A stretch of DNA of 63,099 nt, filler included, from Reclinomonas americana ATCC 50394 (lineage: Eukaryota): NCBI GenBank assembly GCA_048213135.1. It is 4 parts of 3 records of this genome, joined end to end, with 100 filler letters (N's around TTAATTAATTAA, not from the genome) between each part and the next. Parts side by side here need not be neighbours in the genome. Positions count along the whole stretch, not along the records: positions 16,021 to 39,497 come from PS015235.1; 3 more parts are not named here. The stretch is one strand, 5' to 3'. This document shows, one piece after another, positions 1 through 63,099 of this stretch; positions within the stretch are counted from its first letter, which is position 1; every line of letters begins with the position of its first letter. The notes below the pieces were generated by a model. That model was given only the letters and a program-made list of their open reading frames with translations. It did no database searches and was not told where the DNA came from. Both the position numbers and the translations under genes were made by a program.

Positions 1-827
1 GTAGCCTATGCTTGTTTTTGAGTCCAGCGAATCAGGAGGATTGTTTGCGGCAGAGAGCCATGAAGTGAGACCGGCACTGGCCGCTCTCTTCGAGTCGGAA
101 GTGGAGGACGAGAAGCTGTCGTCCGTGCCATCTGTCAGCACAACTTGCCGATAGCCCTGCAACACGAGCGAGAAGAGTGAGTGTGCGCGCGTGTGTGTGA
201 GAGAGAGAGTGCGCATCGGAGTTGGCGCACCATATCCACACACATGGCATAGGTGCCGGCCGCCAACGACGTGTTTGGCACATTGAGCGTCAGCGGCGAC
301 GACGTCGTGCCTCCGGCCACAGTCAGTGAGTACGATGTGCCTCCAGGCGACACAGGACACGAGCCCGACGAGTCCAGTCGTGCGGCAATGGTTGCCGCAG
401 TCGGCGACCCCGTGTAAGGCACAGTAAACGACGCCGAGCTGTCGTTGGGACTGATAGTCGTGGGCGAGAACGACGTCGGGAAGAAGGGTAGCGTGGCGTT
501 CGGCAGAGTCACTGCCACCTTGTTCGTATGAAATCGACCCTCGTCTTGGCTGATGTTATTGAGAGACAAGGAGGCGCGGGTAAATTATGGTGGTTGTCAC
601 TGATGTTCGACACAAACGCACAAACAAACAAACGCGCGCGCGCGTACACACACAGGTGGTGCGTGTGTGAGAGAGTGTGTGTACCTGTTGGTGGCCGCCA
701 CCGCCTCCGACACTTGCTCATCTGATACGACAATGCGCGCCTCCGCCACTTGCATCATCATCACTTGCGTCATGGGCGATGGCACACACAGCACAATGAC
801 AGTCGCCACGAACAACAGAAAGAACAT
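1..827 (-). CDS. 5' part of a secreted/surface protein, paralog of the giant gene at 1090-15650 (runs off window start)
   Basis: Hydrophobic signal-like N-terminus MFFLLFVATVIVLCVPSP from ATG at 827 (an upstream in-frame ATG lies at 917). GT-AG introns at ~551-684 and ~160-230. Exons FHTNKVAVTLPNATLPFFPTSFSP...GTYAMCVDM and GYRQVVLTDGTDDSF match exons FHANNVVVNLPDGTLPFYADTFTP...NTYKLCVSM and GYRETVVTDGTADNF at 15650-14360. Confidence 0.75.
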
Positions 828-1089
828 AGCACGGACATTGCGCGGTGGTGCTCGGGGCGTCACAAGGCGGAGAGAACACCAACATTCGATATCTAATCGC
901 GAAACGTGCGCGGACATGATTGAAAACCACGGAAAACACACACTCACACTCTCGCCCACACACAGAGAGATGAGAACAGAGAAGAGACAGGGGCACTGAA
1001 GGAGACGTGCGCGAGTGCGAGGGTGTTGATGCGGCCGATTGATTGATTGGTCGCGTATTTTTCGTGAAAATCGCACACTATTTTTTCAT

Positions 1090-4000
1090 TCACCACGGCA
1101 ACGCCGGCATATGCTGCAACTGAAGTGGCGGAAGATGATGACGCGTGAACCGACGCGCATGCGACGACTGCTGCCGCGTGGATGCCCTGGCGGCGGCCTC
1201 CATTCGAATGCGCGCCACCATTTCCTGCACGACCATGGCCGAGTTGCTAATGGGCGATGCGGCGGAGCCGCTATCGCCTTGCGGAGTGAACGTGACCGCC
1301 GGTGGTGGCGGTGAGAGATTGATTGGCTGCATCGGCGTCGAGTGGTGGCGTTGTGAGCTCTTGCTGGTGACCAGCGCGGCGAGCCGAGAAGGCACCTTGC
1401 GCGGCAATGGCGGGCTGTAGTGTTGCTGCTGCGGATTCACAGCCGTGGAGGGGAGCGTGACCGGCGTAAAGTTGGTAACCGCTGGTGCCGGTGGCAACAC
1501 GTCGCTCTGCTGCACATAGACGAGCCGCCGAAGTCCGAGAAGACGCGTTCGCCGCAAATGCAACGGATCGTAAGCTTCCACAGCGCCAGTCCCGAACGAG
1601 TCTGGCATCGTGAGGCTTGCAGCCGCGGGTTGGAAAGCCTGCGGATTAAACACGGCGACAACGCCACCGCGCCCGTCAAGCACAAACGTTGGCGTCGGAT
1701 ACTGAACCGAGCCAGGCAAGTCTGGCTTGAGATGCGACTGCAGAACAGCCCAGCGGTCGCGCGATTCCTTCACCTGCTGGAGGTGGCTCAACAGTGACAG
1801 CAGAGGTCCGTTGACAGGTGGAGGTGAGTCGGGCAACTTGGCTCGAGGGCGATACTGCAAATCATGGCGCGGACTGTTTTCCACATCGCCCTCCACCGTC
1901 AGCTCACCCACATGCAGCGGCTGAACCTGCGCCATCTCCACCGCCTTGCGCTGCTTCTCGTGTCGTCGCCGGCGCCAAATCACCATCGCCACAATCATTG
2001 CCACCAACCCACACGTCACCGCCACCGCTCCCGCCGTCACACCCGCAATCAGCGGGATCGACCAGCTGCCGCCACCGCTCGATGTCGACACTCCGCCACC
2101 TGCACGTCAATGAGCAACTGCCGCAATAACAACCAAAAAGAGATGATGAATCGTCAACTCACCCGCTGCCGTCGACCCCGGCACCACTGGTGTCGCACCG
2201 GCGGCAGCCGTCGCCACCGACAGCGATGCAGCTCGCGTCGACGCCTGTGCGGCCACCACACTCGTGTTCGACGCGCCCGCCGGTCCCAGATCGAACAGCA
2301 CACACAGCGAGTAGGAGCCCGAGTTCTGGAACACAACTCGCCCACTCAGTAACAATTGACCCGTCGCTCTAATGCGGATGGATGCGTGTGGTCAGCCACA
2401 GCAGTGAAATGAATGCACACAAGCACAGAAACAGCGCGAGTGACTCACGGATCGACTTGCGATGCGAGCGGACGGTCCAGCACGTTGCAGCCGCTGCTGC
2501 ACGTGGCCACTCCGCCACTGGCTCCAGCCACCACCGCTGACGAACAACCGACGCTGGCCGGTGCAATGACAAACCAGTCGGTGGCCAGCAGGCCCTGACC
2601 AGCAATGGTGATGGTCACCTCCGTTCCCACAGTGGCACTCGGCGGATTGGCTGACAGGAACACAGGACCTATTGGGGAGAGGGAAAGCAGAAAGAGAGAG
2701 AAAGCACGAGAGCGTGAGCAACCGGATTGTCACACAGGTCGAAACGTAGCGGACAGATATTCCCACTCTCATGTACACGTGCGTGCGCTCTCTCCTCCCT
2801 CCCTTTCTCTCTCCTCTCTTCCCTGCTGCCTCTCTCTCCATCACGCCCACTGTCTTTCGTTCGATTCGGTTCTCTTCCCTGTTGTCTCTCCGCTACTCAT
2901 TGTCCTTCCCTCGCCTAATCTCCACAGCCCTCTCAAATTCCCCCTTCTCTTCCAGTTTTAACTCTCAATCCCTTCTGTCTCTCTGCTAATAATCGTCCCT
3001 CACTCTCCTGCTCTCTCTCTCCCCTCTCTCTCACGCTGTCTTCCCCTCAGCTTCTTTCCTCTTTCCCCTCCCTATGCTCCAACGCAACGGCGAATCTGGA
3101 GCGTGCTGTTGACTACGCCAGTGGCCGGCAGTGAAAGCACAATGTCAAATCCCGCCGGTCGAATGCATATCAACCACGAATCGTCGTCTCCCGCAATCTG
3201 CAACTGGATAGTGCGCTGCACCGCCGAGATAAACGTGCTCTGAATCACCACGCTCTCGTCCAGGCGTTGACCGCCGCACGTGCTGTCTCGCACTCCAGTC
3301 CTACAATGTCACAACATGAATAAGAGAGTCGTCAGCTGGACACGCACGCCATCGAGTGGCACTCACCGACTCCGGCTGCTGACAGCCGTGCCACTCTTGA
3401 ACACGTACACCCGATCATCGGGGTGGAAGCCGCGACCGTTGAGTGTGAGCACGGACGGAATGGCGGGTCGCACCGTCGTCGGACTAAACGATGTGAAGGC
3501 CGGTGCTGCACGAAAAGCAAACACGTGAGTTGTCTTCTGCTTAACACACATTCGCCATTGAATCACACACACACATACCATCCACAGTCAGTGGACCCAG
3601 TTCCACGTACGCATGTCGCGATGTCGGCCTGTGCACATACAACACAAACTCCACGTCACATTCACAGAACCATGCAACTGCCCACAAATGGACGACACAA
3701 GCACACGCAACCGAATGCACAGCACGAGATTGTTGTTGTAGACCGGTCGAGTGCCAGTGGACGATTGCACCGGTTGGATGCTCACCGTCAGCAGCGATGA
3801 CGACACCACCGACACGGGCGACAAGAGATTCACATCAGAAACATCCGTGGTGAGTACGGCTGCACTGCCACCACCACACGGTGAGGTGGAGGTGGATGTC
3901 TTCCGGCGAAGCACCACCTGCACATCTGTGGTCGACGGTAGCAGCTGCCCGCTGACGCTCAGAGTGGACGCAGCAAAGTTGGTGACCCAAGTGGGGAACA

Positions 4001-7000
4001 CGGACGAGAACGATGGAGCTGCGCGCGGAACGTAAGCAAATTAGCATCAAAATAAGCAACATGAACAACAGAAACAGTCAACTGACCAGTCACGGAGACC
4101 GTGAATCGCACCGCCACTCGAATCCACGGCACACCCGCCGCATATCTGACAGGAGACAGGCGTCAGCTGCTGACACACAAGCACCTCACTGGCGTTCTCT
4201 GCATCGCAATGGCTTCCACGCATTCACTCATTCGGCTAACTTCCTTCTTCGACGATGCAAGTCATGCCCTCTGAACACTAGCTTCCATGAATCACTGTAC
4301 TACTGCTTGCCCACCGTGTGACCCGCGAGTGTGCGTCTCATCTGCCCTCACCCTCCCTCTCTTTGCCCTCCTTCTGCTTCGAGGATGCGAGTCTCACTTG
4401 TGTTATCGCAATGGCCCCCTTGAATGTGTGTCTGTCTTTCTTCTGCCCTCACTCGCGCTTGTCCTCCTTCTCTTCGTCGACGATGAGAGTCACACTTGTA
4501 ATTTCACCGCCAAGGCATCCCCTGGAACACCTCTCTCTCTCTCTTCCGCCCTCACTCCCTCCCTCCCTCCCTTCGCACTCACCTCAAGCACACCATGAGC
4601 GTCCGGTACACCGGAAACGCACCAGCACGAACCTCCGACGGCGAGAACACCACCGTCGTGGACGTGGCTGGCAGTCCACCGCTCGGACTACTGGACAGCA
4701 CAGAAGTCGAAAAGCCGCCAAGCGCAGTGCCAACCGCCGCGCTATTCGTGTCGCAGTTGAGCAGGTTGGCGTCGACCAGCTTGCCTTCCACACCATCGAC
4801 GGGAACCCCGAATCCAACGAGCGTCACCACTGTGGTCTCCACGTTGCTCAGCACGGTCGGCGAGATGCTGTTCACTTGTGGCACTGTACAAGATACTCGT
4901 CACGTCAGGCGCATGGAGCGACACGAGCACGATCCAGCACCGGCACCACGCAACAAGTGTTGTCCAAGCGAATGCCCGTTCCACCGACGAGGAACCGATC
5001 CTCCACATTGTCAAACGAGCGACTGCGAGAGAGCAAGTGAGACGTCTCTTGTCTGCGCCCAGCATCACAACACTACCCAGCGGCAACTCAGCGCACCGCA
5101 GACAGGCAAAGAACACAGTGTCGGTCGTGACAGATGAGCTGGCAGCCAGTGACCACGAAACCGGCACCGTGGCAGTCTTGCCATCGGCGGACACAAGCAC
5201 GCGACTATTGTCGGGCACCAACTCGGAGACACCAAGTGGCGGCTGGAGTTGCGCACTGCAGTTGCTCGGATTGCGAGTAAAGGAGAAGGTGTCTGGCGAG
5301 CAGAGAATAGTGGAAAACAAGTGAGCCAGAGACAATCACTTTGCACAATGAAACGAGAATGGGAAAAAGCGCACCAGTGGAGAGCAACTGGTTACCGCGA
5401 ATGGTGACTAACGTGGTGCCGTAAACAACGGCAGTAGATGGACTTGTTGTTGTCGCGGAAGCTGTAAAGGCGATGAGAACCAAGTCACAAGCGGCAGCGA
5501 GCGAGCAATAATGTGTTACCGGAGCAGGTGGTCCAGAAGTAGACTGCAAGACACACAGGCCAGGTGGAGAAAGATGTTGTTGAACTATTGATCGTCAATG
5601 TGCCAACTCGGAGTACTGCCCGAAGGTACAACGCAGTGGAAGGTGGAAGCATGTCAAGCTTAAATCGGCCAGTAATGTCGACACTGCCGCTAAGAGAAGC
5701 GGGAAAAGGAGCAGAACCAAGAATGACAGAGAAGTCTGGTTGGTCGGACCATTCGACCGTGCACGTCACAAAACCGGGGGATGAGCCCATTGTATTCACT
5801 GTCACGTCGAAATACGCCACAGTTGACCGAACGAGAGCAGTGACAATTGACTGAACCACCGGCGGAGGAAGTGTCGTGAATGACTGCACAGAGCTGTATT
5901 GCACGGGAGCACCGCCACTTGTCGTCGCCACCACACGGAAATAGTACGCCGTGTTCGGCGTCAGCCCACTCACACCCACTGACACTGGCGTATCCGTCGA
6001 TGTGCTGACTGTGGCAGGCATCACGCCAGGCGCACTCACCACACCGCTGCTGAATGTCATTGAGGTCGAGTGCTCGATCGATACTGTCACCACCGGACCG
6101 TTCTGCGCATTCACCGTGCCACTCAACGTTGCCGATACTGCACTCGTCACCACAGCTGCATTGCTGACTGCCGTCGCCAGCTTGAACGTTGTGAATGACT
6201 GCACCGTACTATACTGCACGGGCGCACCACCGCTCGTTGTCGCCACCACACGGAAATAGTACGTGGTGTTCGGCGTCAGCCCACTCGCGTCGACAGTTAC
6301 TGGCGTATCGGTCGATGCACTGACCGTGGCAGGCATCACGCCAGGCGCACTCACAACGCCGCTACTAAACGCCATTGAGGTCGAGTACTCAATCGATACC
6401 GTCACCACCGGACCGTTCTGCGCATTCACCGTGCCACTCAGCGTTGCCGACACTGCACTCGTTACCACAGGTGCATTGCTCGCCGTAGTTGGCAACAGTG
6501 GCGTGGTGAACGGTTGCACAGAGCTGTACTGAACAGGCGCACCGCCACTCGTCGTCGCCACCACACGGAAATAGTACGTCGTGTTCGGCGTCAGCCCACT
6601 CACATTCACAGTCACTGGCGTATCCGTCGACGCACTGACTGTGGCAGGCATCACACCAGGTGCACTCACGACACCGATGCTGAAAGTCATTGACGTAGAG
6701 TACTCGATTGATACCGTCACCAATGGACCATTCTGCGCATTCACCGTGCCACTCAACGTTGCCGACACTGCACTCGTTACCACAGCCGCATTGCTGAATG
6801 TAGTCGCCAATTTGAACGTCGTGAACGGCTGCACAGAGCTGTACTGAACAGGAGCACCGCCACTTGTTGTCGCAGCAACACGGAAATAGTATGCCGTGTT
6901 AGGCGTCAGCCCACTCACACTCACAGTTACTGGCGTATCGGTCGACGCACTCACAGTGGCAGGCATCACGCCAGGCGCACTCACCACGCTACTGCTGAAC

Positions 7001-10000
7001 GTCATTGACGTCGAGTACTCAATCGATACCGTCACCGCTGGTCCATTTTGTGCATTCACCGTGCCAATCAACGTCGCCGATACTGCACTCGTTACCACAG
7101 CTGCATTGCTGATTGCTGTTGCAAGTTTAAATGTCGTGAACGACTGGCCAGAGCTATATTGCACGGGAGCACCGCCACTTGTTGTCGCAGCAACACGGAA
7201 ATAGTATGCCGTGTTAGGCGTCAGCCCACTCACATTCACTGACACTGGCGTATCCGTCGATGTGCTGACTGTGGCAGGCATCACGCCAGGTGCACTCAAC
7301 ACGCCGCTGCTGAACGTCATCGATGTCGAGTACTCGATCGATACCGTCACCACCGGACCGTTCTGCGCATTCACTGCGCCACTCAGCGTCGCCGATACTG
7401 CACTCGCCACCACAGCTGCATTGGTGACTGCCGTCGCCAGCTTGAACGTCGTGAACGGCTGCACAGAGCTGTATTGCACGGGAGCACCGCCACTTGTTGT
7501 CGCCACCACACGGAAATAGTACGTGGTGTTCGGCGTCAATGACGCAACGTCGACAGTCACTGGCGTGTCGGTCGACGCACTGACAGTTGCAGGCATCACG
7601 CCAGGCGCACTCACCACGCCGCTGCTGAACGTCATTGACGTCGAGTACTCAATCGATACCGTCACCACCGGACCATTCTGCGCATTCACCGTGCCACTCA
7701 ACGTTGCCGACACTGCACTCGTTACCACAGGTGCATTGCTCGCCGTAGTTGGCAACAGTGGTGTGGTGAACGGTAGCACAGAGCTGTACTGAACAGGCGC
7801 ACCACCGCTCGTCGTCGCCACCACACGGAAATAGTACGCCGTGTTCGGCGTCAGCCCACTCACATTCACAATTACTGGCGTGTCGGTCGACGCGCTGACT
7901 GTGGCAGGCATCACGCCAGGTGCACTCACCACGCCACTGCTGAACGTCATTGACGTCGAGTACTCGATCGATACCGTCACCGTCGGACCGTTCTGCGCAT
8001 TCACTGTGCCACTCAACGTTGCCAACACTGCACTCGTCACCACAGCCGCATTACTGACTGCCGTCGCCAGGTTGAACGTCGTGAATGACTGTACAGAACT
8101 GTACTGCACGGGAGCACCGCCGCTCGTTGTCGCCACCACACGGAAATAGTACACAGTGTTCGGCGTCAATGAAGCAACGTCGACAGTCACTGGCGTATCG
8201 GTCGACGCACTGACTGCGGCAGGCATCACGCCAGGCGCACTCACCACGCTACTGCTGAACGTCATCAACGTCGAGTACTCGATCGATACCGTCACCGTCG
8301 GACCGTTCTGCGCATTCACTGTGCCACTCAACGTTGCCGACACAGCACTCGTCACCACAGCCGCATTGCTGACTGTCGTCGCCAGTTTGAACGTCGTGAA
8401 CGACTGTACAGGGCTATATTGCACGGGAGCACCACCGCTCGTTGTCGCCACCACACGGAAATAGTACGTCGTGTTCGGCGTCAGCCCACTCGCGTCGACG
8501 GTTACTGGCGTGTCGGTCGACGCGCTGACTGTGGCAGGCATCACGCCAGTTGCACTCACCACGCTACTGCTGAATGTCATTGAAGTCGAGTACTCGATCG
8601 ATAGCGTCACCACCGGCCCATTCTGCGCATTCACCGTGCCACTCAGCGTCGCCGATACTGCACTCGTTACCACAGCTGCATCGCTCGCCGCAGTTGGCAA
8701 CAGCGGCGTGGTGAACGGCTGCACAGAGCTATACTGAACGGGAGCACCGCCACTCGTCGTCGCAACAACACGGAAGTAGTAAGCGGTATTCGCCGTCAAC
8801 GATGTAACATCGACAGTCACTGGCGTATCGGCTGATGTACTGACCGTCGCTGGCATCACGCCAGGTGCACTCACAACGCCGCTACTAAACGTCATTGAAG
8901 TCGAGTACTCGATCGATACCGTCACCGCTGGTCCATTCTGTGCATTCACCGTGCCACTCAACGTCGCCGACACAGCACTCGTTACCACAGCCGCATTGCT
9001 GACTGCCGTGGCCAACATGAACGTCATGAATGGTTGTACAGAGCTGTACTGCACGGGAGCACCGTCACTTGTCGTCGCCACCACACGGAAATAGTACGCA
9101 GTGTTCGGCGTCAGCCCACTCGCGTCGACAGTCACTGGAGTGTCGGTCGACGCACTAACTGTCGCTGGCATCACGCCAGGTGCACTCACGACGCCGCTGC
9201 TGAAAGTCATCGATGTCGAGTACTCGATCGATACCGTCACCGTCGGACCATTCTGCGCATTCACCGTGCCACTCAACGTCGCCGATACTGCACTCGTCAC
9301 CACAGCTGCATTGCTCGCCGTAGTTGGTAATCGTGGCGTTGCGAACGACTGGACACTGCCGTATTCAACAGAAGCACCACCGCCCGTGGTCGCTACGATG
9401 CGGAAATAGTACGAAGTGTTCGGCACCAACCCACTCACACCCACAGTCACTGGCGTATCGGTTGACGCACTCACAGTTGCAGGCATCACGCCAGGCGCAC
9501 TTACCACGCCGCTGCTGAAAGTCATTGAAGTCGAGTACTCGATCGATACCGTCACCACCGGACCGTTCTGCGCATTCACCGTGCCACTCAGCGTCGCCGA
9601 CACTGCACTCGTCACCGCAGCTGCATTGCTGACTGCCGTGGCCAGCATAAACGTCATGAATGACTGCACTGAACTGTACTGCACGGGTGCACCATTGCCG
9701 GTCGCCGCCACCACACGGAAATAGTACGCCGTGTTTGGCGTCAGCCCACTCACACTCACAGCCACTGGAGTATCCGTTGACGCACTGACGGTGACAGGCA
9801 TCACGCCAGGCGCACTCACCACGCCGCTGCTAAACGTCATCGATGTCGAGTACTCAATCGCCACCGAGGCCGCGGATCCATTCTGAGCATTCACGGTGCC
9901 ACTCAGCGTTGCCGACACTGCACTCGTCACCACCGCTGCATTACTTGTCGCGGTGGCAACTCGTGACGTGAGTAGTGGTTGAATGCTGCCCCTCAACTGA

Positions 10001-13000
10001 ACTCCACTGCCAACGTCACCCACAAGACGATAGTAATACGTGGTGTTTGGTGCCAGCCCGCTAACTGCTTTCCTCGCCGTCACAGTCGAGGAACCCATCA
10101 CAGCAGACGATGGAGCGTCAGCCCCAAGCGAAGTCACATTCGTCTCAACCAGCGGGTCCGTCGACATGTCAAACTGCACACTGACACTTGGTCCATTGTT
10201 GGCGTTGACGGAGCCATTCAGCACACCCGCCACCGCCGTGATGCCTGATGCCGCTTGCGTCACCAACGTCGGAGCTGTAAAGGATCACAGAAAAGGTCAT
10301 CAACAAGAATGAGCTGCCGTCATCCGGTGACTCATCCGACCACACATACCAACAAGTGTGGTGAATGATTTTTGATTGCCAGGTTGAAAACTCGATGCGT
10401 CAACAGACCGGAAATAATACGTAGTCTGAGGCAGCAACTGTGACACTGCAACCGATGTCCCTGTGAAACCCGAGCCCGTCGACGTGCTTGGCGACGCTGT
10501 CACCAAACATGCCGGCAGTGTCAGCGATCGCACCTTGGTTTGATCTGAGGACACGGGAAGAAGAAGGAAAACTCGTGAGAAATGAGTTTAACACACGTCA
10601 CACAAAGCAGTCCCCTTCATCCTTACCTCCGACAACCAGTACCCCACGCCACGGATCGTACGCAACACCCCGCTGCACGCCGCCTCACATTAGCGACAGG
10701 GAGGAACACCACCTTNNNNNNNNNNNNNNNNNNNNNNNNNNNNNNNNNNNNNNNNNNNNNNNNNNNNNNNNNNNNNNNNNNNNNNNNNNNNNNNNNNNNN
10801 NNNNNNNNNNNNNNNNNNNNNNNNNNNNNNNNNNNNNNNNNNNNNNNNNNNNNNNNNNNNNNNNNNNACTCACCGAATGGTGCAGTTGCCCGTGTCGGCC
10901 ACATACACAGCTTGTGCCGCGCTATCCACAGCCACACCCCGAGGAGTGCAGAAGCTCGCCGCCGTCGTCATTCCATCCGCGCTGCCACAGCTGGTCGATG
11001 CACCAGCTCCGGCCACCGTCGATAGCGTGTTTCCAGTGTCGAACTTTCGCAGTGTGTGGTTCAAGTTCTGTTGAAAACAGGTGAGCTTCACGAGCACTCT
11101 TTGTGTGCATCACGCTGCCTCCGCCACATACCGCAGCAACAAACACGGCGCCGGTCAGCGGATCCGCCTCAATGTCGGCCGGTCTGCAGGCAACAAAGTC
11201 AGTCTTCGCACAGACACGCAAGCGCAAATCCACTCGAACGTACTCATTCAGTCGCGCCGCTGTGCCCACGTCATCAACATTGCCTGCCATTCCCACAGAT
11301 CCAGCGACCACAGTGACAGTTGATCCTGAGATCAGTCGTAAAACGTGATTGCTGTATGAAAAATACATATGAGCTCGCAAGCTTCCACCCCCTGCACATT
11401 CCGAGTTCACTCACAGCGAGTCGGCCACCAACACATCGCCGTTTGCCAGCGGGGCAACACCCTACACCACACAAACGAGATCAGCAAAAAAGCTTCAGGC
11501 GTGGACGACAAATGACTGTGATCACCGCACCCATGCCGAGTTCATGGTCCCAGCCAGCGAGCTGGACGTGACCGTCGCACCAAACGCCGACGACGCCACG
11601 GCAAGCTCAAAGCCGTTGAACAGAAAGCCTCCTCGCGGGTCGACGGAGCCTTGCAGCTGCGCCGACACCGCAGTGATGCCGGTGGCGTCCAAGGTGGCGA
11701 AAGGGTAAGGGCCAACGGTAATTTGCGTCGAGCCGACAGTGGTGAACGTAGAGGCTCCAGTAAACTTGATGCACACAGCATACATGCCGAGCACGGTTAG
11801 GGTCGACGATGTTGCAGCCTTGAACACTAGAGAACGCGAGCCAGCAAAGCCGCCCAGACTCTGGAAGGCGAGACCAATGCCGCCACCAGCAGTAGCGCAC
11901 GAAGTTACACCGAGTTGCAACTCGACAATGTCGGTGCTTTGCAGCCCAGCTCCGGCAACAATGACGTTATCGTACGTACTCGACACCGAAATGGACGACG
12001 GTGAAAATCCAGTGGTTGTAGCCACTGGGCAGAGAGGAATGAGAGTCAGCGTGCTGCTGGTCAAGGGAATATCTAATGACAGGACGAACCTGCGTCGACC
12101 TCAGTGCTGCCGACTTTCACAAATGACCCCCCGCCACCGTACTGGATGCTGTGTGCGACAGAAGATCACAGTAAGCGTGGTGAGCCGCAACATCCTTTCC
12201 ATCTGCGCTCCACTCACTCACCACACAGACAACGATCCAGTTGGAACTGTGCTCGCCGACGATGCGCTGGCCGTCAGCGTCCACGCGCCAATCATCCCGC
12301 CAAGCGTGCCGGTTGTCAGCAAGCTCCCGCCTCCGCTTGCCGTACACGTCACACCTGCCTCCAAGCGCACCACATCGGTCGCTCGCAGTGCCAGACCTGA
12401 TATCGTTATGCTGGCGCCCGCAGTCTCCGCCGCAATCGACGACGGCGTGAACGACGTCGCATTGGCCACTGGGGGAAAAGAGAAATGAGGTATTCTATGA
12501 CAGCCACAAATCGTCCTTCATGGTACACACTCACCGCCAGTCAGCAACGAAGATGAAACCTTCACCCATGTCCCCGCATCCGCCGAAAACTCCACACACA
12601 CGGAAAATGTGTCGGGACTCGCACTCGGCAGAAGCAGACCCGACCCGCCCACAGTCGCCACCACCTCCGTCAGCATCGAGCTGCTCAGCGATGCCGCCGT
12701 GGTGGCCCCAGCTGCCGGCGTGCACGCAATGCCGGGTACAAATCGCACTTGTGAAACAGAAGTGCTAACCGCCAGACCGGCTCCTGTCACCGTCACCGTC
12801 ACACTCGCCACCTCAGCGGCGATCGACGAAGGAGAGAAGCTCGATACAGACGCTGTGCGTTGTCGCAAAAGGAGATTAGATCTTCGCCCGCGACGTCTCA
12901 CTCACGCCTGGTAGCAGCAGGAAATAAACGCAACGAATGTACATCAGAGTGGATCCGACCTTGAAATACGACCCCGAGGCAGAGAAGCGTACACACACGC

Positions 13001-15650
13001 TGTACACGCCACCCACAGTCACTCCTGCACCACCGACATCCTGCGCGAGTGTAGTGCCACCGCCTCCGCTGGCACCCGTAAGCGTCACAGAGCCGGCCAT
13101 TGTACCGGCCGCCGTACAGGTGGCATTCGGTTCCAGCAGGATCGACGTGGTGGAGGTCGACAGGAACTGGCCAGTGATAGTGACCATTGTCGTCGATGCC
13201 GAAGGCAGGATCGAGGCTGGCGAAAACGACGTTGCCTCGCCTGCGTGCCGAACACGTATGCAAGGGATTATATGTTCAGGCAGTCGATAAGAAAACGGTG
13301 AAGCGTGACGTGTGAAAACTTACCAATGTTCAGCACTGCAGTGGTATTGTCAGCCAATACGTAGTCGGTTGCCGTGGACCTGCGTTCATCGCAGATTGAA
13401 TGACAACAATTGTTGGCACAGAGGATGTCTACGCTTACAAACCACCGCACACACAGCTGATACTGGCCAGCAGTCGCCGCAGACGCATCGACTGTCACCG
13501 TCAGATTGTTGCCGACAGGCGTTGCCGACGACATGGATGTGCCAGCGACGGGAGTTGGGCTCGTTGCCGAGGGCGTTGTGCATGAGCTTGCGATGATGAA
13601 TGCGACCGAGTCGGCTGACAGGTCTCGCAAGTTGTTTCCCAGAATGGTGATAGTCTCTGACACGGTGGGCCCAATCGTGCGAGGAGAAAAATCGGCAAAC
13701 GAGGGCACCACTGCGCACGGAGGGGAAGGAGAAGGACAATGTCAAATAAAGGAGATCGGATACGCGCGGTGCATTCGTAGCGAAGCCGCACCAGCTGTCA
13801 GTGTTCCAGGCGCCGCCATGGTCAGAACCTTGAAACACGGCAAAGGGGTGAGCACAGACGCAAGGATAAGGCAGACAGAGAGGGACGCAACTGATTTCAC
13901 GGTCATAGTGATATAGTCGACCTCGGTGTTGTCGCCCACCACCACATCCAGCTTGCTGTTGGCGTTGAGCTGCGCGAGAACACTGCCGTCGACGGTGATG
14001 GTGAAGTCCTGGGAGGCCGGAAATGGGTAGTTGCTGGCGTCGAGTTGCCAGTTCAACGAGCAGCAGCTGGTGGTGTAGGCGTCGAGCGATACCGCCTGCA
14101 ACGCCAACTGCGCGCCGCTGCCGTTGTCGGTGACCAATAAATAAAGCTTGTCGTCGACGGAGGCGGCGGTGGCCAGCGGGCGCATGCGGGCCTCGATGAC
14201 GACAATGTCGGCGCCGGGAGTGTCGGCGATGAAGGTGAAGGAGATGGCCACGCGGCTAGGAAAATAAGGGAAGGGATAAAAGGGAAGAACAAAGGGAAGG
14301 CGGGTATGAGCGAAGAGGTAAGGGAAAAGGGAAGGGGGGAAGTGATTGTGTGCACTAACCTGCTCGTTGTCGGGTCGTCGTAGCCAACATCGAATAACAA
14401 GTCGAGCCCATCCGGTGGGCTGCCGGCAAGCCACAACAAGAGACCCGCACTGGGTGCCAAGTTGGTGTTGCCCCCGGCAAAATTATCCGCCGTGCCGTCA
14501 GTGACGACCGTCTCGCGATAGCCCTGTTGCAGAGCAATGAGAGGGGGGGGGGGGGGGAGAGGGAGGAGGAGGGAGGAGGAGGAGGGAGGAGGGAGGGAGG
14601 AGGAGGGGAGGGAGGAGGAGGAGGAGGAGGAGGAGGAGGAGGAGGAGGAGGAGGAGGAGGAGGAGGAGAGGAGGAGGAGGAGGAGGAGGAGGAGGANNNN
14701 NNNNNNNNNNNNNNNNNNNNNNNNNNNNNNNNNNNNNNNNNNNNNNNNNNNNNNNNNNNNNNNNNNNNNNNNNNNNNNNNNNNNNNNNNNNNNNNNNNNN
14801 NNNNNNNNNNNNNNNNNNNNNNNNNNNNNNNNNNNNNNNNNNNNNNNNNNNNNNNNNNNNNNNNNNNNNNNNNNNNNNGAGGAGAGGGGAGGAGAGGGGA
14901 GGAGAGGGGAGGAAGGTACGCGCGGGAGGGAGAGCGGGTGGAGATGATTACTGAGGAATCAGCAGCGAGAGAATAAAAGAGGTAGAGGAGAGGGAGGAGA
15001 GTGAAGAGAGCGACAGAGCACGGAGCGACTGGAGAAAGTGGACACTCTACTCTCACTCCTCTGCTCTTTGTTCGCTGCCTCGCCTCTGTTGTCTCCACCT
15101 TCCTCTCTCCAATCTGCTCAATGGATTGTATTCTATTGCGCTCCTCTGTTCCGAGAAACGACAAACAGACAGTGAACGAAGAGGAGGGAGCCTCCAAGTG
15201 GAGCGGGAGCGACAGTGAGGATGCTTTCTTCGATGTCTGTCCTCCATCTCCTGACTCCTCTTCCCCTCTCCCGCTCCACTCTGGCGTCTTCTCATTCACA
15301 GCTGCTTTCTGTTTCTTCTCTCCTTCCCCACCCCTTCCCTCACTCACCATGCTGACACACAGCTTATACGTATTCGCGGCCAACAGCAAGTCCGGCACCG
15401 ACAGCACCACAGGACTCGACGCCATCCCTCCCGTCACCGTCAGCGCATACGAGCCCGCACCCGGCGTAGTGCCGCACACGCCAGTGGGCTCCAGTCGCGC
15501 AGCAAATGTCGTCGGCGCACCCACGTACGCCATATTGAGCGTCACGGAGGCATCGTTGGCGTTGACAGAGGTCGGCGTGAAGGTGTCGGCGTAGAACGGG
15601 AGAGTGCCGTCGGGCAAGTTGACAACGACGTTGTTGGCGTGGAAGCTGAT
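1090..15650 (-). CDS. Giant multi-exon type I membrane/adhesin-like protein: ~10 IPT/TIG-like modules, NHL propeller, FN3 repeats, TM helix, Pro-rich cytoplasmic tail (5' end lost at contig end)
   Basis: Chain of minus-strand exons with recurring FSPSSI...YxVCV modules. NHL motifs (FCTPRGVAVDS..VYVADTGNCTIR) at ~10630-11470. 1593-aa ORF of FN3 repeats. TM WSIPLIAGVTAGAVAVTCGLVAMIVAMVIW followed by RRRR (~2065-1965). Stop at 1090. Not every splice junction was verified. Confidence 0.8.
5871..9960 (-). repeat. 13 tandem 315-bp coding repeats (105-aa fibronectin type III-like domains)
   Basis: CGGAAATAGT-like anchor recurs every 315 nt from 5936 to 9716. Unit is SATLSGTVNAQNG...IEYSTS...GLTPNTxYYFRVVAT...FTT. 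Confidence 0.95.
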
Positions 15651-15964
15651 CTCACACAGGAGAAGTGAGAGAGGAAGGAGGCAAGGAGGAAATGGAGGGC
15701 AGGGAGGAGGGAGGGAGGAGGAGGAAGAGGAGGAGGAGGAGGAGGAGGAGGAGGAGGAGGAGGAGGAGGAGGAGGAGGAGGAGGAGGAGGAGGAGGAGGA
15801 GGAGGAGGAGGAGGAGAGAGAGAGAGAGAGGAGGAGAGGAGGAGGAGGAGGAGGAGGAGGAGGAGGAGGAGGAGGAGGAGGAGGAGGAGGAGGAGGAGGA
15901 GGAGGAGGAGGAGGAGGAGGNNNNNNNNNNNNNNNNNNNNNNNNNNNNNNNNNNNNNNNNNNNN

Positions 15965-15976
15965 TTAATTAATTAA
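15965..15976. other. Artificial contig-join linker (stops in all six frames)
   Basis: TTAATTAATTAA flanked by N runs on both sides; same construct at 39542 and 57902. Confidence 0.95.
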
Positions 15977-17007
15977 NNNNNNNNNNNNNNNNNNNNNNNN
16001 NNNNNNNNNNNNNNNNNNNNTGCAAAAAAATGAACACAAAATGGCGGACACAGACAAAAATACACGATATCATGAAACAGGACGGCAAGAGCGGGCCCGG
16101 TGGCGTATAATAGTGTCCAGGTGCGCAGAGTGTTTTTGCAAACGCGGGTGAGGGCTGCAATACATGCAGGAGGCAAGCACTGAGTGCCCGATGAAGTTCA
16201 AATTCTGCTCTTGCACTTGCAATTGTTCAAAGCTCGAGAACGCGTGCACGTGCAAGTGTTGCAACGGCCTCGGCGATCCAGATGGGGCATCTACTGCTGT
16301 TTGTATGTGTGATTGGACTTGCGGTCCTCAAGACCGCTGTCGTTGAATTGCACTTGCCGATGGACGTCGCAAAGGCAAGCAGTGGCAGACGCAGAAATGT
16401 GCTACTGAGACGCACCGAGGCCTTGTCGCGAGCAAATACGCAAGCACTTCGGCGACGCTCCCAGAATCACGGGATCACAAGATTTCTCCTTCAGCAATTC
16501 GATTTTCATCGTCCCGTCTCTGTAGTGCCTCCATTTCCGGTTCCCATTCTACAAGGTGATCCGCATTCAGCTGCTGCTGCTGCTATTTGCAGTTGTAAAA
16601 TTGCTTCTGCAGTCGAGAAAAACGAATCCGGACACCAGTCGACGTCACCCGCAAATACACGCGCAAGAATCCCAAACCGACTTGCTGCAAGCCCAACAGT
16701 ACACAACTGAAGTCCTCATCGGCAACGCGGAAAGTGAAAAAAATCTCGCCAACAATCGACGTTGAATTGTCGCAGGACAACCCAAAATAGCGCCCTCACA
16801 CGCGTGCACAAACAGTCGCGCGTGCGTGTGTCTCTGTGTGTGTGTGAAGAACAAGCAACAGCAGGTGAGCGCGCACACACACACAAACAGAGACACAAAG
16901 TGCGTGACATGGCCAACACTCTCTCTCTCATACACAGTGTGCTGTCTCTGTGCAAGACTGTGTGTGACTGTGTGTGACTGTGCGTGTGAGAGAGAGAGCA
17001 AGCAACG

Positions 17008-17252
17008 ATGACTGCGAAATTGCGAGTTCCGGAGAAGCTTATGGAGAAGCCGCAAATGAGTGTGGAACAAGTGGATGAAAAGTGGGAGACTCTCCGCCGC
17101 GCCATTCATCAGATCTATGCCAAGAATTCGTCGTCGCTTTCGTTTCAGACGTTGTATACGTTGCGTAAGGAGAAGAAGGGGGGATGGGGGGAAAAGGGGA
17201 TGAGAATGGGGTGAAAAGAGGGGTAAAAGGGGAGGAGAATGGGGAGAGGGAT

Positions 17253-17311
<59 letters not shown>

Positions 17312-17527
17312 CACTATATGTAGTACGAACGAAGAGATACGTCGTCTCGTCGTCGTACGTACTACTCCGTCCGTCGTACGTACGACGACGACGTACGTAC
17401 NNNNNNNNNNNNNNNNNNNNGGAAGGTAGGTAAGTAGTAGGAGTCCCTACCGTACGTCCTACGTAGTCGAACTAAACTTAACGTACGTTCGTTCGTCGTC
17501 TCCTCTCCTCCTCTTCTCTTCTCTCTC

Positions 17528-17574
<47 letters not shown>

Positions 17575-19290
17575 AGAGAGTGAGAGAAAGAATGAGCGCA
17601 CAGTCTCAGTGACAAGTAACAGATGTCTTTGTCTGTGTATCTTTCTCTCTCCCTCTTTCTCTCTCTCTCTCCCTCTCTCATTCTCCCTCTCTCTCTCTAT
17701 GTGTATGTGTGTATGAGCGCACATCTTTGTGCAACTGATAGATGTCATTGTCTGTTTCTCTCTCCCCTCTCGTGCGTGCCTGCATGTGTGTGTGACATAG
17801 AGAATGAGCGCACAGTCTCTGTGATAATAACAGGTGCAACGGGATCTGTATTTCTCTCTTGCTCTCTCTCTTTCTCTCTCTCCCTTTTTGTCCCTCACTC
17901 TGTCTGTCTGTCTGCCTGCCTCATCTCAGACGCCCGCTTCGCGGCCGTCGTTTCAATCTCACTCTGCAAAGGGATCGCCGCCTTTTCTCGCCCCATCTTT
18001 CCACTTGGGATTGACGCCCGCTTCGCGGCCGTCATTTCATATTTTTCACGCTGCACTCTCTCTCTCCCTTCCTCCCTCCCTCCCTTTTCTCCCTCGTCTC
18101 TCTGCCTCATCTCTGACGCCCGCGATTCGCGGCCGTCATTTCTTTTTCGTCACGAAGGATTTCGCACTCTTTCCCCCTTAATCTTCACTTCTTGACGCCC
18201 GCTTCGCGGCCGTCACCCTTTTTCCTCCCTCGCTCACCTCCCTTCCCCTTCAGCACCGCCTACCAAATGACCGTGTGCCACCAAGCCGAGTTCCTCTACC
18301 ACAAGGTCCGCGAGCTACTCACCGGCTTTGTTACGGAAACGCGGACGGCCCTCGACGCGAAACCCAACTCGCAGTTTGTGGAGGAACTGCGCTCCGCCTG
18401 GGTCTCACATCGCACCTCCATGTTCCTCATCAAGGACATCTTGATGTATGTGGTACGTGAATGGGTCTGCGGCAGAAGCAGCAGTGCACAGTAGAAAAAG
18501 TCCCCCTCCCTCACTCACTCGCCTGCTCGTGCAGGATAAGAACTGGACCTCCAAGCACAAGGACAAGCTCCCGTTCTACCAGCTCGGCCTGTCGCTCTTC
18601 CGCGACCTGGTCGTGCGGCACTCGTCGATTCAGCGGCGCACCGTCAGTCTCATGCTGGAGATGATTCGCCGCGATCGCTCAGGCGACGAGGTGCCCGACA
18701 AGGGCCTGCTGAAGAGCATCACCGAGGTGCGTGGTGTGTGCAGCAGACGTGCCTTCTCCCTCATCTCTCACACGCACGCGCGCGCAGATGTTTGTGGAGC
18801 TCGGCAAGCGCGACGTGTACGAGGCCCTGTTCGAGAAGCGCTTCCTCGAGGAGAGCGAGACATTCTTCCGCGCCGAGTCCTCCCAGTACTTTTCCACGTG
18901 CACGGCCCCCGAGTACCTGCGCAAGGTGAAAGCGCGGATGGATGACGAATTTGACCGCGTGGAGCAGTGCTTGGCCTCGACCACACGCGCGAAGATCCAG
19001 CACGTGATTGTGGATGTGATGGTGGCCAGCTTCTTGCTGGACACGCTGCAGAAGGAGAGCTCCGGGTTCATGGTGCAGCTGAAGGAGGGCAATGTGGAAG
19101 GTGGGGAAGGGGGAGAAGGGGGAAAAGGGTGAAGAAGAGAGGGAAGGAGGGAGTTAAGGGAGAGGATGGGGTTGAGGGTTGGAGACAAAGAAAGAGGGAG
19201 AAAGAGAGGGAGGAATGGGAAAGGGGGAAAAAGTGAGGGAGGGAGGAAAAGGGAGACGATGGGGGTGAGGGTTGGAGACAGACAGACACA

Positions 19291-19369
<79 letters not shown>

Positions 19370-19952
19370 GAGGAGAGGAGGAGAGAGANNNNNNNNNNNN
19401 NNNNNNNNNNNNNNNNNNNNNNNNNNNNNNNNNNNNNNNNNNNNNNNNNNNNNNNNNNNNNNNNNNNNNNNNNNNNNNNNNNNNNNNNNNNNNNNNNNNN
19501 NNNNNNNNNNNNNNNNNNNNNNNNNNNNNNNNNNNNNNNNNNNNNNNNNNNNNNNNNNNNNNNNNNNNNNNNNNNNNNNNNNNNNNNNNNNNNNNNNNNN
19601 NNNNNNNNNNNNNNNNNNNNNNNNNNNNNNNNNNNNNNNNNNNNNNNNNNNNNNNNNNNNNNNNNNNNNNNNNNNNNNNNNNNNNNNNNNNNNNNNNNNN
19701 NNNNNNNNNNNNNNNNNNNNNNNNNNNNNNNNNNNNNNNNNNNNNNNNNNNNNNNNNNNNNNNNNNNNNNNNNNNNNNNNNNNNNNNNNNNNNNNNNNNN
19801 NNNNNNNNNNNNNNNNNNNNNNNNNNNNNNNNNNNNNNNNNNNNNNNNNNNNNNNNNNNNNNNNNNNNNNNNNNNNNNNNNNNNNNNNNNNNNNNNNNNN
19901 NNNNNNNNNNNNNNNNNNNNNNNNNNNNNNNNNNNNNNNNNATATATATAAT

Positions 19953-19992
<40 letters not shown>

Positions 19993-22900
19993 GCGAGGGG
20001 AAGGGGAAAGGAGAGGGGGTGGGAGGGAGATAATGGAGAGGATGGGGTTGAGGGTTGGAGACAGAGAAAGGGAGCGAGATGGTTGACGTGTGCCGAATTT
20101 AGTTGGTCATCATGTTCTGCTTGTAGTTTGACTTCGTGTGTGAATTTGTGTGTTCTCTTGCCATTCCCTAATACTGCTCATTTCCTTAGTCTTCCCCTTA
20201 TTCCTCTGTTCTCCCTTTTGTATCACTATTCACGCCCCCCTTCCCTCCCCTTTGCTCACATTCCTCGCAGACCTGCGCCTCATGTATGATATGTTGTCTA
20301 TGGTGGAATACGCGCGGAACCCGATGATCGAAATGGTCAAGAGCCACATCATCAACGAAGTGCGGCTGTTTGTGCACGACGAGCAGTGCCAGAAGGATCC
20401 GAATTTCTTTGTGCAGGTGTGTGTTTTGCTTGTTGGCTTGGGTTCTTCGACCGCAGTTTGTTCTCTCCAGCTTCATCTCGTCGCTCACTCTCCATTCTCC
20501 TTCTCTCGCAGGGACTGCTGGACATGCGCACCAAGTTCATCGACATGCTCGAGTCGGCCTTCCAGCAGCAGGTGCCGCTGGAGGAGCCATCAGTTGCTGC
20601 CGAGGTTTGTGTGCACAGTCTCGTTCAGTCAGACGCTCGCTTCGCGGGCATATCTTATTTATCGCTCTGCCGAGGGATCGCTGCCTTATCTCCCTGCACT
20701 CTCGTCGCATTCCGCCTGTCAGACGCCCGCTTCCTCCTACTGCTCCTTCTCACTTCATCCATCTCCGCCAGGCCACACACCCACAACAGCAGGCACAGCA
20801 ACGTGCTCGCGCTGCACCTGGCTCACCGGGCAGCGTCGTGGCCATGGCACAGCGCAAGAGCCGCGCATGTGCGTTCAATCACATTCACTCTTGTTGCTCT
20901 CTGTTAATTTTTGACACGCTCTTTTACAGCTTCGCACGACGCCTCCGGCTCGGTGTTCTCCGTCACACGCTTGCTCAGACAACCCGACCAGGCCTTCCTC
21001 AATTGCATGAAGCAGGTGAGTGGGTGACAGATGAACTGCCTGCGAAATTGCTCGTTGGACAGAGGGGGGGGGGGGGGGGAGGAGAGAGAGAGAGCGAGAG
21101 AAGGATGAAACTGAGAATGGAAAGAGCTGGGATATGAAGAGTAGGGTGGACAGAATAAGGCAGATTCATCATTCCCCTTCCGCCCTCCTTCTCCTCATTC
21201 CTGAGGACACAAAGAGAAGGGGAGTACAAAGAAAAGAAGAAGTAAGATGGAGATTTTGAGATAGAAAGACCGATTCATCCTTCCCCTTCCGTCTTCCTCT
21301 TCCTTCCTGAGGACACAGAGAGAAGGGCATTACAAAGCGGAGAAGACGTAAGATGGAGATTCAGAAAGAGAAAGACAGATTCATCATTCCCTTCCGTCTT
21401 CCTTTTCCTCCGTCCTGAGGACACGGAGAGAAGGGGGTTACGAAGAAAAGAAGAAGTGAGAGGGGATGATGTGTGAGAGAGAGGCAGATTCATCCTTTTC
21501 CCTTCCGTCTTCCTTCTCCTTCCTGAGGACACAGAGTGAGGGGATTACGAAGCGGAGAAGAAATGCCTCCTCCTTCTCGTTTTCCTGTCTTGTCCCCTCC
21601 CTCTTGTATCCTCCCTCTTGTATCCTCCCTCTTATATCCTCTTGTCTCCTCTCTTTGTCTCCTCTCTGTGTCTCCTCTCTTGTCTACTCTCTTGTCTCTC
21701 CTCTCCATGTGTTCTCTGGTCTNNNNNNNNNNNNNNNNNNNNCCTTCCCCTTCCCCGTCCGTCTTCCTCCCGTTCTCTTCTCTCTCGTTCCCCCCTTCCC
21801 CTCCACCTTCCCCTCTTGTCTCCTCTGTCTTGTCTCCTCTCTTGTCTCTCCTCTCCATATGTTCTCTGGTCTCCTTTCCCTTCCCCTTCCCTCATCCTCT
21901 TCCCATTCTCCTGTCTAACCTTCCCCCTTCTACTTCCACCTTTACTTCTCCACTTTGCCTTCCCCTCTCTCCTTCACCATTCCCCCTTACCCCTTCCCCC
22001 TTCTCCATCTCTTTCCTCACCGTTCCCCTTCCCCTCTTTACCCTTCCCCTCCACCTTCCCCTCTTAACCCTTCTCCTTTTACCTTGCAGGCCTTCGAACT
22101 GGTGCTGAACGAATTCGAGCGCACCCCCGAATACCTCTCCCTCTACATCGACTCGAAGCTCAAGCGCGGCAAGTCGCAAGTGCCCGAGCACGAACTCGAC
22201 GGTCTCTTTGACAATTGCGTGCAAGTCTTCCGCTATCTGCGCGACAAGGACGTGTTTGAAAAGTACTACAAGAGGCACTTGTCAAAGGTGCGCCCGCCGC
22301 AGGACACATTGTTCTCTTTCTCCTCTTTTGCCTCTCACTCTTTCCGCCTCCTTGCCTGCAGCGCCTGCTCACCGGCCGCAGCATTTCGGACGATGCCGAA
22401 AACCAATTCCTGGGCAAGCTGAAGGCCGAGTGTGGCTATCAGTTTACCAACAAGATGGAGGGCATGTTCAAGGACCTGAAGATCAGCAAGGAGCTGCTGC
22501 AAAAGTACAAGCTGTTCCTCAAGACCAGGACTGTTGCGTCGACTCGAGTGAGAAGAAAACCATGGCGACATAATGTTGACCCTTGTTTGTGTTTGCAGCC
22601 TGCGTTGCCACCGCCACCCTTCGACTTGAGTGTGCAGGTGCTGACCACGGGTTACTGGCCGGCGCCCGTGGAGAGCTTTTGCGACATGAGCGAGTTCCTG
22701 CGGGAGCAGTTGGATGCGTATCGCACGTTCTACTGCAAGCAGTTCTCTGGCCGTCGTCTCACGTGGCACTTGAACATGGTGAGTTTGGGGAGGGGAAGAG
22801 AGGGGGGAGCAGAGGGGAAGTGGGGGGAGAGGGGACTAAGGCTAAAGGGTTGAGGGATGCGGCGCAATGGTTGAGGGTTGAAGGTTGAGGGTTGCGGCGT

Positions 22901-24396
22901 GAGGGTTTAGGGCTGAGAATTGAAGGTTGAGGGTTGCAAAGTGAGGGTTGAAGGATGCGTCGCGAAGGTTGCGGGTCAAGGGTTGCAAAGTGAGGGTTAA
23001 GGGTTGAGGGTTGTGGTGCGAGGGTTGCGGCGCGAGGGTTGAGGGTTGCGATGTGAGGGTTGAGGGTTGAGAGTATAGGGTTGCGGGTTGCGAAGCGAGG
23101 GTTGAGTGTTAAGGATTGCAAAGTAATCGTTAAGGGTTGCGAAGTGAGGGTTGAGCGTTGAGAGTTTACGGTTGAGGTTTGCGGAGTGATGGTTGAGGGT
23201 TGCGGTGCGAGGGTTGAGGGTTGCGGAGTGAGGGCGACCGTGAAGGAGCTGTTTTATCGAACGCGATTGGGGTGTGTGTTCATCTCCTTGCCAGTCTTGT
23301 CGTCTCTATGTCGTCTCTTTTGCGTCGTTTCCTTTCTTTTGCACGACAACATCCACATAGTTGCTGTCCCACGTTTTGTGTTTCACTGATCGCTTCTTGG
23401 TCCTTCTCACCTGAATGGTTTACATATCCTTCTGCTGCTATTCTTGTCGCTCTCTCCTCTCTAGAATTGTCTTCTCAGCTCTCTCCTCCTCCCACGCAGG
23501 GCAACGCCGACCTCCGCTTCAGCTGCGGTGAGGCCAGATATGAACTCAACGTCTCCACTCTTCAAATGTGCATTCTGCTGCTGTTTAACGACGCCGATCG
23601 GATCTCATTTACCGAGTTGGAGGCCACACTGAAGGCACGTTGGGAGATCTCTTTTCTCTCTCTCTCTCTCTCTGTGTGCGTGTGTCTGTTACTTCTTCCT
23701 CTCTCTGACTGTCATCTCTCTGTGTGTATGTGCGTGTCTGTTTATCTCCCTCTTTCCCTTTGCTCATCTTACCTCTCTCTCTACGTTTCTCTTTCTGTCT
23801 GTCCCTTCTCCCTCTCCCGCTTTCTCTTCCTGCCTCCTTCTCTCTCTCCTTCTCTCTTTCCCTCTCCCTTTCTCCCTCTCCCTCTTTCTCTCGTTCTCTC
23901 ACCCTCTCTCCTTCTCCCTCGCTCCCCGTCCCTCTCCTTCTCCCTCTCCTTCTCCCTCTCCCTCTCCTTCTCCCTCACCCTCACTCTCACTTTCTCTCGC
24001 ATGCAGATCCCGCCTCACGACCTCAAGCGCAACATTCTCTCCCTCTGCCTCAAGCACCAGACGCACTCGTGCGTTCTCGTCAAGGAGCCGCACAGCCAAG
24101 ATGTGGAGAAGTCGGACGTGTTTACGCTGAATGCGGCCTTCAAGACCAAGGTGAGCTCATCCCCAATTACCCTCCCACTCGCGCACATATTCAACCCTTC
24201 TGTCTCTCTCCAGAACCTCCGCCGCATCAAGATCTCCTCCGTGGCCATTCGGGAGACAGAATTGGAGAAGCGCAAGACGTACGAGAACATTAATGAGGAC
24301 CGCAAGTGGGAGATTGATGCGGCAATCGTGCGCATCATGAAGGCTTCACGGTCGTGCTATCACCAGGATTTGGTGGCGCGGGTGACGGCGCAGCTG
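17008..24396 (+). CDS. CUL3: Cullin-3-like scaffold (about 14 exons seen; last exon probably in the gap at 24881-25224)
   Basis: WETLRRAIHQIYAKNSSSLSF; KDILMYVD; RTPEYLSLYIDSKLKRG; KDVFEKYYKRHLSKRLL; KLKAECGYQFTNKMEGMFKD; VQVLTTGYWP; neddylation motif EDRKWEIDAAIVRIMK. Confidence 0.93.
17929..18214 (+). repeat. Intronic repeated hairpin motif GACGCCCGCTTCGCGGCCGTC (4 copies)
   Basis: Copies at 17929, 18013, 18115 and 18194 in cullin intron 1; degenerate copies at ~20632 and ~20723. Confidence 0.85.
21160..21560. repeat. Intronic minisatellite, ~107-bp unit x4
   Basis: CCTGAGGACAC anchor at 21200, 21306, 21414 and 21522. Confidence 0.85.
22847..23235 (+). repeat. Degenerate telomere-like (TTGAGGG)n tract within a cullin intron
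   Basis: Dense GGGTTGA/GGGTTAA/GGGTTGC heptamer variants. Confidence 0.8.
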
Positions 24397-25755
24397 GTGA
24401 GGGGGAAATACGGGGAGGGGAGGGAGGAGAAGGGAGGAGAAGGAGAAGACAAGCAGAGCGTGGAGAAGAAATGAAACAGGGAAAGGGGGAGAAGAAGAGG
24501 AAGAGGGAGGCGGAAAGGGAGGAGACGTCGAGAAGAAGAAGAAGCTGGCGAAGAAAAGAGTGAGAAGGGAATGTGAGACTGAGACACGAAGAGAGAGACA
24601 GAAAGGTGAACTATCACAGACAGGCAGAAAGAGCGAGAGAGAGTGAGTGAGTGTGTGAGTGAGTGAGTGTGTGTGTGAGAGAGAGAGAGAGAGAGATGTA
24701 TGTTGGGAGGAGTGGGAGCGTGGCTGAGGCGAGAAAGGAGAGAGAGGCAGTGAGAGAAAGATTGCGAGAAGAGAGAGAGAGAGAGAATTTGAGCCAAGGA
24801 AAAGGCGGAGAGGGTGTCGCTCTCTCGCGGTGTCGTATTATTTGTCTGGGTGCGAGTGGAGAAAGTGCTTGCCAGTGTTCNNNNNNNNNNNNNNNNNNNN
24901 NNNNNNNNNNNNNNNNNNNNNNNNNNNNNNNNNNNNNNNNNNNNNNNNNNNNNNNNNNNNNNNNNNNNNNNNNNNNNNNNNNNNNNNNNNNNNNNNNNNN
25001 NNNNNNNNNNNNNNNNNNNNNNNNNNNNNNNNNNNNNNNNNNNNNNNNNNNNNNNNNNNNNNNNNNNNNNNNNNNNNNNNNNNNNNNNNNNNNNNNNNNN
25101 NNNNNNNNNNNNNNNNNNNNNNNNNNNNNNNNNNNNNNNNNNNNNNNNNNNNNNNNNNNNNNNNNNNNNNNNNNNNNNNNNNNNNNNNNNNNNNNNNNNN
25201 NNNNNNNNNNNNNNNNNNNNNNNNTTGATCACGCAGGGAGTGTCTTCATGACCAACCATTGCTTCCAACGGAGTGTGCATGGGGAGTAACCAATTCGCTC
25301 GTCCTTTCACAAGAACACAAACAAAAACGAGGCCGAAAAGCGAATGATCCTCCTCGTTTGCACTCAATTTTGGAATTCGGCGTCGTGGTTTCTCTTGCAG
25401 CAACGCCAGTATTAGCCATCTCGACTTAATCTCGTTTTTCCGTGATGTCTGAGTTTCTGGTTCTCCCTCAAGATGGTGATCATCATGAAGCTATGTTGCT
25501 GTTTGGATCCGGAAAGTTGTTGTTGTTGTTGTTGCAAAATCCATGTTGCCTACGCAAAAAGGAGTCATAAACGTCGCGACGTCGACGTCACACGTGCAAT
25601 AATGACCGCTTTCTTCAACAAGCACTCATAGCAAGCAGGAGAAGTCGCTTTATCCTCCGTCACCCTTCACAAACACGACCCCATTCTCGAAAAAACTGCA
25701 GGACTTCGAACAAGCTTGAGTCCAATCACAATCGTGCTTGTGAGCGGACAACAAG

Positions 25756-25928
25756 ATGGGCGATGAGCGTGTCTTGGCCGCGGCCATGGGCATCATCGCT
25801 GAGAACCATGCCTGTGGTATTACAGAAGGCAAACTGATGCACGTGCTGCGGGTGAGCAAAAAAAAAAGAGAGAGAAATGAGAAAGAATAGAAAGGAAGAG
25901 AAAGAAAGAGAGAGAGAGAGAGAGAAAG

Positions 25929-25971
<43 letters not shown>

Positions 25972-28900
25972 AGAACGNNNNNNNNNNNNNNNNNNNNNNN
26001 NNNNNNNNNNNNNNNNNNNNNNNNNNNNNNNNNNNNNNNNNNNNNNNNNNNNNNNNNNNNNNNNNNNNNNNNNNNNNNNNNNNNNNNNNNNNNNNNNNNN
26101 NNNNNNNNNNNNNNNNNNNNNNNNNNNNNNNNNNNNNNNNNNNNNNNNNNNNNNNNNNNNNNNNNNNNNNNNNNNNNNNNNNNNNNNNNNNNNNNNNNNN
26201 NNNNNNNNNNNNNNNNNNNNNNNNNNNNNNNNNNNNNNNNNNNNNNNNNNNNNNNNNNNNNNNNNNNNNNNNNNNNNNNNNNNNNNNNNNNNNNNNNNNN
26301 NNNNNNNNNNNNNNNNNNNNNNNNNNNNNNNNNNNNNNNNNNNNNNNNNNNNNNNNNNNNNNNNNNNNNNNNNNNNNNNNNNAGGAGCGCCTTCCCGGTC
26401 TGTGTCCTCGACAACCTGCCGTTCGCGCGCTTTTACATGGCCGCGCTGCGCGACAGGTGACGCGCTCGGAGGAGATCAAATCAAAGTACTTTTTATTGTG
26501 AGTGTGTGTTTTGTTGCATACGTCAGCAATGGTGTCAGTGTGTGTGTGTGTGTGTGAGGGGCGAGAAATGGATCCAGGATAGTGTGGAACCCTCTTTATT
26601 CTCCTCTCCCCTCTTCCTCCTGTGTTCTTTCATTCGTATTCTGCGTCCCTCTTCTCTTGCTTTTTTTCTGTCTTCCTCTTCTTCCTCTTCCTCTTCCTCT
26701 TCTTCCTCCTGCTCCTCCTCCTCCTCCTCCTCCTCTTCTTCTTCCTCCTCGTTCTCTTCCTTCTTTCCTGCTCTTTGTTCTTCTGATCCTTGATCTTCTC
26801 TTCCTTCTCTTCCTCCTCTTCCTCCTCTTCCTCTTCTCCTGCCCCCTTTTTCCTCCTTCAACGTGGACGAGAAGACCCAGAAGATGATCTTGTCCTTGCG
26901 TTTCATCTGATTCTTCTTCTCTTCCTCATCCTTCTTCTCGTTCTCTTCCTCCTCTTCCTGCCCCTCAACGAATTGTCGCCCTCTTGTTCTTCTTGTTCTC
27001 CGTTGTCGTTGCTTTACTGCTTTGTTGTTGCTGTTTTTGTCGTTCTTCTTCTTTTTCTATATCATCTTCTCCTCCACTCCTCCTCCGCCGCCTCCTCCTC
27101 TTCTTCTTGATTTTCTTCCCCGCGGACAAGAAGAAGAAGAAGATCTTGTCCTCGTGTTTCATCTGCTTCTTCTCCTCGTCTTCCCGCTCCCTAACCCTCG
27201 TCGCCTTCTTGTGCTTCTTGTTCTCCGTTGTCGTTGCTTTACTGCTTTGTTGTTGCTGTTGTTCTTCATCTTCTTGATCATCTTGTTCTTCATCGGCATC
27301 CTCTCCTTCGCGTCCTCCTCCTTCTCGCTCTTCTCAGCTCCTTTCCCTCGCTCTCGCCGTTCCTCCACCTCCTCCTCCTCTTCCTTCNNNNNNNNNNNNN
27401 NNNNNNNNNNNNNNNNNNNNNNNNNNNNNNNNNNNNNNNNNNNNNNNNNNNNNNNNNNNNNNNNNNNNNNNNNNNNNNNNNNNNNNNNNNNNNNNNNNNN
27501 NNNNNNNNNNNNNNNNNNNNNNNNNNNNNNNNNNNNNNNNNNNNNNNNNNNNNNNNNNNNNNNNNNNNNNNNNNNNNNNNNNNNNNNNNNNNNNNNNNNN
27601 NNNNNNNNNNNNNNNNNNNNNNNNNNNNNNNNNNNNNNNNNNNNNNNNNNNNNNNNNNNNNNNNNNNNNNNNNTCTCTCTCTCTCTCTCTCTCTTTCTTT
27701 CTTCTTCTTCTTCTTCCCCCTCCTCACCCTTTCCCTTTAACCCCTCCTCGCAGCGCCCGCTCCAGCGGCACTTGGGGATCGTGGCCCGGTTGCAACACCC
27801 TGTTCTGCGAGTACTTGCCACTCAGCGTCCAAAGCGAGCGACAAATCACCTCTCTGTGGCCGGCGGCCACGCGCGTCAAGGCACTTATGCACAACGCTCT
27901 CCGTGGATCTTAACCGTCTTTTTCACTCGCTTTCCCTCAAACAGTTCCTCTCGCTGGATCGAGGAAGGGTGGTCCGCGCCGCACTCATCACCTTCCGCAC
28001 CGTGCAAGATGCTGAGCAAGTGTTGCTCTCCTACACCGGCATGCAACTGGACGACACCTCGTCGGGCATCGCCCTCCAGTACGCTCGGTTTGCGCCCGCC
28101 GTCGAGCCGCCGCAGATGCAAGTTTCGTTTGCATGTGCTTTCCTGGTGGTGGATCTGCGCGTTACCTAACTTGAGCGGTCGTGCAGGTCAGCGCCATTAT
28201 GCAGCGCGACAAATCCGCGCCTGCGGAGGAGGTGCCGGCGAGTGAGGTCAGCTTTTTCTCCTCCAGTCTTGCCGACGTCCAGAAAACTCACAGACTGTGC
28301 GATGCAGACGCCGCCAGTGGACGTATCCACCACCGCCACCACCGCCACCACCACCACCACTGCCACTGCCGCCGCTCCTCCTCCCGCCCCCGCGCCTGCT
28401 CGTCCTCCGTACAGCGTTCCATTCTTTTTCCCTCCTCCACGTGCGCCGCTTGCAGCTTCTGTACTGCAAGCGCCTCCTTTCTACCCTTCGGCTGCTGCAC
28501 CGCCGACTGCCACCACCACCACCACCACCACCACTACGACGACGACGACGGTTTGTCGACCCCACGTTGTTGAATGTTCACGCATTCTTTGGCTCACACT
28601 TTTTCTCGCTGCTGGCAGCAACCGGTGTCCACTGCAGCCGCGGTATGAACTCCTTGCGTGTGCATTTGTGAGGTGGCTGGAACACTCACTGTTTTCGCTT
28701 CACAGCCGAGTGCGCCGCCAACCACGCAGGTTTCCATGCTTTCGCGTTGCAGCCTTGTATTCTCGTCAACCCACTGATTGTGCGCGTACATTGCAGTCCA
28801 AGACGGTGCTGCGTCCAGTCAGCCGCCCACCCATTGTGCGTGTTCATTTGTCATCCCACGCGAGGCTGTGCATTTTGCGTCTCATTGTTAGGACCATGCA

Positions 28901-31900
28901 GGACCCATCGCCACGCATGACCGAGTCGCAGCGTTCGTGGCTGCGCAATGTTCCCGGATTGGCTTCTTCAGCTGGGCCATCGTCGCGGGTGAATGCCGAC
29001 CGAAGCACATGGATCTCTTCTTCGTCACCGTCCCTCACATATCCTACAGCCATCGTCGTCGTCGTCGTCGTCTACAACCGCGCGTGGTCAGCGTCTCACT
29101 CTGCTGGACAAGGTCAGCGTGTCGAGTTTCTCGCGCATCTCGATCTCTCGCCCACCTCATTCGCCCCACAGCTCCCGCCAGAAATGGTCCAGGAGTGCCT
29201 GTCGTTCTTGGACCAGTACGAGTTCCAGCGTCTGTGGCGCACCTCGCAGCAGATCTGCTACTTTTTCGAGGAGGCCATGTACGAGTTTGTTATTCCAGCC
29301 GAGAACTGCCCGACCGAGGTCATGGCCCGGATCCTCGACACGCTGCCGAATCTGCACTGTCTGCGAAGTGCGTCCGCCGTGTGAGCATAAGCGACTTGCG
29401 ACGTTAGCGCTCACGAAGTGCAATTGCAGTGCGAGACATGCCGACTGGCGAGGGAGTGGAACTGGTGACAGTGGCCGCTCGTTTGCCACGACTCGAGCGT
29501 CTCGATCTTGTTCCGTGCTATCAATCCGCAACTCTTTTTTTTTATCACTTTGAGACTCACGTCTCCTCCACAGGGAGTGTTGGATGGATCTGAACTGCTT
29601 GACGCGCTCACGTCGCAAACTGATGATGCCTTCTGGCGGCGATTGCGCGAGCTCCGGCTGTGGGGTTCGCGTCTTCGTGTCTTCGTATCACCGCACATTG
29701 TGACCGATTTTCTCAACCGCCTCTCATCATCCAGGAATCTCTTCCGTTGACACAAACGACGTGCTGCGGTACTTGACGATTCGAGCGAGCCTGCTCGGCA
29801 AACTGGAGACATTCTCGCTCTTGGAGCCTCCAGAGGCATTTGGCGAGCGCCGCGAATGTGCGCCTTGGATCGAGTTCCTCCGCGCTGTGCCACATCTGCG
29901 TTCATTGCGTGTTGCGGTGTGTTCCTGTTCCCATTATGATGCCCACGGCACTCGCTGTGTTGTGACATCCACCGCTGCGCTGTGTGACCAGAATGTGCCC
30001 GGAGGTGCCGAGGATGATGAAGAAGGGTTGTACTCGTCGATGTTGTCGACCACGCTGTCACTGCCGAATCTGGAGGAGCTGCACTTGACACGTGAGTGCT
30101 GGTGGTCGTGCCATAGGAGGGAAAAATGTGGGGGGGCTGTCTCGTAATAATTGATGTTTTGTCGCAGGCTGGGATTTGTCATCGAAAATGGTTGACGATT
30201 TGTGCGATTACCTCTCAGTAGGCTGCAAGCTGACGACGCTTTCGATCGCGGTGCGTGATGTGGGCGATGGTGCATGGAGGAGATGGTGGGGGATTGATTA
30301 GAACAGCGATGCAGACTGCATTCTTGTTGTTTCCATATCTCACCTTCCTCCTGACCCATGCTGCAGTCTTGCTTGGTCACTCTCACTTTTCTTTTCCGTC
30401 TTCCCCTTCCGTCTTACCGCCTTCCATCTTCCTCCCTTTACGTCTTCCCTCCTTCCGTCTTCCCTCTTTCCGTCTTCCCTTCCGTCTTCCCTCCCTTCTA
30501 TCTTCTCACTTCCCCCTTCCCCCTTTCCCTCTTCCCCTTCCGTCCTCCTTCCTCCAGTCTTCCCTCCCCTTCCGTCTTCCTCCTTCTCCTCACCGTCCCT
30601 TCTCTTCCCCCCTTTCCCCCCATTCCCGCTTCCCGTCTCCCCTCTTCCGTCTTCTCCCCTTCTATCTTCCCCCTTCCGTCTTCCCCCTTCTGTCTTCCCC
30701 CTTCCGTCTTCCCCACTTCTGCCTCCCCCTTTCGTCTCTCTCTTTCCCCCTTTCTCCTCTTCTCACTCCCCCCTTCGTCTTCCCCCTTCCGTCTTCTCCC
30801 CTTCCGTCTTCCCCCCTTCTGTCTTCCTCCTTCCGTCACCCCCTTCTGTCTTTCCCCCTTCTGTCTTCCCCCCTTCCGTCTTCTCCCTTCCATCTTCTCC
30901 CTTTCCTCTGTCTCCCCTTTCCGTCTCTCTCTTTCCCCCTTTCTCCTCTTCTCACTTCCCCCCTTCGTCTTCCCCCTTCCGTTTTCTCTCTTCTGTCTTC
31001 TCCCTTCCCCCTTCTCCCCTCCCCCTTCTCCCCTTCCCTCTTTTCCCGCTTCTCCCCCTTCCCCCCATTTCCGTCTTTTCCCCTTGTGACTTCTTCCTTC
31101 CGTCCTCCCCTTCTGTCTTCTCCCCTTCTGTCTTCCCCCCATTCCGTCTTTCCCCCTTCGCCCTTTCCCCCCTCTCCCCCTTTCCCCTCCCCTTCCCCCT
31201 TTCTTCCTTTNNNNNNNNNNNNNNNNNNNNNNNNNNNNNNNNNNNNNNNNNNNNNNNNNNNNNNNNNNNNNNNNNNNNNNNNNNNNNNNNNNNNNNNNNN
31301 NNNNNNNNNNNNNNNNNNNNNNNNNNNNNNNNNNNNNNNNNNNNNNNNNNNNNNNNNNNNNNNNNNNNNNNNNNNNNNNNNNNNNNNNNNNNNNNNNNNN
31401 NNNNNNNNNNNNNNNNNNNNNNNNNNNNNNNNNNNNNNNNNNNNNNNNNNNNNNTCCCCTTTTTGCAGCCATTCCCGGTCGACGGCGCCGAGCTCCTCGT
31501 CGATGCCATTCACCACTGCGATACACTCCGCTCGCTCTACGTCGCCGTCGACTTGGACACCTCGTGGCCGCAGTCGCTAGCCAATGTGGTGGCCACGCAC
31601 CCAAGCATCACCAAGTTCACCGTGGAGGGCGGCGAGATCTCGTTCGATGTCCTGAAGCGCCTGCTGACCGCCCCTCGACTGGAGAAGCTCACCTTGGCCT
31701 CTGTTGACAGTTGCGAGTGCAGCGTGAACAACGTGTGCTTGCTGATACTCATTTGCCGATCCCACCCCCCTCACCTAGCTCACGACGCGTTTTCCGCGCG
31801 GGATCGAAAGTTGTGTGTGTACTGCACTCGTTTTGTTTCTCTTGATCATATATTCTCACATGTGGGTGTGTGATTACGGCAGTCGTCAATTTTTGCTCCC

Positions 31901-33076
31901 GAATGCACTTCGCCGCGGCTCGAAGAGCGGGGTGGTGCTGAAGGATTTTGAAGTCCTTGGTGAGTGCAACAATTGCTGCATTCGTCTGCCGATGCAGCTG
32001 CTTACCCACTCGGCGAATCCAGACTGGGAGCGCGGATCAAACCTCGATGACCTGTACGCGCTGTTCATGGCCGTCGTCAGGTCGAATGCTCTTCGACGCT
32101 TTGCGTTTGCAGGTGCACTTGTTTTGTCTCTTTCTGTCACCTTTCCTCGCTCCCGCTTAAGCAAACAAACTGGGGCGTTGCTGTGCACAGCTCGCATTGG
32201 TACCGAGGTACCTGATCGCCGCGTGCTTGGTGAGTGTGCACTGTGCGCCAACTTTGTCCACATCTCCCCCCTCCATCTCCGTTCACATACCGCGCGCTCG
32301 TATACGTAACAGAATTCTTTGAGAAACTCGATGGCAACCTGACGCTGGAAGAGCTCGTGATGTTCAACGTCGTAGCGCTGGAGAAGCCGGAGGCGGATTA
32401 TATGGCGCAGATGATCTGCTGCGGGCAACACAGTCTGCGCCGCCTGCAGTTGACGCCGGTCGGATCTGTGCCGGCCACCACCAAGTTCCTGCAGGGCATG
32501 AAGGACAGGTATCGCGGTGGACCGTTGGAGCTCGTGGCGTCGTCGGATGTCGCCAGTCTGCAAGGCAGCAACGGTACTCATGTCGCCTTTGGTCCGATCC
32601 GCTGTGACTGCAGAGGGTGCTGAATGCATTTGTTTGGATACAGCTCGACAGTTGGCGAAGCTTGCCAGGTCGATGCAGATTGAGAACCCCAATTTGGTGG
32701 TTCGTGCAATCAACACCCCGCCGGAATACAGCGATGAGTGGGACGTTAACGCGTGGTTTGTCAGCGACTTTGGTGGTGCGTGGCGGACACTCGTTGCGAT
32801 GTACATGGTTGTTTTGTGCTTGCAGTGCGTCATTGTCGTTGTGTGTGTGTGCGCGCAGATGACGACGAGGAAGAGGAGGAGGAAGAGCAGCGGCTACAGC
32901 TGCCGCCGATGCCGCTGCCGATACCGCCGCATCCTCACCATCACCACCACCATCATCAGCTGAGGATTCTGGAAGTGGTGGACTTGGACGTATTCCTTGG
33001 CATCATGATGCAATCCAATCGCTACTTGCGACAGATGCAGCGCCAACTGAATCCGCATCGGCGCAACTGGTTCTGA
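25756..33076 (+). CDS. RRM + Thr/Pro/Ser linker + F-box + RNI-like LRR protein (single spliced gene model)
   Basis: RRM: CNTLFCEHL...ALITFRTVQDAEQVL...GIALQYAR (27754-28121). F-box: LLDK|LPPEMVQECLSFLDQYEFQRLWRTSQQI (~29095-29260). LRR motifs LPNLHCL, LRELRL, VPHLRSLRV, LPNLEELHL, LRSLYV, LEKLTL, LRRLQL. Seven phase-0 exons connect the RRM and F-box without a stop. Acidic/His-rich C-terminus ends at 33076. Confidence 0.75.
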
Positions 33077-33779
33077 GGTGGTGAGGAGCGCATGTGAATT
33101 GCTGCTTCTTTGAGAGGCAAGCGTACGGTGCTGATCATGCTGCAACAGATGTTGCAATTGTATGTTCTGTGTACATGTATTATCATCAACAGAATTATTG
33201 CGCTGCGCGCTTGTTGGCGAATGAATGGAATCTGTTGCGACGAGACTTTGCGACGATCCCAGTGCATGTTGTACTCACACAACCGTGCGGTACTGCTTTT
33301 GAGCACACTATTTGCGCTACGAAATTCTTTTGATCATGAGACCAACACTAGTCTGGGTGGGCAGGGTGGGCTCCAAGAGCCAAAGAAGAGTGAAAACGAA
33401 CAGGACAACTGAAAGGCATTGGTGGTTCCTGGTCGTTTCTCACTCTGGAAACCTAAGTATACCAATCGGTAACTAGCGATTTGCCTCATGAAAGGGAAGA
33501 TGACTGTTGGAGAAGAGTAACTGTGTGTCTTGTTCATGGTTGGTGTGTCAAGGTCATTGTCGCGATCGGCAAGGGATATCTTGTTTGTTGCCTCGCCTGC
33601 TCGGTTCTTGTTTTGGCCATGCTTCGCACGTGCAGCGTCTAGAAAGATGCAGATACCAAGGCGCAAGGATCGTGCTCATGTATGCAGGTGCTGAGTCCAC
33701 ATGGCGCATGATGCACGCAGCGGTGGACGGGAAGCCGAAGTCTGTGAAGTCAGAGGACAACTCATTCCTTGTCTTCATT

Positions 33780-35273
33780 ATGGACGCGTGGATCATTGCA
33801 GCAGCGCACACCGCCGACTCTGTTCGTGCGTTCACAGATGCACAGCCTGCTCAAAGGCAACAACAACAACAACAACAACAGCAACATCAAGAACAGGAGC
33901 AGAGAGTGAGCAGCAATGTCAACAGTGATTTCGTGCAGTTGGTGGAGGCGCGTGAGAGGGCAGTGACGCGTGTGGTGCGACGTGTGCAACTGGTGGTGGA
34001 GCGTGTGCGGGCGGTGGGCTATCGTTGAGTGAGGAGGAGGGGAATGCGAGGGGAGAGGGAAAAGGAAAGAGCGCGTCACCTGTTTTTCAAAGAGAGGGAG
34101 GGAGGGAGAGAGAAAGAGAGAGAGAGAATGTGTGAGAGGCAGAGTGAGGCAGTGCAGTGAGAGGAAGTGATGATGGAGAGTGATTGAATCACAGAGAGAG
34201 AGGAGAGACAGGAGCGTTCCCTTGTTGTTTTCCCGTGCTTCTTCCCTGTACAACACTGAGAGGAAGCGAGAGAGGAGCGTGCTTCTTTGCTGTGNNNNNN
34301 NNNNNNNNNNNNNNTATCAGTGAGAGAAAGAAGAGCGATGCTATTCTTTGTTCCCTTGCGAGTGCGAGAGAGGAGCTTTGCCTCTTTGTATCAATCCTTC
34401 TCTCTGTGCATCACTTGGAGAGGAAGCGAGAGAGAAAGAAGAGCCTCTTCACCGTAAGAGCTTTCTCTTTTTTGTTCCTTCTTGTACCCGTGCACAGAGA
34501 GAGAGAGAGAGGAACTAGAGAGAGAAGCTTTGCCTCTTCGTCTCTCCATACTGCCTCCCTGCGTATCACTGAGAGAGGAAGCGAGGAAGAACGATTTCTC
34601 CAGAGTTGCTGTGACATGTTGAAGCTCACACAAACGCAACGAGAAAGGGAGAGAGAAGGAGAAGAGGAAAAAGGCAGCGCTTCTCATCTGCACGACACTG
34701 CCTTGCAGTCGGCTGTTGGGAAAGATGAGCACTGCCATTCTTTGTTCCCTCTTGCAGCGCAACCAGAGAGGGAGGCGCTTTACTTCTTCTTTCCTCTTCT
34801 TTTTCCGTGTCTGCCTCTGTGTTTTTATCTGTCAGTAAGTTTAAGAGATCTACCTGTGTTCGTCACGCCCTTGACCCATCACTTTTCTCTTCGCTCGTCC
34901 TCTTTCTCCCCACCCTCGTGCGTCTTCCCACCTCTCACTTCCCGTCATGCGCACAGGCCTGCTCTCCTCTCTCGTCGACGTGATGCACGCCGTCGCTCGC
35001 CACTTGCCCTCCACCACCTCGTGGTTGGTGGTAGATCGACTGCACGAACTCGTGCTGCGTCCGTGGGAGTGGCTGCGCGAGCGATTTGCGGCGCTGGCCA
35101 AAAGTGACACCGCCTCGCTGTGGTCGACAATGGCACTGACCGTGGCGGTGACGGTTGGTCTCGTGGCTTTGTGGCGAGCCAAGATCCGCCAGGCCAGCGA
35201 CAATCCGTTTGCGTATGATGGGAGATCGTTGCATGGAGTGGGAGCGAAAAGGCGCATGTCCATGATGAGATGA
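33780..35273 (+). CDS. Small two-exon membrane protein with poly-Q and a C-proximal TM helix, function unknown
   Basis: Exon 1 33780-34023 and exon 2 34957-35273 join in phase 1 (GT-AG intron 34024-34956). TM LWSTMALTVAVTVGLVALW is followed by a basic tail. Confidence 0.6.
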
Positions 35274-35314
35274 TCGTCCCGCACTGGCTGTGGCACGAAC
35301 AGACAGACAGTGTG

Positions 35315-35440
35315 CGAGCGCAGTGCGAGAGGCGATGGGTGCGATCACTGGGGGAAGGAGACCCTCGATGCCCGCTTCGTCGTCGAGGAGGCCGAGGCCA
35401 TGGTGCATCGGCGCACCGTGCACCCGGAGTCGCATTTAAT
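35315..35440 (+). pseudogene. Decayed 3' fragment of a WD40-array gene
   Basis: GCGAGAGGCGATG...GAAGGAGACCCTCGATGCC|CGCTTCGTCGTCGAGGAGGCCGAG...GAGTCGCATTT matches the array tail (GEGDPRC / FVVEEAEAMVHRRTVHPESHL). The LPEMV segment is deleted. Confidence 0.75.
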
Positions 35441-35624
35441 GATATGTGAGACCTTTTTCTCTTTTTTTCGCGTTCTCCCTCGTGGATTGTGAAGGTAAAA
35501 CGCAGTTGGGATGGAGTCTGGCAGGGTGTACGTGCTCCCTTCTGGCTACACCAGGATCACCTCTCACAGCGTCGACAAGGCGTCCGCGTCCTGTCATCTT
35601 TCTATTCCACTTGCGCGCACACAC

Positions 35625-36722
35625 ATGTCTCTCGCTCCTTCTCGGCCCTCTCTCCTCCCTTTCAAACCTCTGCTTGGGCACACAAATATAGTGATGTCCG
35701 TCACCGTCACTCCCGATGGCCGACACATCATCAGTGGGAGTTATGACAAGACCGTGCGTGTGTGGTTGCTGGCAAGAGGTGAGGAAGTGCGACGTTTGGA
35801 GGGCCACGCAGCGATGGTGGAATCTGTCGCCGTCACTCCTGACGGGAAGCACATCGTGAGCTGCTGCCGCGACTCAGCCATTGTGTGGTCGCTGGAGAGC
35901 GGAGAAGAGGTGCGACGATTGGAGGGACACACTGGTTGGGCGTGGTCCGTTGCCTTCACGCCCGACGGTCAACACGTTATCAGTGGAGGCAGTGACAAGA
36001 CTGTGCGTGTGTGGTCTTTGGCAAGTGGAGAAGAGGTGCGACGACTGGAGGGGCACACTGAATGGGTGAGGTCTGTCGCCGTCACTCCCACTGGTGAGTT
36101 CATTGTGAGTGGTAGCAATGATCGCACTGTACGAGTGTGGTCACTCGCGAGTGGCGAGGAGGTGCGACGATTGGAGATGCACAATGCAGTGGTGACGGTT
36201 GTTGTCACTCCCGATGGTGAGCACATTCTCGGTGGCAGTAGGGGAATTGTGCGAATGTGGTCACTGGCGAGCGGCGAGGAGGTACGAGAGCTGAAATTAC
36301 ACAGTGCATGGGTGCACGTGACATCACTTGCCATCACTCCTGACGAGCGGCACGTTGTGAGTGCGAGTTGGGATACCACAGTGCGAGTGTGGTCACTGGC
36401 GAGTGGAGAAGAAGTGCGACGGATGGAGGGGCACACCAGCCAGGTGTGGTGTGTCGCTGTCACTCCCGATGGTGAGCACGTTGTGAGTGGCGGCAAGGAC
36501 AACGCCGTGCGAGTGTGGTCCACTCCGTGCGGTCTCGCGCGCGAAGAGCTCCACACAGCGTTAGCTGTGATGTGCGCTGTTCAGGAGATGCAGCTGGCTG
36601 CTGACGACGAAGGTGACTCTCGATGCCTGCCAGAGATGGTGCTGCGCTGCTTCATTGTCGAGGATGCCGAGGTCATCGTGTATCGGCGCAGCGTAGACCC
36701 ATGGCCAGAGTCGCATTTGTGA
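35625..36722 (+). CDS. WD40 array copy 1: intronless 7-blade WD40 + conserved C-terminal tail (365 aa)
   Basis: MSLAPSRPS start, seven GH..V.SVAVTPDG..IVSG..D.TVRVWSL repeats, tail EEL..A..AMCAVQEMQL...CLPEMVLRCFIVE. Confidence 0.92.
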   Translation: MSLAPSRPSLLPFKPLLGHTNIVMSVTVTPDGRHIISGSYDKTVRVWLLARGEEVRRLEGHAAMVESVAVTPDGKHIVSCCRDSAIVWSLESGEEVRRLEGHTGWAWSVAFTPDGQHVISGGSDKTVRVWSLASGEEVRRLEGHTEWVRSVAVTPTGEFIVSGSNDRTVRVWSLASGEEVRRLEMHNAVVTVVVTPDGEHILGGSRGIVRMWSLASGEEVRELKLHSAWVHVTSLAITPDERHVVSASWDTTVRVWSLASGEEVRRMEGHTSQVWCVAVTPDGEHVVSGGKDNAVRVWSTPCGLAREELHTALAVMCAVQEMQLAADDEGDSRCLPEMVLRCFIVEDAEVIVYRRSVDPWPESHL

Positions 36723-36914
36723 ATAGTGAGTGAGTGTCTTGATTCTTTCTTTTTGTTCTCTCGTGGTGGTTTGTCAAGTAAAATGCAGTTGTGAAGGAGT
36801 CTGGCAGGATGCATGTTCCCTTCTGGCAGCTTTGCTCACAGCTTCGACAAGCGTCCGTGTCCCATAAAATCACCTTCGTTTTATTTCCACTTGCACGCCC
36901 TCACACCGTTCACC
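36723..36914 (+). promoter_or_regulatory. Conserved intergenic spacer of the WD40 array (candidate 3'-end/promoter signals), repeated between copies
   Basis: Motifs TTGTCAAGTAAAAATGCAG.TGTGAAGGAGTCTGGCAG and CTCACAGCGTCGACA...GTGTCCC recur in the ~190-240 nt spacers. Function is inferred from position only. Confidence 0.45.
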
Positions 36915-47452: not shown

Positions 47453-48397
47453 CACACCCCAACCAACAGCATGTCATCCCGCGCACAAGCCGCCTCCTCG
47501 GCCGCCTCGGCCTCGCGCTCAAGAGACGACGACGACGACGACGACGACGACGAGGAAGAGGAAGACGAATTCGAATTCGAATTCTGCGACGAGCCAGCCC
47601 ACAGAGAGAATGACAAGAGTAAAACTCTTGGATGTAGCCGTTCAGATCAGCGTCTGCGTCCCAGACTATGAACTTGGCACAGCGCTGCAATTCGAATTGT
47701 TCTTTTCGTCCCACATGTCCCCGACCGACGCCAGTCTTTCAGAACGCTCCGCTCACCACACGCCAACCACCAGCATGTCATCCCGCGCACAAGCCGCCTC
47801 CTCGGCCGCCTCGGCCTCGCGCTCAAGAGACGACGACGACGACGACGACGACGAGGAAGAGGAAGACGAATTCGAATTCGAATTCTGTGACGAGCCAGCA
47901 CACAGAGAGAATGCCAACAGCAAAACTCTTGGATGTAGCCGTGCAGATCAGCGTCTGCGTCCCAGACGTAGAACTTGTGGCCGCAAACGCAGTGCGATTC
48001 GAATTGTTCTTTTCGTCCCACATGTCCCCGACCGGCACTCACCCCCTGGCCACCCCCACCCCCACACGCCAACCAACAGCATGTCATCCCGCGCACACGC
48101 CGCCTCCTCGGCCGCCTCGGCCTCGCGCTCAGGAGACGACGACGACGACGACGACGAGGAAGAAGAGGAAGAAGACGAATTCGAATTCGAATTCTGTGAC
48201 GAGCTCGAGCCTGTTTTGCAGTTGAGAGAGTAATACTCGTCTACGTACGTCGTGCAGATCAGTGCTTGTGTCCCAGACTATGAAACGGCAGTGCTGCTTC
48301 GAATTGTTCTTTTCGTCCCACACCGCGTGTCCGACCACATTCACCCACTCCCTGGCACCACATCCACACGCCAACCAACAACATGTCATCCCGCGCA
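47453..48397 (+). repeat. ~304-bp tandem repeat (3 full + 1 partial), each starting a short acidic ORF
   Basis: ATGTCATCCCGCGCA at 47471, 47775, 48081 and 48383. Each full unit has (GAC)n(GAR)n and GAATTCGAATTCGAATTC. Confidence 0.9.
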
Positions 48398-49139
48398 NNN
48401 NNNNNNNNNNNNNNNNNGCGTCGGGGACTGTGATTCCCGCCCCTCGTCGACCTTTCACTGGCTGTGCGCGCTTGGCTCACTCTTCACGTCTCATCTCTCG
48501 TCTCTCGTCGTCTCCGATTGCGTCGTCCCTCGTTCCTCGCGCTTTCTGGTCCGCCCTTGCAAATTTGTCGCTTTTCTCCGCTGCTTGCACTAAAGAGGCA
48601 CACCCTCCTTTTCTGTCCTTCTCTTCCTTCTTCGGTCGCTCCGATGTCTTCCTTCGTTTCCGCGCCGCTTGACTGCATTGCATCAGCTGTCGCCGAAGAC
48701 CGCACTCCCTCCTTTTCTTTTCTGTCCTTCCATGTCCTTCTTCGACGCTCGCTCGGTTTGTCTTCTTCTGCGCTTCTTGATAAACCTGCACCTGACGCTC
48801 TCTCGCTTCTTTCCTTGTCCTTCTTCGACGCTCTCTCCCTTTGTCTGCGCTTCGTGATCAAACTGCACCTGACGGTCTCTCGCTCTTTCTTCTTCTGTCC
48901 CTCTTTCCTTCCATGTCCTTCTTCGACGCTCTCTCCATTTGTCTGCGAGTCTTGATCAAACTGCTCCTGGCGAGCTCTCTCGCTCTTTGTTCTTCTGTCC
49001 ATTTCATTCTTCTCCGCTTGCTGTCATTCATTCTGCTTTCTTGGTCGCTTGCGTTCGCTGACGAACCCACTCGCTTTTTCTTGATCGCTCCCTTTTTTTG
49101 TCTTTCGCTTTGATTGCTTNNNNNNNNNNNNNNNNNNNN

Positions 49140-52100
49140 GGGCCAGGTGATTTCGTACTTTTCGTCACGGTGCAGGAAGTAGAGGTGCGCCACGCCACCG
49201 CACAGACTGCGTGCACGTGGCGTAAAAGGGGGGTTGAGTGGTGGAATGAAAGGGTCACTCAAACGGGAGAAACAGAAGCACGCAACGTTCCCGCAGAGTT
49301 GCCGTAGAACTTGGCCTTTGGTGCAAAGACGCCGTTGATCATCACGTTGCGTCGTCGGCAGTAGGCGTGGAAGGCGCTGATCGGCGGGTGGTGCGAGACC
49401 TGAACAAAAGGGAAGGAGAAGGGGGGAGGGGGGAAAGGGGGAGGGGGGAAAGGGGGAGGGGGGAAAGGGGAAGGGAGGTGAGCAATCGAGCGAAGCNNNN
49501 NNNNNNNNNNNNNNNNGATCTGTACATTCGTGGTGTGATTATCGGGCGGCTGCGCATGGAGATGGGCGGCACGGTGACCATCAAGTGTGAGAAGACGGGT
49601 CTGATGGCGGAACTCGAGTTCAAGAATCGCGGCTTCTTTGGCGGCACCAACAACTCCATCTCGGGCAAGATCAAGGAGATTGGTTCGCGGCCGAGGAAGT
49701 TTTACCGCATCGACGGCCGCTGGGATCAGCAGCTGTGGATCCACCCAGAGGATGACAAGAAGGTTCGTTTTCTGTATGTCGCGTATGTGCGTATTTTCCT
49801 GCGCTATGTGTGAACTCACTGGCTCGGGCGACGTGCAGGCGCGAGAAATCTTTTTCGACGCGCAGTCAGCTGTCAAGTGGAAGAAGCTTGTGCGCCGATT
49901 TGAGAAGCAGGCCGACAATGAGTCGCGCAAGTTGCGTCTTCGTCTCTCGCGAAGCTCACGATGCGATGCGATGCTGATGAGTTTTAACTGTGTGTGGCAC
50001 AGAGTGTGGGTGAACCTCACCAAGGCGCTGACGCAGCGAGACCAAACTCTGGCGCAAGAGTGCAAGAACGCAGTAGAGGATGAGCAACGAGCGTTGCGGA
50101 AGCAGCGCGAGGAAGAGGGTGTGGAGTGGGATCCAGTGTACTTCCATGAGGAGGAGGAGAGCTACTGGGTGTTCAAGACTGCCAAGTTGCGTCGCCTATC
50201 TACCGCCTTCTTCTTGCGTCCTGCTCTCCGTCTCTTCTGCTTGACCTGCATGTCGTCGTTTCTTCCTCTTCCTAGTTTTTTCCTTGTTATTTGCTCTTCG
50301 TTTCCTCTTCTTCGTCCCTTCTGCTGCACTTGCATCCCCGCCAACGCTGCATTTTCTCCTGTGCTTTTTATTGCTCTTTGTTTTCTCCTCTTCATCTCTT
50401 CTGCTGCATGTCTCCCGCTGCATTTTCCCCTGTGCTTTTTGCTCTTTGTTTTCTCCGCTTCGTCTCTTCTGCTGCACGTGCATCCCTTCCACCGCTGCAT
50501 TTTCTCCTGTGCTTTTTGCTCTTTGTTTTCTCCTCTTCGTATCTTCTGCAGCACGTGTTGCACCTCTCCCGCCGCTTCTTTCTTTTTCTCCTGTGCCATT
50601 GTTTGTTTCCTTCACGTCATTACTCTATGATTAGTTCTCTTTTATCACACTCCCCTTCCTCTTTATTGTTGGTTCTCCGTCACCTGCTCCTTAATATTGT
50701 CGCTCGTTCTTCTCCCTCGTGCGCATTGTTTCCTGTCTCAGCCACCTCATCTTTCAACTACCTTTGTCATTTGTCTGCCTCTGCTTTCTCATCTTCTTTG
50801 CCTACCTTTCTCCTCCTTCTCCCCCTCCTTCTCTTCCCCCTTTCCCTTCCCCCTTTCCCTTTCCCTCTCCCCTTTCTTCACCCTTCCTCCTCCCCCTTCC
50901 TCTTCCCTCTCTCTTCCCACTCTCTTCCCCCTTCCTCTTCCCCTTCCTCTTCCCCTCCTCCTCCTCCCCATTTTCCTCCTCCTCCTCCTCCTCCTCCTCC
51001 CCCTCCCCTCCCCTTTTCCAATTTATCCCTCACCTCTCCCNNNNNNNNNNNNNNNNNNNNNNNNNNNNNNNNNNNNNNNNNNNNNNNNNNNNNNNNNNNN
51101 NNNNNNNNNNNNNNNNNNNNNNNNNNNNNNNNNNNNNNNNNNNNNNNNNNNNNNNNNNNNNNNNNNNNNNNNNNNNNNNNNNNNNNNNNNNNNNNNNNNN
51201 NNNNNNNNNNNNNNNNNNNNNNNNNNNNNNNNNNNNNNNNNNNNNNNNNNNNNNNNNNNNNNNNNNNNNNNNNNNNNNNNNNNNNNNNNNNNNNNNNNNN
51301 NNNNNNNNNNNNNNNNNNNNNNNNNNNNNNNNNNNNNNNNNNNNNNNNNNNNNNNNNNNNNNNNNNNNNNNNNNNNNNNNNNNNNNNNNNNNNNNNNNNN
51401 NCACCAGCATGGCCTTCACCGGCGCACCTGCGGTCGACGTGGATGGCCTCGCACCACGCGTCTACGACTTCCAATACTCCTTCTTAGCAGGGAGTATAAG
51501 TATAACAAGGGTGAATGCGGACACGGCAATCGACGGTGCCACCATACGCATATTAGTGTGGTACGAACAATAATAGAGAGAACAATGTACAAGAGAGAAA
51601 AAGAAAGAAACGGGTCCCTCAGAAAGCTTTTTAAAATGACGAGTTTCTTTTTTTGTTGTGATTCTTCATGAAGGAACAAGAAAAAAGGTGAGAACGAAAA
51701 AGATCGATCCGTACAAACACACACGCACGAGTGCGCGCACACATCGGCAGCAAGAGAAAAAACACACACTAATGCAAATGTGACACGCAAAGGGAAGCAG
51801 CAGGAGACGCAGCACGGACAACAACGAAATAGAACAAGAGAACAGTAAACAGTCAACGCCGACACGGTGGGATGCGTGTGCTGTGCGGAATGATGCAGGG
51901 GGAGTGGGGAGTGGGGAAGCGAAGGGGGGGCGGAGAGAAAACGAGAGCGTGGCGGAAGTGATGGTGGTAACCGCCCACAACTCTAGGACCTGCCGCTACC
52001 ACTGCCACTGCCGCTGCCGCTGCCACTGGCTAGTGAGGCTTGCAGGGCGGCGAGCTCGCCAGCCGGTAGCAAGTTGGGCGTGTCGGGCTCCTCCGGTTCC

Positions 52101-52148
52101 TCGTCGTCGTCAGGTCGCTCCTCTTCCGACGGGTCGTAGGGGTTGAAG
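49140..52148 (+). CDS. Oxysterol-binding protein (OSBP/ORP) family, C-terminal half; two pieces appear inverted in this assembly
   Basis: Signature QVSHHPPISAF...KAKFYGNS...YEITWP on the minus strand at 49402-49140. It continues DLYIRGVIIG...ELEFKNRGFFGG...ESRKVW...KNAVEDEQR...WDPVYF on the plus strand at 49517-50185. Final exon FNPYDPSEEE...* is on the minus strand at 52148-51983. Confidence 0.85.
51402..51573 (+). CDS. Displaced (inverted) last-exon piece of the fibre-like gene at 52181-57856
   Basis: Joins in frame to the minus-strand exon start at 52200-52181: STITTI-N-TSMAFTG...IRILVWYEQ*. Confidence 0.7.
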
Positions 52149-52180
52149 CTGCAAAGGAGANNNNNNNNNNNNNNNNNNNN

Positions 52181-55100
52181 TTGATGGTTGTGATGGTGCT
52201 CTGTGGTGCGACGTGTGAGCACAACTGTGCGGTCTTGTGATCTCTCTGAGCCTTTGTCTTGCTCCCCCAAACTCTCGTTTTACATCACTCTTCCGTGCTC
52301 CCATATTACCCTTCTAATCTCCGTTCTTTTCTCTCGTTATATCTTTCTCCACTCCTTCCCCTTTCTTTCCTCTGTTCATTCTCCCAGTTTTCTCGATCTC
52401 TTCCCCTTCCATCTTTCCCCACTTCTTCCCTCCTTGCTCCCATATTTCCCATCTGATCTCCATTGTTTTCCCTCGTCACGTCTTCCTCCACTCCTTCTCC
52501 TTCCCCTTTCTTTTCGCTATCCATTCTTCCAGTCTTCTAGATCTCTTCCCCTTTCATCTTCTCCTATACCACTTCTTCCCTCCTTGCTCCCATATTTCCC
52601 ATCTGATCTCCATTGTTTTCCCTCGTCACGTCTTTCTCCACTCCTTCTCTTTCCCCTCTCTTTCCTCTATCCATTCTTCCAGTCTTCTAGATCTCTTCCC
52701 CTTTCATCTTCTCCTATACCGCTTCTTCACAACTTATTCTCCACTGCTCTCCAGTCCCCTTTACTCACCCCCACCTCGCCCTACACCCTTTGCCTTTCCC
52801 TTTCCTTTTCGCCTTCCCCTTCTCCTTCCTCTCCCATTCCTTGCCATTCTCCACAATTTTTTCTTCCGACTCCCACCCCTATCAATATCTCAATATCTCA
52901 ATATTACTTCGAAATCTTTTCTTCCCCCTCCTTCTCTATCTCCACCCTTCCCCTTGATACCCCTTCCCCCTTTCCCCTTTAACCCTTCCGCCCTTTGCCC
53001 CACTACCCACGCAACATCAATAATCTTGGAGACAGTGAGGGTGTGCGGAATGCTAATGGTCGCGCCATTGGCCGGCGCAGTGGCGGTGAAAAGGCCGACC
53101 TTGACGAAGGGTGACAGTGGTCCGAATTGCGTCCACGTCTGCACCGACATGGGTGCGGAGATCACCGTGCTGTTGGCGTTGAGGTCGGTGATGGTGGTGA
53201 GAGCGCCGACAGTGAGGAGGGCGCTGCCGCCATTCAAGGTGATGGCCGAGGTGCCGGAAACCTCGAGGAAGGCACTGCCGCCGCGTCCGGTGGTGGCCAG
53301 AGTCGAGGCGCCGCCCGTCAGCACGAAATTGCCACCGACAATCGAGGAACTTGTGTTGGCGTTCTGGCCGCGAATCGTCGTGGCAGAGCTGTTGGGCAGT
53401 GACACGGTCACGTCGCCGCTCGTGCTGGGATCGCCCACTTGCAGCGTGTTCGACTGCGACCACACACTGGTGCTGACGGTGGAGGAACCGATTTGCACGG
53501 CGCTGTTGGCGGCGGCACTGCCGACGAACAGCGTGCCCGACGTGGACGTGCCGGTGCCGGCATCGAGATACAAGGAGCGGCCAGTGTTGCTCGAGGAGAT
53601 GCCAGCTTGCACCTGCAACGTGGCCCAGTTGGTGGTGGCCGCGGTGGCGACCACGCTGCACGAGGAGCCGTCGATGAACGACAGATTCGTGTTGCTGAGG
53701 GTCACTCCGCTTTGCACATAAATGGCTCCGCTGCGTGCGTTACAACAGGTGAGAGACGGGTATCGAAAGGTAGAAGACGTGCGTAAGGCAGGGGGAACGT
53801 ACGTGGGACTGCCGAGGAGAATGTTGAGCGATTGCGACTCGAGTCCCACCGACACTGAGCCCGACATGCCGGTGGCATCTTGCGCGCCACCGTCCACGTA
53901 CAAATCGGCACCAATCGTCCCCGTCTGCGTGGTGGTGCAAGATGAGGGGCGGAACGAGAGGAGCAAAGAACACACAGACTGAGTACGGCGCAACAGTGCC
54001 CGCCGTGATCGTCACGGCCGAGGGTGTACCGGAGACAGTGGCGCCCGTGATGGTGTACAGATCGGTGACCGAGTTGCCGAGCTGGAACGTGGTGTCCACC
54101 TGCGAGGTGGTGGTGCTGAGGTTGAGGGTGGTGGCGGTTATAGCCACTGCAGTGCTGGCCGTCAGGGTGGAGCTGGCCGATGTCAGTGAGAAAGTGTTGC
54201 CGCGCACTGTCAGCGAGCCAATTGCGTTCAGGTTCAGCGCCGAGCCGCCAATCAGGTAACCGCCAGCTGCATCCACACGCAGAAGCACATGGGGTTAGTG
54301 TCCTTGACAGACTAATAAGGAGGTGCACAGTGACACACCAGTGACGGTCGAGTTGAATGCAGTGGCCGCCTGCACCGTGGCCGTGGCCGATGCCTGCAGA
54401 TCGGCCGTACCAACCAGCAGGCTGCTGGTGGCCGAGTTCACTTGCACATCGTTGGCCAGCGCCTGCAGTCGCACCTCCGCCGACGAGGCCAGCGTCACGT
54501 GTCGCTGCGCAGTGACCGTGGTCGTCGGTGCTGACACGAGAATTGACGGGTTGGCGGCGGCCATGGCGTTGAGGTCGGTGATGCGCACGGGCCCAGCCGA
54601 TACGATGGACAGGTCGCGAGTGGCCGGAAACGACACAGAGGGCGATGTGATCGACACCAGTGCCGAGGTGCCGCCGACCGCAGTCACCGACAAGTTGGTG
54701 CCGGCGGTGATGGTGACATTGGCCGAGGCCGTGGTCAACTGCATCGATTGCGGCACCGACACGCTCAGCGAGTTGGACGCGGTGAGCGTTACGCCGGCCG
54801 CGTCGCTGCGGATGGTCGCGGTCTGCGAGGCGGGTGCCTGCACCTGGAACGTGGTGGCGGCGGTGAATGTCGGCGCCGCCATGGCGCTGCTAAAGTTGAC
54901 GAGCGGCGAGTTGAACTGCACGTCGCCGCCCGTGGCCGATATCAACACGGCCGTGGTGGCCGGAATGCCGCCGGAGACCATGCTGTTGCCCATGTTGATT
55001 CCGCGGTCGGTAATGGTCGCAGGAGTGATACCGGCGGCGGTATCGAGCGACGCCAGAGTCAACGAGGTGGAGCCGTTGATGGTGGCCGCCGCCGGTGCCT

Positions 55101-57856
55101 GCCACGTGATGAGCCGTGCAGTGCCGTTGAGTGCGGCCGATGCAGTGAGTGTGATGCTGGTTGTCGCCGTGGCGACTACATCAGTGACGGCGCGCACCAC
55201 CACACTGCCAGTGACGCCCGTCGCCGCAATCGTCGCTTGCGCGGCAGCAATGCTGAACGACTCTGTCGGCTGCAGCTGCACCGTGGCCGCACTGATGTTC
55301 GTGGCGGTCGCCGAGGCCAGCGTCACATTGCCGCCGGCACTGAGCGTCATGAGAGTGGCGGAGGCGAGTGATGCTGTCTGTGGACTGTCGACCGACACGC
55401 CTTGCCAGGCCCTGATGATGAGATACTGACAGTTGACACTGACGGTGCCGGAGGTGGCCGACGAGGAAAACGTGGCCGAGGGTACGCGCAGCGACAGCAA
55501 CGATCCGCCAGTAAGCGTAATGGTCTGGCCGGCCAGGGTCATCAGGTCGGCCGACAAGTTGATGCCAGCGGAGGTGCCGCTGATCGCTGTCGACGACGTG
55601 ACAGTCACCTTTGGCCGCAGCGGTGAGTGACAGCAGGCAAATACTAATGCAGACATGTACAAACGCACCTGGGGAGCGGAGAGCAGGGAGGGCGCGCCGG
55701 ACCACTCGACTGTCGGCGCTGTCATGGTGAGCGACATGGAGCCTTGGAGATTCACCGTCGGTGCAGTGATGCGCGTCTCGGTCGTCGAACTGAGGCTCAA
55801 AGAGGGTGTGGTGGCCGTGAAGGTGTCGGTGGCGTTGAACCAGAGCACGGTGCCGACAGTGGCGTCGATGCTGACCGGCGACGACAAGTCCAATCGCTGT
55901 CCGCCCTGCAGCGACACCGTGTCGGCCGCATTCAGCGACACGGTCGGCGCCGTAATGTCGACCGTCGGTGCATTCCAGGTCAGCGGACCACCGCCGGACA
56001 CCAGCAACGTGCCCACCGAGGTGGCGATGGTGGGCGCAGTGAATTGTGCCGCCTGTGACGTGTTGACAGCAAAGGTGCCGGATTGGAGGTTGACTTGCGA
56101 GGTCGCCGTTCCGATATTGATCGCCGAGCCCGCAATGCTCACCTGGCCGTTCAGTGCGGCGTTTCCGATTTGCACCTGATGTAGAGGAGAGTGTGTGAGA
56201 GACAGGGAGACGAAAAAAAGAGTCGGAGGAAGCAGACCAGTGGAGAATTGGTGCCAATGTTGAGCGGTGTTGTGCCGACCGTGTCACCGTCCACCTGCAA
56301 ATCGCCGCCGTGGAACGCCGCCGCAGCGCCCGTAACAGCTCGCCCCAGCAGATACATGGGGATGCCGTTGGCCATGGCAGAGGTCGAGTCACTGGTGCGA
56401 ATGGTGTACGAGGGGCCGGAGCCGCCGGCGAATGTAATGCCGCCTTGCATGTTGACGTTGGTGGGGTACATGTGGACCACGCCTCCACTTGAGCCGAGGG
56501 TGACGGTCTGTGCACGGGGGTGAGGGAGATGAGAAAAAGACGGAAAGGGACAGAGAGGGAGAGAGAGGGAGAGAGAGGGAGAGAGAGAGGGAGAGAGAGN
56601 NNNNNNNNNNNNNNNNNNNNNNNNNNNNNNNNNNNNNNNNNNNNNNNNNNNNNNNNNNNNNNNNNNNNNNNNNNNNNNNNNNNNNNNNNNNNNNNNNNNN
56701 NNNNNNNNNNNNNNNNNNNNNNNNNNNNNNNNNNNNNNNNNNNNNNNNNNNNNNNNNNNNNNNNNNNNNNNNNNNNNNNNNNNNNNNNNNNNNNNNNNNN
56801 NNNNNNNNNNNNNNNNNNNNNNNNNNNNNNNNNNNNNNNNNNNNNNNNNNNNNNNNNNNNNNNNNNNNNNNNNNNNNNNNNNNNNNNNNNNNNNNNNNNN
56901 NNNNNNNNNNNNNNNNNNNNNNNNNNNNNNNNNNNNNNNNNNNNNNNNNNNNNNNNNNNNNNNNNNNNNNNNNNNNNNNNNNNNNNNNNNNNNNNNNNNN
57001 NNNNNNNNNNNNNNNNNNNNNNNNNNNNNNNNNNNNNNNNNNNNNNNNNNNNNNNNNNNNNNNNNNNNNNNNNNNNNNNNNNNNNNNNNNNNNNNNNNNN
57101 NNNNNNNNNNNNNNNNNNNNNNNNNNNNNNNNNNNNNNNNNNNNNNNNNNNNNNNNNNNNNNNNNNNNNNNNNNNNNNNNNNNNNNNNNNNNNNNNNNNN
57201 NNNNNNNNNNNNNNNNNNNNNNNNNNNNNNGGAGCGAAAGAGAGGGAGAGAAAGAGAGTATGCGCGAAATGTGAAAACGGAGAGAGAGAGCGAGAGGGAT
57301 AAAATATGAGAGTGAGAAACAGGGATAGAGAGTAAGAGAAAGAGGCAGAGATAAACAGAGTGAGAATGGCAGAGTGAGAGCGAGAGAAACCGGGGTGACG
57401 AAACGTTAGTGGTTTGTGTGCCAATATTGACCACTCCCGGCAAGCCAGTGGCGCTGCTGCCTCCTTCAATGAAGAGATCGCCACCGCGTCCATTGCTGGT
57501 GCTCTGTCCACGCAGCGTGGTACTGAAGGCGCTGGAGCCCGTCGCCGGAGGTCGTTTCATGGTGAAGGGAGTGGTGGCCGATCCTGCACGAAACAGTCAG
57601 AGAATAGAAAGCGAGAGAGAGAGAGAGAGTCTCTCGTCCACGAGAAGAACAAACCGAGAACGATGCCGGACTCGGCCCGCGTCTCGCCGCCGAATGTCAC
57701 AAAACCAGTGGCGGGCGCAGTCGTGTTGCCAATGACATCGAAGCGCACGGCCGAGGCCAGTGTCGTTCCAATGTTGATGGTGCCGTCGACAGTGTCCACC
57801 ACCAGATTGCTGTCGTTGCTGGTCTGCAGCATGGTGTTGTTGCGCAAGAACATGGA
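52181..57856 (-). CDS. Large Thr/Ser/Ala/Gly/Val-rich beta-strand repeat protein, phage tail-fibre/spike-like (5' end truncated)
   Basis: Long minus-strand ORFs (626, 367 and 182 aa) separated by short GT-AG introns. Recurrent GGDLxxxGG and SITLTA-type strands. C-terminal TQFGPLSPFVKV...SIPHTLTVSKII. Confidence 0.75.
52419..52727. repeat. Intronic 150-bp direct tandem duplication
   Basis: CATATTTCCCATCTGATCTCC at 52441 and 52591. Confidence 0.9.
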
Positions 57857-57901
57857 ANNNNNNNNNNNNNNNNNNNNNNNNNNNNNNNNNNNNNNNNNNN
57901 N

Positions 57902-57913
57902 TTAATTAATTAA
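57902..57913. other. Artificial contig-join linker
   Basis: TTAATTAATTAA between N runs. Confidence 0.95.
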
Positions 57914-57984
57914 NNNNNNNNNNNNNNNNNNNNNNNNNNNNNNNNNNNNNNNNNNNNCTCTCCTCGTCGTCGTCGTCGTGTGTG

Positions 57985-58076
<92 letters not shown>

Positions 58077-58079
58077 ATA

Positions 58080-58533
58080 ACGCAACATCAACACCTCAAA
58101 GTTGGCCTCGTCAGTGATCGCCCCACCGTCCACTGGTCGATGCAACACCGTGTCCTTGGAGTAAAACATGCCGCGCGTCTCATTGCCCGCGCCCAACACC
58201 GCACCACCACGCTTGGCCCTCGCTGCCACACTGGTATGAGAGAGAGAGATCGACGAGACCACCACAAAAAACACCATTTGGAAACTCACCGACCACCGAG
58301 TCAAACACGACCATTGGCGCGTCTTCTCCCGCAAAGCCGGCTCTTGTGCACACAGAGCCCGTGTCGATGACCACAATGGAGGATTGGAGAGCTGAGCCGC
58401 TCACGGCGGCGACCGCGGCCGCAGTCGCCGCTGCAGAGGAGCCTCCAGCTGAGGATTGCTGAGTGGCGCTCAGTCCGTTGCCGCCAGCACTGGGAGGCGG
58501 TGCGGAACCGGAGCCAGAAGCCTCGCCAGACAT
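58080..58533 (-). CDS. Divergent actin-related protein, first two exons (3' truncated by contig end)
   Basis: IVVIDTGSVCTRAGFAGEDAPMVVFDSVVG is the actin phosphate-1 motif. LHRPVDGGAITD resembles actin LKYPIEHGIVT. ~50-aa S/G/A N-terminal extension. Confidence 0.85.
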
Positions 58534-58864
58534 TGTGTGTGTGGAGAGTTGTGTTTCGCGCCCAGTTTAACTGCAAGCAGGTGCGAGCAATGTCCATCAT
58601 TGTGGCGGGAAGTGGATTTCTGCTTGTGTTTTTTGTTGCAGGTATGAGCATGGTGAGCTTGCTGGTGCGTTGTTGCTGCTGAGATCGCTGTGCATGCGGC
58701 GACGGCATTGAGAGGATTTTGATGTTTTGTACAACGTCGACGTTCGCGATTGGGAGCTCGAGACCACCGTGAGCATGCAGCGCACAGAGCACTGTGCATA
58801 GTCACGAGTGCGACTTGTTGCACTGTGTATGCGCACCACTCATGCACGCCAGGAGCTGCACGCA

Positions 58865-60142
58865 ATGGACTCGATGGATCGCGACGTCGACGTCGTGATG
58901 GAAATCTCGCCCGTGCTCGTGCGCGCCTGTTTGTCTTCGTCGACACTGTCTCGCGCACCCGCCCTTGATCCCCGACGCGCCCACTGCGGCAGGTACAACG
59001 ACTCGAGTGAGCACAACCACGCGCGCATAGCAGGACGCGATATCCGACGTCGACTTTCACTCGCGCGCCAATGGGCGCCATGTGCGGGTGCGGCAGCGAG
59101 TCCGAGAACAAGGACACGCTGGCTCCCTTACAGCCGACACTTCCCTCTCCCACTCCTCCTCCTCCTCCTCTTCCTCCGACACCTCCACGGCGTCGCTCAG
59201 TTCGCTTTGCTCCGGGTGTCTTCATTGATCACGTGCACGATGGGCTGTTGATGGCCCGTCCCGACGACAACAGCCGGCGCAGACCCACACAACGATCGCC
59301 CAAGTCAGTCGATCATGACGAGGTTCATCTCGTCACCGACACGGACAATCGTGATGGAGACTTGCAACGCGCCATTCTCGAGTCGGTGCGTGCGTGCGTG
59401 CGTGCGTGTGTGCATATGAGTGAGCGAGACGCGCAGCGGTGAATTTTCCGCCATTGTTTAGGTGAAGGATGTCAGTCGACAACAAGCCGAGGTAGTCGAA
59501 CGGCAACGCGCAGCTGCCAAGGTCGGTTTCGCTGTTGTTCTGTTGTCGTTCCTCGCATGCTCGCTCGTTTTGATCATGTGGTGGCAGGCGCGTGTGCTGA
59601 AGCGGCTGGAGGCGCTGGGCGAGGTGGAGATTGCGACTGTGATCGATGGCAATTGCTTCTTTGATGCGGTGGCCAAGCAGCTGGCGTACCTCGATGTGGA
59701 GCACTTGGATATGGGCGGTGTGCGTGCGCGAGTGGTGCAGTGGATGCAGGCGAATCGGGCCACCAAGATCCACGTGGGCGACGGTCACATGTGCTCGTTG
59801 GAGGAGGCGGTGCAGCAATTCGGCTCCTCGGTGTCGTTTGACGAGTACACGCAGACCATGGCGTGTGATGGCGTGTGGGCCGACGGGGCGTGCGTGTGGG
59901 CCACATGCCACGTCTTCCACATCAATCTGGAAATTCTCTCGTCCACCGAAGACGAAGACTACTTCATTAACACGGTACGTGCGCTCTCTCCTCGTATTCC
60001 CCGATCGAGACACAAATGGACTCTCGCTTCAACTCCACCATGTGCGCAGTTTACCCCGGCGTCGCCAGCGTCCGTCACCGTCCCGTTAATCCACTATCTC
60101 GAGTGGCACTACAGTGCGCGCCGTCAAATCACTCCCATGTGA
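58865..60142 (+). CDS. OTU-family deubiquitinase with UIM-like motif
   Basis: Cys box IDGNCFFDAVAKQL, DGVWAD, His box EWHYS. UIM-like DGDLQRAILES. Start at 58865 is inferred from phase-compatible small exons. Confidence 0.88.
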
Positions 60143-60180
60143 ATCAGTGTAGCTTATCTTGTGTTGAGGTGTGTCCGCCC

Positions 60181-63099
60181 TCAGAGCACGATCGCGGTGC
60201 TGCACGACACCCGACTGGCAATGACGGCCTCGACGACGGCCACGTCCACCTTGTTGCCTGCGCAGAGGTGGAAACGACTTGTCAGTCGCGCGGCGATCGA
60301 CCGCAGAAACCGGGGGGACACAAGAAAACGCAACGACTGATGTCCAGCTCCACCAGGGAGGTGTTTTGCAAGATATCAATCAGGGCCGCCGCCGTCAGTT
60401 CGCGTGCCTGGTACCGCGCAATCGCACCTGGGCGCACGTGGAGCATGCATATGAGAGCAATCGCCAGCACACTCAATCAGAGAGTGCAACAAATACCTTC
60501 CAAGATCAGGTGGCGGAGCGAGCGGTGCCGTTGCGTGGCGCGCAGAATGTCGTGCACAGCCACGACAGTTAGGGCGTTCCCTGCATGGGCGTGAGTGAGT
60601 GGAATGGGCGCAGCTAGATGTCACTCAGCTCGCACGCAACATGACAAGTCGAGCCGCTGCAGCGGTATTGGCGAATTCATGATGCGCACCAGCGACGCAC
60701 TACTCATCAATCCATTCCACTGCAGCGACAGCTCGGTAATGCTGGTGTTGTCGCACAGAGCCTCCTCGATGGCGTGCAGACCCTCATCCGTCATTTCGAC
60801 GCTGCTCAGCCGCAGTACGCGCACTATCGCAACACACCCGTCAATGCCGATATAGAGCAGCACAGCAGTCAACGAAAAGAAGACATACCTGTTTGCATCT
60901 GCCGCAGGAATGGCACAAAGTGGACCAAGCCAGCGGGACACAATTCGTTGTCGGAGAGATCGAGTTCCGTGAGGCTCGGAAGCTTCGACAGTGTGCGTGC
61001 CACACTGAAGCAAATGCCAAAATCGTGACGCAGGTGGTTGGCGCGAATGTGCAACGTGTGCAGCTTTTTCGCCAGTCGCAAATTGTCCAGGGAGGCCAAG
61101 GCTGGAACCGACGCACCAAGGTTATTGTGCACCAGCCGAAGCGACTCGATTTGCTGCACGTCCGCCGGTGAAATCACAGCGGGAAACACTGCGTCGACAA
61201 CGGGCGGGTTAAGGAATCGTCATCCTGGGAGGAGGCACGCACGCACATGTACGCACCACCGGGAGACATCTCGGTGCTGTGCACTTCAATGTCCGCTATC
61301 CGAGATGACGAGGCGAGAATGGCCGGCACGAGTGCCGTGTGCAGTTCGTGCGGATACTCGGGCCACTCGTTCTCTGTCCGCATGCGGAATTGAACACAAA
61401 TGCGTGTGTCCGTGCATATCGACCGACATACCTGCAAACCGCACACGCTCAAGCTTGGGGAATCGGGTCATGATGACGGGCCAGGTCTGAGGGGCATGAA
61501 GCAGAGTGTGAGTGTCGGTCACTCAATCTTCCAAGCACGAACTGGAGACACGCTCACCTTTTGCAGGGACTCGTAATGGCCACGGAAAGTGTATTCGCGT
61601 GCAGACAGACAGCCGATTTCGAACCAGGCTGCTCAGCACAAGGCAATGAGAACCAATCCGTAAATGCACTGCACACTGTGAGCGCGTGCATTGGGGACTC
61701 ACCTCGACAAACATTCCATTGCTTCCAGTGATCATTCAAGTCAAAGTACATGAAAATGTAGTTCCACACCTGGCGTGCAACGTGTGAGGAACGTTGCACC
61801 ACAGCAGAGAGACATGAAAACGTGTGACATGCCTCAACGGGGAAGATGTCCATGCCCGGCGCCAGCGTCGAGTGAAAAATGCTGTCGGACTACATGCGAT
61901 ATGATCAGCAGCAAGTGGGTCACGTACACCGGCCGAAACAATGCACTCACCCGATCAACAGTGGGTAAGACGCCGGAGGCCAGTAGCATGTGGTGCCGGT
62001 CGGCTGCGCCAAGCACTGGTCGTCGTGGTCTGCGATCAGAACAATGAGCGTTTTCTTTCTCTTCCGAGGCCTGCAGAGTACGCACCTCAGCTGCGGATCA
62101 CCAGCATGTCGCTGCTGCTGTCCCTCTCGACCCGGTCGTTGACGCGGCAGTGGACGTGGCTGCCGCCACGCCAGTTGCGGCATCCAGTTGGCCGGCTGCG
62201 GCACCATGAGCGCCGGAAACCGCAAATCGGCTGCGACGTGACTACTCATGCCCTCCTGCACGGCGTGTGAGTGTTCGCAGTATTCGCGCATCTCAACCAC
62301 TGTCTCTCGCGTTCCACACCTCCAACACGTTCTGGCATATCGACTGAATGATGGTCGGCAACTCGGGCAGCAGCGACCACTCTTCCGCCTCCAGCACACC
62401 CTGTCGTGCACGCAGAGTGAGGAAATGACAAGCACGATGATCCAGCAGCACCCGGCCTACTCACGCAGAAAATGTCATCTGTGCGACTGCACGACGCTGT
62501 CAGACGGAATGATCAAGACAGAGAGAGAGAGAGAGCGGGGCAGACGCAACTATAGCGTTCCATTGCGATTTCGGAATAACATGGGTTTCGGCAGCATCAA
62601 GTGCGGCCGCTCGATCGGAAACTCGAGTGGAAACATCAGCAAGAGTTCGATGAATGGACCCTGCACAACGTTCAGCAACACACTGCCATTGGTTTGCGTG
62701 GCACCGCACGCACCAGATCGGGACGCCGCCAGTCGATTTGCGCGCACTCACGAATCCACGGTGCAAGAGCATACACACGTCGCGAGGCCGGCGGCTGTTC
62801 GGGTCCGCCCCAACTCCACCGAGTCTTGTACATGACAGAGGGCGGCAGCAGCGCACGAACAGTCCAGTGGGCGAAATTGGTCTTGCTGGGAATCACCCAG
62901 AAATGTTGCTGCCAGACAGCCGTGAGTGTCACTCCACTCGCACGTATATACACACGCATACTCTCACTCACTCACCGCCGGAAACACCCACTCCAGTGGG
63001 TCGCTGCTGCTCGGCAAGAAGCGCAGGAACTCGCCCACCAGACGGCACGCCAGTCGTCGCCAGGCTTCCTCGGCCGGCGGTTGCGGCCGTCCCTCATCT
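60181..63099 (-). CDS. UBC/E2-like + F-box + RNI-like LRR protein (5' end outside window)
   Basis: Spliced translation: RLVGEFLRFL...PSKTNFAHWTV...FIELLLMFPLEFPIERPHL...DDIFCGVLEAEEWSLLPELPTIIQSI (UBC-like). Then MDIFPVEVWNYIFMYFDLNDHWKQWNVCRAWFE (F-box). Then LTELDLSDNEL, ITELSLQWNGL, LQRLDLS (LRR). Stop at 60181. Confidence 0.8.

What the first reader, a model, noticed from the sequence alone, without database searches (positions are those of the whole stretch)
27754..29260. RRM fused to F-box-LRR: candidate RNA-binding SCF substrate receptor
Seen: exons 28187-28246, 28308-28550, 28619-28642, 28706-28729, 28797-28835, 28902-28988 and 29050-29112 are all multiples of 3 with GT-AG phase-0 joins. 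They link the RRM through a T/P/S linker to LLDK|LPPEMVQECLSFL with no stop. Established: F-box+LRR proteins are Skp1-Cul1 receptors. I do not know an RRM-F-box-LRR architecture as a standard family. Inference: RNA- or RNP-targeted ubiquitination.
Basis: partly seen in the sequence, partly recalled or inferred. Interest (0 to 1): 0.75.

Follow-up and report, generated by a model that had tools for sequence, protein, structure and literature searches.

The report
RRM-like F-box LRR fusion gene
An unidentified, poorly sampled eukaryote probably encodes one protein that joins a weak RNA-recognition-type domain to an F-box and leucine-rich repeats, an unusual ubiquitin-ligase adaptor layout, but this rests on gene prediction alone, with no transcript or relative to confirm it.

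Summary
The exon chain exists exactly as described. All seven small exons are multiples of 3 and GT-AG bounded, and they join the RRM-like exon to LLDK|LPPEMV without a stop.

An open frame alone means little: 1691 of 10800 donor combinations are open and in frame. The splice signals are better than chance. With splice matrices trained only on the neighbouring cullin gene and a codon table that excludes this gene, a dynamic program returns all 8 proposed introns. It scores 23.2 bits against a null maximum of -1.8 (0 of 150).

The F-box passes Pfam's cut-off (24.4 vs 20.5 bits). The tail has leucine-rich-repeat periodicity.

The RRM is weak. There is no Pfam hit on either half. Only the second half resembles RRMs, and its RNP1 lacks two aromatic residues.

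No RNA run, genome or orthologue was available.

A two-gene reading (stop 28167-28169, ATG 28199) scores equally and is disfavoured only by its 29-nt spacer.

Verdict: probably one gene (about 0.7). RNA-directed ubiquitination is unsupported inference. It is a new variant of a known kind, of moderate interest.

The parts
25756..25851 (+). Probable first coding exon (ATG at 25756, 32 codons, donor GTGAGC at 25852)
   Evidence: Read from the sequence; no Pfam hit. Its link to the RRM exons is inferred from phase and strand only.
26383..26456 (+). Exon fragment, cut at its 5' side by the gap 25978-26382. It ends in phase 2 at donor GTGACG (26457).
   Evidence: Its last two bases AG plus C at 27754 make one codon. 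No Pfam hit.
27754..27874 (+). Exon with the RNP2-like stretch (LFCEYL): first half of the RRM-like domain
   Evidence: Acceptor CAG ends at 27753; translation. No Pfam or PDB hit and no family-bearing Atlas cluster.
27875..27944 (+). Intron I1, 70 nt, GTCAAG...CAG
   Evidence: Needed to join the two halves of the RRM-like domain in frame.
27945..28121 (+). Exon with the degenerate RNP1 (RAALITF), helix 2 and strand 4: second half of the RRM-like domain
   Evidence: 3 of 3 PDB hits are RRM proteins at E 0.32-1.1. The top three Atlas clusters carry RRM families, at 0.88-0.89.
28122..28186 (+). Intron I2, 65 nt, GTTTCG...CTAAC + 16 nt...CAG. If it is retained, the frame stops at TAA 28167-28169.
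   Evidence: Matrix scores 14.6 and 11.8 bits. This is the one intron on which fusion versus two genes depends.
28187..28246 (+). Linker exon, 20 codons; holds an in-frame ATG at 28199
   Evidence: Codon score 6.3 in the proposed frame vs -8.5 and -12.2 in the others.
28308..28550 (+). Linker exon, 81 codons, Thr/Pro/Ala-rich
   Evidence: Codon score -1.1 vs -21.9 and -32.6; translation.
28619..28642 (+). Micro-exon, 8 codons. One matrix prefers donor 28625, which would leave 6 nt.
28706..28729 (+). Micro-exon, 8 codons; both splice sites are the only candidates within 56-78 nt
28797..28835 (+). Micro-exon, 13 codons
28902..28988 (+). Linker exon, 29 codons. ATG 28896 lies just upstream inside intron I7, and there is an in-frame ATG at 28917.
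   Evidence: Its codon score does not prefer the proposed frame (-2.7 vs -0.3).
29050..29112 (+). Linker exon, 21 codons, ending LTLLDK just before the F-box
   Evidence: unique donor 29113.
28247..29171 (+). Span holding introns I3-I9: 28247-28307, 28551-28618, 28643-28705, 28730-28796, 28836-28901, 28989-29049, 29113-29171 (59-68 nt each, all ending CAG)
   Evidence: Their pooled base composition equals that of independent introns.
29172..29367 (+). F-box exon (starts LPPEMVQECLSFL) plus the first repeat
   Evidence: Pfam PF00646, E 2.6e-5, 24.4 bits vs cut-off 20.5, profile positions 4-31 of 43.
29430..30250 (+). Four LRR exons (29430-29509, 29574-29664, 29735-30091, 30168-30250) with 62-76-nt introns
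30251..31468 (+). Long intron of CT-rich low-complexity DNA with the gap 31211-31454
31469..32623 (+). Last LRR exons (31469-31734, 31883-32112, 32191-32229, 32313-32623 including the stop). These boundaries are my own and less certain.
   Evidence: Weak Pfam LRR_At5g56370 hit, E 0.013, below cut-off.

Best explanation
One intron-rich gene on the + strand runs from about 25756 to 32623, with at least 20 exons. It encodes, in order:
- a short N-terminal part, incomplete because of assembly gaps;
- a degenerate RRM-like domain;
- a disordered linker of about 180 residues rich in Pro, Thr, Ala and Ser, split by eight 59-68-nt introns;
- an F-box;
- about 500 residues of leucine-rich repeats.

By inference from the F-box/LRR family, the F-box docks on Skp1 of an SCF ligase and the repeats hold the substrate. 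The RRM-like module on its flexible linker would be a second docking surface, for RNA or, given its degenerate RNP1, perhaps for a protein. It would bring the ligase to a particular complex.

Shown here: the exon chain, the F-box match and the repeat periodicity. Inferred: that it is one transcript, that the N-terminal module folds as an RRM, and all binding steps.
For: - The chain is stop-free with GT...CAG introns of 59-76 nt.
- With splice matrices trained only on the homology-supported cullin gene (11 donors, 10 acceptors), the linker introns score 10.2-18.1 bits. The five introns of this gene that domain continuity requires score 6.2-21.4.
- With those matrices and a codon table that excludes this gene, the dynamic program returns all 8 proposed introns at intron penalties 8, 10 and 12.7. 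It scores 23.2 bits against a null mean of -40.2 and maximum of -1.8, with 0 of 150 reaching it.
- A first matrix returned 7 of 8 introns, with 0 of 150 nulls reaching its score.
- Codon scores prefer the proposed frame in 6 of 7 linker exons.
- The three exons whose donors are unique are all multiples of 3.
- Pooled intron composition (A .16, C .29, G .24, T .31) matches independent introns (.17.28.23.32). The cullin-to-ATG spacer is different (.27.25.21.26).
- Two-gene parses with a spacer of 200 nt or more score 15.3 bits (penalty 10) or 3.3 bits (penalty 14) lower.
- F-box. LRR periodicity. RRM likeness of the second half.
Against: - There is no transcript evidence and no orthologue, so every splice site is predicted.
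- A parse with the RRM gene stopping at TAA 28167-28169 and a second gene starting at ATG 28199 scores the same (72.2 vs 72.6 at penalty 10; 44.2 vs 40.6 at penalty 14). Only the 29-nt spacer speaks against it, and that is an argument from general knowledge.
- At 10-12 bits, intron-like candidates are as common on the minus strand of the region.
- Linker donors are weaker than cullin donors: G at +3 in 2 of 8 against 8 of 11.
- RRM: no Pfam hit on either half at E up to 10. The first half finds nothing in PDB and no family-bearing Atlas cluster. The PDB E-values are not significant. The Atlas score of 0.89, with 165 shared features, is below the tool's own lines. RNP1 lacks the aromatic residues at positions 3 and 5.
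- The spliced domain could not be given to Pfam or folded.
Confidence: 0.5

Rival explanations
1. There are two products. Intron I2 is not removed, so the RRM protein ends at TAA 28167-28169. The F-box/LRR protein, with the Thr/Pro linker as its N-terminus, starts at ATG 28199. This could come from an overlapping second transcript, or from a single pre-mRNA in which I2 retention and I2 splicing give two isoforms.
For: This parse scores the same as the fusion (72.2 vs 72.6 at penalty 10; 44.2 vs 40.6 at penalty 14). ATG 28199 is in the frame that codon scores favour. I2 has one of the weaker donors (GTTTCG; 11.8 bits with the cullin matrix).
Against: Only 29 nt lie between the stop and the ATG. 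That leaves no room for a 3' end and a promoter, whereas the one clear same-strand spacer in the window is about 500 nt with a different composition. I2 has a CTAAC branch 16 nt before CAG, the same spacing as in three cullin introns. Its 65 nt join the two coding frames exactly.
Confidence: 0.13
2. There are two genes, as in the first reader's own refuter. The RRM protein keeps the Thr/Pro tail and stops at TGA 28646-28648, inside the I5 donor. A separate F-box/LRR mRNA starts at ATG 28896 (or 28917 or 28993).
For: This is the best two-gene parse with a spacer of 200 nt or more. It is only 3.3 bits below the fusion at penalty 14, and 15.3 bits below at penalty 10. ATG 28896 and ATG 28993 each open a frame that reaches the F-box.
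Against: I5, I6 and I7 (11.7, 14.8, 16.9 bits; 12.3, 10.2, 15.4) would then be chance hits or UTR introns. They sit inside a 250-nt spacer whose composition is intron-like, not spacer-like. The two micro-exons between them are both multiples of 3, and one of them has unique splice sites.
Confidence: 0.12
3. It is one gene, but the N-terminal module is not an RNA-binding RRM. It is either a protein-binding pseudo-RRM or an unrelated small domain. The protein is then an ordinary lineage-specific F-box/LRR receptor with an N-terminal extension.
For: There is no Pfam hit on either half and no PDB hit or family-bearing Atlas cluster for the first half. RNP1 lacks two of the three stacking aromatics (read). 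The PDB hits are non-significant.
Against: All 3 PDB hits at E up to 10, and the top Atlas clusters, are RRMs. They align over the RNP1, helix 2 and strand 4 stretch. An RNP2-like LFCEYL lies 35 residues before RNP1, a usual distance (recalled).
Confidence: 0.2
4. It is a dead or mis-assembled locus. The draft has 25 gaps, and single-base errors or a decayed gene could mimic or hide frames.
For: 25 N gaps. The gene's 5' part and one intron are interrupted by gaps. No orthologue was found anywhere.
Against: 27674-31210 is one gap-free stretch that holds both domains. The full 829-codon frame has no internal stop. Codon scores favour the proposed frames.
Confidence: 0.05

Closest known systems
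F-box/LRR (FBXL-type) SCF substrate receptors such as Skp2 and yeast Grr1 (recalled)
   Same: An F-box is followed directly by a long run of leucine-rich repeats. The F-box passes Pfam's cut-off, and the repeats have a period of about 26-29 residues.
   Different: About 280 or more residues precede the F-box, including an RRM-like module and a 180-residue Pro/Thr/Ala/Ser linker. No sequence orthologue was found.
KDM2A/KDM2B and FBXL19 (CXXC DNA-binding finger + F-box + LRR) and yeast Dia2 (TPR + F-box + LRR); recalled, not checked here
   Same: A targeting or nucleic-acid-binding module sits N-terminal to an F-box/LRR cassette. This is the logic I propose for the RRM-like module.
   Different: Those modules bind DNA or the replisome. 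Here the module is RRM-like and its ligand is unknown.
Trypanosoma brucei CFB2, an mRNA-bound cyclin F-box protein (PMC8051951; passages read)
   Same: [quoted passage not shown]
   Different: [quoted passage not shown] The authors say its mode of RNA binding is unknown.
Schizosaccharomyces pombe Pof8 (PMC5805746; passages read)
   Same: It is a protein once listed as a putative F-box protein that carries RRMs.
   Different: The authors could not confirm its F-box. It is a La-related telomerase subunit without LRRs. Here the F-box is the best-supported part and the RRM the weakest.
RING-type RNA-binding E3 ligases. The RING/RRM architecture is noted in PMC2408969 (passage). MEX-3C and Roquin are cited in PMC8051951 (reference list).
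   Same: An RNA-binding module and a ubiquitin-ligase module lie in one polypeptide.
   Different: In those proteins the ligase module is a RING finger that binds the E2 directly. Here it would be an adaptor for a cullin-RING complex.

Membership tests
F-box proteins (Pfam PF00646) | Sequence match to the F-box profile above the curated cut-off | tested here: met
   24.4 bits vs 20.5, E 2.6e-5, profile positions 4-31 of 43, on the exon 29172-29366 alone. PF12937 F-box-like is below its cut-off (15.5 vs 24.3).
F-box proteins (Pfam PF00646) | Three-helix F-box fold | tested here: inconclusive
   The single-sequence AlphaFold model is helical but has mean pLDDT 64.0. Foldseek against PDB found no match at E 0.001 or better.
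F-box proteins (Pfam PF00646) | Binding to Skp1 | not testable with these tools
   No Skp1 of this organism is at hand, and no genome is held.
F-box/LRR (FBXL-type) receptors | Tandem leucine-rich repeats C-terminal to the F-box | tested here: met
   LxxLx[LIVF] occurs 9 times in 505 residues against a shuffle mean of 3.2, with 5 of 2000 shuffles reaching 9. Spacings are 29, 28, 26 and multiples of those. Pfam gives only a sub-threshold LRR_At5g56370 hit (E 0.013, 15.6 vs 27 bits).
RRM (Pfam PF00076 clan) | Profile match to an RRM family | tested here: not met
   Neither half hits any family at E up to 10. The spliced domain could not be submitted, so this test is weaker than it looks.
RRM (Pfam PF00076 clan) | RNP2 and RNP1 motifs with their aromatic residues (consensus recalled) | tested here: inconclusive
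   LFCEYL keeps the aromatic at RNP2 position 2. RAALITF has Ala and Leu where RNP1 positions 3 and 5 are aromatic (translations; positions 16 and 51).
RRM (Pfam PF00076 clan) | Likeness to known RRMs | tested here: inconclusive
   Second half: 3 of 3 PDB hits are RRMs at E 0.32, 0.83 and 1.1, and the top Atlas clusters are RRM at 0.89, 0.89 and 0.88. First half: no PDB hit, and the two Atlas clusters shown carry no common family (0.76, 0.75).
RRM (Pfam PF00076 clan) | beta-alpha-beta-beta-alpha-beta fold | not testable with these tools
   The domain is split by intron I1. A model of the second half alone was all-helical at pLDDT 67.6 and is not usable.
RNA-binding E3 ligases (functional class) | Demonstrated RNA binding and ligase activity in one protein or complex | not testable with these tools
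   Needs experiments.

The most novel reading that the evidence does not exclude
This is a true RNA-binding SCF receptor. The RRM holds a specific RNA, and the long flexible linker lets the LRR-bound SCF ubiquitinate proteins sitting on that RNA. That would be the first cullin-RING adaptor with a built-in RRM. Intron I2 retention (stop at 28167-28169) could act as a switch between a free RRM protein and the ligase-coupled form.
Probability: 0.12. Interest if true: 0.7.

Novelty: new variant of a known kind. Interest (0 to 1): 0.4.

Why it matters
The RNA-binding ubiquitin ligases I could find in print are RING-type. For F-box proteins on RNA I found only CFB2, whose RNA contact is unknown, and Pof8, whose F-box is doubted.

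A cullin-RING adaptor with a built-in RRM would show that SCF ligases can also be aimed at RNA-protein complexes through a standard RNA-binding fold. It would also offer a simple system to test that idea.

The four full-text searches for an RRM plus F-box architecture turned up no such paper. That covers only the held open-access library, and InterPro architectures could not be queried.

The case is weakened because the RRM looks degenerate and the gene model is untested.

Tried and rejected
- No whole genome is held.
- Homologues:
  - The 118-residue LRR exon found nothing among longer proteins. It had 2 hits in 1.84 billion representatives, a 4261-residue repeat protein and a 151-residue Cys-rich protein, and neither is an orthologue.
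  - RRM exon B found nothing among longer proteins.
  - The metagenome scan gave 1 locus of 211 pattern matches. It was a 20-residue match in a frame with stops, so it is spurious.
  - These blanks say little. Even a conserved 66-residue cullin stretch finds at best 67% identity, so the lineage is barely sampled.
- Structures: single-sequence models of exon B (pLDDT 67.6, all helix) and of the F-box exon (pLDDT 64.0) were too poor to use. Foldseek on the latter found nothing.
- phmmer of the F-box exon against PDB gave only chance-level hits to pyrin and adenylosuccinate lyase.
- Exon A found nothing in PDB and no family-bearing cluster in the Atlas.
- Pfam found nothing on exons 1 and 2 or on the downstream ORF.
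- The neighbouring cullin is not the SCF partner. It is closer to CUL4/CUL3 (E about 1e-13) than to CUL1 (E about 7e-10) and is named cullin 3 by its best hits.
- The introns show no obvious similarity to one another by eye, so a tandem-repeat origin of the micro-exon array was dropped. I ran no alignment.
- Earlier notes of this scan: none on this genome or on this sequence.

Full report
**Setting.** The window is a draft eukaryotic scaffold with 25 N gaps. Short introns are about 50-95 nt, and longer introns are filled with CT- or GA-rich low-complexity DNA. No whole genome is held and no RNA run was listed. The organism is unknown. A conserved 66-residue cullin stretch finds at best 67% identity in 5.8 billion clusters, and the one hit that carries an organism name, Acrasis kona, is at 61%. 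The lineage is therefore barely sampled, and blanks in homology searches carry little weight.

**The observation.** They are bounded by GT...CAG introns of 59-68 nt.
- The exon before them ends at 28121, and the F-box exon starts at 29172.
- Joined by coordinates, 27755-32623 is a 2490-nt frame with a single terminal stop.
- The 180-residue linker is 33 Pro, 33 Thr, 28 Ala and 25 Ser.
- The start at 27754 is a true acceptor. Its first base completes a codon begun at 26455-26456.
- A plausible first exon with ATG lies at 25756.
- The gene is therefore larger than the finding, about 25756-32623.

**Is it more than chance?**
- *The open frame is not.* One frame has a single stop (TAA 28167-28169) between 27741 and 29384. 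1691 of 10800 donor combinations give an open, in-frame link. 138-140 of 150 random sequences allow some open chain.
- *The signals are.* I trained splice matrices on the neighbouring cullin gene alone. Its exons are fixed by tblastn with three cullin proteins. The linker introns score 10.2-18.1 bits, no worse than the five introns of this gene that domain continuity requires (6.2-21.4).
At penalty 15 it returns 6. It scores 23.2 bits against a null mean of -40.2 and maximum of -1.8, with 0 of 150 reaching it.
- *Earlier matrix.* A first matrix gave 7 of 8 introns, preferring donor 28625 to 28643, with 0 of 150 nulls reaching its score.
- *Codon scores.* They prefer the proposed frame in 6 of 7 linker exons and in 8 of 8 F-box/LRR control exons.
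- *Composition.* Intron base composition matches independent introns and differs from the one clear same-strand spacer.
- *Against.* At 10-12 bits the minus strand of the region has as many candidates as the plus strand. The excess is strand-specific only from 15 bits. The linker donors are also weaker than the cullin donors.

**One gene or two?** A parse with gene 1 stopping at TAA 28167-28169 and gene 2 starting at ATG 28199 scores the same as the fusion. It differs only in whether intron I2 is removed.
- I2 has GT, 65 nt and a CTAAC branch 16 nt before CAG. That is the spacing seen in three cullin introns, and it joins the two favoured frames.
- The alternative leaves a 29-nt spacer, which I judge unlikely from general knowledge.
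It scores 15.3 bits (penalty 10) or 3.3 bits (penalty 14) lower, and it must dismiss three good introns.
- I put one gene at about 0.7. Retention of I2 could still yield an RRM-only isoform.

**Domains.**
- *F-box.* Pfam PF00646 scores 24.4 bits against a cut-off of 20.5. The match starts at the first residue of the exon at profile position 4, so the preceding LTLLDK would fill positions 1-3.
- *Repeats.* LxxLx[LIVF] occurs 9 times against 3.2 in shuffles, with 5 of 2000 shuffles reaching 9, at spacings of about 26-29 residues.
- *RRM.* Only the second half speaks. All 3 PDB hits are RRM proteins, but at E 0.32-1.1. The top Atlas clusters are RRM at 0.89.
- *Against the RRM.* Neither half hits Pfam. 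The first half finds nothing in PDB and no family-bearing cluster in the Atlas.
- *Motifs.* RNP2 (LFCEYL) keeps its aromatic residue. RNP1 (RAALITF) lacks those at positions 3 and 5 (consensus recalled).
- *Limit.* The spliced domain could not be tested, and partial single-sequence models were unusable.

**Mechanism.**
- *Best supported.* The protein is an SCF-type substrate receptor.
- *Inferred.* The RRM-like module on its long linker is a second docking surface, in the way that DNA-binding or TPR modules precede the F-box in KDM2/FBXL19 and Dia2 (recalled).
- *Not shown.* RNA binding. It is doubtful given RNP1.

**Comparison with what is known.** In the passages read, CFB2 of T. brucei is an mRNA-bound F-box protein that binds SKP1, and neither an RRM nor LRRs are named among its domains (PMC8051951). 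Pof8 of S. pombe has RRMs, but its F-box could not be confirmed (PMC5805746). RING/RRM ligases are known (PMC2408969). Four full-text searches found no RRM + F-box + LRR architecture. Earlier notes of this scan list other F-box fusions in protists but none with an RRM (unchecked).

**Verdict.** The sequence observation is confirmed. The single-gene reading is probable but unproven, and the RNA-targeting reading is speculative. It is a new variant of a known kind, and I score interest at 0.4.

Noticed in passing
window 17008-25250 (+): A multi-exon cullin gene lies directly upstream on the same strand. It is closer to CUL4/CUL3 (PDB E about 1e-13) than to CUL1 (E about 7e-10), and its best database hits are named cullin 3. 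It is therefore probably not the SCF cullin, and the adjacency to an F-box gene looks coincidental.
   Followed up: partly
window 35499-47376 (+): Six long stop-free ORFs of about 400-440 residues each are all WD40 repeats (PF00400, E 1e-67 to 1e-83). Some are separated by only 70-110 nt. This is either a giant WD40 protein or a tandem array.
   Followed up: no
window 5485-10284 (-): A single 1599-residue ORF of fibronectin-type-III-like repeats. It hits PhoD_N, Pur_ac_phosph_N and fn3 in many stretches.
   Followed up: no
window 49605-50627 (+) and 59462-60139 (+): ORFs with an oxysterol-binding-protein match (E 2.3e-8) and an OTU cysteine-protease match (E 2.8e-9).
   Followed up: no
window 26457-27753 and 30251-31468: The long introns of this gene consist of CT-rich low-complexity DNA and each holds an assembly gap. 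The cullin gene's long introns are GA- or CT-rich in the same way.
   Followed up: no
window 27741-29384 (+): One frame has a single stop over 1.6 kb, and stops are rare in all three frames (about 9 in 3 x 404 codons, by my count from the translations). Long open frames here are therefore no evidence of coding.
   Followed up: yes
window 32634-32825 (+): A coding-looking open stretch lies just after the stop at 32621-32623. It has no Pfam hit and several intron-like candidates nearby. It may hold further exons of the F-box gene or be the next gene.
   Followed up: partly
window 15921-16020, 39498-39597, 57858-57957: Three pairs of 44-N gaps, each pair separated by 12 bases. This looks like a scaffolding artefact.
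   Followed up: no

What the first reader, a model, noticed from the sequence alone, without database searches (positions are those of the whole stretch)
36526..36722. Constant C-terminal tail with an F-box-like motif (CLPEMVLRCFIVE)
Seen: all copies end with a predicted helix followed by RCL(P/S)EMV(L/V)(R/H)CFIVE. This shares PEMVxxC with the F-box 7 kb upstream (LPPEMVQECLSF). Established: F-boxes begin LPxE-hydrophobic, and poxviral ankyrin/PRANC proteins and SOCS-box proteins put the ligase-recruiting box at the C-terminus behind a repeat domain. Inference: the tail couples the variable propeller to a cullin-RING ligase. The match is short and tentative.
Basis: partly seen in the sequence, partly recalled or inferred. 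Interest (0 to 1): 0.78.

Follow-up and report, generated by a model that had tools for sequence, protein, structure and literature searches.

The report
Orphan helical tail on WD40 array
Nine neighbouring genes in a protist encode ring-shaped binding proteins with variable binding faces that all end in the same short two-helix tail of no known family; it probably plugs them into a shared partner, but it is not a standard F-box and its link to ubiquitin ligases is only a possibility.

Summary
The motif is real: 9 of 9 tails in a tandem array of intronless seven-bladed WD40 genes carry RCL(P/S)EMV(L/V)(R/H)CFIVE. Only that 14-residue core is constant (94% identity); the whole tail (76%) is no more constant than the propeller (76%). 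The tail is a ~55-residue two-helix module without a Pfam match. It recurs behind a jakobid EST WD40 and two propellers only ~25% identical, one keeping 12 of 14 core residues, so the core is selected at protein level. Variation concentrates on the propeller's top face. The F-box reading is weak: LPxE is met in 0 of 13 tails, an invariant Glu sits where the upstream F-box has Phe/Leu, only 24-31 residues follow Leu, and the neighbouring cullin is Cul3. The minimal poxviral F-box pattern is met in 11 of 13, but about 11% of shuffled tails also meet it. Best reading: a lineage-restricted docking module linking variable target-binding propellers to one constant partner; ubiquitin-ligase link about 0.3, Skp1 about 0.15. 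The scan noted similar arrays and tails on other pieces of this genome.

The parts
35625..36722 (+). Gene 1: intronless 7-bladed WD40 propeller (residues ~13-298) plus tail, 365 aa
   Evidence: 7 PF00400 repeats; pLDDT 84, pTM 0.80
36519..36722 (+). Tail module of gene 1 (residues 299-365), the finding proper
36525..36608 (+). Predicted helix 1 (residues 301-328), amphipathic with a 3-4 spacing of conserved L309, A312, M316, V319; E308 invariant
   Evidence: column table
36621..36662 (+). Conserved core RCLPEMVLRCFIVE (residues 333-346); L335, C342, F343, E346 invariant in 13 of 13 tails; start of predicted helix 2 (335-357, to 36695)
36915..38003 (+). Gene 2, WD40 + tail (tail from 37809)
38237..39328 (+). 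Gene 3, WD40 + tail (tail from 39128; core has Ser in place of Pro)
39598..40259 (+). Gene 4, 5' part not in the assembly (follows a spacer-containing gap); tail from 40065
40479..41581 (+). Gene 5, interrupted by a 20-N gap; tail from 41399, ends 5-7 residues earlier than the others
41822..42913 (+). Gene 6, WD40 + tail (tail from 42719)
43702..44804 (+). Gene 7, a 20-N gap inside helix 1 of the tail (tail from 44590)
44994..46088 (+). Gene 8, WD40 + tail (tail from 45885)
46291..47376 (+). Gene 9, WD40 + tail (tail from 47182)
35290..35440 (+). Decayed tail relic at the left edge of the array; a 20-nt deletion removes the LPEMVLR codons and shifts the frame
   Evidence: (tail profile iE 3.8e-4)

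Best explanation
The tail is a lineage-restricted two-helix docking module. Each protein is an adaptor: the top face of the seven-bladed propeller binds a target that differs from copy to copy, and the tail, mainly the nearly all-hydrophobic start of helix 2 (LPEMVLRCFI), inserts into a groove of one partner protein shared by the whole family. It works like the box of F-box, SOCS-box or poxviral ANK-PRANC adaptors but is not a member of these families. The single most likely class of partner is ubiquitin-ligase machinery (about 0.3 overall, about half of that Skp1 or a Skp1 paralogue); a signalling partner such as an NLR or kinase is the main alternative. Shown: array, motif, conservation pattern, sequence-level non-membership. 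Predicted: two helices. Inferred: docking role and any partner.
For: Core kept across distant relatives: 14 of 14 in a jakobid EST protein, 12 of 14 on a propeller 23% identical (61 of 270), 8 of 14 on one 26% identical. All 4 genuine relatives among 7 profile hits in 1.84 billion representatives carry the tail at the C-terminus directly behind WD40/propeller sequence. Top-face positions (21, fixed from the WD40 template) have dN 0.49 against 0.13 for the other 264; 0 of 5,000 random position sets reach it; dN(top)/dS 1.05 (0.73-1.49) against 0.28. The propeller closes on its own (7 blades, matches 5yzv at rmsd 1.3-1.5 over ~288 residues), so the tail is an appended module. Positions 338-340 and 342-344 are all hydrophobic on average, more faces than one helix-helix contact buries (inference). 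Precedent: nematode F-box families show purifying selection on the box and positive selection on the substrate domain (PMC8120010, passages); trypanosome cullins use propeller and LRR receptors that lack an F-box (PMC12816148, section 8); cryptic C-terminal BC boxes exist (PMC6232478, passages). An unchecked scan note reports a tail of this description on an E2-like protein in the same genome (e1-7450341).
Against: No partner is identified by any sequence test. Top-face dN/dS is about 1, not clearly above it, so relaxed constraint fits as well as positive selection. Inside the array the core's constancy is partly a DNA effect: 96% nucleotide identity with only 3 synonymous changes against about 9 expected, and nearest neighbours change along the gene, as gene conversion gives. 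The family is shallow (13 tails, 9 from one array), tail pLDDT is 54-63 in the full model and pTM 0.38 alone, so helix packing is uncertain. A heptad-like helix 1 fits self-association equally well.
Confidence: 0.5

Rival explanations
1. One reading: the core is a truncated, C-terminal F-box (helix 1 only) that binds Skp1, making these proteins inverted F-box/WD40 substrate receptors, as in poxviral ANK-PRANC proteins. (A special case of the best explanation.)
For: [quoted passage not shown] Cowpox CP77 binds Skp1 with little more than helix 1 (PMC4353913, passage). Protist F-boxes are degenerate and under-detected (PMC9485057, passages). PEMVxxC is shared with this organism's own F-box (0.8% of shuffles; 2%).
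Against: The pattern is cheap: 11-14% of shuffled tails in four of five sets and 9% of average 65-mers meet it. LPxE 0 of 13; Pro is Ser in one array copy and Val in P0007. The two registers exclude each other: aligning PEMV puts Cys-Leu where the F-box has Leu-Pro; aligning LP puts Met on the F-box Glu. Either way the invariant Glu346 or the acidic residue after it falls where the window's F-box has Phe-Leu. Helix 2 is predicted as one 23-residue helix. No Pfam F-box hit for 13 of 13 tails; the tail profile does not report the upstream F-box at iE < 10 in the window. The local cullin is Cul3.
Confidence: 0.15
2. The tail is a self-association module: the helices pair between copies to form homo- or hetero-oligomers of propellers, raising avidity for multivalent or foreign targets, with no ligase involved.
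For: Helix 1 has conserved small and hydrophobic residues at 3-4 spacing (L309, A312, M316, V319). The model is two long helices with poorly defined mutual packing (pTM 0.38), as expected of an element that folds on assembly. A near-identical core lets paralogues mix.
Against: Oligomerisation helices usually tolerate substitution, whereas Cys342, Phe343 and Glu346 are invariant across propellers only ~25% identical; in a gene family that binds itself, the interface could drift together.
Confidence: 0.25
3. The core is an Elongin C-binding BC-box, making the proteins WSB-like WD40/SOCS-type receptors.
For: Same domain order as WSB1/2 (recalled). The invariant Cys lies four residues after Met/Leu/Val338, and P0003 reads PTLVLHC, a perfect [TSP]-L-x3-C core.
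Against: Full consensus [TSP]-L-x3-[CSA]-x3-hydrophobic (PMC6232478, passage) is met in 0 of 13; the tenth position is an invariant Glu; the core is met in 1 of 13; no LPxP cullin box follows (0 of 13). Cul2 and Cul5 are described as animal-specific (PMC12816148, passage).
Confidence: 0.04
4. The tail is structural only: it packs on the bottom or side of the propeller as a lid or stabiliser and has no outside partner.
For: It has so far been found only behind propellers (4 of 4 genuine relatives).
Against: The propeller is complete without it; the core stays the same on propellers whose surfaces differ in three of four residues; AlphaFold2 gives the tail low confidence next to a confident propeller.
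Confidence: 0.12
5. The constancy is a by-product of recent duplication and gene conversion or of a DNA-level element; the peptide has no special role.
For: The 42-bp core has the lowest synonymous divergence in the gene (pS 0.02-0.06 against 0.36).
Against: The same peptide is kept in four outside proteins, two on very distant propellers; the synonymous deficit is not significant after scanning correction (81 of 1,000); the relic upstream of gene 1 has lost exactly this DNA.
Confidence: 0.05

Closest known systems
Poxviral and Orientia ANK-PRANC (ANK/F-box) proteins and poxviral ANK/BC proteins (PMC4353913, PMC6232478; passages read)
   Same: Repeat binding domain first, short ligase-recruiting-type box at the C-terminus; expanded paralogue family; minimal phi-P-X2-phi-X3-phi pattern met in 11 of 13 tails.
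   Different: WD40 rather than ankyrin; cellular gene array; no Pfam PRANC or F-box hit; a 28-residue conserved helix precedes the motif; invariant Cys-Phe-x-x-Glu is not an F-box or BC-box feature; ligase binding untested.
WD40-SOCS-box proteins WSB1/WSB2 (recalled, not fetched)
   Same: Seven WD40 repeats followed at once by a ~40-60-residue helical C-terminal module that contains an LP-started helix.
   Different: No BC-box consensus (0 of 13), no LPxP cullin box (0 of 13), much longer first helix; multi-copy and surface-variable rather than single-copy and conserved.
Cellular F-box/WD40 proteins (beta-TrCP, Fbw7; recalled) and expanded nematode F-box families (PMC8120010, passages)
   Same: Constant box plus variable substrate-binding domain in an expanded family.
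   Different: Their box is N-terminal, 42-48 residues and three helices; here it is C-terminal with 24-31 residues from Leu to stop.
WD40 domains of fungal HNWD NLRs, HET-E/HET-D/HET-R (PMC2873952, passages) and regular prokaryotic propellers 5yzv, 2ymu
   Same: Highly regular repeats, variation on the top face, sequence exchange between copies.
   Different: No NACHT or HET domain; single propeller with an orphan C-terminal tail; positive selection here is not shown (ratio about 1).
Trypanosome TbCul-E kelch and TbCul-G LRR client receptors (PMC12816148, sections 8 and 10 read)
   Same: Discoban repeat proteins acting, or proposed to act, as cullin receptors without a recognisable F-box or BTB domain, together with Skp1 paralogues.
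   Different: Different repeat type and lineage; no sequence link was tested.

Membership tests
Cellular F-box (PF00646/PF12937) | Profile match to the F-box family | tested here: not met
   0 of 13 tails hit an F-box model, while the upstream F-box hits PF00646 at E 7.3e-6. HMMER's filters drop most matches above E 0.1.
Cellular F-box (PF00646/PF12937) | Start L-P-x-E and hydrophobic end of helix 1 ([FY]L; consensus recalled, seen in the window's own F-box) | tested here: not met
   LPxE 0 of 13; helix-1 pattern 0 of 13; invariant Glu346 at the hydrophobic position.
Cellular F-box (PF00646/PF12937) | 42-48 residues, three short helices (PMC8120010, PMC4353913 passages) | tested here: not met
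   24-31 residues from Leu to stop in 9 of 9 copies; both models give one 23-residue helix (moderate confidence).
Cellular F-box (PF00646/PF12937) | Fold match to a solved F-box | tested here: inconclusive
   a low-pTM two-helix model cannot include or exclude a family; see Tried and rejected.
Truncated C-terminal F-box (PRANC type) | C-terminal position behind a repeat domain | tested here: met
   9 of 9 array copies and 4 of 4 genuine relatives.
Truncated C-terminal F-box (PRANC type) | [quoted passage not shown] | tested here: inconclusive
   Met in 11 of 13 tails, but also by 11-14% of shuffled tails in four of five sets (2% in the fifth) and 9% of average 65-mers.
Truncated C-terminal F-box (PRANC type) | Profile match to PRANC (PF09372) | tested here: not met
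   Not among the 2 Pfam families hit by any of 13 tails.
F-box of any kind | Binds Skp1 and assembles on Cul1 | not testable with these tools
   Needs co-purification; see Tried and rejected.
SOCS/BC box | [TSP]-L-x3-[CSA]-x3-[AILMFVPG] (PMC6232478) | tested here: not met
   0 of 13; core [TSP]-L-x3-C in 1 of 13.
SOCS/BC box | Downstream cullin box (LPxP type; recalled) | tested here: not met
   0 of 13; viral BC boxes also lack it (PMC6232478 passage).
SOCS/BC box | Binds Elongin C | not tested
Cul3 adaptor | BTB domain in the same chain (PMC4279162 passage) | tested here: not met
   No BTB hit in any of 13 tails, none among the 25 best of 63 families shown for the full protein, and no room for one in the 365-aa model.
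DCAF (DDB1-Cul4 receptor) | WDxR motif and H-box helix (both recalled) | not tested
   Only inspected by eye: repeats end W-S-L-[AE]-S-G, no WDxR; no formal test or DDB1 model.
WD40 seven-bladed propeller | Seven WD40 repeats closing a ring | tested here: met
   7 PF00400 stretches; model pLDDT mostly above 88 over residues 21-300; Foldseek 5yzv E 2e-32.

The most novel reading that the evidence does not exclude
A jakobid-type protist encodes arrays of surface-variable WD40 receptors whose C-terminal tail is a new cullin-RING-recruiting box, possibly a one-helix Skp1-binding remnant placed behind the propeller as in poxvirus ANK-PRANC proteins: a cell-encoded, diversifying degrade-on-recognition repertoire, perhaps against intracellular parasites or giant viruses.
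Probability: 0.2. Interest if true: 0.78.

Novelty: new variant of a known kind. Interest (0 to 1): 0.48.

Why it matters
If the tail recruits a ubiquitin ligase it adds a new class of cullin-recruiting box and shows that a deep-branching protist keeps a diversifying set of degradation receptors with the inverted layout known mainly from poxviruses and intracellular bacteria. Even without that link it is a small unnamed domain, conserved over very distant propellers, that gives a direct handle (a 60-residue bait) on the partner of a large variable receptor family. As it stands the ligase link is a hypothesis and the relatives are few.

Tried and rejected
Complex prediction, tail (67 aa) with a stand-in Skp1 (P0027): verdict 'no answer', score 0.02 in both runs, alignments not used, tail fold uncertain; it is no evidence either way. 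Elongin C, DDB1, Cul3 and tail-with-tail were not modelled (one job only). Sequencing runs: none was listed, no evidence on expression; read laying therefore unused. Own genome not held, so other copies and the reported E2-like carrier could not be checked. Fold searches with the tail model: Foldseek PDB 13 matches, none at E <= 0.001; BFVD 125 matches, none at E <= 0.001; VIA wide best Z 6.9, generic two-helix matches, no F-box, SOCS or VHL chain among the 50 rows shown; VIA second look best Z 4.8; three MOB-binding kinase segments at Z 5.4-6.1 with 4-7% identity were judged generic. These absences exclude nothing. Full-length searches were filled by propellers. Sequence libraries: PDB profile searches 6 and 3 hits, best E 0.33 and 1, unrelated; NCBIfam 0 families; PHROGs 3 weak families, best E 0.019; ESM Atlas no usable hit and three unnamed clusters at 0.80-0.81, within chance. 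Word-index search with the tail region: 0 of 8 candidates; with the alignment against longer proteins: 3 of 7,999, all already in the alignment. 3 of the 7 profile hits (two PPR proteins, one repetitive protein) matched only 11-29 positions and were dropped. Contig scans: 46 metagenome and 31 viral stretches matched the peptide pattern, none confirmed; a looser DNA pattern gave 31 + 1 + 10 loci, none scoring above 19 bits on the tail profile and none with WD40 sequence, so no carrier with another architecture was found. Upstream F-box against viral contigs: 5 stretches, none confirmed. The first dN/dS script had one row out of frame; its numbers are replaced. Promoter role for the core DNA considered and set aside because the relic upstream of gene 1 lacks it. 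An overlapping reading frame starting in the core (ATG at 42820, 47283) was judged incidental and not tested. Literature: no paper held all of 'WD40', 'C-terminal F-box', 'protist'; 'jakobid + nuclear genome + WD40' 5 papers and 'Reclinomonas + WD40' 6 papers, titles unrelated (listings only); one search listed 12 of 30, none by title on this family. The library lacks most subscription papers; no supplements were read.

Full report
Setting. The window is intron-rich eukaryotic DNA with assembly gaps. No genome is held for it. The closest relative of the tail is a protein that its source labels as a Reclinomonas americana EST (P0002), so the organism is probably a jakobid (inference). Between 35625 and 47376 lie nine intronless genes on the + strand, each a seven-repeat WD40 protein of about 362 residues; six are complete, one lacks its 5' part and two are interrupted by 20-N gaps. 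A six-frame-stop spacer flanked by N at 39542 splits the array after gene 3, so genes 1-3 and 4-9 may not be true neighbours.

The observation. All 9 tails carry RCL(P/S)EMV(L/V)(R/H)CFIVE. The finding's coordinates cover the tail of gene 1 (residues 301-365). The upstream F-box is real (PF00646, E 7.3e-6, above cut-off) and shares PEMVxxC. The word 'constant' holds only for the core: over the 11 sequence pieces of the nine genes, mean pairwise identity is 75.7% for the propeller, 75.9% for the whole tail and 94.0% for residues 333-346. The motif is not terminal: 24-31 residues run from its Leu to the stop. A decayed relic of a tail lies just upstream of gene 1, with a 20-nt deletion of exactly the LPEMVLR codons.

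Is the core under selection as a peptide? Inside the array this cannot be told, because the DNA of the core is also nearly invariant (96% identity against 77-82% in the flanks; 3 synonymous changes against about 9 expected, pointwise P 0.005-0.008, 81 of 1,000 after allowing for the scan) and nearest neighbours switch along the gene, as gene conversion gives. Outside relatives decide it. A profile of 8 tails against 1.84 billion representatives gave 7 hits at E <= 0.001; 4 are propeller-plus-tail proteins and 3 are short chance matches that I dropped. P0004 has a propeller 23% identical to gene 1 (61 of 270) yet keeps 12 of 14 core residues; P0007 is 26% identical and keeps 8 of 14; P0002 keeps 14 of 14 and P0003 8 of 13. 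Over 13 tails the invariant residues are E308, L335, C342, F343 and E346; the Pro is not invariant (Ser in gene 3, Val in P0007). The EST origin of P0002 indicates that a family member is transcribed with WD40 and tail in one frame.

Anatomy. AlphaFold2 gives a closed seven-bladed propeller (pLDDT mostly above 88) followed by helices 301-328 and 335-357 at pLDDT 54-63. The tail alone gives the same two helices (mean pLDDT 74, pTM 0.38), so the helices are likely and their packing is not known. The propeller matches regular WD40 structures such as 5yzv and 2ymu. Helix 1 is amphipathic with 3-4 spacing; a variable acidic linker follows; helix 2 starts with a run that is hydrophobic on several faces. 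No Pfam family matches any of 13 tails at better than E 0.15.

The propeller face. Twenty-one top-face positions (R1-2, R1, D-1; template recalled, fixed before counting; two are off by one because blades 2 and 5 are a residue short) have dN 0.49 against 0.13 for the other 264 positions, and 0 of 5,000 random sets reach this. Against the scaffold's dS the ratio is 1.05 (0.73-1.49), the scaffold's own 0.28. So the binding face diverges freely or under diversifying selection; positive selection is not shown. The same positions vary in fungal HNWD receptors (PMC2873952, passages).

F-box test. [quoted passage not shown] Against: the pattern is met by 11-14% of shuffled tails in four of five sets; LPxE is met in 0 of 13 and the helix-1 pattern in 0 of 13; the PEMV and LP registers differ by one residue and each loses a signature; the invariant Glu346 falls on the Phe-Leu that closes helix 1 in the window's own F-box; hhalign gives 6% over 8-10 columns; the tail profile finds the 9 tails at iE <= 1.4e-31 and the relic at 3.8e-4 but not the F-box at iE < 10; there is no room for a 42-48-residue box (PMC8120010, passage). 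It is not a member of the cellular F-box family; a one-helix remnant is not excluded.

Other boxes. The invariant Cys lies in BC-box spacing and P0003 has a perfect [TSP]-L-x3-C core, but the full consensus is met in 0 of 13 because position 10 is the invariant Glu, and no LPxP follows. There is no BTB domain. The neighbouring cullin (start 17008, last coding exon near 24400) is full-length and Cul3-type: 14 of 14 PDB hits for exon 2, 14 of 17 for exon 1, and the top 5 of 36 for a middle exon. Cul3 takes BTB adaptors (PMC4279162, passage), so it gives no support to an F-box reading; gene neighbourhood means little in a eukaryote in any case. That one helix half-fits F-box, BC-box and (by eye, recalled) H-box patterns shows how little such a match says.

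How it most likely works. A variable top face binds different targets (shown: variation; inferred: binding). The tail, chiefly the start of helix 2, docks on one partner common to the family (inferred from conservation that is independent of the propeller and from exposed hydrophobic faces). I put a shared outside partner at 0.5, self-association at 0.25, a purely structural lid at 0.12 and no role at 0.05. A cullin-RING or other ubiquitin-system partner is about 0.3 overall, Skp1 about 0.15, Elongin C about 0.04. Reasons to keep the ligase reading alive are the architecture, the precedent of box-less propeller and LRR receptors on trypanosome cullins (PMC12816148, sections 8 and 10), the constant-box/variable-domain pattern of nematode F-box families (PMC8120010, passages) and an unchecked scan note that a tail of this description also ends an E2-like protein in this genome (e1-7450341). 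I could not check that note or confirm that it is the same tail. Tests that gave no answer are listed under Tried and rejected.

Novelty. The tail matches no family in Pfam, NCBIfam or PHROGs at a useful level, and four literature searches listed no paper on it by title (the library lacks most subscription papers, and no supplements were read). The overall design, a variable repeat domain with a constant docking box, is known; the box is new and narrowly distributed. I rate it a new variant of a known kind. Earlier notes of this scan describe WD40 arrays with an orphan helical tail on at least five other pieces of the same genome; they are AI notes and are not counted as support. Interest 0.48; 0.78 if ligase recruitment were shown.

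Noticed in passing
window 36621-36662 and the same codons in the other 8 copies: The 42-bp core is 96% identical at DNA level between copies, with a deficit of synonymous changes too (3 against about 9 expected; 81 of 1,000 after scan correction), while both flanks are 78-82% identical. Gene conversion, chance or a nucleotide-level constraint; unexplained.
   Followed up: partly
window 35290-35440: Decayed tail relic at the left edge of the array; a 20-nt deletion between short repeats removes the LPEMVLR codons.
   Followed up: yes
window 15965, 39542, 57902: TTAATTAATTAA spacer (stops in six frames) flanked by 44 N on each side, probably an artificial join of contigs; one lies inside the WD40 array.
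   Followed up: partly
window 17008-24400 (+): Full-length multi-exon cullin of Cul3 type; its adaptor-binding N-terminal exons are recognisable but diverged.
   Followed up: partly
window 29172-33080 (+): Genuine F-box (PF00646) followed by LRR-like exons, with RRM-like exons upstream; helix 1 has Cys where F-boxes usually have Ile (recalled).
   Followed up: partly
window 5485-10167 (-): 1,560-aa exon of about 14 near-identical fibronectin-III-like repeats, part of a larger surface-protein gene that continues upstream to about 15600.
   Followed up: no
window 47460-48400: Three to four tandem copies of a ~270-bp unit just right of the array, each with a short acidic reading frame (MSSRA...DDDDEEEEDEFEFEFCDE).
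   Followed up: no
window 41560-41581: Gene 5 has a small deletion that ends the protein 5-7 residues early, suggesting that the last residues of the tail are dispensable.
   Followed up: no
L001:1147-1677, L002:1441-1929, L003:1210-1674: Three contigs filed as viral carry canonical, full-length Skp1 genes (47-56% identical to L003's).
   Followed up: partly

Follow-up and report, generated by a model that had tools for sequence, protein, structure and literature searches.

The occurrence, on one strand of the Reclinomonas americana genome, of motifs that recall a UBC-type (E2-like) domain upstream of LRRs raises the question of whether a single locus encodes an SCF receptor with its own E2-like module. 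Such an arrangement, with a UBC domain fused in one reading frame to an F-box and LRRs, was put forward in a preliminary description. To address this question, we analysed a window of 63,099 nucleotides (filler included) from strain ATCC 50394 (GenBank assembly GCA_048213135.1). The stretch put forward forms the 5' portion of an intron-rich locus on the minus strand, which occupies 60181-63098 and begins beyond the window. The locus accommodates a wholly in-frame gene model of 16 exons, separated by 15 GT-AG introns of 53-77 nt each (Table 1). GTGAGT is the commonest donor type of this gene. The unusual donor GTTGCG is found in three introns, and in the two cases that concern the LRRs, splicing brings back the LRR consensus (LxxLxLxxN). 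We found neither a paralogue elsewhere in the window (best E-value 0.21) nor any Rfam family within the window.

Table 1. Features of the minus-strand locus, with positions counted along the window.
Feature	Position	Strand	Remarks
Exon 1, partial, open at window end	62976..63098	-	Candidate UBC helix 1; carries RLVGEF
Exon 2	62714..62908	-	Candidate strands 1-2 (PSKTNFAHW, PPSVMY) and insert of ~38 residues
Exon 3	62551..62660	-	Carries LLLMFPLEFPIERP ... FRN; donor GTTGCG
Exon 4, 22-nt micro-exon	62465..62486	-	Cys codon last; lies between CAG/ and /GTGAGT
Exon 5	62320..62400	-	Carries GVLEAEEWS ... LPTIIQSICQNVLE; candidate loop and helix 2
In-frame TGA	62293..62295	-	Terminates the UBC-like frame unless an intron with a weak-to-fair donor is removed
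Exon 6, putative linker, Pro/Gln/Arg-rich	62086..62255	-	Candidate coding
Exon 7, putative	61951..62029	-	Includes ATG 61989, where an LRR gene of its own may start
Exon 8, F-box-like segment	61703..61889	-	FPVEACHTFSCL ... VARQVW; by-eye motif, candidate
Exons 9-12	61558-61628, 61432-61486, 61257-61373, 60889-61188	-	Ribonuclease-inhibitor-type LRRs
Exons 13-16	60641-60823, 60497-60580, 60335-60427, 60181-60257	-	Ribonuclease-inhibitor-type LRRs; stop 60181-60183

The product of the downstream exons is an LRR protein of the ribonuclease-inhibitor type. Pfam identifies LRR_4 (31.3 bits, cut-off 27) and LRR_1 (23.2 bits, cut-off 20.6), together with two LRR_6 matches just below the cut-off of 23.4 (23.0 and 23.2 bits), and the spliced model contains units of about 28 residues with the LxxLxLxxN pattern. 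The LRRs reported earlier are thus confirmed by Pfam, but most of them lie outside the interval 61600..63099 to which the architecture had been assigned and extend down to 60181. The search of metagenomes with the LRR exon returned nine loci of merely generic LRR likeness (30-61% across parts), and a word-based search for relatives of exon 2 and of the long LRR exon found none. Many ribonuclease-inhibitor-type LRR proteins have no F-box.

The upstream exons contain the five strings from which the UBC domain was originally proposed, all of them present in minus-strand translations within 62296-63098; the preliminary description had left the strand unstated. Codon signal favours the model frames for exons 1, 2, 3, and 5. 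Exon 1 keeps an open frame up to the window end, has the donor GTGAGT, and shows a CAI of 0.671 and an in-frame GC3 of 0.78. Exon 2, which is shorter if the alternative donor at 62776 is used, has codon log-odds of +9.4 in its first 44 codons, and AF2 run on this exon alone gave a low-confidence model (pLDDT 42.6). Exon 5, which extends to 62301 in model A1, has a CAI of 0.715 and a GC3 of 0.85. Exon 3 ends with two bases of a TAG, a stop for its frame if the sequence were read on, and in the model frame this exon cannot be joined directly and in frame to the exon that follows the micro-exon. Among the seven paths that interpose one exon, the micro-exon alone combines normal introns (64 and 64 nt) with donors used elsewhere in the gene. 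The micro-exon with its Cys codon was already part of the preliminary description.

We assessed the likeness of the spliced N-terminus to UBC domains using a narrow profile made from 71 viral E2 ORFs (UQ_con was identified by Pfam in 6/6 of those checked) and a broader profile of 23 sequences. The narrow profile matched with single-sequence E-values of 0.0018-0.0062 and the broader one with 1.1e-4 to 3.3e-4. The comparison by hhalign gave P-values of 0.002-0.005. In this alignment FRN is paired with HPN, as had been noticed by eye, and Asn with Asn. The invariant columns of the catalytic Cys and of the Trp are occupied by the Cys of the micro-exon and by a Trp, respectively, and the candidate Cys stands eight positions before the Trp, as in UBC domains. 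The HPN motif of the UBC family is not preserved: Asn is the only residue of it that is kept, and five extra residues precede the Cys. The UBC-like part also includes a motif of the type FP-x-x-[YF]-P-x-x-x-P.

The raw ORFs of exons 2, 3, and 5 match successive segments of the profile, at ranks 47 (positions 21-46), 2, and 34 (positions 92-110) among the 1408 ORFs; exon 3, which then reached rank 1, is the top UBC-profile ORF of the window, and exon 5 then reached rank 15. When exons 3 and 5 were compared singly by hhalign with the UBC alignment A1, the matches were in the correct order (exon 3, P 0.0095, alignment columns 52-76; exon 5, P 0.072), and exon 1 falls on the helix-1 columns of the profile in model A2. 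The profile match ends after helix 2, near position 110 of about 150: the two C-terminal UBC helices were not found, and the downstream ORFs gave no match to the rest of the profile. Overall, these sequence comparisons suggest that the first five exons, micro-exon included, probably encode a very divergent UBC-type domain.

This reading has to be weighed against the prospect, serious if somewhat short of even, that the upstream exons do code for a domain, but one of another or unknown fold, and that their UBC motifs are coincidental. Database searches are consistent with coincidence, since no match was found for UQ_con, UEV, or RWD in Pfam at E<=10 (14 unspliced ORF pieces), for exons 2, 3, and 5 among PDB sequences at E<=10, or for the frame-1 read-through of 61701-63098 (stops as X) among 1.84 billion representative proteins searched with HMMER. 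Once rescaled to all Pfam, the E-values of our own profiles are at noise level (about 3-7). The hhalign probability is just 7-14%, exon 2 falls to rank 265 of 1408 with the broader profile, and helices 3-4 are unmatched. Equally good colinear chains of raw ORFs occurred in 1/41 and 2/41 decoy windows (two tests), 2 of the 211 other real ORFs had an equal broad-profile score (one of them UBC-like in appearance), and a Cys was placed at the same spot by chance in 104 of 1000 shuffles. Against coincidence, no shuffle reached the score of the UBC profile (0/3000) or of hhalign (0/150), the match is about 20-fold better with the more diverse profile than with the narrow one, the columns of the catalytic site coincide with Cys, Asn, and Trp, and three distinct reading frames give colinear matches. 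The UBC domain claimed at the outset thus has moderate support, from our own profiles (E 1e-4 to 6e-3) and from the 3000 shuffles, tempered by the decoy windows and by the lack of any match in Pfam, PDB, or the large protein set. A different splicing would leave the core of the domain untranslated. Model B uses the exon 2 donor GTGAGT at 62751, reads the exon 3 region in another frame, and skips the micro-exon. Under this model, neither the Cys nor the core motif of the UBC domain would ever be translated; one variant of the explanation is that the gene is decayed or misassembled. Model B is also wholly in-frame, its exon 2 donor is of the gene's commonest type, and runs of N are numerous in the assembly, which is a draft. 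However, it requires introns of 91 and 150 nt, when all others have 53-77 nt, and it lowers the GC3 of the exon 3 region to an off-frame-like 0.31 (0.64 in frame A) and the CAI to 0.479 (0.539 in frame A). It also loses the UBC signal (no match with the narrow profile, E 0.17 with the broader one, hhalign P 0.39). We consider model B, with its variant, very improbable.

If the upstream exons are UBC-like, they may belong to the LRR gene or to a gene of their own. The earlier proposal of an E2–F-box fusion in one frame is weakened by the in-frame TGA and by the ATGs that follow it, one at 62291, a single base after the TGA, and another at 61989. Two models, A1 and A3, are in-frame throughout, the latter by means of the donor GAG/GTGTGG at 62319 and a 64-nt intron. 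Yet an in-frame path was permitted by 301 of 400 shuffled linkers (75%), and hence the existence of such a path, previously described as a phase-consistent linker, is no evidence for fusion. Exon 6 has codon log-odds of -11.8, which argues against a single polypeptide, but its CAI of 0.635 is the best of its three frames and similar to that of the sure exons. In favour of a continuous chain, the UBC-like part, already devoid of the C-terminal helices, would otherwise stop 12 residues past helix 2. The spacing of same-strand genes elsewhere in the window is just 192-233 nt. We regard two close same-strand genes as the somewhat likelier arrangement, with a small UBC-like protein ending at the TGA and an LRR protein starting at about ATG 61989, and a polypeptide that includes both the UBC-like and the LRR parts as the somewhat less likely one. 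Overall, UBC-like exons upstream and an LRR gene downstream are the best explanation of the locus, one to which we give slightly better than even chances.

The fused receptor would also require an F-box, and the segment of exon 8 called a clear F-box in the preliminary description was not confirmed as one by our searches. For 61557-61889, Pfam revealed no family at E<=10, those of the F-box (PF00646, PF12937) included. For a profile of our own we used 27 viral F-boxes confirmed by Pfam, a set skewed to LPDE-type boxes; its match (E 0.038) covered no more than 8 residues where exons 8 and 9 meet, and the hhalign comparison of an F-box profile with the segment gave P 0.4, with a score of 8.4 that is below the top score of the shuffles (17.1). 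A different gene of the window (28902-29381) has an F-box at 23.8 bits in Pfam, above the cut-off of 20.5. The AF2 model of the exon 8 segment shows three helices (18-32, 36-48, 51-61; mean pLDDT 69). It had no match in PDB with Foldseek, and the VIA wide fold search gave generic helical matches (top Z 4.3) with no F-box protein among the best 50. We incline against a real F-box in exon 8, while granting that there may be one. The complete architecture, an SCF receptor in which a UBC-like domain with the properties of an E2 or a UEV is followed by a Pro/Gln/Arg linker without fixed structure, then by an F-box that functions and by LRRs, is unlikely: besides the results on the linker and the F-box, we found no relatives with such an architecture. 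The search of longer proteins with the UBC alignment A1 produced 499 at E<=0.001, and an F-box family was present in 0/120 of those listed; these are chiefly of the Ubc4/5 type, with many odd gene-model fusions, and the list therefore says little. Less probable still is the most ambitious version of this single chain, in which a minimal E2-like domain that keeps Cys and Asn but lacks His-Pro and the C-terminal helices, a flexible linker, a cryptic F-box, and substrate-binding LRRs would form an SCF receptor; its E2-like domain would still be ubiquitin-chargeable, so that the receptor would bring its own ubiquitin donor to the substrate it binds.

What the UBC-like domain might do can be considered from its predicted features. 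It would extend over the UBC fold from helix 1 through helix 2, with Cys, Asn, and Trp at the aligned active-site positions and the His-Pro of HPN gone. Strand 2 would be followed by an insert of about 38 residues, and 5 further residues would separate Asn and Cys. Its likeness to canonical E2 enzymes (UQ_con, PF00179; viral Ubc4/5-like) is weak and colinear and covers helix 1 to helix 2; the locus differs from them in having FRN for HPN, in the two inserts, and in the lack of the two C-terminal helices, and it remains under every curated threshold. Because of these defects, the domain would have little or no activity as a conjugating enzyme and would instead serve as a module that binds ubiquitin or an E2 partner, as UEV domains do. 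UEVs (Mms2/Uev1, Tsg101 UEV) have a UBC-like core without the canonical active site or the C-terminal helices and bind ubiquitin non-covalently. They are also devoid of the Cys, whereas the domain of the locus keeps a Cys at the aligned position and has no UEV match in Pfam.

Other known proteins combine some of these elements. UBE2O and BIRC6 are E2/E3 hybrids with canonical active sites. Their likeness to a putative fusion lies in a UBC domain inside a large substrate-binding protein; they differ in their active sites, and their partner domains are unrelated. BIRC6 has been termed an 'E2-E3 chimera' in the part of the source used here (PMC13623948). SCF receptors of the FBXL type resemble the locus in having a short N-terminal helical segment followed by LRRs. 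In contrast with them, the locus has no detectable F-box, and its repeats are of about 28 residues and of the ribonuclease-inhibitor type (LRR_6/LRR_4 in Pfam). The combination of F-box and LRR is ancient, according to the portion of PMC4327156 that we consulted.

The closest precedent for a fusion is Drosophila Morgue. In this protein, which is confined to some invertebrates, a zinc finger and an F box are followed by a UEV at the C-terminus, and its binding partners include SkpA and K48-linked polyubiquitin, as stated in the sections of PMC3787007 that we drew upon. Hence, an F-box and a UEV in one protein are not new, and the assertion of the preliminary description that the E2 and the F-box receptor are separate proteins was too strong as a general rule, because Morgue joins a UEV to an F box. 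Among the papers covered by our literature search, we found no published fusion of F-box and UBC domains besides Morgue. On the basis of the same sections, the likeness of Morgue to a putative fusion at the locus lies in a Skp1-binding F box (also putative in the locus) and an E2-variant domain in a single protein, but the F box precedes the UEV in Morgue, whereas the UBC-like domain comes first in the locus. LRRs are absent from Morgue and a zinc finger is present, whereas the locus has LRRs and no zinc finger was seen in it. The active site of Morgue is Gly, at the position where the locus keeps a Cys. If the F-box of the locus were real and fused, the protein would follow a Morgue-like logic, i.e., a Skp1-docking protein with its own E2-variant module.

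At present, the value of the locus is mainly cautionary. Manual splicing readily produces in-frame 'fusions', as it did with three quarters of the shuffled linkers, and the identification of UBC domains and F-boxes from short motifs requires the support of profiles or folds. If the fusion were true, this E2-like-first, LRR-bearing form would join Morgue in the very short list of proteins that associate an E2 variant with an SCF adaptor. It would then be a second independent case from which to ask what a receptor gains from having its own module to bind or carry ubiquitin.

The locus lies on the minus strand, and the residue strings quoted in the preliminary description were all found in stop-to-stop translations of 59000–63099, scattered across all three frames of that strand. 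We built by script a complete in-frame model of 16 exons, in which the 15 introns are GT-AG and measure 53–77 nt. At base 63098 the reading frame has not yet closed, so the gene lacks its 5′ end here. GTTGCGT, instead of GTRNGT, opens three of the 15 introns. Two of these lie in the LRR region and their junctions restore the LxxLxLxxN repeat consensus, so GTTGCG seems to be a genuine donor type of this gene, and no special pleading is needed to invoke it after exon 3. This suggests that the organism tolerates GTTGCGT as a non-standard donor.

Features of the locus, of the rest of the window and of the fetched viral loci
Feature	Position	Strand	Remarks
16-exon model	60181-63098	-	ends at TGA 60181-60183
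Exon 2	62714-62908	-	
Exon 3	62551-62660	-	
Exon 4 (micro-exon)	62465-62486	-	22 nt
Exon 5	62320-62400	-	
Exon 8	61703-61889	-	F-box-like segment
GTTGCG donors	62550, 60640, 60334	-	
TGA in the frame of exon 5	62293-62295	-	
OTU cysteine-protease ORF	59462-60142	+	226 residues; Pfam 38 bits, cut-off 23.3
F-box gene	28902-29381	+	Pfam F-box at residues 90-118 of the ORF piece (23.8 bits, cut-off 20.5)
WD40 tandem array	35499-47376	+	at least 7 single-exon genes; first 236.6 bits WD40
Repeat ORF	5485-10284	-	1599 residues
Repeat ORF	54295-56283	-	662 residues; no Pfam family
Giant-virus ORF	L310:2932-3492; L311:2932-3486; L312-L317	+ (L310, L311)	~185 residues; conserved in 8 contigs at 79-80% identity
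Viral ORF, record G001	L132:1402-3102	+	567 residues; N-terminal UQ_con 62 bits; ~400 C-terminal residues without assignment
Viral ORF, record G001	L131:931-3468	-	>846 residues (1086 by family search); two UQ_con matches

The locus encodes an LRR protein, as had been described. LRRs were the only families that Pfam found in 14 unspliced ORF pieces: LRR_4 (31.3 bits, cut-off 27) and LRR_1 (23.2 bits, cut-off 20.6) exceed their thresholds, and two LRR_6 matches (23.0 and 23.2 bits) fall below theirs (23.4). The other 12 pieces, including the supposed UBC and F-box parts, gave no family at E ≤ 10, and exons 2, 3 and 5 had no match at E ≤ 10 in a PDB sequence search. Word-based homologue searches with exon 2 and the long LRR exon gave no relatives, and HMMER returned no match among 1.84 billion representatives for a frame-1 read-through containing exons 1, 3, 6 and 8. 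No paralogue was found within the window, and a metagenome search for a related locus retrieved generic LRR likeness only. The assessments of the UBC, the F-box and the fusion are all drawn from this one sequence.

The UBC reading depends on how exon 3 is joined to exon 5. In the frame adopted here (frame A), no single intron joins them in frame. Seven paths with one internal exon do, and only the one through the micro-exon, which carries the proposed catalytic Cys, combines introns of normal size (64 nt each) with donors, GTTGCG and GTGAGT, that are used elsewhere in the gene. The rival, model B, takes a GTGAGT donor at 62751 and reads the exon 3 region in another frame (frame B), without a micro-exon. 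It would need introns of 91 and 150 nt, and its GC3 of 0.31, against 0.64 in frame A, is typical of off-frames in sure exons; CAI is likewise lower (0.479 against 0.539). Frame A is favoured on these three measures and, since the path through the micro-exon is also the only one with this combination, this 22-nt exon is the best available structure. Its weight as evidence is limited, because 744 of 1,000 shuffles of the interval allow an in-frame path and 104 place a Cys immediately before exon 5.

We compared both structures with viral E2 profiles. A degenerate nucleotide pattern based on the E2 active site yielded 119 giant-virus loci, from which 116 ORFs of 120–400 residues were retained, leaving 71 sequences after clustering (narrow profile). 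The six reference ORFs tested by Pfam were all UQ_con (62–174 bits), and searching one viral record by family gave a concordant result. A broad profile of 23 sequences was made with a looser pattern and additional viral UBC ORFs, after clustering at 55% identity. In hmmsearch, three variant splice models with the micro-exon (A1, A2 and A3) matched the narrow profile with one-sequence E-values of 0.0057, 0.0018 and 0.0062, whereas model B had no match; with the broad profile the values were 3.0e-4, 1.1e-4 and 3.3e-4, against 0.17 for model B. The match is thus about 20-fold better with the broad profile, the pattern that would be expected of remote homology. With hhalign, A1–A3 gave P of 0.004–0.005 (narrow) and 0.002 (broad; probability 13–14%), and model B 0.16 and 0.39. 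The hhalign columns agree with the correspondences first proposed by eye: FRN falls on HPN, and the Cys of the micro-exon on the catalytic one. Trp also falls on Trp, and in A2 the broad alignment spans 107 columns, helix 1 through helix 2. None of 3,000 shuffles of the N-terminal 184 residues attained the real 9.4 bits (top shuffle 7.3), nor did any of 150 hhalign shuffles attain the real score (26.8; top 19.3). Independently of splicing, the raw ORFs of exons 2, 3 and 5 rank 47, 2 and 34 among 1,408 window ORFs with the narrow profile (265, 1 and 15 with the broad one) and align in order to profile positions 21–46, 48–78 and 92–109. Single-exon hhalign recovered the expected columns for exon 3 (P 0.0095) and exon 5 (P 0.072).

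This support is worth less than it looks. The same colinear-chain statistic was applied to 41 decoys, namely 40 fifth-order Markov copies of the window and its reversal. The real chain was reached by one decoy when the narrow profile was used and by two when the broad one was, so the window-level chance of such a chain is about 0.03–0.05. The fetched loci also supplied 211 real ORFs without a strong UBC match; two of them score at least 6.7 bits, and one of the two itself resembles an HPN-less UBC relative. The Pfam-wide E corresponding to these p-values is about 3–7, and the last third of the UBC fold found no match in any frame, profile similarity stopping after helix 2. Judged from these alignments, the chances are slightly better than even that the upstream exons encode a true, very divergent UBC-superfamily domain.

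The weakest part of the original reading is the F-box, which had been called clear. Pfam gave no family for exon 8, and it is able to detect F-boxes in this organism, since it found one in another gene of the window; LRR-looking ORFs follow that gene, to ~31900. A profile of our own, made from the 27 of 40 viral segments that passed the Pfam F-box or F-box-like cut-off, matched the whole model at E 0.038 over eight residues at the exon 8/9 junction, away from the proposed motif. With hhalign, P was 0.4 and the score of 8.4 lay below many of 200 shuffles (top 17.1); these profile results are not a strong negative, because the profile is biased to LPDE-type boxes. AlphaFold2 predicted three helices for the 62-residue exon 8 (mean pLDDT 69), a fold with no Foldseek match in the PDB and generic helical matches only in a wide VIA search (Z ≤ 4.3); neither fold search weighs for or against an F-box. 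By eye, two separate registers each show part of an F-box pattern, as chance resemblances tend to. We consider a functional F-box in this region somewhat less likely than not.

Whether the UBC-like and LRR parts form one polypeptide depends on the linker. The frame of exon 5 reaches a TGA if no intron is spliced out; the most suitable candidate donor, GAG/GTGTGG at 62319, would together with the acceptor at 62256 define an intron of 64 nt (model A3), and GTGGTT and GTTGAG are poorer choices. Two genes are the other possibility: an ATG lies one base after this TGA and a second at 61989, ahead of the F-box-like segment, and a separate downstream gene fits this genome, because same-strand WD40 genes elsewhere in the window are separated by 192, 233 and 202 nt, measured between one stop and the following start. 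The phase consistency of the linker had been taken as meaningful, but it is no evidence for fusion, since dinucleotide-shuffled linkers give a stop-free in-frame path in 301 of 400 cases with up to two GT-AG introns of 50–80 nt, and in 366 of 400 with three. Coding measures of the linker disagree: its codon log-odds is -11.8, partly an effect of Pro/Gln/Arg composition, whereas its CAI (0.635) is the highest of the three frames and resembles that of sure exons. A direct join from 62320 to 61889 would also be in frame by model coordinates, with a 430-nt intron far beyond the intron size range. A single polypeptide is possible, at somewhat under even chances. Of the initial description, the quoted strings, the micro-exon and the LRRs are confirmed, whereas the clear F-box and the meaningful linker are not. 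Its interpretation is partly supported, a divergent UBC-like domain being plausible, and the fused E2-like/F-box/LRR reading is not raised above a coin-flip.

The OTU ORF and the LRR gene converge tail-to-tail with 38 nt between their stop codons, which places a deubiquitinase-type gene beside the ubiquitin-related candidate. The WD40 genes share the N-terminus MSL[AT]PSR and a conserved start context, with stop-to-ATG spacings of 192–233 nt where no gap intervenes. The two very long ORFs consist of Thr/Ser/Val/Ala-rich repeats of ~90 residues each, and the window contains many N runs and CA/GA microsatellites. Among the viral loci, the ORF shared by L310–L317 is by eye UBC-like without HPN, with an LPDE-type half F-box motif immediately before its stop; Pfam found no UBC or F-box family in it.

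An F-box and an E2 variant in one chain are already published: Drosophila Morgue is described as combining an F box with a zinc finger and with a UEV at the C-terminus, in which Gly replaces the Cys, and as binding SkpA and K48 polyubiquitin (available text of PMC3787007). No other F-box and UBC fusion was found in the literature searched. In the available text of an architecture survey of the ubiquitin system, E2s use exclusive accessory domains with few links to other nodes, and the F-box is commonly paired with LRR, WD40 and Kelch (PMC4327156). The UBC-like domain, if real, would retain the Cys, Asn and Trp, would have lost the His-Pro, would carry an insertion of five residues within the active-site loop, and would lack the C-terminal helices; it would then be expected to conjugate weakly or not at all and to act in binding, as UEVs do. 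Were the protein fused and its F-box functional, docking on Skp1 would place its E2-variant module beside the LRR-bound substrate.
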